Source: Rhodosorus marinus CCMP1338 | Lineage: Eukaryota > Plantae > Rhodophyta | DNA length: 64,000 nucleotides | Direction of reading: 5' to 3' | NCBI GenBank assembly: GCA_029953675.1 | Contig: JAMWBK010000001.1 | Location: forward strand, 2,418,001 to 2,482,000 | Shown here: positions 1 through 64,000 of the stretch, in pieces | Numbering within the stretch: position 1 is the first letter of the stretch | Layout of the letters: every line of letters starts with the position of its first letter | Translations under genes and position numbers: made by a program | Notes under the pieces: generated by a model | Told to the model about the DNA's origin: nothing | Seen by the model: the letters and a program-made list of their open reading frames with translations, nothing else | The model's database searches: none

Positions 1-93
1 CACCGCGGGAACCAAGGTTCCTGACAGAATCGAGGCTAGACCTTGCTATTTGAGATTGCCGGGAGATAAAGGAGTTGGGGCAAGATTTGGGGG

Positions 94-459
94 CAGCAGG
101 ATTATCAATCCCAATATTGCTCCTGACCAGATGGCATTTGTGTGGGTGACTATGGACTTTGGTGTTCGGTTCATCCTCGATGGTATTGACGCAATGAGAG
201 AGAGTCAGCTTGAAAACCGTGCTTGGACTTTCCCAAAAAAATTGAACTAGTTCTCAACTGACTGCTCTAAGACTAGCAGCAGGATGATCAATCCCAATAT
301 TGCTCCTGACCAGATGGCATTTGTGTGGGTGACTATGGATTATGGTGTTCGGTTCATCCTCGATGGTAATGACGCAATGAGAGAGAGCAAGCTTGAAAAC
401 TGTGCTTGGACTTTCACAAAAAAATTGAACTAGTTTTCAACTGACTGCTCGAAGACTAG
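94..459. repeat. Two-copy tandem repeat, 183-bp unit
   Basis: cagcagg(a/t)..tcaatcccaatattgctcc starts at 94 and again at 277. The units are near-identical through to gactag. Confidence 0.9.
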
Positions 460-475
460 CTACCGTCCCCGCTAT

Positions 476-762
476 GCGAGGGTTTTGTCTTCCCCAGGCA
501 TTCTTGCTTCGGCTCACGGTCATCGCCAGGTCATTGAGTGCTTTGGGTTTATGGATTGCGTTGGTTCTCGTTGGCTTCGGGAGTTGTTCCGGGAACGCCC
601 TGACCGTCTCTCGTCGTTTACCCGTTTCGGTATCTTGCTGTGGCGCATGAACAACTGCTTTGATGTTGGAGGCGCGCGATCTTCGCCGCGCATAGGTTTT
701 TGGTTTTTATTTCCTCTCGTGGATTTTCTTTCTTTCAGTCTCCGATTAAGCAAATTCATTCA
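476..762 (+). mobile_element. Family A RLE non-LTR retrotransposon, 5'-truncated 3' end (diverged)
   Basis: Encodes VIECFGFMDCVGSRWLRELFRERPDRL, matching the C-terminus of the 51692-54070 ORF. Has the same T-rich 3' UTR ending aaattcattca. Confidence 0.9.
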
Positions 763-1776
763 GACTATCCCATCTAGAGCTGTTAGTTTCAAGCCATTCC
801 GACTCCCGCTCTCCTAACCTTTTCCAGGGTCGCATAGTCCAAAAATGCTCCGCTATCAAACAAAAAACTCCACCTCGAATGTCCTTACAATTTCGTTTGC
901 TCAGAGACCCAATTCCAAAACACCTCCAAAACAAAAGAGGAAAACTCAAAACTACCACAAAGTCCCAAATCCGAAAAAAAGGTAATATGGGCCATGGTTC
1001 CGAACTAGAAACCTATTTTGCAAAACAAATTTCCTGCCTTAGAAATCCAATTTTAAGGTTTTTTTTTGTTCCTGTTCTCTCTCTCGAACGAATGGTCTCT
1101 CTCTCAGCGCACGACAATTCTCATTTGCTCGCTGAGGGCAAGTACGTACAAATTTTCGACCCTCAATTTGTTCGTTAAAAAATTTGATGTTCGGCATTGT
1201 CTGACATGCAACGGAGTAGAGCAAGAGGGAAATCTTGTTGGTAGAGGTCTCTCTGAACAGATTCATTCATTCTGGACCCCACCAGGAAAGAGTTGGCTTG
1301 TCTAGCCAGTAGAGTATGCGGAGCTACACGACAAAAACAGTGCCCTGATTTTTGCCAGGGCAATCTCCAATTTATTGAAGTAGGTGAGACAATGTTAAAA
1401 AGTGACTAGTTGAATACAAAGACAGACATGAACACATTCCAATAGATCGCATTGAACGAATCAGAGATTTCTTGGAATAGGATGTCCGAGCTTTTTTAGC
1501 GAAATCAAGCAGTTGCTCTCTCTGTTACATAGAACAAGTCTATCTTGGCGGTGGATGATGATGATAGGGTTTGGAGAAGAGGGACGATGAGGAAGCGTGT
1601 GAGGGTCTTTGGGAAGGGGGCCAAGAGACAACCCTGCCTTGAGGAGCGAGGTTATAGTCCTTGGAACCCTTTTGGTAAAGGAGGATTTTTGGTGATTTGA
1701 TATTGGATCCGATAGAGGTCCGTCTGAGGGTGTTATTTGTTGGCTGCTGGAGGGCTTTTGGGAGGATATTTGAACG

Positions 1777-4700
1777 ATGAGGTTTGTGTTTAGTGCTTTG
1801 ACGTTGACGGTGGTGGTCGTCACCTTGGTTGCTGGAGTGGTTATTGATCGTGAGAATATAGTCCACGAGCTCGTTGTCGAGGGAAGGTTCCAATCTCCTC
1901 TAGATTTCGATTGGATTCCTGGAGATGTAGAAAGAATTCTTATCTGCGAAAAGCGCGGAATTATTCACCTTGTAATAGATGGACAGGTCCAGTCTAAACC
2001 TTTCTTGGACATACGTGATCAGGTGATCTCAACTGGCTCTCGTGGCATCACGGGCTGTTTGATCGACGTGGACTTCGAGGACAATCCTTTCCTTTATGTA
2101 TCGTACGTTGACAACCGTGCACGAACTGCGAATCCCAATGCACCCAAGACTGGAGTCGTGGCCAGGTTTTCAGTTTCTGAGGATTTGACTGAAGCCACTA
2201 ACGAGGTTATCATCCTCGGAAAAGATACCGTAAGACAGACGGGATGTGGTGGAGACATTGCAATCGGGGGCCAGGACATAATCTGCAACGACGCGAACAT
2301 GCATAATAACGGAGGCCTGGCGATGGATCCTGCCTCTGGGAATATCTTTGCCGCGTTTGGAGATGGGGCGGACCCACCAACCTTTGATGAGCTTCCGATT
2401 CGAGCACTGCAGCTAGATTTTACTGCTGGAAAAATCCTATGCATTCGACGATCCGGGCGGGCTTGCCTGGGCAATCCTTTCTCACAAGGCGCTGACCGAG
2501 AGTCCAACCGTGCTAAGGTCTGGAACTGGGGTCTCCGGAACCCGTTCCGGATTGCCTGGGACGAGGTCTTCAAGGTTCCGTTGATTGCAAACGTGGGTTT
2601 TGCTTCGTGGGAGAGCATTTTCCTCGGCAACAAGGGTGAAAGCTTTGGATGGCCATGCCGGGAAGGTCCGCAGACCAATTTGAGAGCAATCGACTACACT
2701 GAGTGCAAGGACATAGAGCGAGGAAGACTTGACGCTAACGGGGTTTCACTGTGGGATTACGACCACGATTTCGGAACGTCAGTGACGGGAGTCGCGAGAC
2801 TGTCCTCATCAAAGTGGCCGTCAGCTTTGAGGAATCTGATCGCTGTTTGCGATTATACACGGAGCTGGATTAAATTGATCGAAGTCAGAAGGAGCGGAAT
2901 TGTCGGGAATCCCGCAGATATGCTGTCAGAAGTTCAGGGACCGGTGCAGTTGAAGCAAGGGCCGGATGGATGGCTCTACTACATGTCGATCATTGCTCAA
3001 AAGTTGTATAGAGTGCGGTACGAAGTCGACACGAGCAGACCGGAGGTAGTGAGCGTGTTTCCCCCAGAGGATGCGGACAATGTGGAAACTTCAGCAGCGA
3101 TCGAAGTGAGATTCTCGAAGAGGGTTCGTGCTTCAACGGCGAGCTCGGAGAATATCAAGATCACTCAGCTTTCCGATAATGCTGTCGTGGATGCAAGCAT
3201 TGAGGTCAAACCGGCGACGAACAGTGTCGTGGTGGAGCCGGTGGGAGGCCTGCGGCAGAATCGTCGGTATAGGGTGACAGTTGCGGATGTTGAGGACACT
3301 CAACGAAGGAAGCTTCGGGGGAATTTCTCTTCAGAGTTTAGGACCGGCGCTGGTTTCTCTGTCTACGTATCTGACCTTGACTTCTTGAAGGAGGAAAACG
3401 GTGGTAGCTTCCCCGTGCTACGTGATGAACACCAGTACCAAAGAGCGCAGGATGTAACACCTATGCTGTCTATCCGGGGCACAGTTCACGAAAAGGGACT
3501 TGGAGTGCAGGCCTTCTCCGAGGTTGAGGTGAACCTTCCACAGGGCTGTACTCGGTTTCAATCGTACGTTGGAGTTGACGACTTCAGAAGGAACTTCGAC
3601 ACGGGGGAGATGTTCTTTGAAGTTCGCAAGGACAACGAGAGAGTATATCGGAACGCAAATTTCGTTACGAAGACGTCACCTGCGTTGTACGTTGACGTCG
3701 ATGTTTCCGGGGTGAAAACAGTGACGCTCATTGCGGAAAAGACGCGCAGCAGTGGTACAAGTGCTGCTGTTGGTACGTGGGGTTCAGCAGTCTTTCGGTG
3801 TGGGGATTATGATAGGAGATCTCCAACGATCGAGAGCATATCCCCTACGACACGACTTGGCGTCGATCAATCAATTGTTGTTAAATTCAGAGAGCCAATG
3901 GATCTGATTTCAACTATTGACGCAACTGAACTGTTTGAGCCGATCGGGCCTGGGGGTTACGACCTAGGGATCTTCGTCACGTTCAATGAACAGCAAGACG
4001 AGATGACAGTAAAACCGCTGGATCCACTAAAGTATGACACAGAATATGTTCTACGGATCAAGAACACGGCCATGGACCTGGCGTCGAACCGCTTGACGAC
4101 GACGTACGAGAGGACTTTCCTTACGGGGATTCGGATGTCGGATGGTTTTACCATAGCACTGGAGGAACTTTCACCTCTAGAGGTATCACCGGCGAGCAAC
4201 TTCGAGGTGTCGAGAGGAGGCGGGGGTGGTGGCGGAAGCTCCTCCATGCAGACATTTGCGAAGGGTATTGCCATGGTTTCGTGGTCTCTTGCCGATATCG
4301 AAATCCCGTCCGAGTGCGAGGGTGTCAAATTCACCGCGGGTAAGGAAGGCGCCCGGAGCGATGGACGAGTTCTGAATCTGAGGGTTTTCGCTCCCAGGAG
4401 GATCGGTGGAACCCCGAGACTCCTGTTCTCGGAAAACTTCAGTGACGACAGTGTTGCGGTGAACGCAGAGTTCACTCTTCCCAAATTCAATTTGCTGCGA
4501 TTTGCTGCTCGTTCGCCGGAGGGAATATCGCACGGAAACTTCGTAAATATTGAAGTGACGTGTGGGGGCGAGACGATTTCTGTATCGGATCTGCAAGTTA
4601 CTTCTCAAAGGGGAAAAATGACGTCTATCGATAAACGCCTGAGTGGGAGGCCGCTGACTCTGAAAGTTGAGGGCACCAGGGCTCCAAAAATTTCCCTCAC

Positions 4701-5511
4701 TCCCCGAGTAGATGCAGAATATGTAGTGCCTGGCATCTGTGGCGATATAGCTATGGACGTTGCGGTTAAGGAAGGGGGCGAAAACATCTTGGTTTCACTC
4801 CGTGACGGGAACGGAGGACTAATTTGCAGCACCAGGTCTCTCGACTCTGGCGAGGATCAAAAACTTGCATGCAGCCTGCACGGGAAAACGAGGTTTTCAA
4901 TCCGAGCCAACGGGAGCGGAGGGGTTGCTGAGTTGTCCAACACCGGCATCGGGTGCGGCGGAGACTCCAAGGCACCTGTCTGTGATTTCGACGATATGCC
5001 GAGTACGTTTAGAATCGGTGACGTTTTAGAGTACGGCGCGGAGTGTCTTAACCGCGACGGAGAGAGAATCCCTAAAAGTCGGATGAGATGGAGGGTGCTG
5101 CTGATACATTGCCAGCCGCTTTGTCACGAACACGTAGAGGAAGATGTTACAGGGGAGCGGCGGGGTTCGTATACGCCACCAGATCATGGCGATTACTATT
5201 TTATGGTGTTCGAGGTGCTTGTCGAAGATGGAGATGAAGTGTTCAGATTCAGTCGAGAGGTGAAGCCCGAAACTGTAGAGGTGACCGTGACGACTATGCC
5301 CTCGGGATTGACGGTTGGCGTCGATTCACTGCAAGGACCGTCTCCGCTAACATCTCTGATGCTGGTGGGGGCCAAGTTCGCAGTCAGCGCTGTTCCAGAT
5401 GAGAATGGTAATGAGTTCGACTTTTGGGATGACAACAAAGACTTGGGTGCAAGCAGAGACCTCACCTTCAATACTCCTGGACAGAGAACGTACAACGCTG
5501 TGTACAAGTAG
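1777..5511 (+). CDS. Secreted modular glucose/sorbosone dehydrogenase-like (PQQ-type beta-propeller) protein with Ig-like (Big_5/SbsA-type) and NPCBM-like domains; intronless
   Basis: 1244-aa ORF with an N-terminal hydrophobic signal and GSDH motifs HNNGGLAMDP, GLRNPFR and QGPVQLKQGPDGWLYY. Ig-like repeats PEVVSVFP..RFSK and PTIESISP..FREPMD. NPCBM-like GTVHEKGLGVQA..RFQSYVGVDD. C-terminal LIHCQPLCHEH..PDH motif. Confidence 0.85.
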   Translation: MRFVFSALTLTVVVVTLVAGVVIDRENIVHELVVEGRFQSPLDFDWIPGDVERILICEKRGIIHLVIDGQVQSKPFLDIRDQVISTGSRGITGCLIDVDFEDNPFLYVSYVDNRARTANPNAPKTGVVARFSVSEDLTEATNEVIILGKDTVRQTGCGGDIAIGGQDIICNDANMHNNGGLAMDPASGNIFAAFGDGADPPTFDELPIRALQLDFTAGKILCIRRSGRACLGNPFSQGADRESNRAKVWNWGLRNPFRIAWDEVFKVPLIANVGFASWESIFLGNKGESFGWPCREGPQTNLRAIDYTECKDIERGRLDANGVSLWDYDHDFGTSVTGVARLSSSKWPSALRNLIAVCDYTRSWIKLIEVRRSGIVGNPADMLSEVQGPVQLKQGPDGWLYYMSIIAQKLYRVRYEVDTSRPEVVSVFPPEDADNVETSAAIEVRFSKRVRASTASSENIKITQLSDNAVVDASIEVKPATNSVVVEPVGGLRQNRRYRVTVADVEDTQRRKLRGNFSSEFRTGAGFSVYVSDLDFLKEENGGSFPVLRDEHQYQRAQDVTPMLSIRGTVHEKGLGVQAFSEVEVNLPQGCTRFQSYVGVDDFRRNFDTGEMFFEVRKDNERVYRNANFVTKTSPALYVDVDVSGVKTVTLIAEKTRSSGTSAAVGTWGSAVFRCGDYDRRSPTIESISPTTRLGVDQSIVVKFREPMDLISTIDATELFEPIGPGGYDLGIFVTFNEQQDEMTVKPLDPLKYDTEYVLRIKNTAMDLASNRLTTTYERTFLTGIRMSDGFTIALEELSPLEVSPASNFEVSRGGGGGGGSSSMQTFAKGIAMVSWSLADIEIPSECEGVKFTAGKEGARSDGRVLNLRVFAPRRIGGTPRLLFSENFSDDSVAVNAEFTLPKFNLLRFAARSPEGISHGNFVNIEVTCGGETISVSDLQVTSQRGKMTSIDKRLSGRPLTLKVEGTRAPKISLTPRVDAEYVVPGICGDIAMDVAVKEGGENILVSLRDGNGGLICSTRSLDSGEDQKLACSLHGKTRFSIRANGSGGVAELSNTGIGCGGDSKAPVCDFDDMPSTFRIGDVLEYGAECLNRDGERIPKSRMRWRVLLIHCQPLCHEHVEEDVTGERRGSYTPPDHGDYYFMVFEVLVEDGDEVFRFSREVKPETVEVTVTTMPSGLTVGVDSLQGPSPLTSLMLVGAKFAVSAVPDENGNEFDFWDDNKDLGASRDLTFNTPGQRTYNAVYK

Positions 5512-5721
5512 GAATGCTGACGCCGCGAGTAGCGTCAAACTATTCGAGCACGTGTTTCATCTTACTGATTGCGAAGGAGCATTGAATTTTTGTTGTACTT
5601 GCTTTGTAATTGTTCTTTCCCTGACCCAGAACCCCGTTTTTCTATTCACTATCTCGGAATAAACCAAACGTCTTCGGCTATTCGAGCTGCCTATATACGC
5701 ACTACACCTACGCTAATTTCC

Positions 5722-6060
5722 CCGTGGATTTGCCGCTGCCAATATGAGACGTCGCAAGGAGTTGAAATTTGCAGGGGCCTTGTCTCCCCCAGGCATTCGT
5801 GCTTCGGATCTAGGTCATCGCCTGGTACCTCTGGTCATTGAGTGCTTCAGGTTTATAGATTCCGTTGGTTCTCGTTGGCTTCGGGAATTGGGCAGCGAAC
5901 GCCCTGACTGTCTGTCCTCGTTGTTTACCTGTTTAAGTTTCTTCCTGTGGCGTATGAACGCTGCTTTGGTGTTGGAGGCGCGCGATCTTAGCCTTGCTCA
6001 GTCTTTTTTTTTCCCTCTGCGTTTTTTTCTTTCAGCCCCCGATTAAGCAAATTCATTCAT
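5722..6060 (+). mobile_element. Family A 5'-truncated 3' end
   Basis: MRRRKELKFAGALSPPGIRAS..LVPLVIECF..MNAALVLEAR, plus the family A 3' UTR and attcattca tail. Confidence 0.9.
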
Positions 6061-6184
6061 TTGCTACCTCCGACTACTCGTGTTCATTCTCCGTCCAAAT
6101 CTAGCCACGATGTCGTAAGCCTAAGTTGGCACTCAGGCAAGCAAGCTTCATCGTATTAGAGCCATCTTATACTGAATGATCTTA

Positions 6185-6808
6185 TAGTAGTGCCGGCTCC
6201 CGGATGAGACTCGAAGGTGGTAATGTGCTTTGGACCGTCCGCGATTGTATGTGGTACCCGTCAGGGTGGAGGCCCACAAGCCTTTGGGGCCCAGTAACCC
6301 TTCGGAGGCGGATTCCCCCCGCAGTCGTGAGTAAGTAGTGCCGGAAATGGCTAGTCAGACATGGTGATCAGCGGGAAGAAGCGGGTGCTCCCCGGGGCTA
6401 CAGCCCCCCTGACCAACATTCCGACAGAAAGCCTGAGAGGACAACCCACGGAAGGAGCTAGATACGCGACAGGGCAGTAGGCTCGAGGCATCTCTGCCGG
6501 TTTCCTCAGCACAAAATGAGAAAAGTGTGCAAGCAGCGGTGGTCGCGGGCCTCGGCGTGCTTCGGCGCTAGCTCATCGCCTGGTACCTATGGTCATTGAC
6601 TGCTTTGGGTGGATTCCGCTGGTTTTCGTTGGCTTCGGGAGTTGTCCCGCGAACGAGCTGACCGCCTCTCCTCTTTGTTTACCAGGTTAGGTTTCTTACT
6701 GTCACGTATTAAAGCTGCTTTGAGGTTGGAGGCGAACGATCTTCGCCGCGCATAGTCTTTTTCCCTCGGGGTTTTTCTTTCAGTCCCCGATTAAACAAAT
6801 TCATTCAA
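6185..6808 (+). mobile_element. Composite: ~370-nt GC-rich hairpin-rich leader fused to a family A 3' end (candidate non-autonomous element)
   Basis: 6555-6808 matches the family A 3' end. 6185-6550 has no match elsewhere in the window and contains several stem-loops. Confidence 0.55.
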
Positions 6809-6890
6809 TGACCCCACTTCGGGTCTACAGTATACGATCTATACACCGGATATACTATCCTCGCGAATTGCGGCATCGCCGCTACGTGCC

Positions 6891-7262
6891 AACGAACGAA
6901 TGGTTTAATCGGAGGCTGAAAAAAAAAACCCCGAGGGGAAAAAAAGACTAAGCGCGGCGAAGTACTCGCGCCTCCAACATCAAAGCGGCATTCATGCGCC
7001 ACAGCAGGAAACTTAAGCGGGTAAACAACGATTGAAGACGGTCAGGGCGTTCGCGGAACAACTCCCGAAGCCAGCGAGAACCAACAGAGTCCATGAACCC
7101 AAAGCACTCAATGATCAGGAGTACCAAGCGATGTGCTAGTGCCGAAGCACGGACACCAGGGGAAGACAAAGCCCCCGCGTATTTGATCTCTTTGCGGCGT
7201 CTCATGCTGGCGGCGGCAGATCCACGGCGCTCCCCCGCAGCCGGGAGATAACGACTAGCTTG
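6891..7262 (-). mobile_element. Family A 5'-truncated 3' end (young, near-identical to the long copy)
   Basis: Almost identical to 51640-52005. Encodes ASRYLPAAGERRGSAAASMRRRKEIKY...LEARVLRRA. Confidence 0.95.
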
Positions 7263-7299
7263 ACAAAGGGTAGTATGGACGTTGTTAATCACATCCAAC

Positions 7300-7790
7300 C
7301 GTCCTTCATGCAGCGCCCCAGGTCACGCGTCGCCCATCCATGTCCTTAATTAGCGCCTCCGTTGCCTCGTCTTCCTTGACGTTCCCCACCTCCGTTCATA
7401 GTAGGGCCTCTTCCGACTTTTCTTTTCTACGCCTGCGGGTATTCGTCTTATCCGGATATACTCCTCCAGTTGGTCGGTCGACACCAATTGAACTGCGGCG
7501 GTCTCCTGCTCCGCCCGCGACAAAGCGTCTGCGACCACATTCGTCTTACCTGGAATGTGTCGTATCTCATACTCGAACTCGGCAAGTTTCGCGAGGGACC
7601 GCGTCACCCTTCGCGATGGCTGAGCCACATCTTTGAAGTATGTTACTGCGGTATTATCGGTGAAGACCACCGTCTTCAATCCCTCCAGGTAATGGCACCA
7701 TGTCTTGAAGCAGTCTACTACTGCTAGCATCTCCTTGCCTAGGATCCCAACAATCCTGCCGGTCCTTCCAACTATGCCAAACGGCGCAAT
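7300..7790 (-). mobile_element. Ty3/gypsy LTR retrotransposon pol relic (RNase H region)
   Basis: KEMLAVVDCFKTWCHYLEG..VFTDNTAVTYF..EFEYEIRHIPGKTNVVADALSR is the typical Ty3/gypsy RNase H-like C-terminus. Confidence 0.85.
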
Positions 7791-8742
7791 ATCATCACCG
7801 TCCAACAGGTTTAGGAGCGAGAGAAGGCGAGCCACAACAGGGTATTGGACATAGGTTCCACTAACCAGGTCTGACCTTTCCCAACTACGACAAGGGCGCT
7901 AACTCATTACCCTCCAGCAGAGTAGTATTCTAGGGTCATTCGGTCATTGGATATAGGCAAAAAAAGCTTAAAACAAGGTGTAAAGTGCAAAGTTCTCGAG
8001 AGTGTACCACGTAAACTTGTGGAGTCCTGCCTCCCTTGATTGAAACTCAAACGGGTAAAGAGCGAGGAGAGCCGGTCGGATGCTCTCATAACGCTTCGCG
8101 CAGCCAATGGGAATCAACGGAATCCAGAAATGACAAAAAAGGTACCAGGCGATCAGCCGAAGCCTGAAGCGAGAATTCCCGAGGTAGAAACCCCCTCCCG
8201 CCCCGTATTGCGCTGCTTTGTGACGGCGCCTAGTGGGAGCAGCAGCTCCTCGGCGCGCCCCGGCCGGCCCAGCGTGCGCCCACAATTTTTTTCTATCCCA
8301 CACGAAATAGAGCCGGTCCGCGGGGCATAATCCAACACTGGCTGCGGGTTCGCTGGGGAGGATGACAAAATTCTTCCCGTAAACACGGTGGGTTTGAATC
8401 CAACTCTATCTAAATCTAACACCAGACGTTTCGGATATTTCCAAACACTGGCGTTCACTACAGACGATCGGTTCATAGTAGCTTTTAGAGATGGTTGTTC
8501 TAAATCACAACTTCTCAAAAGGGTACCGTGCAGCGAAGTGTGAGGGGAGAGAGATAGAGATAACAGGAGCGTTAAAGAGAATGAAGTCATTCCCATTATA
8601 AATTTCACACGACTCTCAAAAGAAATAATGATCTGGTTCTCCATACATGCCAAAACATCCAGTTCTTGTCTTCACTGAAAATTGGTCAGCACTGCATGGC
8701 TTCCCGACAGAATCATTTCTGCGTTGCGGGCTCAAATCCACC

Positions 8743-9834
8743 TTAAGAGATCGAGAGGCACTCCCGGCAGGCGATAGCGACGCCGCTGCTGTCGGCTGGC
8801 AGGTCTAGGGCATAGGATGTCTGAGTCCCCTGTCTAGGACATCCTAGATCATCGAAGGTGAACCTTGTCATCGAAGTGCTGGACCTGATGAACAGGTAGT
8901 GATCGGTGACGATGGGCTGACTGGCCGGGGACATTTCGATTCGCACGTCGGCGCAGGATTTCTCGGCCGGGTACACGGTCTGGTCGAAGTTTCTTACCCT
9001 TCCAGCATTGAGGCCTGACTTCTGGATGTACATGAAGAGACTCTTCAGGTCGGGCGTCATGGTCATCTGGAGAAATTCAAACCCTTGGGGGTTAACCCTA
9101 TCAATTTCCTCGAGAGTTTTCGGGTTCAACTGGCTGAGGTACGATGCACCGTTGCCCGACGACGTCAGGAACAGTTCACTGCTTCCGGCGATCTGGAGGT
9201 GAGACGACTGTCCACGAACGATGGACCAGTTCACTACGGCCAAAGTAGTCCGGCTGAACTGGACCAGCAACCCCTCGCTCTTGTCGTCATCACTCTGCGG
9301 CTTGGTCGTGAACGTGACGTAGATGTAATTGGCCGAAAGCGCAACATCCACGACAGTCTCGACACTAATGCCCGAGATCTCGGGTAGAATAAATATCCCG
9401 GTAATCTCCAGGGTCTCAGGATCAACCACCAAGGCCGTTTCCGAGCACGCCAACGCCAGCGCCAGCTGGTCGCTGTAGTCGTAGCTCGCTGTCAACGCGA
9501 GCGGCTGTATACACAAAGAGGCGAAGGTCTCATACTTCACAAACTCAAGCGTGTTCGTTGTCGGCAGAATTTCGTACTGTAGAATAATACTCTGGAGGTT
9601 CCACACAGCTGTCACGTACACATATTCCCCTAGGGAAACGAGCTGCAACAGCTTTATGCCTCGAAATTGAAGTCTCTCAACCAGAATAGTCTGGACCTCC
9701 TCCAACGTTTCCGAGTCATTGAGCTGGATCTGGTGCTGAGCAACACCAGTGATAGCCACCACATTCGTACCCAAGGCAATGCTCACATAGAGTGCCCCCA
9801 CCAAAACGCATCCGAATAGTGCCGCTTTCGCCAT
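8743..9834 (-). CDS. Secreted hypothetical protein, probably beta-rich (beta-propeller-like); intronless
   Basis: 363-aa ATG-initiated ORF with a signal-peptide-like N-terminus (MAKAALFGCVLVGALYVSIALG) and alternating short hydrophobic strands. Confidence 0.65.
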   Translation of the reverse strand: MAKAALFGCVLVGALYVSIALGTNVVAITGVAQHQIQLNDSETLEEVQTILVERLQFRGIKLLQLVSLGEYVYVTAVWNLQSIILQYEILPTTNTLEFVKYETFASLCIQPLALTASYDYSDQLALALACSETALVVDPETLEITGIFILPEISGISVETVVDVALSANYIYVTFTTKPQSDDDKSEGLLVQFSRTTLAVVNWSIVRGQSSHLQIAGSSELFLTSSGNGASYLSQLNPKTLEEIDRVNPQGFEFLQMTMTPDLKSLFMYIQKSGLNAGRVRNFDQTVYPAEKSCADVRIEMSPASQPIVTDHYLFIRSSTSMTRFTFDDLGCPRQGTQTSYALDLPADSSGVAIACRECLSIS

Positions 9835-10027
9835 TTTCTGGTCCCTTGCTTTCGTTTCTCTCGTCTTCTTGCTAAGTTTTGAATCATAATCACCTACAGC
9901 TCAGCGAAGCCCAGTTCAAAGCTTCTTATAGGGTAGGGATCTGATTGAGATACCACTCGGGTTGCCTCCGATCTTTGAGTCGGTGCGACGCAAAACGTGA
10001 GAGAAAACCCGTTCAATCCTGTTAAGA

Positions 10028-10131
10028 TGAATGTGTTTATTCGGGGACTGAAAAAAAAAAACCGAGGGGCAAAAAGAACAGCTAAAAGCGAAGATGAACC
10101 GCCACCAACGTCAAAGCAGCGTTCATATGCA
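10028..10131 (-). mobile_element. Family A ultra-short 3' copy (~105 bp)
   Basis: Reverse complement reads gcatatgaacgctgctttgacgttgg...cctcggttttt..cagtccccgaataaacacattcatc. Confidence 0.8.
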
Positions 10132-10816
10132 ACTGGTTGCACTTAAGAGAGCGTGATTCAATGTCTATTTTGAGACTTGCGTTCCTTCGCATATTAGACA
10201 GCGAAAAAAAAAGGACAGAAATTATGTAGTCAGCTCTCTTTCAAAACAAACTCTTGGCCGTTCCATTTGATGCTATGGGCTCCTGCGCGCCCACAGGATT
10301 GCTTGGATCTCCAATCCCCTCCCTTTACCGTTCAAGCGTTGTGGAAACAACAACGCAAGCCGGTTGAGCTTCGGAGACGCTCCGCAAGCCAAACAGTTCT
10401 GCCCTCATGGGTTTTATCTCTTATCATGCTTTCAGAACAGGATTCGCGTAAGTCGCGGTTAAGGCTTTTTGATAAAAACCAGAAGGATTTTTGTTGACGA
10501 GAGATTTGTTTCCAGCAAAGAGCTGTCCTGTTTCATGGGATAGCTTGGGTTTTACTGTGAAACGAAGCTTGGGTACACATGATCGTTCGCGTATTGGACT
10601 GCGAAAAAAAGTAGAAATTAAGTATTAAGCTCTATTTTCGAACAAACTCACTTCTGCAGAGTCTCAGCACGACCTGTAGCTATAGCCGTATCATACTATA
10701 GATTCTACGTGATACAGCAATGTCCTCAAAAAAATACCCCAGCGAAGCGTTCCTGCATGAGCTTTTCGATGGAAGGCTCCAAGCAGCAACTGCTATTTTA
10801 ACGGATATGCTATAAA

Positions 10817-10944
10817 TAGGGTTCCACGAAGTGGTTCGGGTCCTTCGCTGGTTACAACCCAGAAGCGGTTAAAACCGCGAAAACAGGGGTTTTAAAGGGG
10901 GAGGTCGTAAACATGGAAAACCTGACCCACTTCGCACAACACTA
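10817..10944. mobile_element. MITE family M (TAGGGTTG...CAACCCTA), diverged copy
   Basis: Imperfect ~45-bp terminal inverted repeats around the ccgcgaaaacagggg core shared with the other copies. Confidence 0.8.
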
Positions 10945-10948
10945 CGAC

Positions 10949-11045
10949 GAATGACTGAATTTGTTTATAATCGGACGCTGATAGAAAAAAAAACGCGAGG
11001 GAAAAAAAAAACTCAAGAGCAGCGAAGATCCTGCGGGCCTATAAA
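10949..11045 (-). mobile_element. Family A short degenerate 3' copy
   Basis: Reverse complement has gatcttcgctgc..ttttttttccctcgcg..tttt..tcag..cgattataaacaaattcag. Confidence 0.65.
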
Positions 11046-11269
11046 CAGGTTGTGCAGGAAATGAAGTGCCCCCCCCCCCCGGGTCGGGGAATACAGGTAG
11101 GCAATATTTTGCATTTGACGACCAAGTGCGAAATGTTCGCTCGGTAGGAAATAAGAATTTCAGCGAACCGGGGGGGTGGAACTCGCCGTTTACGGCCCAC
11201 CCCCTCAGGAACCCGTTACCCTCCCTTGTTCTTTACACTGAATCGACTATGCGCTAGAAAACAAAGAGT

Positions 11270-11355
11270 GGGGCGCGCGATCTCCGCCGTGCTTAGTCTT
11301 CTTGTTCGCATGGGGCTTTTTCTCTCTCAGCCTAAGATAAGACAAATTCATTCAG
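11270..11355 (+). mobile_element. Family A short degenerate 3' copy
   Basis: gcgcgcgatctccgccgtgcttagtc...ctcagcctaagataagacaaattcattca. Confidence 0.7.
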
Positions 11356-12443
11356 AAAACAAAGCCCGCCGTGAGCAGGACGGTTTTGAATTGGTGGGCA
11401 ATTTAATGATTGGCTGATACGCGTTTTTACAGCAATGCATTGGAAAAAGGCAAAAATATTAAATTGTATAAATTAGTATTTTAAGGAATACACTATTTTT
11501 CTTCTTTGCTTAGGAGAATGATTGGCCATGATAAGGATTCGAAATTTTTAAGGGATCATGAGTGGGGATAATAGACTGGATGCCTCTCCTATTGGCTATA
11601 TAGATGGAATATATATTGTCTTTCGTATTTCAATATACCTGGAGCGGCGGGAGTTGATATAATGTTTGCAAATTGGAGCGTAGTTGGATGGCTATGGTTT
11701 GACATGTTCTACTGCTAGCATGCACGAGTTCAAAGAGTAGACTGAATGCTCCGTTCACACAGTCTAGAAGAGCTACTAAGATACAGATGGCGAGGAGAAA
11801 GGACTGGAAAGCTTCCTCGGACAAATGAAAACGTTGTTGAACTCTTTATTTCAGATCTTCCTAGAAAGGCATCCAAAGCTCATGCAACTTGAAACACAAC
11901 AGCTGATGAGTTATTTCTGTGTTCAACATGATAAATACCTTCTAGCCACAGAAACGAACTCCATAAACTTGTCCACGGAAAAAGGTTCCACAAGGACTTG
12001 ATGTTCGCAAACTAGGACTTACTGGCCCGGCTTTCATGACTCTCCCTCGGCCCTCCAATGCTCTTGTGAAAACAAAGATGATCCCACTTCCTTCAAGTAA
12101 CTTAAACTCTATTATCCGCAATCTAGGGAATGCTCCCAAGCCCGAGTCGAACTCAAGTAGCCCTCTTACTCATACCCTGTGGATCCCTTGTCCTCTGCTT
12201 CACCACCTCCGCAGAACTGCTTCCCCACCCGGTTTCTAATCGCCCAAGCTTCCCTCACTGTTGTTCGCGGTCTGCCGCGCTCCCCTCAAAATGCGATTCT
12301 GAAAATCAAAACCCTCCCATAGCCCTGAAAACAGGTGCATTTTCCCGTTACCAACTAAAACACCGCGATAGTCATTAAAATTTCATTGCCCACCCAGCAA
12401 ATGTTCAGCGTACGCACTGGAATCGCCTATTGGCCACTTCTAT

Positions 12444-13227
12444 TACGGTTGTGCCAAGTGGGTAGGGTTTTTCGCCGTTTACGACCCAGAAGTGGTTAAA
12501 CCCGCGAAAACAGGGGGGCTTAGAGGGGTAAACAGCGAAAAACCCGACCAACTTGGCTCAAGCCTACTTATATGGCCCACTTATTGCCCGCCCCCCAACT
12601 AAGCCTTCCTGTTTTCGCGGGTTTACTCACTTTTGGGTCGTAAACCGTGAAAAACCCGACCCACTTGCCACAACCAATAAAAATAAGATAAGAACCGTTC
12701 TTCGCGGGCTCGCGGCCTCGCGACCCGAACAGCTGCCGGTCCCGTACCTGCCTCGCTTGATCCTGTGGTTGTTGAGGAAACAGAGGTCCCTCGCGATCCT
12801 CCTAATGATGGACGGGGCTCTGGGAGTCGCGTCTCCGCACGTACGGATGCGTTGCCAAACGGCCTTTCTTGGGACTTGCACCGTGCTGCCTCACGGCCGA
12901 CTTCTCGCGCAGATGGTCTAATCTTCCCGAGATCGCGCCCGCCTGCGTAGTCGTGGAGGGTGTAGTAGCTCTCAGTGGTTCCTGAACGTCCCCGCTTTTC
13001 CGCCACTCACACTCACATATTTCGAAGTGCGCATTTCTCTGCGTTTATACCTCGGCTTGCATCAGCCGCCATGGCCTTCCGAGATGGGTTCGCCGTGCCT
13101 ATTATAAGTGGGTCGAGTTTTTCGCTGTTTACGACCCGCCCACCCCCTCCAACCCCCCTGCTTTCGCGGGTTTAACCACTTCTGGGTCGTAAACAGGGAA
13201 AAACCCGACCCACTTGGCACAACCCTA
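12444..13227. mobile_element. Cluster: MITE M (12444-12566), partial MITE (12573-12677), internal family A-like fragment (12690-13099), MITE M (13104-13227)
   Basis: TIR motifs gttgtgccaagtgggt / acccacttggcacaaccc. The fragment encodes EVPRDPPND..ARTDALPNGLSWDLHRAA, homologous to EVPVDPPDD..ARTDALQNILSWDLHRAA of the long ORF. Confidence 0.85.
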
Positions 13228-13378
13228 ACTCTACCACAGTCTATGTCCAGCATGTGTTCCCAGATGTCAAACTGATATGCAATGCTATGGAACCTTTCAA
13301 TGGCGGGGCGGACCTATCCATGTAGCCCGCATAGATTGACCATCGGTGCGGGCTGGGCGCTTTGGTGCGGCACACTGA

Positions 13379-13434
13379 AATTGCTTTCAATTTTTACTGA
13401 AATTGAAAAATTTCAGTAAAAATTGAAAGCAATT
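13379..13434. repeat. Perfect inverted repeat, 26-bp arms, GAAA loop
   Basis: aattgctttcaatttttactgaaatt-gaaa-aatttcagtaaaaattgaaagcaatt. Confidence 0.95.
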
Positions 13435-13904
13435 CAGAAAATGATTGAAAAACAGAAAAGGGTGGAAAATATTAGCAATTGGTACTCGGCCAAGTCTGGC
13501 TGGAACTTGTTGCGGTTTGAAGCTGTACCACCAAGCAAATAGTACACCGGGTTTTGGCTGCGGAAAATTTGTTCAAAGAAAAAAAAAAAAAGACTTTAGA
13601 AACGGCCTGTCCTCTCAAGGTAGCAATATTGATCGAGGCATGGCGCATTGATTGTAGCCCAACCAGGAACTTGGTGAGCCTGGGGCATGTCAAGCTTCCG
13701 ATTCAAGCCCCTAAGGACTTGAGGCAAGGCAGATGGCCGTCGATGATGCGGTGGAGAATCTTAAAACGCTCGATGTTTGTTTGGAGGATGTGAAGGCTGC
13801 AGTTTCGGACATCCCCTTGACTCTGCTTCCAAGATCCTTGCTGCACGATTACCAAGAAATGGAAGAATCTCCAAAATGTGTAATTTATAATACTGCTCAA
13901 GACC

Positions 13905-14045
13905 AAATCAACCAAACCAATGGAGACCGAACCAACCAAACCAATGGAGACCGGACCAAGCAAAACCAGTGGAAACAGATCAATGGAGACCGAACCAACG
14001 AAAACCAGTGGAGACTGAACCAAACAGATCAATGGAGATCGACGC
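13905..14045. repeat. Degenerate minisatellite (~24-bp unit, aaccaaaccaatggagaccg)
   Basis: Repeated caatggagaccg/cagtggagactg units (NQTNGDRT in one frame). Confidence 0.75.
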
Positions 14046-14459
14046 GAAAACTGCAAAAGCAGAAATGCGAAGAGTTGGGGTGAGAAACTATTGAAACAAA
14101 TAGTTAGGAATCTATCAAACCAACAAAGCAAAAACCTATAATCTTAACGAAAATCGGCTTGCAGTTAGCTACGGTAAGGGGATCCCATCAACGGTTCAAG
14201 GCAAGAAACTTAGGGAAGAACGTCTTAGACTTAGAAATGGTGTTGGAGATGAGCCGGAGGAAGTTTGGCGGTGGGGCTTCACTAGGGGCTCTGTAGACGA
14301 AAAGGGCTCTAGAACAGCACATTCATGAGGTAGGGTCATATGAAGGGAATGGAGAGTTGGGACGGGGATAAGGGAGCTTTTCAGAATAATTCTCAGTGGT
14401 GTGCAGGTTCGAAATCTGGGGTGTTTGTATTTAGTATTTTATTTGCTGGTATTCGAGGG

Positions 14460-17400
14460 ATGGCCAGGTCTGGGTGCCCATATGGTTGTTCCTGTTGCAA
14501 GGGAAGGTATGTGATTACTGCTCTGACCTTGGCGGTGGTGGCTGTGACCTTGGCAGAGGCGGTGGTTATTGACCGTGACGAAATAATCCACGAGCTTGTC
14601 GTTGAGGGGGATTTTCGGACGCCTGTGGACTTCGATTGGATTCCTGGGGATGTGGAAAGAGTTCTTATCTGCGAAAAGCGCGGAATCATACACCTTGTAA
14701 CAGACGGACAGGTCCAATCAAAACCCTTCTTAGACATACAGGATCAGCTTGTCTCAGTGGGCGCGCGTGGTCTCATGAGCTGTTTGGTGGATTCCAAATT
14801 TGAGGAACATCCTTACATTTACGTGTCGTACGTCGATAGCCGAGCACAGACTACGCGTTACCATTCCCCCAAGACCGGCATACTTTCGAGGTTTAGGGTT
14901 TCCGCGGATTACAGTGAAGCAACTGATGAGGTCATCATTCTGGGCAGCGATACGATAATAACTCAAGGGTGTCGTGGTGATGTGGCGATAGGCCGAAAGG
15001 ACATCATTTGCAACGACTACAGCGAACACAATAATGGAGGCCTCGCGATGGACCCTGAGACCGGGAACATTTTCGCAGCGTTTGGGGATGCGGCAAGCCC
15101 AACAGTCTTTGATGAGCTTCCGATTAGAGCACTGCAACTCGATTTCACTGCTGGAAAGATCCTATGCATTAAACGATCTGGAATGGCTTGCGAAAACAAT
15201 CCTTTTTCGAAAAATGGTGATCGAGAGTCCAACCGTGCCAAAGTCTGGAACTGGGGGGTGCGCAATCCGTTCCGAATTTCCTGGGACGAGGTCTTCAAGG
15301 TTCCGCTAATCGCGAATGTGGGTTTAGCGTCGTGGGAGAGCATTTTCCTTGGAAGCAAAGGTGAGAACTTCGGGTGGCCGTGCCGGGAAGGTCAACAGAT
15401 AAATTTGAGAGCAACAGACTACTCGGAGTGTAAGGACATTGAAAAGGGCACGCTTGACGCCAGCGGAGTTTCACTGTGGGACTACGATCACGATTTTGGA
15501 ACATCAGTGACGGGAGTCGCGAGACTTTCCTCGTCAGAATGGCCGACGGCTTTGAGGAACCTCATCGCCGTTTGCGATTACACGAGGAGCTGGATTAAAC
15601 TGATCGAGGTCACGGGGAGCGGCATCAGAGGAAGTCCCATGGATCTACTGTCAGAAGTTCAGGGACCAGTGCAGTTGAAGCAAGGACCGGATGGGTGGCT
15701 GTATTACTTGTCGATTGTGGCTCAAAAGTTGTATCGAGTGCGATATGAAGTCGACACGAGCAGACCGGAGGTCGTGAGCGTGTTTCCCCCAGAGGATGCG
15801 GAGAATGTGGAAACTTCAGCCGCGATCGACGTGAGATTCTCGAAGAGAATACGTGCTTCCACGGCAAACTCGGAGAACATCAAAATCACTCAGCGTTCTA
15901 ATAATGTGGTCACCGAGGCGACCGTTGAGATCAAACCGGCGACGAACACTGTCGCAGTGAAGCCCGTTGAGGGGCTGCTCAAGAATCATCGGTATGAGGT
16001 GACAGTTGCGGGTGTTGAGGACACTCAGGGAAGGAAGCTTCAGGGGATATTTGCTTCAGAGTTTACGACCGGCACCGGTTTCTCTGCGTACGTATCTGAC
16101 CTTGAATTCTTGAAGGAGGAGAACGGTGGTAGCTTCCCTGTACTTCGTGATGAGCACCAATACCAAAAGGCCCAGGATTTCACCCCTCCGTTGTCTCTCC
16201 GCGGTAGGGTACACGAAAAGGGACTCGGAGTTCAGGCATACTCAGAGGTTGAGGTGGACGTTCCGGGCGGATGTACTCGATTTCAATCGGACGCTGGAAT
16301 TGACGACTTCAGGAGGATTTTCGAGTCGGGGGAAATGTTCTTTGAAGTTCTCAAGGACGGCGAGAGGGTGTACCGGAATGAGATTTTCGTTACGAAAACG
16401 TCACCCGCATTGCACATTGATGTGGATGTTTCGGGGGCGAAAACGGTGACGCTCATAGCGGAAAAGAAGCTATTCAGTAGTTCAAATGGTGCTCTCGGTA
16501 CATGGGGTTCCGCCATCTTTCGATGTGGGGGGTACGACATGATCTCTCCAACGATCGAGAGCGTCTACCCAACAACGCGAATTCGAGTTGACCAGTCCAT
16601 CGTTGTCAAGTTCGGAGAGCCGATGGATCTGATCTCAACAATAGACGCAACCGAAGTGTATGAGCCAATCGGACTCGGGGGTTACGACCTCGGGATTTCG
16701 GTCACCTTCAATGAACAACAGAACGAGATGACAGTAACACCGCTGGATTCTCTTAAGTATGACGCACAATACCTCCTGAGGATCAAGAACACGGCTATGG
16801 ACTTGGCTTCGAACCGACTGACCTCGACCTACGAGAGGAATTTCCTGACGAAGATTCTGAAACCGGATGGTCTTACCATTGCTCTCGAGGAACTCCAACC
16901 TCAAAACGTCTCACCGTCGAGCAACTTCGAGGTTTCCGATGGTGTCGGAAGCAGCGGCATACAAGAATTTGACAATGGGATTGCGCTGATTGCCTGGTCT
17001 GCGATTGAGATTGACCTTCCGTCCGAGTGTGAACGAATCACATTCACGGCGGGTAAGGAAGGCACCAGGAGCGACGGGAAAATTCTGACCTTAAAGGCCT
17101 TTGCGCCGACGACGATCGGGGGACGGCCAAAACTCTTCTTCTCGGAAGACTTTGCCGACGACAGCGTTGCGGTGGCCGCGGACTTTGCCCTCCCTAACTT
17201 TACGCTGCTTCGATTTTCTGCTTTGGTAGATGACGGAATATCGCATGGAAACTTTGTAAATGTCGAGGTGACGTGCGGGGAGGAGAAAATTTCTGTATCG
17301 GATCTGACAGTTGGTTCTCAAAAGGGTAGAAAAGCCAGTCTGAATGAACGTCTTAGTGGGAAACCGTTGACACTAAAAGTTTTGGGTACCGGCTCCTCGA

Positions 17401-18224
17401 AAATTTCACTTACTCCGCGAGTAGATGTAGACTATTTGGTACCTGGTACCTGTGGCGACATCACTATGAACGTTTCGGTTGAGGACGGGGGAGAGAACGT
17501 CTTGGTCTCGCTCCGCGACGGCAGCGGAGCCGTCCTTTGTAGTACAAGGAAACTGGACTCTGGCGAGGATCAAAAGCTTGCATGCAGCCTGGAGGGAGTG
17601 AAGGAATTTTCTATCAGAACCAACGGGAATGGAGGGCTTGCCGAGTTATCTAACGCCGAAATCGAATGTGCCGAAGGTTCCAGGGCACCGGTCTGCGTTT
17701 TCGAGGATATGCCGAATACGTTTAGAATTGGTGACGTTTTGAACTACAGTGCGGCATGTTTCGACTATACCGGACAAAGCATTTCGTTAAATAGGCTGAG
17801 ATGGCGAGTGCTACTGATACATTGCCAGCCGTTCTGTCACGAGCATGTGCAGGAAGATCGGTCGGGGATACGGCAGGGCTCGTATACGCCTCCGGATCAC
17901 GGCGACTACTATTTTATGGTGTTTCAGACGCTTGTTCAAGATGGGGATGAAGTGCTTCGATTCAGTCGAGAGGTGAAGCCGGAAACTGTAGAGGTTACAG
18001 TAACAACAAAGCCATCAGGAATGACGGTTGGAGTCGATTCACTGCAAGGACCTGCCCCACTCACATCTCTGGTGCTTGTGGGGGCCAAGTTCACAATCAA
18101 CGCTGTTCCCGAGGAAAATGGCAACGAGTTCGACTTTTGGGATGACAACAAAAGTTTAGGTGAAAACAGGGAGCTCTCGTTCAATACTGCTGGAAAGCGA
18201 ACATACAACGCTGTATACAAGTAG
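14460..18224 (+). CDS. Paralog of 1777-5511: secreted GSDH + Ig-like + NPCBM modular protein; intronless
   Basis: Colinear with the first copy along its whole length (HNNGGLAMDP, GVRNPFR, LIHCQPFCHEH, C-terminal RTYNAVYK). Start placed at the ATG at 14460; the ORF is open from 14340. Confidence 0.85.
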   Translation: MARSGCPYGCSCCKGRYVITALTLAVVAVTLAEAVVIDRDEIIHELVVEGDFRTPVDFDWIPGDVERVLICEKRGIIHLVTDGQVQSKPFLDIQDQLVSVGARGLMSCLVDSKFEEHPYIYVSYVDSRAQTTRYHSPKTGILSRFRVSADYSEATDEVIILGSDTIITQGCRGDVAIGRKDIICNDYSEHNNGGLAMDPETGNIFAAFGDAASPTVFDELPIRALQLDFTAGKILCIKRSGMACENNPFSKNGDRESNRAKVWNWGVRNPFRISWDEVFKVPLIANVGLASWESIFLGSKGENFGWPCREGQQINLRATDYSECKDIEKGTLDASGVSLWDYDHDFGTSVTGVARLSSSEWPTALRNLIAVCDYTRSWIKLIEVTGSGIRGSPMDLLSEVQGPVQLKQGPDGWLYYLSIVAQKLYRVRYEVDTSRPEVVSVFPPEDAENVETSAAIDVRFSKRIRASTANSENIKITQRSNNVVTEATVEIKPATNTVAVKPVEGLLKNHRYEVTVAGVEDTQGRKLQGIFASEFTTGTGFSAYVSDLEFLKEENGGSFPVLRDEHQYQKAQDFTPPLSLRGRVHEKGLGVQAYSEVEVDVPGGCTRFQSDAGIDDFRRIFESGEMFFEVLKDGERVYRNEIFVTKTSPALHIDVDVSGAKTVTLIAEKKLFSSSNGALGTWGSAIFRCGGYDMISPTIESVYPTTRIRVDQSIVVKFGEPMDLISTIDATEVYEPIGLGGYDLGISVTFNEQQNEMTVTPLDSLKYDAQYLLRIKNTAMDLASNRLTSTYERNFLTKILKPDGLTIALEELQPQNVSPSSNFEVSDGVGSSGIQEFDNGIALIAWSAIEIDLPSECERITFTAGKEGTRSDGKILTLKAFAPTTIGGRPKLFFSEDFADDSVAVAADFALPNFTLLRFSALVDDGISHGNFVNVEVTCGEEKISVSDLTVGSQKGRKASLNERLSGKPLTLKVLGTGSSKISLTPRVDVDYLVPGTCGDITMNVSVEDGGENVLVSLRDGSGAVLCSTRKLDSGEDQKLACSLEGVKEFSIRTNGNGGLAELSNAEIECAEGSRAPVCVFEDMPNTFRIGDVLNYSAACFDYTGQSISLNRLRWRVLLIHCQPFCHEHVQEDRSGIRQGSYTPPDHGDYYFMVFQTLVQDGDEVLRFSREVKPETVEVTVTTKPSGMTVGVDSLQGPAPLTSLVLVGAKFTINAVPEENGNEFDFWDDNKSLGENRELSFNTAGKRTYNAVYK

Positions 18225-19271
18225 AATCGCGGATGCTGAATTTAAACGTCAAAAGGCCTCCCGAACTTTTTTTGGAGAGGCAATGCCATTCCCGTATTGC
18301 ACGGCAGGAATCCAGCGATGATTGAGGTTCCCCCTCCCCCTCCCCCCCCTCCCCCATGGGTTGTGGTCGCCACTTCCTTCGTGCATCACATATTTTCCTA
18401 GCTTGCACTATACGTACAAGACCAAAAGAATAGTAGCGCTTACATTCGACAGGTACAAAACTACCCCTAAGAGGCAGGCGTTGATCAACCGCATCACAAA
18501 TAGCTTGCAGCTCATAGACCTACGCCTCGGCGCTGAACTTCCGGCAACAACATCCGGAATGGATGCTAGAGTGAACACCCAGAGTCCTACACGAAATCGA
18601 AAGCCTGCGGACAGTCACCGCAGCCACAATTTTCAGTCTCTCCTCGAAGCAAACACAGCGGTATGCTGCTACTCAAGCTGCTTATTTGTGACTGTTGGTC
18701 ATCTTCGTCAATGAAAGTCTAGAGCAAAGGCTGAGCCCCGCTGGCCAGCTCCAGCTTTGCGCAAAAGGCCGTGTCAGCAAAACCCCCGCGCAACCGTAAG
18801 CTCACTCCAACTCTCATCAATATGATTGGTCTATGGCAAACAAAAACACGTGCCATATCATCATTCGCTAAAATGAAGTGGTGAACTCTTTCCGAATTAC
18901 ATGTAATTACATATGATTTTGCATTTCATGCTTTTTTTAGAAGATTAATTGATGCTATTGGTTTTTCTAGTTGATGTCAATTAACGGTTTGCGTTGGTGT
19001 TAAGAAAGGTGAATATCTATTGAAATATCTGCAAAATTGGGAAATATCTGACATGATGAGGATGGTGGTGGGTTGAGATGATCCCCCAAAGTGTGGGGAG
19101 GTAGAAAAGGGCCAGCTATTTGAGAACTGGTTATACTTGGGTGGAGCTAGGTTGGAGGTAAGATGTGAGCGGAAGCCAATGGAAGAGAAGGAGCCGTTTG
19201 TTGGATTTTTTGTCTATCGATTTCCTACAGTTTGGGAGTTCTGTAAGTGACTTTATTTCGTTGGTGGAACG

Positions 19272-20249
19272 ATGGGGAGCGAGAAGATGAGAGCGTTTAT
19301 GTGCTATCAATATGGATCACCTGCAGATCTTGTTCTTGAAGAGGTTGAAAGACCCGTTCCAAAAGCAAATGAGGTTCTTGCAAAGGCTGAATCGATATCA
19401 TTGAATGCTGGTGATTGGCATGTGATTCGTGGAGATCCTTTTGTGGTGAAGCTGATGTTTGGTTTGAACAAGCCGCGTGATCCAATCCTGGGGTTTGACT
19501 TTGCTGGAAGAGTCGTTGCGGTCGGAAGCGATGTGAAGAATTTTAAGGCTGGTGATGAGGTATTCGGAGATATGAACCTTGGAGCCTTCGCGGAGTATGC
19601 CTGTAAGCCCGAAACACAGTTTGTGAGGAAGCCTTCTTCGATGTCCTTTGAGCAAGCAGCCACGCTACCAACAGCCGGGGGAACTGCACTCATTGCTGCG
19701 AGAGACTTGACGCATGTAACTGCCGGACAAAAAGTATTAGTCATCGGGGCGTGTGGTGGCGTCGGTTCATTTTGCATACAGATTGTGAAGTCAATGGGAT
19801 CTCATGTGACCGCCGTGTGCAGCACTTCAAACGTCGACATGGCGAAAGAACTCGGGGCCGATGAGGTCTTTGACTACAAGAAAGAGGATATATGTAAATC
19901 TGGAAGAGTATTCGATGTCATTCTGGATAATGGCCTGTTCAGATCAATGCTAGACTATCGCCAGATAATGAATCCTGCAGGTAGTACATACCTATTGATC
20001 GGAGGGTCTACGAACCGTTTCTTCCCAGCCATGGCGATGTCACCGTTTGTATCGATGTTTAATAAGAAGAAGATGAAGATTTGTACGGCGGAGCCGGGGC
20101 CGGCGCTCCTAAAAGATCTCGTGGAGTTGTTCGAAGCTGGAAAGGTGAAACCTGCAATAAAAAGGCGGTACAAATTTGAGCAACTTCCAGAGGGGTTGAT
20201 ATACCTAGAAGAAGGACACACGGTTGGTAAAGTCGTTGTGAACGTGTGA
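19272..20249 (+). CDS. MDR-family NAD(P)-dependent oxidoreductase (zinc-independent, quinone-reductase/RTN4IP1-like, bacterial type); intronless
   Basis: YGSPADLVLEEVERPVP, SLNAGDW, GFDFAGRV..VG, GAFAEY, VLVIGACGGVGSF, GKVVVNV. Confidence 0.9.
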   Translation: MGSEKMRAFMCYQYGSPADLVLEEVERPVPKANEVLAKAESISLNAGDWHVIRGDPFVVKLMFGLNKPRDPILGFDFAGRVVAVGSDVKNFKAGDEVFGDMNLGAFAEYACKPETQFVRKPSSMSFEQAATLPTAGGTALIAARDLTHVTAGQKVLVIGACGGVGSFCIQIVKSMGSHVTAVCSTSNVDMAKELGADEVFDYKKEDICKSGRVFDVILDNGLFRSMLDYRQIMNPAGSTYLLIGGSTNRFFPAMAMSPFVSMFNKKKMKICTAEPGPALLKDLVELFEAGKVKPAIKRRYKFEQLPEGLIYLEEGHTVGKVVVNV

Positions 20250-20708
20250 TAGGTTGAGAAGTCCTTCGCGCTCATGGCTTCTGAGGAAACGTCGACGAAT
20301 ATGCAAACTCGTCCGCAAAGGTCGTTTGCCGAAATAAGTTTCGATTGTCTCCCCAGACCAAGCTGGGAGACCTTCTCGTCGCAAGAGAGCGAGTGCCTGT
20401 AGGGATTGACTGGCACTAAAATATCTATTGTACATCAACTTTTGTTATACTGTTGATCTGGGTTCTCACAAGGGAGACTAGGACATAGTACCTCTTCCCT
20501 TGAAAACCTTGTCGCATTGGACGTTGAGGGGTCCCCGTACCTGACTGAGGCCCCTCCTTTCACCCTCATGGCTTTTTTTTTTTTAGCAACGCCACCGTCG
20601 GTGGTTGACACTATTAGGTTACTGGGTCTCCCTGCCCTTCTTCCCCGGGTCTTAGCTCTCCTACGTTTTCTAGGGAATAGCGAACGATTGTATAGCTCCC
20701 AACTGACG

Positions 20709-20798
20709 GACGTGCTCGTCAGCAACGCTGGTGTCTCGGGAGTCCCACGCTCTGAGACCGTGGATGGCTATGAGGTAAACCTGGGGACAAACTATTTG
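20709..20798 (+). pseudogene. Short-chain dehydrogenase/reductase fragment
   Basis: DVLVSNAGVSGVPRSETVDGYEVNLGTNYL matches the SDR NNAG...DG(F/Y)E..GTNH motif region. No flanking SDR sequence is recognisable. Confidence 0.7.
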
Positions 20799-20837
20799 GA
20801 GATGTACGTACCAACAATTTGACGCTGGTAGTGAAGT

Positions 20838-21370
20838 ACACGGTAGAGGTTGAACCGGGACTGCTCCGATCAGCCTCGGCCACCACGCCCCCCCGTTGCA
20901 TTTAAGGTCTCCTCGTATCGGACCCCGCCGCCAGACGCTCAGCATATGTGGACCTCGCTGTCATATGCCCTGTGTCAAGTAAATATCTTCCCTCTGCCGC
21001 TCTTCGCGGGCAGCAGCTTCTGTACTTTGCCGACTGAAGGAACGACGGTATGCTGAGAGCATGGCCAGTCTCCCCTGTGTAGAGGACCGTTCTCACGGGT
21101 TCCAGGCTTTCATTGTGGAAGTCTTTGGGCATCTGGGAAAGTCCTGCTTCCAGAAGCTGCGCAAATCTTTTTACTGACCATCCGGTTGAATATCTGGGAC
21201 TCCTACGCCGGTTAAGTGTCGCTCTCTGGCGATAGTCTAGCAGCATGCTCGCCGAGGCGCGCCATCTCCACCTGGGTTTGCACACTTTTCTCCCTAGTTC
21301 CTAGTTCCCTTTCACTCCGTGCGTAGCTTCAGGCCATGCTACGACTAAAGCCAGTAAATCCATCCATCCA
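20838..21370 (+). mobile_element. Family B RLE retrotransposon, 5'-truncated 3' end (diverged)
   Basis: Homologous to 50780-51310 (gccagacgctca.catatgtggacc; gaacgacggtatgctgagagcatggccagtct; cttcaggc.atgcta). Ends in an (ATCC)n tail. Confidence 0.9.
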
Positions 21371-21484
21371 TAATACAAAGCGTAAAAAGTGAAGAAAAAA
21401 GTGAAGAAAAAAGTGAAAAAGCGTAAAAGTGTAGAAGTGTGAAACGCTGTGAACTGAGCAAAATGCTTTCAGAAAAGGGGAGAA

Positions 21485-22082
21485 GCTAGTTCTCAGTGGC
21501 TCATGACCGTCCCCCGCTTTTCCCCAGTCACACTCACAGGCTTCGAAGAGTGCCCTTCTGCGCGCATATACCTCGGCTTGCATCAGCCGCCCAGGCCTTC
21601 CGAGATGGGTCAGCCGTGCCCTCTATGCTCTCAGAACGAAGACACCGCGGATCTTGGCGCCCAACTGCCCGCCAGCTGCCCCGCTGTGAAAGGCGCTCGA
21701 ACCCGACGACATACGCGGATCGTGAACCTGTTATACCGCGAACTTCGGCCTATCGTACGGCAAGCCGGTCTCGAAATTGAACGTGAGAAGCCCTTGCCGG
21801 TCGCAGACTACGACCAACAACATGATGAACGCCGCGTGGCTGACCTCGTGGGCACCTGTGACGATAGCCACCGTACGACATACATTGATCTTCCTGTTCC
21901 TAATCCTCAGGCTAGTCGTTATTTGCCGGCTGCGGGAGAGAGCGCCGTGGGTTTGCCGCTGCCAGTATGAGACGCCGCAAAGAGTTGAAATATGCGGGGG
22001 CTTAGTCTTCCCCAGGCATTTCTCCCCCCCTCCCCCCCTCGGGGTGTTTTCTTCAGTCTCCGATAAAACCAATTCGTTCATC
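21485..22082 (+). mobile_element. Family A 3' portion with internal deletion
   Basis: CPAVKGARTRRHTRIVNLLYRELRPIVRQAGLEIEREKPLP..VADLV. The sequence jumps from ttccccaggcatt to the 3' UTR. Confidence 0.9.
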
Positions 22083-22110
22083 AAATACGTGAAGTTCCTG
22101 CAATGTTGTC

Positions 22111-22433
22111 GCCAGTATGAGACGCCGCAAAGAGATCAAATACGCGGGGGCTTTGTCTTCCCCTGGTGTTCGTGCTTCGGCACTAGCACATCGCTTGGTA
22201 CCCCCGATCATTGAGTGCTTTGGGTTCATGGACTCTGTTGGTTCTCGCTGGCTTCGGGAGTTGTTCCGCGAACGCCGTGACCGTCTTCAATCGTTGTTTA
22301 CCCGCTTAAGTTTCCTGCCGCGGCGCATGAATGCCGCTTTGATGTTGGAGGCGCGAGTTCTTCGCCGCACTTAGTCCTTTTTTTCCTCGGGGGTTTTTCT
22401 TTCAGCCTCCGATTAAACCATTCGTTATTCGTT
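22111..22433 (+). mobile_element. Family A 5'-truncated 3' end (young)
   Basis: MRRRKEIKYAGALSSPG...LEARVLRRT plus the 3' UTR ending aaaccattcgttattcgtt. Confidence 0.95.
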
Positions 22434-22544
22434 GAGAACCCCTGAATGTCTTCTCAATTCTGAACAGGCTTTTTAATTGTTTTGGATACCCCGCTCTACG
22501 TAAATGGATAATTCTAGGGTCAGTCGAGCTTAGATACAGTGAAG

Positions 22545-22705
22545 AAAAGCGTAAAAAGTATGAAAAATGTAAAACAAAATGTAAAACGAAACGTAAAACG
22601 AAACGTAAAACAAAAAACAAAATGTACAACGAAACGTAAAACGAAATGTAAAACGAAATGTTAAAAAGTTAAGCAGACTGAAAAAAGTGTAAAAGTGTAT
22701 AAAAG
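22545..22705. repeat. A-rich minisatellite ((c/t)gtaaaacgaaa, ~12-bp unit); a related tract lies at 21375-21450
   Basis: Repeated gtaaaacgaaa units are visible directly. Confidence 0.8.
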
Positions 22706-23371
22706 CCTGGTCCTGCGCGAACGTAGCTAGCTGCAACTAGGAATCGATAGGGGCCTGTTTTTGTTGGAGGGTTGAGTTCCGTGGTTTTCGTCTGCCGCAG
22801 ACTCCAGCGTGGCTTAAATGAAGATAGCGACAAAGCCTTAGGAAACGTCCTTGAAACCCTCCGCGTGCGAGCTCTGGCGAACTACTCGTTTTCCTCGAAT
22901 CAGGACGTTGTCGCTTTTGGGCCACGTCTGGAGAGAGAGAGAGCCGTCGTCTAGTTGTGGACGAATGAAACGCCTCTGCTTTTAGGAACAAGACAAAGTG
23001 CATTTGTCGATGCTGATGTTCATCCGGAGATTGAAAAAAGAAAACCGAAGGTATAAAGACTACGGAAGGCGAAGATTCCGCGCTCGAGCATCAAACCCGC
23101 GTTCATGCACCACCCACAAAAAAATTTTCAGACCGGTAAGCAGCAAGGCATTATCAGCGATTGCTACTTCGAGAGTTTAGCAATCGACTGTGCTAAACAG
23201 TTTACTGTTGAAGACGCATGTTAAGCGCTTTCGTGTTGGAACATCGTCGAAAACTAATTCACTGTCAGCTTCCCAGCTCGCACCACCAGCATGGCCAAGA
23301 AGACCATGCTTAAGGGGATCGGGTGCGGCCACTCCAGTTTTTCATGTGGAGCCGGTACACACACTATAGGA

Positions 23372-23853
23372 CCTGGCAGCGATTTCAAACCTTTCGCGAT
23401 TCGGTGGTGACATACCGGCTTGTCCCCCTCATTATTGAGTGCTTTGGATTTATTGATAGTGTAGGTTCTCGCTGGCTGCGAGGTCTCTTTCGCAACGACC
23501 AGGGCGTCTAGATAGTATGCTCACGGAGCTTTCTTTGAGCCTGTGGCGCTCACATGCTGGTTTGTTTGTAGACGCGCGTCATCAGCGTCTTGTCTCTTGC
23601 TTCTCAGGGTAGTTAGGCTCTGAATAAACGGACCACTATAGGAACCATTCGTCATCGAGTGCTTGGTTTTGTTGATAGTGTAGGTTCCCGTTGGCTTCGT
23701 GGGCTCTTTCGGACCAACCCAGGTCGTCTTGATAGCCTCCTCACAGAGCTGTCCTTGACCTTGTGGCGTTCCAACGCTGCTCTATTGTTGGACGCGCGTC
23801 ATCAGCGTCTTGTTTCTCGCTTCTCAGGGTAGTTAGGCTCTAAATAAACGGAC
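23372..23853 (+). mobile_element. Two head-to-tail family C RLE 3' ends (23372-23633 and 23644-23853)
   Basis: YRLVPLIIECFGFIDSVGSRWLRGLF. The 3' UTR gacgcgcgtcatcagcgtcttg..cagggtagttaggctct is distinct from family A. The first copy is flanked by cactatagga at 23362-23371 and 23634-23643. Confidence 0.85.
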
Positions 23854-25692
23854 GCATGGGAACTTCACACCTCTATAGTTTTTATAAGCTTTTTCAAGGA
23901 TAATCCTTAAGCACGGGAGTGACGCCTCCTTGGCTAACCATCCAACGTCCAACACGGCCTTTACCTCGACAGAAAGGAATACATGCTAACCATGCTTCCT
24001 TGTTCTTGGTCAGCAGCACTGCTTCTGCTAGAGAGGCGGCCCACCACCCCATGGCTTACACAGGAGAACTTCAGACAGCCCTCCGCTCGCGCAGTGCCAA
24101 AAAACACTCAACTCTGTGCTGCTTTCTTTCTTTGATTCCGCGAAAGCTGTGGAGCGGTGTAAGCTCAAAAATTTACTAAGCGACGGCGCCCTCAATCTCT
24201 CTATTAGATACCATTCAATGGAACATGCAACCTTTAAAGGGGGGATGAGGAATACACAACGGACACTCCAAACCCCCGCTAATTACACGCAAAATATTTA
24301 TTCCTAATTCTCGAATCGAATTGAACCCCGCCCTCATAGTTTCACATTTTCTTAGCAGAGAAGGAAGGGGGAGAAAGTCCTCAGTCCAGGGACCGTTGAG
24401 ATAGTGTTTTCGGAGCGGGCAAAGGGAATTGATCTACCAAGATATGCCAGCTTGCCTGCCTGTCATTCAAATCACCTGAAAACTAGGCCTTGGGTGCAAG
24501 GATTACAAACCGCTTGTGTATTTTACATTCAAATTAATTTCTGGTTTATGATTTTTGTGGGGAACTCCGTCGTAAACTGGCTTTACTAGCATTGCCCTAC
24601 CCCTCCACCCACCCCCCAAAAAAGAGTCAAATGCTTCTTATCATACTACTACTAAATCCGTCAACTCGTGAACTGGAAGAAGACGATTTTATTACGACAA
24701 ATCAAAACCATGGAAGCAAGAATTGCCAATAGAATTCGAGGGTGGAAACCGCCATTGGCGATTGTTTTAGCTCGAAATCAAGGATCGCCGGGGGGGGAGG
24801 GGGCCGGGATACTACTGTGCTACTGGGGAGTGAACTGCGCCATGGGACGTGGTGAATACTATTGGGAGTGGGTGGGGATGATGGTTGTGGGGTTAGCGAA
24901 ACAAGCACCAATTGGTAGCAAGCAGCCGGTGACGTATAGAACAGGAGCAAGATAGAAGGATGAGCACGGACGGTTTACCCTGGGGTTCCCCCCCGACACC
25001 TGACCTGTCCAAAAACAAAAAGCACGATTCCCCGTGTGATGAACGTCACTTGCTTTTTTACTGTTCCTCTTCATGGATATCAAGAGAGGATGTTCAAATA
25101 GGTAATTCCCTGCGGGGTTTTTGGGCGGAATTGTATTATTTTTTTGAGCATGAAGAGCTGGAAGGTCACAGCCGATTAGCGGCATATCAAATTCAAAAGA
25201 CTGTGTCCCCTAGATTCCTTCCTCCAGTGTCACAGCACCCTTTCGTTTGTTTTCGAACGGAGAAATGAGGGGGCTTTCGCGCAAGGTTTCAGGTGCAACT
25301 CAGCCTGTGCTGTAGAGAAGATGGTTTGGGCATAGGGCACTGTGGTCCCCTCCAGCATGTTGAAGAAGCTCCGTCGCATGGCCTCCGAATTGCGAATCAA
25401 CTCCAAGACTCCTGACCAGGCTTTGCGCATATCTGTAACGACAAAAAATTTTCTCTATTGATAGAGCGTTTGGCTCTAAGATTTGCCAAAGACTTTGGTT
25501 GGGGTCAGATTCGTTGTTCCGAAAGCGCGTCCACTGCTGCTTTGGACACTGGCATCACAAAAGCGCCTCATCACCGAAGGCATACATAAATGGTATGAGC
25601 CCGCTGAGATACGGGTGTGACCGGGAGATGGGGCATAGTATCTTACGATCATGAGTGTCGGGTTAAGAAGAAGCTTTACGAATTTGAGCAAA

Positions 25693-26667
25693 ATGGCGAA
25701 GAAAATGCAGGCGTATCACTATTACAAGTATGGAGGCCCTGAGGAGATGATCCTGAAGGAGGTTGACATGCCCGTACCAATGGACAAGGAGGTCTTGGTG
25801 AAAGTCGAGGCTGCGTCGTTCAATGCAATGGACTGGCGACTTCTGCGAGGAGATCCGTGGTTGGTTAGACTGGCAATGGGCTTGCGCAAGCCCGCGAAAC
25901 CACAGCTGGGCTCGGACCTTGCGGGAACAGTGGTTGCCGTTGGAAAAAAGGTGACACAGTTCAAGGTCGATGACCATGTCTTTGGGACTGCGCGCCTTGG
26001 TGCTTTCGCAGAGTACGCTTGTACGCCCGAGGACAGGCTTATCATCAAGCCTAAATCTACTTCCTTCGAGGAGGCGGCGGCTCTTCCAATAGCGTGTGGA
26101 ACAGCTATTAAGGCCGCCGTCGACTACGCTAACATCCAACCAGGCGAGAAGGTGCTCGTTATTGGAGCTTGCGGTGGCGTGGGTTCATTCTGCATGCAGC
26201 TGGCAAAGTCTCTTGGAGCTCACGTCACGGCAGTATGCAGAACAGCAAACGTTGATATGGCAAAGTCGTTGGGAGCAGATGAAGTGTTCGATTACACAAA
26301 AGAAGACGTCTGCAAATCAGGAAAGGTGTTTGATTCGGTGCTGGACAACGGCCTCTTTCGGTCCATGTTCGACTACAAGGCCGTCATGAACCCAGAAGGA
26401 AGTACTTACTTGCTCATAGGCGGTTCTGGAGACAAGTTCGTCCCGGCGTTGTTTCAGGCTCCACTCGTCTCAATGTTCAGCAAGATGAAGTTCAGGATTG
26501 TCAACTTCGAGCTCACCCAAACTGAGCTTCAGAGGTGTCTCGGATCAGTAGAGAGCGGTAAGGTCAAGCCGGCGATCTGCAAGAGGTACAAGTTCAACGA
26601 AATCCCCGCCGCCATGGCCTATGCCGAGAAGGGCCACGTGCAGGGCAAGGTCGTTGTAAATATGTGA
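25693..26667 (+). CDS. Second MDR-family NAD(P)-dependent oxidoreductase paralog; intronless
   Basis: YGGPEEMILKEV, SFNAMDW, GSDLAGTV, GAFAEY, VLVIGACGGVGSF, GKVVVNM. Colinear with 19272-20249. Confidence 0.9.
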   Translation: MAKKMQAYHYYKYGGPEEMILKEVDMPVPMDKEVLVKVEAASFNAMDWRLLRGDPWLVRLAMGLRKPAKPQLGSDLAGTVVAVGKKVTQFKVDDHVFGTARLGAFAEYACTPEDRLIIKPKSTSFEEAAALPIACGTAIKAAVDYANIQPGEKVLVIGACGGVGSFCMQLAKSLGAHVTAVCRTANVDMAKSLGADEVFDYTKEDVCKSGKVFDSVLDNGLFRSMFDYKAVMNPEGSTYLLIGGSGDKFVPALFQAPLVSMFSKMKFRIVNFELTQTELQRCLGSVESGKVKPAICKRYKFNEIPAAMAYAEKGHVQGKVVVNM

Positions 26668-26789
26668 AGATATTACAAGAAGTGACACAATAGGTGAAGA
26701 TATTACCAAAAGCGACGCAAGCTCAGCGAAATCCCTGCTGCAATGGCCTATGCCGAGAGGTCCACATGCGGGGCAGAGGTTTACCCTGA

Positions 26790-26975
26790 GTCGTTAGACT
26801 TTCAACCGTAGCTGTTCTCGTTGGCTTCGTACGCTCTTTCGTCGCAACCCAGGGGGGCCTGAGGGTCTCCACTCGGAGCTCTTTTCGACCCTCTGGCGTT
26901 CCAACTCTGCTTTATTCTTGGACGCGCGTCATCAGCGTCTTGTTTCTCGCTTCCTCAGGGTAGTTAGGCTCTGAA
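26790..26975 (+). mobile_element. Family C 5'-truncated 3' end
   Basis: Same 3' UTR as the 23.4-23.9 kb copies (gacgcgcgtcatcagcgtcttgtttctcgcttc..agggtagttaggctctga). Confidence 0.85.
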
Positions 26976-27638
26976 CAAGCTGGTGATGCTAAGTATACAA
27001 ACTAAATTTTAACAAGGGGCATGCCTCAATGCTATGTTGCCCCGAAATTTGCCACGAAATCAAGGGAGACCCATCGAAGTTTAATCCTAGTATTGGGATT
27101 CAACCTTAAAGCGGGCATGCCCGCCCAGTCTCCGCCTCCATGTGGACCTTACTCGTCCCCACCTTATAAAATTAGCTTAGTACAGATAGTACTATATATT
27201 TCTCTTATAGTACATCCTTTCTATACTGTAAGGCCTCTGAGTCAAAATCGAACAGTCACCCTGAGGCTAATATTTTCTTCGTGGCCACCCAAATATGTGT
27301 GTGTCAACCGCTGCGATGATGCTCAGTTAGATTTGGGTGTGTTGATCTGATCGTGCTCTTAGTCTGCAACAAGCCCAGTCTTGTGGTCGCAGGGTCGTTG
27401 AGCAACTCCTTTTTGTTTGGACGATTGCCAGACATTCCACAGGGATCCGGTGAGCGGTTGGTGTGGTGAACCTGAAAGCAGAAAGTGCACAGTTTTCGGC
27501 ACTGCCTTGGTTTTTGGGTTGAGTAGGAAGCGGTCCTAGAGAGAATAAGTGCGGAGCATAAAGAGGCAGAAAGCGTTCGACGGGTTACATCAAAGGCGAG
27601 CTCTGCGAATGATGAATGTCAGTATTTCGGATGTACGT

Positions 27639-28375
27639 ATGAAAGTCCTTCAAAAGGCACGTCGAGCAGCAGCCGCCGCCTTTTGGGTGGGCGCCGGCAT
27701 TACAGGGGGATGGATCTACAAACAGGCATCAGACGTATGTTGGATAGAAGCAAACCTTACGCTCTCCGTGCTGGATGGGTTTTGTGTGAGCGATTGCTAA
27801 TTTGTAGTTTCTCGAACCAGTGTTCTATTGTGTCTCTCAGTCTCAATTCGTTGCTCTTCAAAGCAAAAGAGGCGGAACGAGGACGCCGGGAGGTTGGGAC
27901 AGACTGTTTTGAGTATAAAGTCGACCCGAAGTTGGTTGAAGGAGTGACTGCTGAAGAGTTCGGAAGAGCTTTTGCGCGATCGTCTTTTTTCAGTTTTGAA
28001 CGGAAGCTGGGGACGTTATTGGGGACGGGGAAGACAAGGACGGATGAGGAGCTCAAGAAGTTTAAGTTCAACAAGGGTAGAGAGGTTGCAATTACTTTTG
28101 TGGTCTATGAGACGAGACCTGAGACAGGCGAGCTTTTGTGGCGGACTTCGGATGCGATGGATGGTTATTCATGGATGCAGGTGGACGCAGAGAGAGGTGT
28201 TTTCCGGTTTGGTTCTGGATGGAACGCCGGAGACAAGTGGCTTATCGCGTTTCTTCCCATCCACAGAGTCTATTCCCGAATTCTTCTGAAATCCGCTGTC
28301 AAGCGGCTCCTTCTTGATCGGGAGGAGGACTCAGACTTGCCGTCCACCGGTGAAGATGCTCCAACGACTACGTGA
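27639..28375 (+). CDS. Two-exon hypothetical protein (possible organellar targeting peptide; C-terminus resembles DUF2867-like proteins)
   Basis: Exon 1 is 27639-27734. Intron GTATGT..GCTAAT..CAG spans 27735-27820 and joins in frame to exon 2, which ends FLPIHRVYSRILLKSAVKRLL...TTT. Confidence 0.6.
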
Positions 28376-28957
28376 GATTTTGGTCTGGGTTTCTGAGACT
28401 TCACAAAGCTGGACGAGAGAACAAGAGTGCGATTTTCTCCCGAAAGATTTGTCGTCCAAAATGTCGCTGTGTACAAAGTAAATTGTGGAAAGATGGACCG
28501 TCTCCTAAGGAGCGTGGTTTTGAAGTACAAGGGTAGATGCGCATTCTATTTTCAACGCGGCTTCCAGTGCCAAACTGGTTCCCAGCTGAACTAATGGACT
28601 TCTATGAGCGTCGGATGCAATACTGCGCACCTGCAGAAAAACTTCCCTACACCAAGCAAAAGCAGACTTTCTAACATCCATATCCGCACTCCTCCGAAAA
28701 GCCCGGCAATCGTGCTTAAGAGAAACTGCGAAATTCGAGAGATTGGCGACCAAATATTACACAAATCAAGAAGGTCCCGAGTCTACGGATCTGATATCAT
28801 CTCGCGGGTTGCTCACGGCCAGCCCACATGCGCATCCATACCACCCCAGCTTGCTGACGCCAAACGAACGTAGTAGCCGATCTGCATGGATGGTGAATAC
28901 CAACATATCAATTTTTAAAGTATTAATAAATTCATGGAATCCCTCCTGCCATGAGGT

Positions 28958-29029
28958 GGGGGCGTGGCGCAATGGTAGCGCGTTTGACTCCAGATCAAAA
29001 GGTTGCGTGTTCGATTCACGTCGCCCTCA
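28958..29029 (+). tRNA. tRNA-Trp (CCA)
   Basis: Acceptor gggggcg/cgccctc; D arm gcgc-aatggta-gcgc; anticodon arm tttga-ctCCAga-tcaaa; T arm gcgtg-ttcgatt-cacgt; T-run terminator downstream. Confidence 0.97.
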
Positions 29030-30064
29030 TCAGATTTTTGGGCTGGTTACCTGGGTTTTTACTTCGTTCGAAGATTACCACTACATATATACGTTGAACA
29101 CCAGCAGTGCATAAAAAAGAGCGTCCGCGTACCCCTAGATTAGAATAGAGGTTACGTAAATCAACGTAAATTTCTAATCTTTTGAAAACTCGAGAACTCT
29201 GAAGAATGTGGACGGGGGGGTATATGCGGTGAAAGGTTACTAATCAATATTTCTCCAGGTCTTACTTGTAATTGCTTTCACTTTATTGTTTAAACGAGAG
29301 AGTGATCCATATTCTAGACGTGAGAAAGACCTGAAACTTGTCCAACAGTTGCAAAAATGGGTCGTGTGTGGCATCCACACTGGGATAGGGGGTGGTATAG
29401 ACTACGACTCGTATAACATTATATAGGACCCCGGACTATGTAACGAGTTTGTGGTCACCACCATCAAGAACGTTCAATAGTTTTGTCATTTGGGGGCACA
29501 TTCAAAAACTGATGGAGCGTTGTTGGTTAGGCTTTTCCCGGTCTAGTTGAAAGCTGGGAATCCATATTTTCCAGAGCAGCAAAGAGTTGTTGTAGTTTCA
29601 ACCGGTAACGGGCTGTGAAACAGTAAAACCTAGAGAGACACTGCCTTGGGCTACCCGTACAACCCATATAACGCCGCCCATGCTGCGTCTGGCCTATCTC
29701 TCTCTTATTCCAAATCCAAAGGTCCCAACTCTGTGTGCGTGTTTGTTTTCTCGAGTCGCTTCGGTTCTTGTCTGTAAGCGTAAGACACCCACTCTCTTAG
29801 TGTGGACTGTCCCGCCGGCACATTTCGGTCTGGCTATAGCCACGCTCAATATATTGAGCGTTCAAGGCAAGAAGGGGTTCTGATTACAATGTATGTGGAC
29901 ATCGGGAAGGTCCTGACCGGCAGATGAGTGCATTCTGCGGCCCCAGGGTGCTGAAACCAGTGAGTTGACTCGAGGGACGGAGCGGCTGCGTACTGGACAG
30001 AATCGGTCTGAACTGGATGTTTGATTGGGACTTTCAAGTTTGAAAAACGTGTTTGTTAATAGTG

Positions 30065-32227
30065 ATGGAATACCAAAGGGTAGGAGGAGAACTAGATCAT
30101 CAAGCAGCTGACGGCGTATTAGGTCGGATGCTGGCGTCTCTCGACGCTTTTCCAAAAACTCTCGAGGACTTCAAGGAACGGACGACTCGAGGAGGATGGA
30201 CCAGTGTGGTCACATCGTCGTTTATCCTCATCCTGCTGATTCACGAGATCACCAGGTTCTGCCAGCCCGAGGTGATCACGTCAATGCATGTGGATGATTC
30301 TCGCGGAGGTCAATTGCACTTGTACATTGATGTAGACTTTCCCTATCTCGCCTGTGCATCCATTGGTATCGATGCCATAGATGGTAAGTCGCAACTCGAT
30401 CATATCATCTTTTGGCCCGACGTCTCTCCGGTTGCTGTAGCTAACTCCTCATGCAACTTTTGTGTGATTCCGCGTTGGTCAGTGTCTGGGAAAGATCAAT
30501 TGGAGATCGAGCACGACGTCTATAAGACTCCGATATCCGTGAACGGCGTAGAGGGTGGCAAAGTCAGGTCAACAAAGGCCCATCAAATGCATAGAACGGT
30601 TCCTGAAGGCCTTCCGGAGAACTACTGTGGAAAGTGCATCCCCGGTGTGATGGTTTGTGCTCCCAGCCAAAGACAACATCTTTTTACGGACGCCTTGCTC
30701 TTCCAAGATTTTGCTAAGTATCAACTCTGGGGCTGCCTGCTCTGCGTCTGGTACTGAATGGCCTTCCCTAACAGTTTCAAGATTCATGGTTTTTCTTTTG
30801 TTATATATAGAAATACGGGACCCGATGCTGCAACACTTGTTCCGACGTTCAGAGAGCGTACGATGACGTTGGTTTGAAGTTGCCTCCATTAGACCATATC
30901 GAGCAGTGTGTTAGGGAAGGCCATTCAGTACCAGATGCAGAGCATGAGCAGGTTTGTTGCATCGCTTGTGACTACCAGACTGTTTAATGGAGAAAGGGCC
31001 TGTGTCTTTCTGGCTCTTAACGCCTTGGCCATGAATCTGTTTTGATCAGGGTGGCTGCAATATTCGGGGGCTCCTCAAGTTCGCCAAAGTCGCTGGAAGT
31101 TTTCACATATCTCCAGGACATAGCGTGGCATTCATGGGTATGGCGTTTCGGGATACGTCAATATTTTTGGAAGGAACTGTTAACCTCACCCATACGATAA
31201 ACCGGTTCAGCTTTGGGACTGTGCGTATTCTCCCGTGCCCTGTTCTCTCGACCTTTGTGAAACGTTCTCGACCGGGCAGCTCTGAGTTGAATTTGCTGAG
31301 CCTCTGTCCGTTGTGTTCTGCTTGGGTTTGATTTGTAGCCGACGGATGAGTTTGATGATGAAGCACTTGCAGATGACTATGTGGCTGCTACGAAAGCGAC
31401 GAGAGCATCGCAGAGAAGGCACAAGATTGTAAGAGTGAATCTGAATTTGGATGACCCTGCCCAGAGCCCGTGGGCTGCATCTAAGAATTCGTTTTCATCG
31501 CTTTCTCACTGCCCTAGAAATCTCACTGGAACTATGAGACCGCGGACCCCTTGGATGGAGTTGAGAAGATATCGATCAAGTGAGTAGACTCTATGTTGAG
31601 AGTCCACAGCAGAGCAGGCCGTGGACTGTCAACGTTGTGCTTGTTTGGTTTTGAGCCTCGGCTCTCCGCGCTCAGTCTTCACGCATGCTCAATCACGTTT
31701 TCCGTCGCCCGTCGCAGGACCGGGCAGTACATGTACTATCTTCAGGTCGTTCCTACAACTTTGCGCAGGGGCTACCAGACGGTTGATTTTGAGCAGTACT
31801 CTGTGACGGAGATATTCAGGTGTGTATCGAACAACCAGAGAAGAAACTGGAAGCGGATAGTTGCTGATTTTCCGAGACTTTCCCTTTGCTGTGCAGGCCA
31901 ACTGAAATCGGCCCGTTCATGGAAGAACTCCCTGGGCTCTTTTTCAGGTACGACATGAACCCGATTCGAGTGGATGTGCAGTACAAGGTATGTAGTCAAA
32001 CAAGCCTAGGGGAGTGGACGGTGCATTCACCGGACTGGATAAGGAACGACCAATTTGACGACTTGTTCTCGTGTACTTTATCTCTGGTTTAGAGACCGCC
32101 CTTCACTCGCTTCTTGGTACGAACGTCAGCGATTATCGGAGGCGTATTTGCGTTTTCCAACCTGATCCATAAGCTCATAGGGCTTGTGCAAGACAGACTG
32201 CGTCCGCGAACGCGGAAGGCACTATGA
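30065..32227 (+). CDS. ERGIC3: ER-Golgi intermediate compartment protein 3 / Erv46-like, multi-exon
   Basis: LDAFPKTLEDFKERTTRGG, NLTHTINRFSFG, YYLQVVPT, QYSVTE, LPGLFFRYDMNPIRV, AIIGGVF. Several GT-AG introns; span approximate. Confidence 0.9.
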
Positions 32228-32935
32228 AACTTGAACTCACGTCTTGCTTGCGCCAACTTGTGAAAACCTGGCCACGGTTCATGCTCTTTTACAGCATCGA
32301 CATGACGGCAGTTCCGCCCGGGGTTTCGGAGATGAGGGATCGCGGGTGACGCGAAAGCTTGGAACAAGCGGAGAAACGATCACTGTTTCGTAGAAATGGG
32401 GACCTCCAGTTGCTCCCGAAGGGGTGACTGACATTCGATGCTTTAGGAAGAAGCTTACTGAAGGGTCCTTCCCGACTTCCACAGCGGATACGCAAGAATC
32501 GCCGCAAAGAGCGCTGGGGTGCACAATTCCGTCTGAACGTATAATTATCGGGATTGATATTTAATCATTATGTCTATATTGATCGTTTTCAATCAATGAT
32601 ACCGAAAAGACTAGAAAGTTATCTGTATTGGTATGTTAGCGTTAGTTTGGCTTGTACTTGTCCGTATATGGGTCAGTAGGTTAAAGCTCGAAGAGCTCCT
32701 GTACACAGGACGATCAAAAGGGTCCTCGGTGGGGATTGATTAAGCCCTCATCTGTCTCCGACGGCTTGGGCTGTCGGCAGCATCGAACACAGACTGTGGA
32801 TGGGATCTGACGCCCTGGAGCACATTCGTAGGATTTGGGTCTCGGGGAAGCGCTCCCGGACCCCAGACAAACGTAACCCTAGCCACAGTCCATTTTTCAG
32901 GTCCACACTGATCCACTCAGTCACTAAGTGGTTGG

Positions 32936-34574
32936 CTACGGCGCTGACTTGACTGAGCTTCTCTTGAGGAACTCGTAAACGGATACCATTACAGTTCCCC
33001 ACAAAGCCACATTGATCATTCTCGGTGCCACACCACGGTAGAAATTAGCGACGCCTCCCTCCCTGTACAATTCTTGGACAATTGATCGTAATCTCGGCGC
33101 TTGATTGCCAGTTTCCTTGCTCTCCATAGTCTTAATCAGAGGATAAGTTCACAGAAATGCTCAGAACTCGAACCCGCCATCGGTGGTCGCCCACACCCAC
33201 AAAACAATCAGGATCCCGCCGAGGGTATAGCCATACGTGCATACCTGTAACCGTGTCTTCACAACGTCCAATGGGTTTGTCAAGAACCCGGAAGTGAGCC
33301 CAGCACACAATGCGGACAAAGTTTGTAGTGCCAGAACGCTTGCTCCCTTTGGCTGCTTCACCGAGACAAATCGAGCAAGGAAACAGTTCCCGAGTGGTCG
33401 GAGTTACGGGAAGGTAAGAATAGACGAAGATCAGCTACGGGGTTGTTTCACGGTCAGAAGCAGTAAACGCAAATGGCTTTTGAGAAGGGCACGGGATTGG
33501 GCTCACCGCTCCATTCGATTCTTTGGTGGGGTTTTCGTCGTCAGCGGAATTTGGCTGGGGTTCATCTCCAGACCTCTCTCTTCGTGAAGAACTTTTGGGT
33601 CCAAAAACACTTTGAAAAAAGATCTCCTTGTAGGCAGCATAGGCGCTCCACCACACGGCGCTGGAAGGCACGTACGTCATCAACGAAATTCCAAAGCCCC
33701 TGTACAAACCTTTAAAACCGTCCGCTGCCAGGAGCTTTCGCACCTGTCAACAGTTGCGCGATAGCAGGTAGCGTGTTCGCGTCAGAACTCCCCTGCCAAA
33801 CGCCAAGCGAAATTCCAAGTTGTGGCGCCATTCATCCTACCTCTTGCAGGCCGCCGTGGGTCTTCCCTTGCTCTCTCTTGCTCACCATAAGGCGCTGGCT
33901 CACAACATCGACGGGAACTACTATTGCCTGTGACGACAGGGACGCGACTCCCCCAGCAAGGAAGCTCGTCATGCCTGCAGTGACGGCATCCGAGGATAGG
34001 CCGATTCTGATGAGGGGAAGAGGGGCTGGACCTTTAGATTGGTGTCATGCGTCCGATGCCGCTGTGGCTCATTCGGGTGGAACTCACCCTTCTACGATCT
34101 TTCCTATAGAGCTCTTCGCGGCTTCGAGGGTGCTGAGATACAGCACCCTCGCCGGGATTGCTCCAAAAATGACTGTCCCGATTCCCCTGTAAAAGCCCAG
34201 AATTCCATTAGTCTGCAGAATAGTTTTCGAAGTATAGTAGGAGCCTCGAAGGCCAGTTCGATGTCCGCTTGGATCATCGAGGACCTAACCAAGTGCACAA
34301 GAGAGAAGTCAGGATCGGACTGCATGATGAGAACGCGTTTACGGCGACGAATCCATGCTGCCCATCAGAGAGAGCAATCCAACACAACACAGAAAAAATG
34401 AGAGGGTATAGGCTCTGACAGGCGATTCCAAGTTACCATCTGCCTGGTCTTTATCACCGACAAAGGGTACAACAACGTGGTTGCCCCAGAGAATAAAAAT
34501 AAACCTGAAGTAAAGAACTTGGCCTTGTCCAATGCCTCCCAGTCCACATCAGCGACATTCCGATCCAGATCCAT
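32936..34574 (-). CDS. Mitochondrial carrier family protein (SLC25A44-like), multi-exon
   Basis: DVDWEALDKAKFF..LLYPLSVIKTRQM, GFKGLYRGFG, LTNPLDVVKTRLQV, GGVANFYRG..YEFLKR. Confidence 0.9.
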
Positions 34575-34994
34575 ACTTCCAAATCTGCCCTTGACCCCTA
34601 TGCCCGCCACCGCTACTTCCACCCTCCCTCTAATGACAAAACAACCTCCTCCAATCAACCCCCGCGGCCCCCAACTTCTCCAATCGCTAATTCACGCCAT
34701 GCTCAAAACCCGTCCTTCCCCGGCATCCCTAGAGCAACAACCCCCAATCCTACCCCAGAAAAAGCAGCCGCCTTGACCAACACATCGATGAGGTTTCTCA
34801 ATCCAAGACGTTCCTCCTCAACCGGATACAGTACCACCACGGCCATCCGACCAAACAGGAGACGATACCCAATGTGCATGCTTGCTTGTCCACCGCCTAG
34901 CCCAGCCTAGGCCTAGCCTAGCCTAGCCAAACGCCATCCATCAACAACCGCACCCACCCCCCGACAGAATAAAATTTCACCCCTTCTCTCTTCT

Positions 34995-37900
34995 TTACTT
35001 TAGCAAACCGTTCGTCATCGGTGTTATCTGTTTTGTTTCCCCCCCGTCCCTCCGTTGTCGTAGCTCAAGGCCCACGTATACCCTTTGCTGGAACTTCCAC
35101 CACCATAGCGGTTTGGCAGCATTTGACTTCAACATCGATGTTTTCAGTCCGGCTCGGGAGACGCGCAATACAAGATCGACCCCGTGGCGGAAGGAATCTT
35201 TCGATACAATTTTAAACAAGGGGTTGGTAATTAAAACACTATGTTTCAAAGTGGACTTGCGGAAGGGGGGGTAGGGAAGTTTCGATCATGGTTTTTTATT
35301 GCTTAGATGTTGATCAGGACGGTATTTCGGGAAGAGGAGAACTGGGAGAGGCCCGCATTGGCTTGTTTGCAAGGATCTTTCAGAAGTCTCCCTGGGACTA
35401 GTTCATGGGTAAAGAGCTGTGCTTGGTTGTGTAGAAAAGCGTGTAATCGACGAGTCCATGGCACTGCAGGGTTCTAGCGCATGCCCCATTGAGGGGACGA
35501 TGGGCACATATCTTCACTCTTCGGCGGAGCTCCTAGTCGATGTTATCCACTGAGAGCAAACGCTGAAGGACTTGTCTCCGCACTACGAAACCTGGTTCCT
35601 TCGAGATTAGGAGATATTTTAATAAGAATCGCGCACAGTTGGAACGAACCAGGTCAGGGCAATCTACGAAGGCGGGATGAGCTGCATCAACACGAACGTG
35701 GTGCATATCCCCTGCAAAAGCTACCGTGCCATTGAGCTCCAAATGCCTACAGCCTGACCATATCTGCGTTACGCTCATACTCACCTTCGAGGACACGTTG
35801 CCTTTGACTAGACAGCGTCGCTTGCGGCAGGGAGCACAAGCACCCGTTGGAGCTCCTCAGAAGTCTGGACGCCAAAAGATAGCCTCTCGGGCCCCTGCTC
35901 GAGAGAACCAAAGTTGACGTTGAGACTCCTCAATGGTTCATGAGAAGCCTCAGAGTGCCGTATGACTGGCTAAGATGACAAGTTGAGGGAGTCATCAAAG
36001 GGTCTCGTCCCGAACTTTGGAAATTGCGGGTGGAAGGGAGTGCTGGGGATTTCTATCCATATTGAATGCACAGGAACAACGGACTCCTCTTATCGATCAA
36101 ATAGTTCTGTGCTCAGAGGTGCTGAAGAGGAATCTGGTAAACTATTTACAAACCACAATTGACTTCTGTGACTAAGTACGAGAGGTCCGCTGAGGAAGTC
36201 GTGACTCCAACTCCACCGCGTCGTTCAAGAGCAAGTTTTTCCCCAGCAACCCGAGGCAGAAGGAAATGACCGCGGCCACAGTCATGCCTCCTGCTGGCAG
36301 TCCGTACCCGAGCTGGGAGGTTATCGCGCAAGCAATGAGGAAGGGGATGGTATCTTCAGCCTAGAAAATCCGACATCCGAAAAGAAAAGGTCAACATTTG
36401 GATAAGAGTAATAGTGACTCTACAGCGAATGTCCGAGCTCTCCCGTACTCGATCGTTGACCGTGGCAAGACTCACCATCAGAATGGTTCTCTTGCTGACG
36501 TTAAATCCCGAGAGAAGTGTGCTAGTGAACCTGGGCAACACCAGCAGCAAGCTCCCTACAAAACAAAAGTAGATCATAGACCCCGCGCCAACATGAATGT
36601 TCTCATAAGTCAATCTATAAGCGACCGCCGCAGGAACCGCAAGGACAACCGCCGCCAACATATATCTGAGGTTATCCAACTCCCATGCGTCGTTGAACCC
36701 TGCTCCGAGTCTATCTCTAAACGATTTACTAGCCTAAGGCATGGCGCTCATTCTCAGCAATCCTGAATAGGAGCCTGTTCAGTATCCCTACTATCCGCGC
36801 TCTCTCCTGGCAGCTTACCTCACTGATGGCAAAGGATGCAATCACAAGACAAACGCCAAGTACTCTGTGCGGTCTAAAGTGAGCGCTGAAGAAACCAAGC
36901 TGTGGATTAGCCCGCCGCATGAGCTTCTCCTGAGGGCTCTCATAATCTGCGAAAACAGACAATATGTAGGCAAGGCTCAAGGTGAACATGACGACTTTTG
37001 GAAAGCGCCTGGATTTTCTCCATGTACTCTAGTGTAGTGTCCGTACCGTTCGCAATTGTATCATCGTAAGACGCCCCACTGTCGTACTCATAAATGTAAG
37101 GATCTCCATCAGCTCCGACGTCCTTATAGGCCTCAATGAGCTTCCTTCGAGACGCTTCATCGGCCTCGTAGGAAAGCTGCTCCTCGTGTTCGTCGTCATC
37201 GCCATATTCAGATCCTGATGAATGTCAACAGAGCGTGTTAGCTTTGGCGTAAGCTGAAAACCCCAACTTTGTTCATGGATGATGGGTTGCCGGACTTGCC
37301 ATCATCCTCCACCAAGAGTTTCCTCGTAGACCTGTTATGCCCCTCCACGGTCTCTGTTTTCGCTGATATCCGTTGGTTCTGAATGAGCAACGGAAGTGTA
37401 CCCGTTTTAGAGCTTGGATTGGGTTGCTACTCTTGTTGACTATGGAACAGCTCAAGACCACTCACCGATTCGAATTGTTGTGCAAGAATTTTCGCTTTTA
37501 TCAGTTTCTCAGCGGTCAATTCTGGATCCATTGCTGCGTCTGGCTTTCTGGAACGAAACTTCGAAAGCGTTTCACCCAGTTTCAGCTTTTCGAGAGCGAC
37601 GCGAGCATCACGAGCAATCTTGAGGTCATCAACAGCGTGGACGTCCCTCTGCATTCTTCCGCTAGCGTCGTACATTAAAAGCGCGTAGGCGGCTACAAAC
37701 TGGGGAAACACGAAGACGCAGGGGAGAATCGTTCTCGGTGCTATTAGCTTCATCAAAAATCGTTTCAAACTAGAAACTGTGACCTAGCTACTCGCGGAGA
37801 AAGGATTTTTTACCAGAAGCAGCGCTCTTAGCTTATTCCGCTGAAACGTTGACCGCCGCGAAAAAACTGATCCGATATACGCAAACGGAACGCTACAAGA

Positions 37901-38309
37901 ATCAAGGATAACTGTCCTAAGAGGCCCACATTCCCGCAGCCCCGCAGTCCAGGCAGCTACGCTTGTCAGGGTGATCAGTCCGAGCAGAGCGACCTGGCGT
38001 TTCAAGGTAAGAGTTCAGAAAAAGCAATCACGTTGCCTTATTCACCACGGTAGAGGCGGGCTTTTGCAGGTTGGCAGTCACCTGTGCTAACATTCCACGA
38101 CTTAAGGACTTCACCTTGAACTGCGTGAGCGCGGATATGGAAAGGATTGCCCCGAGGCAGGCGATGAAGAGGAAAAGCACGATAGGCAGCCGATGGGATC
38201 GCAGCGCGTGGAAAGCACCAAACAGGGCAAGTATATACAAGATCCTGCTTACGGCGAGCGCCCTAAAAGCTTTCGTTGCCTCCCTCATACTACCTGCAGA
38301 GCTGACCAA
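34995..38309 (-). CDS. Multi-exon multipass membrane protein gene(s), function unassigned
   Basis: Successive minus-strand ORFs with transmembrane-like segments (38028-38309, 37784-38005, 37427-37768, 36729-36989, 36356-36679) separated by short intron-like gaps. The 3' end and the number of genes are uncertain. Confidence 0.45.
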
Positions 38310-38650
38310 GAGTGTCCGACCTCGACTTCACACATCAACGAGTGCATCAACGAACAAACACTCTTCCAAAGCGCCCGAACTGCAATTCGCACGGGCTTCA
38401 GACCGTTCCGTTAGGCACTCCGTCATCCGTCCACAACCTAGGAATCGCGACCCCAAACGCAAATTGCTTCGTTCTTCTCGTCCAGGACAAGGACCTGAGT
38501 AACTGCGACCACGACCTCCCATCTCGGAAAACCCAGAATCGCGTGGAATCCTGAGCTCAGCTGGACAGCCCAAAGGGCCCATAATCTATAATATTCCCTC
38601 AGATATAGATTTTAACCAGTAATAAAATATATCTATTGTTGTCATTGTCG

Positions 38651-38786
38651 TAGGGTTGGCACAAGCCAAGTGGGTCGGGTTTTTCGCTGTTTACGACCCA
38701 CCCACCCCCTTAAATCCCCCGGTTTTGAGGGTTAACCCCTTCTGGTTCGTAAACAGAGAAAACCCGACCCACTTGGTGCAACCCTA
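38651..38786. mobile_element. MITE family M, complete copy
   Basis: tagggttg..ccaagtgggtcgggtttttcgctgtttacga / tcgtaaacagagaaaacccgacccacttggtgcaacccta. Flanks attgtcg / attatcg. Confidence 0.9.
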
Positions 38787-41700
38787 ATTATCGTATTTTA
38801 TGGAAGAAATTGGAGAGCAAAAAATAGGGCTGTAGATATCGCCGCTAATCTTCTTTAGGGATTTTCTGTCTCCTTCGTTTTTTCCCGTTTACTAGTTCGT
38901 GAGTGATTACAGGGGAAACTTCTGCATGTTCCAACAGCTTGCCCGTCAATGTCAGACCTGAACCTGCTCAACCAAACAGTCCGCGCTTTGCAGTTTAGTT
39001 GTGCAGAGAAAGCCAACCAGCAACTACAAACTGCGTTGTTGTCAAAAGGGGTAAGCCATGACCGACGAAGGCTTGTCGATGAGTTTCGATATGCTCATCA
39101 GTACGACTGGTCCCCGAACTTGCAGATATACAGATGTTAGATAAGTTGCAACCCATCCTTTCCAAGCAACCACATAAGGTGGCGCCAAAGAACGCAAGTA
39201 GCGATGGTCGGGGGCCCCCTCAACGGAGCGGTAACTCCCCAGTTCCCAATCCCGAAAACTGACTAGTTGAGTACTACAATGTTTCTGATCTTGAAATGCT
39301 TGTATTTTAATAAAACCAACACCGACGCATTGGCCTACTACATCCGTTCCCAGTATCCGTCGCTGCGGCCGAGGTATCATTTTAGCTCGCGAGACGATCA
39401 ACGCCCTCTAGTTCCAATTGCGTCCAGTTCCCAGAACCTCCCGCAGTGGTGGTGAGTGCGAAGCCAGCTTCAGGGTGCTAGAGGGACTCGGTTTGTCTCT
39501 GAATTTGGCGGGTCAGGAGCATTGAGGACCTGGACAGCCGCATAGGGACTTGAATTGTGCCACTGTGTGTGTCATGGAAATGAAAGGCGCAACCAGAATC
39601 CAGAGACTGGATTACTTGGAGTTATCTGGTTTTCGTAAGTTTGGCTGGCAACCGATATAAGTGTAATCATGTATTCTATGTACAAAGTACGAAACGGAAA
39701 AAGCACAATACGAAAACAAACAGCAAGTCTCGAATTTCTATTCAGCAGGTCCACGCCCCTCTCCGTTCATTCAGTCATCTTTCCGTTTCCCTCTCGCGCT
39801 GAGCTGCTGGTTTCAGCTGGAACGGCTCGAACTCAAACGCCCTGGACAACTCATGGTCGCGATCGCTACCGCTTGAGCTCCCACTTCCGAGGAACAGTCT
39901 CGCAAACTTCGACATGAATCCGTTCTTCATCTTACCTTCACTTCCCGTTCTACTGGTCTTTCCCTGCTTATCTGAGGAGCCCGAGCTTTCGAAAGTGCTT
40001 CCTGATTTCATTTTATTCCATTCCTACTCGTCTCCGACCATCAGCTTCTTCGAAAGTGTAGCCCTACGCTCATCAGTTTTAACCCCGCTCGCCTCGTTGT
40101 CACAACGCAAAATTTCCGGCTCTTGCAACCATCAGCCCGAACGTGTACCTGTAGCCCCTCTCAGTTCTTTTATCTGAAACTACAAATGGGGCCTCGCTCA
40201 AGTTACTAAACGGGACCACCCCGTAACCCCTTCTTCTCATGCGAAAATAACGGATTTGACGATGATACTCATCACCTCGCGAACTGTGCAGTCATCTGCA
40301 AAGGTTTTTCTTTTCGTCCGTTTTCAATTAAATTGTTTTCGTTCATTATTTTCCACAGCGGGCAAATGAAACATCAAACAGACAAAAGCGGAAGCGATTT
40401 CTAAAAATATGGCTCTTGCCATCAGAAATTTGAAAACAAAATCCAGCATCCGCTCCCTCCCCCCCACCAAGGCAAGGGATTGCTGATTGCTGCTTGGGGC
40501 GCGAGCGATTAATATTGCGCCCCTCTTGTTTTCTAGTGTGCACTGGCCAGCCACTGGGGCTGACCGATCTCGAATGCTGATTTTCGGAAATGTATCTAGG
40601 CCCGCAAGAGAAATCCCGTTCTCATCGGCCATCGAGGGCAGAACCCTCACCACGACAACCGGTATTCTGCAACATGGAGTCATTTTCCAAACCTCGACAC
40701 ATTTATAGAGGATTCTACCTCTGCTAGACGAAGTAGTTCATCGACTCCCATTGGCTGACCTTTTGGGTGAAAGGGCAAACGAGAGTCCTTGCGGCCTTTC
40801 GAAATCTCTAGTAGAAGAAAACGTTCGTTCCTGAAGATACCTGTACTGGCCGGAAAACTTCCAAGGGGTCTTCGCGGGATTCCAACCCATTTCACCGCTA
40901 GTCTTTTGGCCTTGCTCCTCGCAATGCACGGTCTTGCGTCTTGCTGCTGGAACCCGCTCTCGCGCTCGAGTGTTCTTGCTATTGTTCCAATACGTCTCTG
41001 TGCTGCTCAATCTTGTACTATCATCAAAGATCTGAATCACGGTATCCTTGTTTTCTGAAGTTTGATGAATCATCTATCAAGATTTTGGTGTGAACAATGG
41101 ATAGTCATATTTTTAATATTATTAAGTGTCGTGGTAGTCGTCTTTCTCTCAACGATGCTTTCGTCCAAAGACCCGGGAAACGTCAGCCGATTCAGATATA
41201 TGTGAAAATATATGAAATATATATGTTATAGATGTATCTACTATCTACTGGGAGACGACTACGAGTGCTATTCTTTGAAAACAATAGGAAAGGAGTGCTC
41301 AGCGGAGAAAGACTCGCGTTCGTGCTACACTCCAAGTAGACCGAAACAATAGCTATTTTAAGAAATTGTACTGCCAAAAACAATAAAATTGGGGCTTTTT
41401 AGCTCAAACCTTGTTGCTAACAATCTTGAATGACCGCCACTTTTGTTTTCTCATGGAAATTCTTATCAGCTTTCAAGGATTTCCGGGAAACTTCCCAACA
41501 ACCCTGTGTTTTCCCTATTTTTTTGCTGCCGTTTGCAGAAGAATGCTGAGCACTGCCCACGTACTTGTTGACCACATCCGGCATAGACACGTTTGAGCAT
41601 TTACTGCACGGATGGTGTCGGATGACGGTGTACTGTCCAACCGCTAAGCTCCGAGTCTTTGTTGAATGGATCGAAGGGGATTAACGCAGCTGGTCAGGGT

Positions 41701-44414
41701 TTTCAAAAAGAACGTATTCGGAAACGTCGTTTAAATCACCGATTAAGGTTGAGCTCTACCCCCTCTCCTGCGCCGGAATACCGACGTATCGGGCATTTGG
41801 AGTAGGGTTTTGGAGCGGGGCAGGATATCGCTTCTATCGATTCAAGAAACCTCGCACACGTCGTGGATGCCAAACCCGGGTCATGGTCATTCATCCCCCC
41901 CACCGGTTCACGTCATGTTCTAATCTGGTTTGAAGTCCTGACGTCCTGTTAGGCTTACCACTTTCTAGAGTCCTAACATGCTCCATCCAATTTTCCGAAA
42001 ACTTTGGACAATCTTTCGATCCCATCGTGGGGGTTACGCGTTCTCCGAGTTCTTTTTACCAGCTAACCCAAAAGGATTGCATCATGTCAAGGCAAGGGTG
42101 GGAAATATAACGGAGGATCTAATCAACACACACTGCTTATCGAGAGGCTTGCTACTCAGTCAGGGCGCTTTTTCTTTTTTTTTCTGGGACATCATTCCTC
42201 GGAAATCTCACTCGCAAACCCGCATCAAGAGCACGTGAAGAGGATTCACTCAGTCGACCAAATAGTTCTGGACCAAAAGCGTTCGGAAGGGGAGTATCAC
42301 CCGTTTTTGTCCTCATCCAGGATTGAAGACCCCTGATCGAGTTGATTTCGGTTTGTCAATTTTCTAAAATGTAAACCTCTCAGATCGCTGTAAGACCCAG
42401 TACCAAACTTGTTGTCTATTACGACGCTACGCTGTTTCATGATAGGCTCACTTGTTTTGCTTGCTTTGTCTTGTTCATCATGATCCTAAGGAGGGCTCAT
42501 GGGTGAGAAAAGCTGTTGATTTGGAAGAACCCCATTGCCCAGAGAATTCCATATGGAGAAGAAAAACAGCGCGCCCGTGAGAAATAAGGAATATCCATTC
42601 GGGGCATCGATAGAGATAGATATTGGTTGATACGGGGTGACAATTACCAGAAAGTATACTCCCGGAGGAGAACTAAGCAGGAAACTACTGCAGGAAACGC
42701 CAAAGGAAATGTCACGTCCTGAAGAGGCAGGTTCAGTAGCGCGGCCAGAGTGCTAAACCTACGCGGCCTAGACGGCCGGAGGGCTAAAGTTGAGAATCGT
42801 GACAAGATTTGGCACGCTGACCTCAGCCTATATATACCGAAACTATGACATCTCCCTCAGGGTTAGCCAGCCGTAGGAAGAAAAGGGGTGCCCAAGCGAG
42901 CTAGGAAGAGTTAGGAAAAAGAAGTTAAATCTGACACAAAAGTAAAAGCCGATTTACGAAGAATTTGAAACCAGGACAAACGTCATCTGAGGACGTTTCA
43001 GGAAACATGATGCGGAGGACACATGGAATAAAATTGGTAGGTCCCGGTTGTAATATGATCCTTAAAAGTGATGCGCTGAATGAAACCTCTACTAGGAGCT
43101 CATCGGCCAATCAGTCTTTTCCAATTCCGTCTTGGCTAAGACATTGTTACAAGTCTCCCGATGAGGTTGTGCTTCCGGTTTGTCGTTGCAGTTGCTCAAC
43201 GTTAGCGTTGCTCTTAAGCAAAAACCGATCAGCTTGAACGGGCAAAGGGCTAGCTTTGGGGGGTAGGGGAGTATCCTTCTACTAAAGTTCTAGGATATCC
43301 TCGGAGCACCCTAGCCCACGAGACTCAACAACATATCTCCGCTCGCTCTTACCTCGCGTACTCGATTTACGGAAGAGCCCCGGTTGGCGTCGCTAACGAC
43401 TTTGTTCCCGTCTTGTGACCATACTTGTTCAGCGATTCCCCAAAATCACTTGGGGTCCTCGACCGTGGTTGCTCTCTGGTGGCTCCGGACCGATCTACAA
43501 GTCTTCCTTCGGGTAATGCCTAGAACGTCCTTGCGTATCACTGAGCGGTTGTCCGGGCGTCTCGTAGTAAGCGTTCGTCTTGAAGTTTGCTCAGGGCGGT
43601 TGAGTTCTGAACAAATTAACATTCATCGTCCAGAACAGGTGCTGTTTATGATAGCCCCGGAATCGGTGCCCCACCTTGCAATAGTTAAGAGGGCCGATAT
43701 GCGACAGTTCTCAGGTTGTCATCGGTAGCGCGGGGTGCGCAAATGAATGAACGTGTTGCGAGTCTGTGAAGTGGGAAGCTACCTTCCCACCGGGATGAGG
43801 CAAGGGAAGAACGTTGAGGGGGGCTCCTAGGTCAGAAACGTAGCACAGTGCCTCTTGAAGGGACCAAAAGAAGTCGTGAACCATCCGAAGAGAGCAATAA
43901 GAGTTGTGAACAATCGACGAGGTCAAGAAAAGAGCCTCGAACGGCTGAACAAAACAGTAGTAGATAGTTGTATTTTCTACATTAATACCACTCGAATGTG
44001 GATCCGCAAGTGGTAGCAAACAGCTAGAAACCCCTGGCTAGCAGGATTGACTGTTTGGTTAGTTTGAAGTGAAGACGTCCCGATGACCGACATAGTATGA
44101 AAAGGGAACAACACAGTGGACGAGTTGCGACGACGGCTATTGCCCGTAGGCCGCATGCCGGTTTGTACGTGTTCGTGTTTTTTTTGTGGTGACAGGTACC
44201 GTTTATCGAACACAAAGGTCACGACATAAAAGATGCAGCGCGCTATTCCCAGTAGACATGCTTTTCTCATACGTCCTGGTATATTTTAAATTTGGTAATG
44301 CATCATGGAAGGACATGGCTGCAAATCAAGACATTTCGCATAGGTTGCTAGGACGATTTATCCGGCGGAGCCCTTTTGCTCGTTTTCTCTTCCGCTCCGC
44401 GAAACATGATATTA

Positions 44415-46333
44415 TCATGACGCGTTAACTACCGGAGCTTCCTGAATTGGAGAATCCGCACTCACCGCAGAGTCGGGCAGCTTGTACGAACCTTGGCTCT
44501 CAAGATCTTCTTCCATTCCGCTTTTGATGTTGAGCAGGGGCGCATTCTCATTCGAAAGATCAGATGACGATAGTGAAGGACCCGACTTGAACAGCTCTGC
44601 TGCCTTGTAGGCGTGCAGTTGCGATTCGAATAGCTCGAAACGTCCTTGCTGGGCCCGAATGAACGGCATGTAGTAGGTTGAAAATATGCTAGCTAGAGAA
44701 GCTGCGAGTACTGGAGATGCCGCGTTGACCTGCCCGGAAAGAGCAACAAGAATGATGCTCGTTGCGAATGCAGTCCTGGTGACAGCGACGTTGATTCCAG
44801 CGGCGATGCACAGACACGCTACAGTTGCGGGAACTGCGGGAAAAACAAAGGTGATTGCTCGCCCAAAGGCAGCTCCCGCGGCAAAAAAAGGGAATCTGGA
44901 GAAGTGGAAAGGGCCTTCGTCAGTCCTTTGACTGGCACGGCACTTACATCAGCAGCTTCGCAAGTAGGACACGTGAGCGCACAAATGAACTAGTTTGACG
45001 AGTACTTACATGTAGCCTCCGCGGAACCCTCCCCATACCGTGAACGAAATAGCAACCAGCTTAGCGATACCGATGGTGAGACACGCTAGAGCGCTAGTAG
45101 GACCAAGGCCAGTAAGCCCAGACGTGGGCCAAACGTGTGGCAATGGAGTACTCCCAAGGGAGGCAATTGACTGAAACTCATATTCACCCCAGAACATAGA
45201 ATGCGGTACTAGAACTCCGAGACACGCGATGATAACGCCTCCGAAAACAGCCAGCTTAACCGGTTTATCCTCCAAGCGCAATGTGCTGTTGATCAAGTTT
45301 CCCAATCTACCGTGTAGGTTTGTAAAGATCGCAGCTATTCCCGCTCCAAAGAGGCCCAATAGAAACCCATAGCCTACTAGCCCAGCTGATGACGCTGGCA
45401 GAGTGCCGGCTTCGATTTGCCATATTGGTCCAATCGGTAGGCCGGCCAGTCCTCGGAAAACAACGAGGCAGGTCGTGCCGCTGGTGACCGCGACCATTGC
45501 ATGTTCTGCGTATTCGTATCCCAGTCGATGATTAATCTGTCCAAAACCGTATCACTTCCTGAGTACAGGGCATCTCGTGATGAGCGAAAGGTAGAAAAGG
45601 CATCGAATTGGAGGAACATTACCTCGAGAGCAAACAAAGAACCTCCCAGAGGGACACCGAAGAATGCAGCCAAGGCGCAGGCCATTCCACAGAGCGTGTG
45701 CTTCCGAATGAGATTTTTCTGGGTATGCTTGAACAGATTCCGGCTTACCCAACCGGCGATAGCAGCACAGATAGCAACTAAAGGTGCCTCCGGCCCCAGA
45801 CTAGCGCCAGCAATGATTGAAAACTGAGATGCCGCTACCATCGACGGCGTGTGGCCCACGTCCACATACCCAAGTTCGTGAACGCACTTGACTACGAAAG
45901 ACGAAGGGACACGAGCGTGCGAAGCGTGAGTATCCCTCATTTTGCGTAGGTCCGGCAGGAGTTTACCTGTGTACGCTAAGTCGCCAGGGAATCCCAGGAG
46001 GGCTATAGAAAGCCCTACTAGCCCTGCAAACGTAATACACACAATTGGGATCCACAACCAATACAAATTTTCCGGCCAAATGGAATTGGCCACGACTAGA
46101 GTCTGGGGAAGCTTGACCCAGAAAATCTCCAGCAACCATTCCAGGGCTGTGTAGTACAGATAAGCAGCAATTCCGCAGATGACGCCGATAACCACCGCCA
46201 TGAAGACGGACCACGGGACGGTCCCCGATCGCATCGACTCGAAGTCCTCTCGCATCTTGTCCCAGCCGAACCTCTCGTGAACATCCGGCCGCGGGCCGGA
46301 GTCCTCGCCAACGTACTTGGTATTCACGTCCAT
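44415..46333 (-). CDS. CLC-family voltage-gated chloride channel/H+ antiporter, multi-exon
   Basis: GASLGPEAPLV, CGMACALAAFFGVPLGGSLFALE, WGGFRGG motifs. The C-terminal exon is 44415-44669. Confidence 0.9.
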
Positions 46334-47001
46334 GTCTGCCTGTGGCGCGTGTAGAACCGCTGTGCGTGTTACAGGGACTCCTTCAGACCTGATTCCAACA
46401 ACTTTCTTCGGAGGAGGGTGCTCCTTTATATTTGGACATCTTTCCTCAACGGAGTTTGCACAAAAGCGCTTAAGTCATTTCGACCTCCTTTCGTCTGGGT
46501 TAACAGAGTACGGCTCTACAGTCTCCAGGTATCTGGCATTCAATGTAAAGAACTCGCGTCACGGCGCAAGCGCACGTCACTGTTTGTAATTGTAAACCAT
46601 ACTGGGCAACTGCCTAATGCAAGCGCAACGCTAATTCTATCAATATCTTCGGAAAATGATTCGGCTGAACCCCACACCCCGGGGTCTCTAGCTACGATAA
46701 AAAGAAAATTACGGGATCAGTGGCTGGTCCAACTGATCCACACGCAAAAAGTCCCTAAGGCAAAGCTCTGCGGTCCCCACGGAGGCTCCTTACTGTTTCG
46801 TGTTAGGGAAAATAACAACCCAGTTTTCAACCCCCTCAACCAGCTCTTGCACTCAGAATCCGACACAAGAAGAAAAGCTAAACCTCCTTCTGCGGCGTAA
46901 TTCCCCAAATACATCTAGCATATCTTCAGCATGCTGATGTAACTCACTTTCGCCATTGGGGACGATGGCTGGATCAGCCCAGCAGCAACGCCCACTTGCC
47001 C

Positions 47002-47313
47002 TAATAATTGAAGCGACGTTTTCGCACAGCACCATGCCCAAATTCTCTATAATAGGCCAAACGGAGGTCATTTATCCTGAATCCGGCGCCAAGTTACTCC
47101 TTCAACGATTGTAGCTCTATAAATAGGACTCTATGATTTTTGCACCATGGAATACGTTAATAATTGAAGCGACGTTTTCGCACAGCACCATGCCCAAATT
47201 CTCTATAATAGGCCAAACGGAGGTCATTTATCCTGAATCCTGCGCCAAGTTACTCCTTCAACGATTGTAGCTCTATAAATAGGACTCTATGATTTTTGCA
47301 CCATGGAATACGT
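47002..47313. repeat. Near-perfect tandem duplication, 156-bp unit
   Basis: taataattgaagcgacg starts at 47002 and 47158. One visible mismatch (ccggcg/cctgcg). Confidence 0.95.
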
Positions 47314-47480
47314 TGACGCAATCGCAGACTAACAGGCCAAAAAAAAAACCGTTTAGTCAGTTGTCACTGAATGAATTTATTGTAACCACGGTTCTCATTT
47401 CCAACAAATAGAATAACTTCCTATAGTTGCTCCTAAAATATATCATTCCAATGAATGAAGTTATTTAGTCGGAGCCTATA

Positions 47481-47555
47481 TAGGGTTGTGCCAAGTGGGT
47501 TGGGTTTTTCGCTGTTGCGTCGCAGAAGTTGGGAAACCCGCGAAAAGAGGGGTTT
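47481..47555. mobile_element. MITE family M, left half only
   Basis: tagggttgtgccaagtgggttgggtttttcgctg...ccgcgaaaagagggg. Confidence 0.8.
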
Positions 47556-48017
47556 ATGGCTATGTTCCATGAAAGCTCTTACAGAGCTATAGAGACGCAT
47601 GGAGGCGCATCATAACCTTTGAGCAAGTTTTAGCCAGACCGTTAGTCTATATACCCTTTTATCTTCCTTACTTCAGCTACCCAGACTAATCGAGGGGAAT
47701 CCAAAGTTTGGGGTGCTTGTCGCGGCTTCTTACGGGCTCTGGTGTCGTCTGTTGGAGACGGTTCCGCATCTTGGTCAACTTCCATATCGCTGGGAGACTC
47801 CAAACCTTGTTGAGGAGGTTCCTGAAGGTAGCAGGGGAGCTCATCGTGCGGGTTCTCGTCTCCTCCGTCAGGGTTAGTTGATACCTCATGTTGGGTTGGC
47901 AGAAAAGGCTGCGGGGTTACGTTATTCTGGAGTCCGGGGTAGCCTGGGATACGTGATAGTATTGGATACGGTTCGGAAAGTTTGTAGTTTTGGTTAGTTT
48001 GGGGTAAACCATGATAA

Positions 48018-49300
48018 AGGCTGGCGATTCCCCCCGGACTGGGGAGGGGGAAGTCGAAGAGTGCCGGTGCACCTAGGGGAGAGACGCATCTCTCTGCAGC
48101 TGATAATGGAGAGGAGGGGCACATCGCAGAAAACGGTGTGCCGCGCGCCTCTGTTGCCCACCAAGGAGAAGATGAAGGCGCAGAGATGGCGCCAACGCCC
48201 ACCTCTCCCACCACTGCGAAAGAAGATGCTGTTCATGCACTCTTGGGGAAGCTTTCAACGTATACAGAGTTCTACTGCAATTCTGGGGTATCAGAGGGAG
48301 AGCTCGAACGTTTCTTTGCGGGGTTCTACAACGTGTACTCCCGGGCAGCCAACACCGACGATCTCAAGGGCATCAACGCCCGACTCGAAGCTCTGGGTGA
48401 ACATCCCACCTGGTGGTCTTCAGGACCAGCCCCGTGCCTGCCGGCCGAGATACCCAATCAGTTTGCTCATCTCCACACCATGAGATCTAACTTGGGACAG
48501 TCCCACGCGGAACAGTCAGCTATGGGACAACCCGACTTGGGACAATCGACTTCCGGGACACCGGTGGGACAGCCTGTGGGACAGGAGGACCCGGAATTCC
48601 CACCACTGGGACAGTCACAGCTGCCACCTAGGGGTACATATGCACAACGGCCAGCTAAAGCCGCAGGTATGCGCCAGCAGACGGTTCTCCAACAAGATAC
48701 TGCGCTGCGCCAACTGCATGCGACTGTAGGAGGTTGTAGATGGGGCCCGGAAACCCATCCGGTATTGGCAACCCTGCGGAATGCTAGGCCGCCTCGCACG
48801 GAGCAGGTGGCGCTATCAGACTACAAGAAGGTCCTATGGCTCTGGGACTCCCGGCACACTTGATAGCGCACATTGATTTTGTTGCCACATCCGCGCTGCT
48901 CATCTGCCACCCGGATGCCAGCCCACTCATAAGTAGTGCCATCGCGAGGGGAGTTTTTCGCACCGGAGTGTTCGCATCGTTCGCACAGCGCCGTCACGAC
49001 CACCAAGTGACGGTGCACACGAGTCTCGAGCCCGAACCCCGGAACCTGCTCGGGTACAACGAGAGACTCGGTCTGCGCCCGGAAGCAGTCGCACCACGGA
49101 CCCTCGCCCGCGCTATTGAACAGGTGGAACGAATCAAGCGCACGATGAATCTGCGGGTTCTCCCGTTCCCGACGTCCGCCTCGATACATGCGTATCTGGA
49201 CGCGCGACTGGAATCTCTTGGCACACACCACAGCTCGGTGGCAAGACAGGGTGATCCCGGGACCCTCCCTGTGAAACCACCTTTAGTATTTCCAAGTGCA
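48018..49300 (+). pseudogene. Retroelement-associated ORF1-like protein with one frameshift near 48835
   Basis: ORFs 48138-48863 and 48836-49393 join through a 1-nt shift (YKKVL / MALGLPAHLIAHIDF). Homologous to the ORFs at 61950-62660 and 63707-64000. Confidence 0.55.
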
Positions 49301-49320
49301 AGACCGATAAGCGTTTATCA

Positions 49321-49860
49321 TTTATCGGATGGAGATAGCAATCCGATGCAAAAGCGTCCAAAAACCTGTAATCATCATCCGGAACTACTGTGAGCTGGTC
49401 CGAAACGAAGCGATAAACGTTTATCAAACTGTCCGATGTTTATTTACGGAACCCAATCGGACTTTCCTTTATCGCATGGAGATAACAATCCGATGCAAGC
49501 TTCGAAAAACCTATGATCATCATCTGGAACTACTGTGAGTTGGTTTGGGAAAGAAAGGAACTAGCTACTAGATTTCTGTCCGTCCAGTGCGGACATTCTC
49601 TTATCGCACGGAAATGACAATCCTATGCAAGCGTACAAAAAACGCATAGTCAGCATGATCCCCAACCACTAAGAAGTGGTTTGGAAGAGAAGGGAATTTG
49701 GATACTAGATTCTTGTTCGTCGAATGCGAGGGTTCTTTTATCGGACGGGAATGACGACCTTATGCTGAGCGTACAAAAACCCGTGCTCAGTGTGATCCAC
49801 TGAGATTTGGATTGGAAGAGAAGGGAATTTACATACTAAATTTTTGTCCTACTAATGTGC
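49321..49860. repeat. Four degenerate tandem units of ~132-147 bp
   Basis: ttatcg(g/c)a(t/c)gg..a..a..cc.atgc recurs near 49321, 49468, 49600 and 49738. Confidence 0.75.
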
Positions 49861-49873
49861 GCGTAAAATATTT

Positions 49874-51307
49874 ATGTACACCCAACAACTGAATCACGCT
49901 GGAAATTTTGAGGGTGTGAGTAAAAGAGACTGGGGAACGCTCTTGGATGAGCCCCTCGATCTTGAAGCTGCTCCCGACAGGGACTTAATTCATGCACAGA
50001 TCGCTCTACCGTTGCGATTAGGGGGATTCGGCGTCGCAGACCGTGGGCTGGTATGCTCGCCAGCGGCGGTTGCCTCCTGGGCTACCGCGCTGCGAACGTT
50101 GGTGACCTTCCAGATGCGAAGTGCCTGCCTCTTGGCTCGAGCTTTGACCAACGAGGATCCAGTGACCCTGCCGCCCCCGCTTTTGACAATTTATGATGGT
50201 CTTCAACACGCGTTCAGGAGGTGCAACGCCGTGCCGGACGCAAATCGGTCCCGCTTTCGTTCCTGGAGGGAGCTGTTATGGGGACGAGCTGAAGCGATTG
50301 AGGATTGTCCCCTCGACCGAGTTCTTGCCGATGACGGAGAGGCTAGCCCCGGGTCCCCTGTTGCAGACTACCCGGGTTTGAGCCGATTGTGGAGCTCCCG
50401 CACTGATGTGATTCAACATAGCCTCACCTGGGGCCAACACAGTGCCGCTCACACAGTCATGCTCAATTCTCCACTCACGCCGCCTACCACTGCCGCTCGT
50501 CTCCGCGGCATGTGAGGCCACCTCTTGCACTTGTGGTTAACCACTCTACCGTCGTCATTGAGTCATCGTCTCGATGCTTTCCAGTTCCGTTCTGCCGCAC
50601 GGATCTATCTCGGTTTGCCACAGGCTCCGTGGCACTCTAATCGGCCGTCTTTCTGTCAGGGATGTGAGAGCCGGATTGACGCTTGTGGCTACCACTTCCT
50701 GGGTTCCTGCGGACTGTTGCGAGGTCTCCGTACGAGGCGTCACACTCGTCTCAAGTACATCCTCAGCGAATTTTTGACTCGGATAGGGCATACGGTTGAG
50801 GTTGAGTCGGAACTGCCCAGATCCATCTCGGACTCTGCACCGCCCCGTTGTATAGCCGATCTCCTCGTCTCCGACGCTGCTGCCAGACGCTCAACATATG
50901 TGGACCTTGCGATTACCTGCCCCGTGGCCAGCGCCCACCTCACCGCAGCCGCCCGCCGCCGGGGGGCCGCGGCTTCAGCCCTTCGAAGAGTTAAGGAACG
51001 ACGGTATGCTGAGAGCATGGCCAGTCTGCCTTGCGCTGAGGGTCGCTCTCACCGGTTCCAGCCATTCATTGTGGAAAGCTTTGGTCACGTGGATAAGTCG
51101 GGTTTAGAGTGGTTGCGGAAATGTTTTGCTGAGCATCCTACTGAATATTTGGCGCTCTTGAGGCGTTTAAGTGTCTCCCTTTGGCGATATTCCAGCGACA
51201 TGCTTTCCGAGGCGCGCCATCGGCACCTGGGGTTGCATGCTTCCCTCCCTAGTTATTAGTTCATCTTCACGCCTTGCGTAGCGCTTCAGGCTATGCTAGT
51301 AAAGTCC
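49874..51307 (+). mobile_element. Family B RLE retrotransposon: post-RT region, zinc knuckle and RLE domain, with one in-frame TGA (50513-50515)
   Basis: AQIALPLRLGGFG; CQGC..DACGYHFLGSC; RTRRH; ADLLV; YVDL; VKERRY; PFIVESFG. The two ORFs share a reading frame. Confidence 0.9.
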
Positions 51308-51639
51308 AGTAAAAGAGAGATTCCAAATGCTGACTGTCAACAAAACTGTGCAAAGAGCACTGAGGGTTACAATGAAGAACCATCAAGCTGCATGGAGTTA
51401 GCAGTTACGAACCAATTCATCTACGCGCCAGTTCGGCTATGTCAAGGACATCGAAAAGAACCTCTTTTGCTTTCCAATTGTCACTGTGTCCCCCTCAGAA
51501 ACCCGTTGGTTAGAGTCTGGAGCGTTTGGGCAGCATGGAGGATGCAGTCGCTCAAATTGTTGAAATACTGGAATTTCCAGATCTGGAGTTCATATGCTTA
51601 ATTTTTATAAAAGTTTCGACACTACCTAGACTTAGTAGA

Positions 51640-54094
51640 ACGAATGGTTTAATCGGAGGCTGAAAAAAAAAACCCCGAGGGGAAAAAAAGACTAAGCGCG
51701 GAGAAGTACTCGCGCCTCCAACATCAAAGCGGCATTCATGCGCCACAGCAGGAAACTTAAGCGGGTAATCAACGATTGAAGACGGTCAGGGCGTTCGCGG
51801 AACAACTCCCGAAGCCAGCGAGAACCAACAGAGTCCATGAACCCAAAGCACTCAATGATCAGGGGTACCAAGCGATGTGCTAGTGCCGAAGCACGAACAC
51901 CAGGGGAAGACAAAGCCCCCGCGTATTTGATCTCTTTGCGGCGTCTCATGCTGGCGGCGGCAGATCCACGGCGCTCCCCCGCAGCCGGGAGATAACGACT
52001 AGCTTGAGGGTTAGGAACAGCAAGATCAACGTATGTGGTACGGCGGCTGTCGTCACAGGTGATCACCAGGTCGGCTACACGGCGTTCATCATTTTGAAAG
52101 TCCGCGACGGGTAAAGGTTTCTCACGTTCGATTTCCAGACCGGCTTGCCGGACTATAGGCCGAAGTTCCCGGTATAACAGGTTCAAGATCCGTGTATGGC
52201 GGCGGGTTCGAGCACCTTTCACCGCCGGGCAACTAGCGAGCAGGTGGGCGCCAAAATCTGCGTTGTCTTCAGTCTGAGAGCAGAGAGGGCACGACGAACC
52301 CATCTCGTACGGCCAAGGGGGCTGATGTAAGCCGAGGTATAAGCGCAGTGAAGTACGCACTTCGAAATCCGACAGTGTGAGTGGCGGAAAGGCTGGTACG
52401 GTCATGAGCCACTGAGAGCTAATAACCCCTCCAAGACTACGTAGGCGGGCGCGAGCGCGGGAAGATGAGACCATCTGCGCGAGGAGTCGGCCATATGCGG
52501 CACGGTGCAAGTCCCAAGAAAGGATATTTTGCAGCGCATCCGTGCGTGCTTGAGCTCGGCTCCCAGCGCGCTGGGAATCATCAGGAGGATCAACTGGAAC
52601 TTCTTCTTCTGCGGCAACCACTGGGTCAATCTCCCCTAGAACAGGTTCAGGCGCAGGACGAATCCCCGGGGCGGAGCCTCGAGAGCGGTCAAATACAGCT
52701 CGCCAGTCAGGAAGACGGGGTTGAACGGTTTCGGGGAGACTAGTACAGGAATTCAGGGCGGTTTGGAGCTCCAGAAACAAGTCTTGGGCGCTTTCCGGTA
52801 CGCTGGGAAGCAAGACACCCCGCGAGAGGCTCGCCATCAAATTGCGGAACTTCGAGATACCCAAGCTGCTCAAAGTGGGAAGTGCGGTTCCCCAGGCCCC
52901 TACTGCGGCTGCAGGTTGGACCACAACACGATTGCAGAGGCCCAGTCCCCCCAATCGCAATGGGAGGCCTACCTGGGCGCGCACAACATCACAGGTGGGT
53001 CGTGGCAGAGCGCTCAGCTCTTCATCGAGAAAATACCCCAGGTCACGGAAACTTTCAGCATCCGCACGAGTGGCCAACCACTGGCCCCAATGAGTTGGAA
53101 GTGAGCGAAGCCAATAGGTTAACCCCTGACTGCAACAATACCGAAACAGCAACAACGCGCACTGGAGAAAGCCCGGAGGGAGCCGTCGAAGCTCTGCAAC
53201 CAGCTGTCTGTGCTTACCGAGGAGCTGCAGCAACTCGCCTTCAACGAAGGACAGCGACCCGTAGGGGATGCCTAAGTGGACAAAACCATCCGGTCTCCAA
53301 ATATCCTGGAACGACGCAGGTACCTGCTGCTCTTGTGCAGCTACACCTCCCCAGTAGAACGATTTGTGATGATTAACCTCCAAGTCAACCCGCGAAGCTA
53401 AGGAGCGGAGACGATCATAAGCGAGCGCTAGAGTATCAGGGGGCCCCAGGAGGCACACGTCGTCGTGGTATGCAACCGTACGAACCTGCGGGAATTCGGA
53501 GCGAAGACAAAGCAAGACGAGTTGTAGTCCACAGGCATGTAGGAAAGGGGACAAGGGATCACCCTGTTGTACCCCTGTGCGCGCCGCAAACGTGTGTGAG
53601 GAAGCGCCAAGGGTGTCATAGGTAGCCCCACGACCAAGCGGAGAATAAAGTCTACTAACAAAGGGAAAGCCTACAGGGAAGACTTCGCGCACCACGTGCA
53701 TGAGAGCCGGACGAGAGACGCGGTTGAACGCATTGGTAAAATCTACAGAGAGGAGCCCAGAATCTGGGGAGTACGCCATTTCCGAACGGAGTAAAACAGA
53801 CAACAACTCACAGCCACCACGATAGCCCACGCCTAACTGCACGTGCCCAAAGAAACGGCGGGATTCGGGAACCAGGATTTTCACTAACCATCGCGCCGCC
53901 AATTTGCGGACCACCTCAACCAGGCCAATAGGGCGAATAGCAGGGCTCGAGGCCGTGTGGCCGGGCTTCGAAAGCAGACACAACTGCGAACGCCCGACCA
54001 AGAACCACACACACTCACACAGGGGATCACCATTCACAAGCGCTTCGACCACCCACGCCAACGCCTTCAAACCTTCATCACTTAAGAAACGAAC
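51640..54094 (-). mobile_element. Family A CRE/MoTeR-like non-LTR retrotransposon, 5'-truncated, with RT + CCHC + RLE intact over 792 aa
   Basis: RT motifs LLSKPG..IRPIGLVEVVRKL, QLGVG, VDFTNAFNRVSR, GVQQGDPLSP, AYHDD, LGIPYG, LPLRLGGLG. Knuckle CPLC..GAHLLASC. RLE RRH..VADLV..YVDL..KEIKY..IIECFG. Confidence 0.95.
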
Positions 54095-54280
54095 ATCAAA
54101 GCAGCGTTCATACGCTACAAGGTGGAATTAGGGTTTTTGCACGCTTGCATCTACATGAACGTTTTCCCTGAGTTCTAGGATCACAGGGACTGGAATAGTA
54201 CATATGCCATCAAGTGAGGTGGTTCGGAATAGAAGGTTAGCGATGGGATTCACGTCACTCCACACTTTTGATATTGGAGG

Positions 54281-54362
54281 GGTGTGGCGTGATCTTCGCC
54301 GCTCATAGTCTTCGTTGCCCTCGGTTTTTTTTCTGCCAATCTCAGATCAAACAAGTTCTTTC
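54281..54362 (+). mobile_element. Family A short degenerate 3' copy
   Basis: gatattggagg..gatcttcgccgctcatagtc..ccctcggttttttt. Confidence 0.65.
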
Positions 54363-54494
54363 ATGCATGCCCCCCCCCTGTTTGAACAAAAATTGCTGTA
54401 TATTGTATAATTATTGAAATATGTGGTCTAAAACTACGTTTATACTATGGTTGTGCTGTCGCTAGGAAATTGGAAGGCATATCGGTATCACCGG

Positions 54495-54571
54495 TATATT
54501 AGTAAAACGCACCTATTTATATTAGTAAAACGCACCTATTTCACCGGTATATTAGTAAAACGCACCTATTT
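54495..54571. repeat. Three copies of tatattagtaaaacgcacctattt
   Basis: Exact 23-24-nt units with 0 and 6 nt between them. Confidence 0.95.
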
Positions 54572-56882
54572 CGAGGGTTTTTGCCGTAGTTAACAAATTC
54601 ATTTAATTAACTGTAATATCGGTAGCAGCAGTAATTGTTTTCAAAATCGGCTCTACCTGTAAATCATGCATTCAACCTTAAGTCTAAATCTCGACAGCGG
54701 GGAAAATGAAAAAGTATAAACACCGAGAATTACCACCAACTACAGACGCCTCAAATGCTAGCAAAAATCAATTTGTTTTTTTTTCTTACAACCGCCAAAA
54801 CGTGTATATCGAGAGTCCACTTTACTTTTTTTCCTTTTATTCCGAACCACTCTTGATGGCTTCTAGGATCATCATCATACTCTCCAGGCTCGTTCGAGCT
54901 GAACGTTTTGATGTGTGTGCGCGATCGGAGACAATCTACTGGGACCTGTACTCAATTAGAAAGGGGTGGTTGGTCTCGGGATACTAATTGATTGTGGGTG
55001 ATTCCCGCGATTTTGACGATTTATCTCAATCCGCTCAATTCTTGCTACCGCGTCAATTCATGGCGTTCTGCTCGTCGAAACTAGTGATTCAGCTGCACAG
55101 CATCTGTTTTCTTCGGATCCACCCTCGATTCCGATACACAGAGCAGAATTCAATTTCAGTTTACTAAACTGAGGACATGGCCATTGATGCAGGCGGAGCA
55201 AACTCACATATACACAGCCTTTTTGATATGAAACAATCAGTTTTTTTCCGAATCGGTGTTAGTTTAGATGGATTTACGAGTACTTCGTGTTTCGCTTCCA
55301 GCTCGTGTATGGTTCGATGTCTGTTTTCGCGTTTATTACCGCTAATTGATTATTTCCGGTATGATAATTCTCTCCCTTTTCGGGACAACCCTATTTATCG
55401 ATCATTATTTTATTCATTTACGGATCTTCGCGAACTTCCCTAGGAACTCATGTGAACGGAAAGATATCGTAACTTAGGATATGATTTTGTTTTGTAGTGC
55501 CTATATACGAAATCGTTCTTCCCCCAATTCTTAACGGGAGAAAGGTAGGTCAGTTTCGACGTTCGAACCTGTTGATGGATAATGCACTACTCCGCTACAG
55601 AGCACAAGTACAGTATCGTTGAAAATTTGTGCCGAAGAGAATCTAGGAATCCGGGTAACCACCGTTCTGACTTCTGCCCTCTGCTGGGCGAAGGGACTAG
55701 CGGGGTGGAAGCAAAACGCGCGATTGGATATTTATCCAACCGCTTTGGTTTGTGGAAACAAGGACGGAAGGAGCATAGTTCCAGGCTGAGTGGGGTTGTG
55801 GGCACGAAAATATGGGCAAAATGGCAGTAGATTGCATCCGGTTATTATAAGGAGCTCTCTCGATTCAATTCGATACAGATTTTAACGTTGAGGTCCATAA
55901 AAGTGGGTTTCAACAGGCCATGAATCTCACCTCGGAGATCCACTGAGGCACGTGTACAATTAGATTCGAGCGAGATCGGACAAAATTGATACGGATAGGA
56001 GTGTGTTCCGGTGGAAACAATATTTTTTGGTCGCGGGATCCTAACGGTAAACTGATTTGTCTCGGACAGTTGAGTGGTGATTTTACTAGCTTGAACAGCC
56101 ATATCAACGCCCAATATCAACAGCCAGTATCTTTCTCTGACTAGCCACAATCTCTCTACACTACGCGCTACAGACCCTTTAAATCGATGCTGAGGACCGA
56201 TCTGGGGCTTGAAGAGTATTACAGCTCGGTCAGGGGCCGTCAAATTTGTCGCAAGTAGCAAGGATTTTCGGATGAACGTTCCCAGTTGAACATAGCCTAT
56301 GGGGACGGCAATTTGGAACATATAGCCTTTGGGGCGATCCGCTCGAATAAATTAGATCGTTTAGCCTGTAACCGCGGGATGAAAGGTTGCGCGATTATCC
56401 TACTAAATTGTTGTCTTCTTTGCGTTGCGGTGCGGGTACCGAAGGCGGCTGCTAAGTAAATGTTTCGGTTACGTCGTATGAGTCTAGCCGCAGGCTAAAA
56501 CGGAGTTCCAAAACTGTCTAGCGATTGATTTTTCTCCATGTGATAAGCAGCAGTACAGCAGTCACTTCGTTCAAGGAAGTGGTCATTCTACCCATTGATT
56601 TGTACAAGGCCTGTTGTAGCTATTGAAACAAAATGGTGAGTTAGTCTACGTGATAACCACAGCCTATGTTCGGGTGGTGGACTTGTGCCCAAAATTTGCG
56701 GGTGTTGAACACCACAGGTTACCGCGAAAGGAGGCGCAGCGAGGGTATTTAATGATTTCTTGGGAGTCAATCTTCATGAAGTACAGTTAAAAGAAGGGCT
56801 TCAACCTGAATAGGACTGGTGGATACTTTCTAAATCGGAACAAGAGTTGAAAGCATTGATTCTTGGCAGGGAAGGAGGAAAA

Positions 56883-57392
56883 ATGAAGGTGATACTGATT
56901 GCGATGCTACTGTTTGGGCTGGGGCTCGCCATAGAACTTCAGGAGTTTCATGCAGTATGGGACAGGGAAAGCACTGAAACCAGATCGAACGGGTATACTA
57001 TAACCAACTACAGGAAGCTCAATAAGTCGCTGCAGATCAAGACGTCTCAATACGATAGGTGCAGAGACGTCAATGATATGCTGGAGTATTTCCGTGACAA
57101 TGGCTACGATGATGACATCGTGGAACAGGTGAGGACACACAAGCGTGAGTTTTTTGACAAGAGATGCGGCACGGACGTAAGGAAGCACAGACGTGAGGTT
57201 GCCGAGTCCGTGAGAGCAGGTGGGGGAAACGGTTGTGGATCGTGTGACGCAGAAATAGACAGGGATAATTGTGCATGCACATTCGCCAATAATTGCGGTC
57301 CCTGCGAATTTTCTTCATTATCCTTCTCAGAGGTTGGTTCTGATGGCATCTGCAGGATTGCTTGTGGATGCGCATGTACCCCAGAATGTTGA
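56883..57392 (+). CDS. Small secreted protein with a Cys-rich C-terminal domain; intronless
   Basis: Signal-like MKVILIAMLLFGLGLA. C-terminus CGSC..CAC..CGPC..CRIACGCACTPEC. Confidence 0.75.
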   Translation: MKVILIAMLLFGLGLAIELQEFHAVWDRESTETRSNGYTITNYRKLNKSLQIKTSQYDRCRDVNDMLEYFRDNGYDDDIVEQVRTHKREFFDKRCGTDVRKHRREVAESVRAGGGNGCGSCDAEIDRDNCACTFANNCGPCEFSSLSFSEVGSDGICRIACGCACTPEC

Positions 57393-57700
57393 AGCTCAAA
57401 AAGCTCGTGACATACCTATCGGAGTCCCAAGCTGAAGATGCTAGCGTGAAGCAGAACATCGCGTCATTAATGATTGATCCGAAGTTTCTATCAGAATGAT
57501 CTTCGATGACTGACGGCTGCGGACGATCTTGGCCAAGCGGAAAAAGTCGTGGGATGAATCCGCAGAGACATAGGAAAGTGTTTTTGAACGTAGGTGAGAA
57601 GCACCTGAACGTTTTCACATTCGTATAAATACCATTGATTAGCGATGGTGAGATAGTCAATCAGACGTTGAACGGAATAAAGCAAGCGGGATTGACTGGA

Positions 57701-58026
57701 CTTTACTAGCATAGCCTGAAGCGCTACGCAAGGCGTGAAGATGAACTAATAACTAGGGAGGGAAGCATGCAACCCCAGGCGCCGATGGCGCGCCTCGGAA
57801 AGCATGTCGCTGGAATATCGCCAAAGGGAGACACTTAAACGCCTCAAGAGCGCCAAATATTCAGTAGGATGCTCAGCAAAACATTTCCGCAACCACTGGA
57901 TTGACTGGATGGATGGATTTACTAGAATAGCCTGAAGAGCACCGCACGGCGCGAAAGGGAACTAGAAACTAGGGTTACGTTAGCCTGGGGTCTAGCGTGC
58001 AAACCCAGGGGGCGATGGCGCGCCAG
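57701..58026 (-). mobile_element. Two head-to-tail family B 3' ends (57701-57897 young; 57910-58026 older)
   Basis: 57701-57897 differs from 51109-51305 at one visible position. It is flanked by ggattgactgga at 57689-57700 and 57898-57909. Confidence 0.95.
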
Positions 58027-58435
58027 TCAGTCAGACGTGGGCGAAGGTTGGCAGTTAGAATGGTACAATTTGCGTAGGTGGTTCTTAAGTCCTCCAAGTT
58101 TAAGCACTGAGTGTTGTAATTCCAAACCATCTTGGTGGTGATTCAGAAGCTGAAGCTGAATCCCCGGGGTGCCCAAGATTGAACTAACTTCATAGTCTTT
58201 ATTTGACACTTATCTAACACAACACAACCTAGGCACACTCAAAGGGCTCTAGACGTAACACCCCTATCCCGTGGTCCCAAACCACTTTACGGAGAAGGAT
58301 TGTGTCCCTAGAGGACTTTGCTGAACTAGGGCCTTTATCACTTTCAGATACATTGCTGCGCCAACTGCTCCAGCACTCAATTCGATGATTCTGACGTAGT
58401 TGACTCTATCCAGCAAACCAGAAGGGCCACGAGAT

Positions 58436-59434
58436 TTAACCACCGCCGATGGTGAAGGTCACAATCGCGATAACACAAACCATGAGTGCGGCTCCGCTCA
58501 GATATGACAGGTACGCCCAAATTGGGGTTAGAAGCGTCTGATCTTTCATGGCGTGTTCGAGGGTATGAACAGTACCTACGTAGAGCAACATACCGGCAGC
58601 CAACGCCAGCAATGTCCCCTTCGCAATGTCGCCTACAATACCTGCAATACCCATCCCAATGCCAATGGCCACAGGTGTGGTACAGGCAAAGCAAGTAATG
58701 ACAGTGAAGTAAATCCACCGTGCTGGCTTTGCCTTGAGTAAGTTCGAAGCAACAGCAAACGCTGCGAAAATTTTGTGCGAAATAATGGCAACGAACATAC
58801 TGAGGGCTGTTTGCCAGTCTCCTAGACCCAGTGTAAGCCCAGCAAGGACGCTATGTACAGAAAGCCCAAAGTATCCCGCAGAAGCTGCGATAGCGAAATA
58901 GACTTCCTGGTTTTTCTTCTCCGTTTTCTCGTCTCCTAAACTCAATTCGGAACCAGCGAGTCCTTCTTCGAGCTTTTCGTGATCGAGTGCTGAACCCTCC
59001 ATGTGTTCTTCGTCTTCTCCCCCCTTATGGCCCATGGTTCTCTTTTCCAAGAATTTGCCAAAATAATACCCTCCAATAGACTCAATACCATGATCAAGAA
59101 GAAAACCGATCATCAGCATTGTAAACGCGAAAGGGTAGTCGCTCCAGTAAGCTTCCTGAAAAGGTAAAAGGTTCTCAATGGCATCCTCCATCATGTGCAC
59201 GATGGAAATCGCAAGCAATACGCCTCCAGAGCACAACAGAAGAGCTTGAGAAATGGTTCTCGTCCGGACACCCTTGCCAGTAAAAAGCAGGGGTGCGAGG
59301 CCGCCGAACAGAGCTCCTACTAAAATTATGAACAGAAAACCAATCTTCCAGCTCACGCACGTTGAGTCACATCCGTCATCAGCTTGGTGCACTGTTGTCA
59401 GTTCAAAAACAGACATTCTTTCATCGACCGCCAT
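58436..59434 (-). CDS. ZIP-family (Zrt/Irt-like) zinc/iron transporter; intronless
   Basis: CSGGVLLAISIVHMMEDA, LSVHSVLAGLTLG, AIISHKIFAAF, LAAGMLLYV. Start placed at the ATG at 59434. Confidence 0.9.
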   Translation of the reverse strand: MAVDERMSVFELTTVHQADDGCDSTCVSWKIGFLFIILVGALFGGLAPLLFTGKGVRTRTISQALLLCSGGVLLAISIVHMMEDAIENLLPFQEAYWSDYPFAFTMLMIGFLLDHGIESIGGYYFGKFLEKRTMGHKGGEDEEHMEGSALDHEKLEEGLAGSELSLGDEKTEKKNQEVYFAIAASAGYFGLSVHSVLAGLTLGLGDWQTALSMFVAIISHKIFAAFAVASNLLKAKPARWIYFTVITCFACTTPVAIGIGMGIAGIVGDIAKGTLLALAAGMLLYVGTVHTLEHAMKDQTLLTPIWAYLSYLSGAALMVCVIAIVTFTIGGG

Positions 59435-59867
59435 TTTGTACTTCAGACCTTCTATTCTGTCAATTCTTCCAACCACGATCTCAGACTTGCTTCCTACTAG
59501 ACAAGACTCCCCCTCTCAGCTTAAGCCAGCAGGCCAAACAACGCCTTAAGAAATAGTCTTTCACCCTCCTCGAGGCCAGGGCAAGATCTCTGCACGCTGA
59601 TCCAGAGAGCATGGTGAAAATCCTCTTTTCTGAGCCGAAAATGTACTATTGATCGCCTACGCACCACAAAAAGCAAAGCTAAAGATCCGGATTCTACAGC
59701 CTTTGCAGTCTCTTTCACGCCATGCTAGGCGCTTCCAGCTTTTCCGTTGGCGCCACGGAGCTGTCAGGAGCACATAGGAACAGCTGTTCTAACTGTTCTT
59801 TGATCGCAACTGAACGAACCAGTAGCTTGGCTCCTCGTTGCTTACACGTCTTAGTTTCTGGTGTGGG

Positions 59868-59960
59868 TGTATAAACGCTGCTTATTTTTTTGATGCCAGA
59901 GGCGCACGATCTTCGCGCCGCCTTGTCTTTTTTCTCCTCCCCGCCAGGTTCCATTTTTGA
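59868..59960 (+). mobile_element. Family A short degenerate 3' copy
   Basis: gtataaacgctgct..gatgccagaggcgcacgatcttcgc..gtcttttttctc. Confidence 0.6.
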
Positions 59961-60086
59961 TCTGCCCAAAGACAGATTGAATATGTTTTGTTAGTCGGAG
60001 TCTAAAAATAACCCAAACCCCAGACAAGCTCTTGAAACTGTTGGAAAAGGCACTTCAACTGGGCATCAGCGGTCGTATCGATACGG

Positions 60087-60450
60087 TCACGGTATAGCCG
60101 ATATAGTGATGGTATACGGTAGATAGAAAGTATCATTTACTCCATGCGGTATTTGCATGGCACATGCTGAAGCGGAAGGGGTGAGAAATCCTGAGGCCGA
60201 CACCTGCGGGTACGTATCGACATGTAACCACTCGAAGATACCCAGAGGATGCATGGGAGTACTTGAGCCCAAGTAGTGGGCCCGCTGGGTAGGGATGAAT
60301 GAAAAAGACCACCGAGGTTTCAGACAGCAATACTGAGGTCAACTCCACCATTACGAAGCAAGATTCGTCGTCTTTTCTGGGCTTTTCTTACAGAAACGAA
60401 TGAATGTGTTGGACGGTGATGATGTAGCGCCCTTAGCATAGTTGGAATAA
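60087..60450 (-). pseudogene. Possible decayed LTR-retrotransposon integrase fragment
   Basis: PMHPLGIFEWLHVDTYP..SGF resembles the start of the rve core (P..PFE.LH.D). The rest is frameshifted and weak. Confidence 0.3.
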
Positions 60451-60713
60451 CCGGCAGGATAGCGTAGTGAGGATAGTATATCCGATAGATAGATAGCATA
60501 CTGTACACGTGAGTTAGAATCACTGAGGGCCTCGCGGATAGGCTGCCATGCATTGGTGGACATTGATTAATAAGGCACCAGTGGTAGGCCTTTGAGACAC
60601 GGAGCAGTAGACGAAGGCACTGAAGTTAGGGGAAAACACGACTGAGGTCTAATTTTCTCACAGAATGAATGTGCTTAGTCTGATACGCGTGGAATGAAAC
60701 CTTGCTTATAGAG

Positions 60714-61214
60714 CAAGGTTTCATTCCACGCGTATCCTTTACCCGTCGCGGACTTTCAAAATGATGAACGCCGTGTAGCCGACCTGGTGATCACCTGTGA
60801 CGACAGCCGCCGTACCACATACGTTGATCTTGTTGTTCCTAACCCTCAAGCTAGTCGTTATCTCCCGGCTGCGGGGGAGCGCCGTGGATCTGCCGCCGCC
60901 AGCATGAGACGCCGCAAAGAGATCAAATACGCGGGGGCTTTGTCTTCCCCTGGTGTTCGTGCTTCGGCACTAGCACATCGCTTGGTACCCCTGATCATTG
61001 AGTGCTTTGGGTTCATGGACTCTGTTGGTTCTCGCTGGCTTCGGGAGTTGTTCCGCGAACGCCCTGACCGTCTTCAATCGTTGTTTACCCGCTTAAGTTT
61101 CCTGCTGTGGCGCATGAATGCCGCTTTGATTTTGGAGGCGCGAGTACTTCGCCGCGCTTAGTCTTTTTCTCCCCTCGGGGTTTTTTTTTCAGCCTCCGAT
61201 TAAACCATTCGTTC
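60714..61214 (+). mobile_element. Family A young insertion with a 10-bp TSD and a 23-nt inverted flank copy at its 5' end
   Basis: TSD gcttatagag at 60704-60713 and 61215-61224. Family A sequence begins at ~60737; ORF 60787-61161. Confidence 0.95.
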
Positions 61215-61235
61215 GCTTATAGAGAGTGTGAGAAA

Positions 61236-61312
61236 TGGGATCGGCGGGGTCAACGTACCTAATACGGCGGCTATCGTCACAGGTGACAAGAGGTCGGCCA
61301 CTAGGTGCTCGC
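61236..61312 (-). mobile_element. Diverged internal family A-like RLE fragment
   Basis: Reverse complement gtggccgacctcttgtcacctgtgacgatagccgccgtattaggtacgttgac matches gtagccgacctggtgatcacctgtgacgacagccgccgtaccacatacgttgat. Confidence 0.7.
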
Positions 61313-61629
61313 CATTTCTCCAACCAGCGAAGTTATATTTGTTTTTAAATAAATAAGATCTCCAAAAATAGATTTCGTAACCGTTCTGGCGCACGAGATT
61401 TATGTGCACTGACATAGAACAGAGAAAAAAAAAAATCTCGTCCGGGCGAATTGCAACCGAAGGTTTCCACAACTGTTAAGCTATTAATAGCAAAAGCCCC
61501 GTCGTTGGCTAGTTTTGAGTGTTTCGGGTTGATAGATTCCCTTCGTTCTCATTGGCTTTCGGAGTGACGCCGCGAACCGCCTGACAGCATTTGCCGGAAG
61601 TCTTGGGTTGCCCTTGAAAAGGATTTACG

Positions 61630-62660
61630 CTGTGGTTTGGGGTGGGTTTTGGCTCATTTTTGGGTCAGAAATTGTTTGCTCGTGAGAGGCGCTGCCTCCC
61701 GTACTCTTCTTCCCGCTTTGTTCCTGGTGCGTGGGTGGTTTGTGCGCCTTCTCTCCTCCCGCGGGGTGGTGGCGGAGTGGTCTAGGTCTTCTGTGCGGGA
61801 TATACGGGTCAATTCGCGGGGCTTTTGTGGTGAAACTGTGAGAAACAGTTTCACCACAAAAGGTTGAATTTCTCCGCCCGTTGTGGAGGCTGGCGCGGCC
61901 GGCACGCTCGTTGAATTGCGCGTGGGCGCATTCAGCACCAGGACCACTCTTACGCACTGCGACGAAGCATCGTCGCACGAACTGTTCGCGAAACTGACCA
62001 GCCTTCTTGTCGTTTCTTTCCGGGAGCACCGTCCGCCCCTGTTGTAGACGTATTTGGGGAACTTCCAGTCTAACGCCGGTGCCTGCGTCCACTCCCTTGC
62101 CGATACTCCGGCGGGGAGCTCTGTCCCGCGCCTTTCTGCTGCTCGCGCGGAACATGCCGCCCCGACAATTCCTGATCCCACTGTGCCTCCCCTGGATGTT
62201 GGCCAACCCGCCCATGGTCCGTCTTTGGAGCCGAATCCTGCGCCTACAGGTTTCTCGATTCTCCCTCCCCTCGGATTCCCAGGTCCTTCGGTTTCCAGGT
62301 CCTTCGGCGTGATTCCTCTGAACAACGCACGACGGCCATACTGCGCGTGATGACCTCTCCTGTGACCACTCCTGCGTCCTCTCGCCAGTTTTCGCCGATT
62401 GCTCTCGCCTGGATGACGAACGTGCGCTCGCAGACCCCTCCCGATGTCTGGGCCGCACTCTCGTGCACAACCGTGATTTCCGTGGGACCATAGCTTCCTC
62501 ACTTGGAGTCCCTCCATCAGAGTTCCTTTTCGTGGATTTCACTGGGCCTCATGTCTGGTTTCTCGTCACCAAGAATGCCTATCAATTCTTTACCTCGCTT
62601 CTCGCCACTCGTCAGCCTCAGCGCTCTGCCCTCGCGAACATGATCCCAACTCGCCTGGGG
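61630..62660 (+). mobile_element. 5' part of a retroelement with decayed ORF1 homolog, truncated at the G-rich motif
   Basis: CVHSLADTP and DFRGTIASSLGVPPSEFLFVDF align by eye with CLYQLADSP (near 63950) and DYKKVL-ALGLPAHLIAHIDF (near 48830). Confidence 0.55.
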
Positions 62661-62676
62661 TTACTTTAGTCTGGGG

Positions 62677-63330
62677 TACGTCTGCATCACTGCCGAACGT
62701 CGTCAGGTATGCGAACAAAGCGACATGATGCAATAAAAATGGAGCTGAACCGATGGATACACCTTTGGAATTTTACGGACCTATAAGTGGAGCCGCAAGG
62801 GTTCTTTTCTGGGTCAGGTATTCGGCCAGATATTGTAGCAAGGCATCCGACGAGCGGGCATGTGTACGTGGTGGACGTAATGGTGACGTCGCCGCTTCAA
62901 CGTCATCAACGAGACAAACGAGCTGGAGAAACGGATATGCAGCGGCGAAAGGGGAGCAAAGCAAAGTAGCGCACTACCATGAGGTAATACGCGCTGAAGG
63001 CAGGGAGGTGATACTCGTACCATTCATTGTTGAGACGTACGGAAGGCTGTGACAGGCAGGACTAGAGTTTCTGCGAAAGGCCACTGCTCATCTTCATGAT
63101 CGTGGAACACACCTAACATCGGTGAGGGATCAACTAAATCGGATTCTGTGGCAGCGTAATGCTGCGCTAGTTGAGCACACGATCGAGAAAGATCGCGCGG
63201 GTAGAGCAACATTTCCCTTGAGTAGAACTTAGATGAGAGCCCTGGACAGGGGGTCCAAGTGAGTTTAGGTCGAATACATAGTAGTGGTATTGCGCTGCGG
63301 TAGGTAGCTGCCGAATAAAGGCTACGGGGT
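62677..63330 (+). mobile_element. Family D RLE retrotransposon, 5'-truncated and decayed
   Basis: LHHC..GMRTKRHDAI, IRPDIV..VVDVMVTSP, PFIVETYGRL, ILWQRNAALV, with stops and a frameshift. 3' end near gaataaag. Confidence 0.85.
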
Positions 63331-63334
63331 TAGC

Positions 63335-63423
63335 TTACGGTTACGTTAGTCTGGGGTGTAGCACTAGTATACGCTGCAGTAGGCAGCTGCCCAGTAAAGT
63401 TTACGGTTACGTTAGTCTGGGGT
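63335..63423 (+). repeat. Two exact copies of ttacggttacgttagtctggggt (63335-63357, 63401-63423)
   Basis: Read directly. Each follows a similar gctgc.gtagg.agctgcc..taaag segment. Confidence 0.95.
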
Positions 63424-63451
63424 TGTCTGGAGTTTTTGGGAGGCGTTTCTG

Positions 63452-64000
63452 GTGATTTTCGCTGCGCTAGGTGTCTCGTGTTGCTTTTTAGAGGCAGTGA
63501 CACTCCTGGGCCACCGCGCTTCGTACCTTGGCGAGCTTTCGGTTAAGCTCTGTGGTTGGCGTGGAGCGAAGTTGGAATTCGGAAACCAGAAGAATATGAT
63601 AGTGCGGGAGGTGCGGGGGCCGTACCCAGAGCCAATTCTCATCCCCGGTTCACCGGCACCGGGTCCCGTGGAAGTGTTACATGCACTGCAGCACCGCGCT
63701 GTGTGAGCAGAGCAGCAACCAAGGACATCGACACCAGCAGAAGACGTTACGCAGGCGGGAAGCAGGAATGAGACTGATGCCACTAATGGTCCAGCCGCCT
63801 CTTTCATGCAACAGCTGCGCACCTGTGACCAGTTTTGTCATGGTGTGGGCATTGGGGAAGCAGCCGTCCAGGAGTTCTACAAGGCGATCTTTAAGTTGTA
63901 CTCCCGCATTGGGAGCACCAACGACCTCACTGGCGTCACTCGATGCCTCTACCAGCTAGCAGACTCACCCCAGACGTGGACTTGGGGCCAGGGAAGCGAG
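63452..64000 (+). CDS. ORF1-like protein running off the window end (in-frame TGA at 63704-63706)
   Basis: Open from 63707: FMQQLRTCDQFCHGVGIGEAAVQEFYKAIFKLYSRIGSTNDLTGVTRCLYQLADSPQTW, which aligns with LLGKLSTYTEFYCNSGVSEGELERFFAGFYNVYSRAANTDDLKGINARLEALGEHPTWW at 48.2-48.4 kb. Confidence 0.6.

Follow-up and report, generated by a model that had tools for sequence, protein, structure and literature searches.

Retrotransposons that are specific for the telomere repeat and carry a restriction-like endonuclease (RLE) were otherwise found described from fungi, namely MoTeR, FoTeR and Cnl1, and interstitial telomere tracts in Magnaporthe are breakage hot spots. In Bombyx mori, the telomere-repeat-specific LINEs SART1 and TRAS1 insert with nucleotide precision by target-primed reverse transcription, and a G-strand-sense orientation is possible for SART1. 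Other non-LTR elements are piled head-to-tail at chromosome ends (GilM/GilT in Giardia, Zepp in Chlorella, HeT-A/TART in Drosophila), and to our knowledge none of these is known to choose a fixed position within a 16-nt repeat of the telomerase type. In Drosophila, the elements take the place of telomerase repeats altogether, and their 5' end is the distal one. Long telomere repeat units are found in budding yeasts (8-26 nt) and in Allium (12 nt).

For Rhodophyta, the telomere candidates reported are AATGGGGGG, TTATT(T)AGGG and TTAGGG; a review of the available information found it 'mostly missing or fragmentary' (PMC7046594), and in three rhodophyte classes neither TRAP nor probe tests succeeded (PMC3622300). 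The red alga Rhodosorus marinus (here strain CCMP1338) and its Nanopore-based assembly are described in a genome paper that lists 4036 LINE/CRE copies, corresponding to 9% of the genome, in its RepeatMasker table and reports telomeres on 12 contigs without ever stating their sequence (PMC10250338). A report of the R. marinus telomere sequence was not found in the literature. Here, we analyzed a window of 64,000 nt (positions 2,418,001-2,482,000 of the 3.8-Mb contig JAMWBK010000001.1, assembly GCA_029953675.1), which contains truncated retroelements separated by copies of the 16-mer TTACGTTAGTCTGGGG.

All strings quoted in a preliminary description of this window were recovered at their positions. 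Allowing up to 3 mismatches, the 16-mer occurs 8 times (0.48 expected), a count that was reached in 0 of 100 shuffles of the window. Positions 62655-62677 read CTGGGG-TTACTTTAGTCTGGGG-T, TTACGGTTACGTTAGTCTGGGGT is present twice (63335-63357 and 63401-63423), and near-copies are located at 47917-47932, 47989-48004 and 57975-57990. Since another good copy with 1 mismatch lies on the minus strand (32861-32876) and had been overlooked, the earlier statement that the near-full copies are all G-rich on the + strand is not strictly true. A match at 45794 (3 mismatches, within a CLC-channel ORF and followed by C) probably arose by chance; with this match left out, all 13 non-array instances of the motif are followed by T. 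Within the window the motif is never tandem, reaching ~1.4 units at most, and no tandem was found across 77.6 kb. When metagenomes were scanned for pairs of TTAGTCTGGGG cores separated by 0-12 nt, no 16-nt tandem came up, but an unrelated 19-mer terminal repeat did. The idea that the 16-mer belongs to a known RNA gene (spliced leader, snRNA, rRNA or tRNA) and is thereby a CRE-type target was rejected, as Rfam at the gathering threshold identified one unrelated tRNA (28958) and nothing else. The TTAG...GGGG core of the 16-mer recalls TTAGGG.

By walking through neighbouring genes, we reached the end of the 2.21-Mb contig JAMWBK010000007.1 (contig 7), whose last 17 kb are referred to as L066. 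This contig terminates in 466 nt or 29 units of TTACGTTAGTCTGGGG (TRF period 16, 29.1 copies, 99% matches), and its last 120 nt are (TTACGTTAGTCTGGGG)n on the + strand, with the G strand running 5'->3' outward. The 16-mer caps at least one R. marinus chromosome end, the one read among about 26 contig ends. Inward of the array, L066 consists of a single repeat unit and 24 nt of junk (467-506), a D element of 2.5 kb that is truncated at its 5' end and contains both an RT ORF (Pfam RVT_1, 2.7e-13) and an RLE ORF (507-3043), 1.7 repeat units (3044-3071), a 3'-truncated ORF1 fragment (3072-3551), CTGGGG with two perfect and two variant units (3552-3614) and a second 3'-truncated ORF1 fragment (3615-4740). 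Throughout the last ~5 kb, all elements are sense on the G strand with 1-4 repeat units between them. The terminal tandem array that the preliminary description had thought worth looking for does exist, and together with the interleaved RLE elements it bears out the suggestion that the motif is an unusually long telomere repeat targeted by or interleaved with the elements. In our judgement, TTACGTTAGTCTGGGG is quite probably the telomere repeat of R. marinus, the D-group elements (family D plus the ORF1-bearing elements) are specific for it, and the arrays and solo units in the window are interstitial products.

The maker of the terminal array would be a telomerase. It is extremely unlikely that the array was instead produced by a retroelement RT in repeated rounds of copying, with the 3' terminus of the element's (read-through) RNA as template. 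The D-type UTR ends (TTACGG, TACGG) do resemble the unit start TTACG, and variant-unit tracts (TTAGTTTGTCTGGGG, TTATCTGGGG, TTCGGCAGTTTGGGG) are present at element 5' ends, but 29 units with 99% identity and no element sequence within the array are telomerase-like, the capping of eroded elements by variable-register microhomology fits telomerase, and ordinary short candidate repeats have been reported from other red algae (PMC7046594).

A family-specific 3' tail with self-targeting had in its favour the A and B tails, the lack of tandem copies and the internal window, and it was overturned by the end of contig 7. According to this reading, the 16-mer is the fixed 3' tail of family D, the tail recreates the preferred insertion site so that head-to-tail arrays build up, and chromosome ends come into it by coincidence. 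Family-specific non-poly(A) tails are indeed present in families A and B of the window, the motif mostly adjoins D-type 3' UTRs there, and the degenerate variants (61625, 47989) seem to diverge along with their elements. The 29-unit array with telomere polarity already refutes this reading to a large extent and, furthermore, tracts of at least 2 units separate the elements on contig 7, the repeat caps 3'-truncated ORF1 fragments without any D 3' UTR, and it is 16/16 identical beside ORF1 elements with just 67-71% protein identity. We consider the tail reading very unlikely.

The junctions confirm the distinction between target and tail. Nine element 5' ends with differing start points all follow GGGGT: five in the window (61644, 62678, 63358, 63424 and 48005), three on contig 7 (L064 10362, L066 3043 and 3551) and one in L065, a sequence from an independent Logan assembly (position 1068). 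Two ORF1 elements cut at different points of ORF1 (L064 and L065) each begin directly after a perfect unit. On the other side, five D-type 3' UTR ends (...TACGG, TACAG or GCGG) are each followed by TTACGTTAGTCTGGGG; the UTR has a conserved terminus of its own, ...AAAG(N2-3)TAC(G/A)G, ahead of the repeat, which resumes at TTACG each time. All tabulated junctions (9 5' and 5 3') are sense on the G strand and hence show a fixed register and a single orientation. Because the D UTR ends are fixed and the repeat also precedes unrelated ORF1 5' truncation points, the motif is the target and not the tail of D, and the alternative of a family D 3'-terminal motif, left standing in the preliminary description, does not hold. 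One ORF1 family is preceded at two loci by TTAGTTTGTCTGGGG, TTATCTGGGG and a conserved leader ending in ...TGGGG, few copies being full-length, and the 5' starts of the remaining families are TTGTCTGGAG... or TGGGTTTTGG... Elements truncated on the 3' side are capped in variable register (62654/5 and 47691/0 in the window, L066 3615/4 and 3072/1). Target-primed reverse transcription cannot give rise to such 3'-truncated and repeat-capped elements, whereas erosion followed by healing can.

We call the elements CRE-like after the label 'LINE/CRE' in the RepeatMasker annotation of the genome paper, the putative clade being taken from this label. Two further CRE-like families of the window, A-type (8 ends) and B-type (6 ends), differ in their tails and have unrelated flanks and scattered targets. 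While the RTs of the D-group are 50% identical to each other, they share about 31% with the A-type RT. Pfam RVT_1 was detected in an A-type ORF of the window (5.3e-11), whose best PDB matches are R2 proteins and whose CCHC stretch aligns to R2 residues 944-983. Aligned A, B and D copies display C-x2-C...H-x3-4-C followed by (P/A)D, (V/I)D(L/V)xV and KxxKY, the pattern of a predicted C-terminal CCHC motif and PD-(D/E)xK restriction-like endonuclease. The D RLE ORF alone had no Pfam or PDB sequence match, and every D-group copy seen is truncated or frameshifted. The ORF2 copies observed are likewise all interrupted or 5'-truncated. A protein search with the 792-aa RT/RLE ORF returned metagenome relatives with 25-35% identity and no R. 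marinus paralogues, and an exact-protein look-up of this ORF found no record.

With regard to the window itself, the order of pieces that had been proposed for 61630-64000 was borne out by sequence reading and homology. On the + strand, the array starts with a 5'-truncated C-terminal RLE/3' UTR fragment of the D-group, termed E-type (61490-61624, start approximate). Its frame 3, SLASFECFGLIDSLRSHWL, matches the conserved RLE-region block PLIIECFGFMDSVGSRWL, and there is a weak blastn match to RLE-coding DNA at 5838-5884. The degenerate unit TTACGCTGTGGTTTGGGG (61625-61642) closes this fragment just 5' of the first ORF1 element and, read directly together with the following T (61625-61643, +), forms the junction between the two in the canonical TTACG...TGGGG|T frame. 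The next piece is an ORF1-bearing 5' fragment of the D-group (about 61644-62654, +), which is cut on its 3' side within ORF1; its ORF1 homology is weak but significant, both to the 63424 element (BLASTP E=4e-6) and to an ORF1 fragment of the contig-7 subtelomere (E=1e-6). It is capped by 1.4 telomere units (CTGGGG + TTACTTTAGTCTGGGG + T; 62655-62677, +), a junction that we read as de novo telomere addition (healing). A like junction, ...AAGTAC|CTGGGG TTACG..., is found on contig 7 at a distance of 3.6 kb from the end (L066 3615/3614).

Further along the + strand follow a 5'-truncated family D element with a frameshifted RLE and a 3' UTR ending in ...AATAAAGGCTACGGGGTTAGCTTACGG (62678-63340), one perfect telomere unit plus T after the D 3' end (63341-63357), a 49-nt, extremely 5'-truncated D-group 3' UTR end (...GCTGCAGTAGGCAGCTGCCCAGTAAAGTTTACGG; 63358-63406), another perfect unit plus T (63407-63423) and the 5' end of a D-group element (UTR and ORF1 start; 63424-64000), which runs beyond the window. 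The RLE of the family D element has 40-46% amino acid identity to that of the terminal element on contig 7 (tblastn E=8e-21 and 1e-17), and its RPDIVARHP...YVVDVMVTSP lines up with the PD-(D/E)xK block. A UTR end nearly identical to the 49-nt piece is followed by a telomere unit on contig 7 as well (L064 10310-10344, GCTGCAGTAGGCAGCTGCCCAGTAAAGGATACAG). An interpretation of the 66-nt piece at this place as the 5' end of the ORF1 element, in the manner of TART read-through, was dropped in favour of a D-type UTR piece, because in L064 and L065, too, 5'-truncated ORF1 copies begin immediately behind the repeat. In the extension from contig 1 (window numbering), the array continues to about 68.7 kb: the ORF1 of the 63424 element extends to about 64669, a 1385-bp B-type insert is nested at 65633-67017, and the RT region (67564-68595) has 50% identity to the terminal D RT of contig 7 versus about 31% to the A-type RT of the window.

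A second, smaller array is located at 47.7-49.9 kb. At its left border, a relic-like, 3'-truncated D-group fragment from the ORF1-ORF2 linker region lies on the minus strand (47681-47889); it is capped by the partial unit TTAGTCTGGG (47681-47690), followed by unique DNA, and its translation ...ENPHDELPCYLQEPPQQ... matches ...DNPHAELPCNLPEPPQQ... of the 63424 element. On the + strand follow a short D-variant 3' UTR end (CAGAAAAGGCTGCGGGG, matching ...CGAATAAAGGCTACGGGG... of D) with the degenerate unit TTACGTTATTCTGGAG and T (47890-47933), a leader of variant telomere-like repeats, assigned to the third ORF1 element as part of its 5' end (...TATTGGATACGGTTCGGAAAGTTTGTAGTTTTGGTTAGTTTGGGG; 47934-48004), and the third ORF1-bearing D-group fragment (48005-49928; tblastn ORF1 match at 48243-48991, E=6e-37), directly after which a 1385-bp B-type unit is found (49929-51313). 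A homologue of the leader (77% over 115 nt) precedes an ORF1 element on contig 7, where perfect telomere units lie directly 5' of it. The variant-repeat leader in elements of the 48005 type is the sole case for which a TART-like 5' end was retained as an interpretation. Apart from the arrays, there are two solo units. The first (TTACGTTAGCCTGGGGTCTA; 57975-57994, +) sits in a minus-strand copy of the B-type 3' UTR, where it replaces AGGGAA and is absent from 4 other copies of this UTR; the second (GGCTAGGG TTACGTTTGTCTGGGG T; 32860-32885, minus strand) lies in unique DNA, ~60 nt beyond the stop codon of a mitochondrial-carrier gene.

As to the place of the window on its chromosome, a point raised in the preliminary description, it is internal and without a present-day subtelomere position. 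Since the nearer contig end is 1.32 Mb away, the array represents an interstitial copy of the architecture and not a present-day subtelomere. A ZIP transporter gene (58.4-59.4 kb) is located 2 kb upstream of the array, and the arrays sit among ordinary genes, while the region from 59.5 kb to past 69.4 kb consists of nested repeats throughout, without called genes. D-group elements clearly occur away from present-day chromosome ends too.

It is unlikely that this internal position is an assembly artefact in which (sub)telomeric long reads were joined to contig 1 via shared CRE-like repeats. The long stretch of nested repeats, copies in this region that are 98-99% identical to others elsewhere and the use of Nanopore reads would allow for it. 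However, on the left side unique gene-bearing DNA passes directly into the array, the repeat tracts comprise 1-1.4 units and no long telomere, and three more independent motif sites (32861, 47.7-48.0 kb and 57975) lie in or beside unique genes.

An origin of the arrays in place is quite conceivable, though not what we would expect: the repeat would be the telomere, yet telomerase would have added a seed of 1-2 units at an internal double-strand break, into which D-group elements then inserted repeatedly, so that a former chromosome end would play no part. Two solo seeds of about 1.4 units (57975 and 32861) in non-telomeric DNA of the window agree with this origin, one of them being demonstrably inserted relative to 4 paralogous copies; each insertion remakes the GGGG|TTACG site at its 3' end, and ordinary genes surround the locus, whose distance to the contig end is 1.3 Mb. 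In contrast, the portion that the 61644 element lacks on its 3' side was not seen in the next 6.8 kb, a like junction of a 3'-truncated and then capped element is present at a genuine end (contig 7), and at a second, relic-like junction (47681-47690) a partial unit directly abuts unique DNA. The 3' cut of the 61644 element and the latter junction fit the healing of an eroded end and its subsequent internalisation, as described for MoTeR relics (PMC7367193). Most likely, the arrays of the window are either relics of a healed or internalised end or short telomerase-added seeds that were later colonised by elements.

For a telomere repeat with a dedicated group of elements, the following mechanism can be proposed. 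The C-terminal restriction-like endonuclease would nick the C-rich strand at a fixed position of the repeat, and the freed CGTAA-3' could serve as the primer for reverse transcribing an element RNA with a 3' UTR that ends in ...UACGG. The new copy would be sense on the G strand with its 3' end facing the chromosome tip. Whether complete or truncated, the 5' end of the copy would join directly after ...CTGGGGT, and the repeat would restart at TTACG past the 3' end. Repeated insertion into the telomere would lead to head-to-tail arrays with short internalised repeat tracts between the elements. As the 3' end of an element is on the distal side, terminal erosion would yield 3'-truncated elements, which telomerase may re-cap before further elements enter the newly made tract. 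Interstitial products of this process, 1.3 Mb from the contig end, would be both arrays of the window (61.5-64 kb and, smaller, 47.7-49.9 kb) as well as its two solo units (57975 and 32861).

A 16-nt terminal repeat can be used as a probe and as a TRAP primer, and it defines a template of at least 17 nt by which to look for the still unknown rhodophyte telomerase RNA. With an independent case in Archaeplastida in the opposite orientation, the strategy of the fungal elements arose or persisted far more widely, and the orientation itself offers a natural contrast for how an RLE reads its target. Interstitial telomere tracts arise through these elements and, in a 31-Mb genome with 9% CRE-like sequence, the relic arrays at 1.3 Mb from a contig end could be traces of former chromosome-end rearrangements. 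It would be a long shot to propose that R. marinus, perhaps Stylonematophyceae generally, combines an unreported 16-nt repeat and a 3'-outward RLE lineage to the point that, in the strongest form, the repeat is templated by element 3' ends or the telomerase RNA template is derived from them, as a living intermediate between end maintenance by retroelements and by telomerase.

Compared with known systems, the D-group appears to work like MoTeR1 and MoTeR2 of Magnaporthe oryzae, a likeness in function and not a claim of lineage membership. Both systems have an RT and a restriction-enzyme-like endonuclease, insert into telomere repeats in one fixed orientation and form head-to-tail arrays with short interstitial tracts; in both, truncated copies are capped by de novo telomeres and internalised 'relics' keep a partial repeat (PMC7367193). 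Variant telomere-like repeats mark the 5' end of MoTeR elements and, here, two loci of one ORF1 family. The polarity is reversed: in MoTeR the 5' end is nearest the tip, the element is sense on the C strand and 5'-truncated copies are capped, whereas in R. marinus the G strand carries the sense sequence, the 3' end is distal and the capped copies are those truncated on the 3' side. The R. marinus elements also differ in their 16-nt target instead of TTAGGG, in the red algal host and in a separate ORF1. FoTeRs of Fusarium oxysporum (PMC12857005) and Cnl1 of Cryptococcus likewise combine a location at chromosome ends with RT and REL domains and asymmetric junctions, with telomere motifs on both sides and several canonical repeats following on the 3' side. 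The FoTeR flanks represent the C-rich strand (TAACCC), opposite to the orientation in R. marinus, and descriptions of FoTeRs restrict them to chromosome ends, while R. marinus also contains internal arrays (tracts of up to 1.4 units in the window) and solo units. SART1 and TRAS1 possess an N-terminal APE-type endonuclease and poly(A) tails, in contrast to the C-terminal RLE and the lack of poly(A) here. CRE1/CRE2, SLACS and CZAR share the architecture class (RT, CCHC, RLE), the strict site specificity and the LINE/CRE label, but target spliced-leader RNA genes instead of telomere repeats. Finally, the long repeats of yeasts and Allium resemble TTACGTTAGTCTGGGG in a unit that is far longer than the TxAyGz 5-8-mer and in a G cluster at its 3' end.

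The array at the downstream end of the window lies on a contig of 3,806,663 bp (JAMWBK010000001.1, assembly GCA_029953675.1; the window starts at record base 2,418,001), 1.32 Mb away from the closer end of that contig and shortly downstream of an ordinary ZIP-transporter gene. Reading the sequence, we recovered every string quoted in the preliminary description at its coordinates. Allowing up to three mismatches, the 16-mer TTACGTTAGTCTGGGG has eight matches in the window compared with 0.48 expected. Six are on the plus strand (47917, 47989, 57975, 62661, 63341 and 63407), and the earlier claim that all near-full copies are G-rich on this strand overlooked a minus-strand match of good quality at 32861, which lies in unique DNA some 60 nt beyond the stop of a mitochondrial-carrier gene. 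The match at 45794 lies within a CLC-channel ORF, is followed by a C and is probably due to chance. A further 8.2 kb on the upstream side (L063) and 5.4 kb on the downstream side (L002) contained no additional copies, and tandem copies occur nowhere in the 77.6 kb of window plus extensions. Two copies are solo insertions of about 1.4 units in non-telomeric DNA. One (57975-57994) sits inside a single 3' UTR copy of the CRE-like B-type family and is missing from four paralogues, the other (32860-32885, minus strand) is in the 3' flank of a gene. Both resemble telomerase-added repeats at repaired breaks. Elsewhere in the window, a GSDH/Big_5/NPCBM-domain gene and paired zinc-type alcohol dehydrogenase genes are part of a segmental duplication with about 79% nucleotide identity (1780-5515 versus 14505-18227; 19272-20249 versus 25651-26667).

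Self-comparison and translated searches distinguished three groups of RT/RLE elements. CRE-like A-type elements are found in both orientations at 485-762, 5722-6061, 6556-6807, 6893-7263, 22110-22426, 51638-54070 and 60736-61214; the example at 51692-54070 (minus strand) has a 792-aa ORF with Pfam RVT_1, and in the PDB the A-type ORF matches R2 proteins best, over the CCHC stretch as well. A-type 3' ends read ...CAGCCTCCGATTAAACCATTCGTTC or ...GATTAAACCATTCGTTC without poly(A), whereas B-type elements end in (TAAAGYCCAG)n; the flanks of both types are unrelated sequences and the A-type is scattered, unlike the D-group. The latter comprises the family D fragment at 62678-63340 and ORF1-bearing elements at 61644, 63424 and 48005, and every D-group copy seen is truncated or frameshifted. 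Downstream of the 63424 element lies an RT that shares 50% identity with the RT of a D element on contig 7 (JAMWBK010000007.1) but only about 31% with the A-type RT. In their RLE regions, A, B and D all carry a CCHC motif and a PD-(D/E)xK nuclease block, (P/A)D...(V/I)D(L/V)xV...KxxKY. The RepeatMasker table of the genome paper lists 4036 LINE/CRE copies, or 9.04% of the genome (PMC10250338), and the CRE-clade placement of our elements is likewise a RepeatMasker label, not a phylogeny.

A 1385-bp B-type unit occurs twice with 99% identity (49929-51313 and L002 2418-3802, equal to window 65633-67017). Both copies begin with ACTGGGGAACG, differ in their flanks on both sides and sit within D-group ORF1 elements, and the unit may represent a fixed-length non-autonomous subfamily without RT. 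B-type sequence is also present near the end of contig 7 (L066 4741-5416). A tandem array (49318-49847) with a period of about 147 bp and roughly 73% identity separates the ORF1 fragment of the 48005 element from the B-type unit.

Two proteins were retrieved when the ORF1 product of the 63424 element was used as a query: the annotated R. marinus protein NDN08_004843 and another from an independent Logan assembly. The NDN08_004843 gene is located on contig 7, about 15 kb from the contig end, and a search with the neighbouring gene NDN08_004845, followed by retrieval of its surroundings, led us to the terminal 17,054 bases (L066, numbered inward from the end). At its start CCCCAGACTAACGTAA is repeated 29 times in tandem (TRF: period 16, 29.1 copies, 99% matches). 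Read on the record strand, the contig end is thus (TTACGTTAGTCTGGGG)n, and the G-rich strand runs 3' outward. To our knowledge, a unit of 16 nt is long except by the standards of budding yeasts. The preliminary description had named the absence of terminal tandem arrays as speaking against a telomere repeat; here such an array is present, at one chromosome end. For the nuclear genome, 13 large contigs have been described, of which 12 carry at least one telomere; the telomere sequence itself is not stated (PMC10250338), and our literature search found no publication giving it. Red-algal telomere data are described as mostly missing, with AATGGGGGG, TTATT(T)AGGG and TTAGGG as candidates (PMC7046594), and for three classes of rhodophytes both TRAP and probe tests gave negative results (PMC3622300). 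Separately, metagenome contigs (from Ga0131853, Ga0123353, Ga0136643 and Ga0123354) carry terminal tandem 19-mers, (GTGTTAGTCTGGGGRCATG)n, at L032 8831-9011 and L050 1-165 and in L045 and L056. The 19-mer has the core TTAGTCTGGGG in common with the R. marinus repeat and probably serves another eukaryote as a long telomere repeat.

Inward of the array on contig 7 there is a junk stretch of 24 nt and a single unit, after which comes a 5'-truncated D element of 2.5 kb (RT ORF of 556 aa, RLE ORF of 304 aa, one intervening frameshift) whose 3' UTR ends in ...CAGTAAAGTGTACGCGG. Next come 1.7 units and a 3'-truncated ORF1 fragment with the leader of the 48005 element (77% over 115 nt). The tract beyond it consists of CTGGGG and four units, of which two are perfect and two are variants (TTAGTTTGTCTGGGG and TTATCTGGGG); then come another 3'-truncated ORF1 fragment, akin to the 61644 element, a B-type fragment and finally genes. 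About 15.7 kb from the end, a D-type UTR end, one perfect unit and an ORF1 element truncated mid-ORF1 follow each other. All D-group pieces on contig 7 are sense on the G strand. A Logan contig (L065, SRR32518361, 1766 bp) reads CTGGGG TTCGGCAGTTTGGGG TTACGTTAGTCTGGGG T, and the ORF1 element that comes next has yet another truncation point; since this contig stems from an independent sequencing run, a second Rhodosorus-like data set exists for comparison. Its ORF1 element is 67% identical and adjoins the perfect 16-mer, and an A-type-like 3' end is also on this contig. Inverted telomere pieces occur at two contig-7 junctions (L066 3033-3044 and 467-490). One, GGGGT|AACCCCAGACT, makes a perfect hairpin with the unit before it, and the other reads TTACG|CAGACTAACGT|GTACGCGG. 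Both arrangements hint at fold-back or template switching in the course of insertion or repair.

Insertion junctions have a fixed register. In the window, contig 7 and L065, the base after every non-array 16-mer is T, except for the match at 45794. All nine element 5' ends, despite differing start points, directly follow ...CTGGGGT, and all five D-type 3' UTR ends (GCTTACGG, GTTTACGG, GATACAG and twice GTACGCGG; the terminus of D itself is ...TAC(G/A)G) continue with TTACGTTAGTCTGGGG. This marks the repeat as the target, which is entered at one position. The alternative that the motif is a mere 3' tail of family D creating its own sites, an option of which the tail itself was raised in the preliminary description, had in its favour that A and B tails are private, the motif is never tandem in the window and the window is internal. 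The terminal array and the fixed register overturn this option. Nor does it fit the first ORF1 element, which is 3'-truncated and followed by 1.4 units, because target-primed reverse transcription gives no such junction, or the lone unit at 57975 in one B-type copy with four paralogues lacking it. Junctions between 3'-truncated elements and the repeat vary in register (...CGC|CTGGGGTTAC, ...GTAC|CTGGGGTTACG, ...GAGC|TTAGTCTGGGG, ...TCGA|TTAGTCTGGG), as de novo telomere addition at an eroded end would give.

While domain content, register and orientation of the D-group insertions are direct observations, the underlying mechanism can be proposed as follows. The RLE would nick the C strand, and the resulting ...CGTAA-3' end would pair with the RNA 3' end and prime cDNA synthesis, so that the 3' ends of the copies face the chromosome tip. 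Erosion would then remove 3' parts of the distal element, telomerase would re-cap it, and the new tract could receive new elements. Internal relics that keep partial repeats are on record for MoTeRs (PMC7367193), and two arrays of the window look like such relics: one spans 61.5-64 kb and runs on to about 68.7 kb, the other spans 47.7-49.9 kb and includes a minus-strand fragment capped by TTAGTCTGGG before unique DNA. These two arrays may be healed chromosome ends that became internal, or short telomerase-added seeds, as at 57975 and 32861, that were colonised in place; an assembly mis-join as the cause of their internal position is less likely.

Our literature search found reports of telomere-repeat-specific RLE elements from fungi. 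MoTeRs follow the same logic as the D-group with reversed polarity: their 5' end is always nearest the tip and the capped copies are 5'-truncated (PMC7367193), whereas D-group 3' ends point toward the tip and capped copies are 3'-truncated. FoTeR flanks are the C-rich strand (PMC12857005), in contrast to the D-group, which is sense on the G strand. Taken together, the D-group appears to work like MoTeR/FoTeR or SART1, with a different orientation, target and host.
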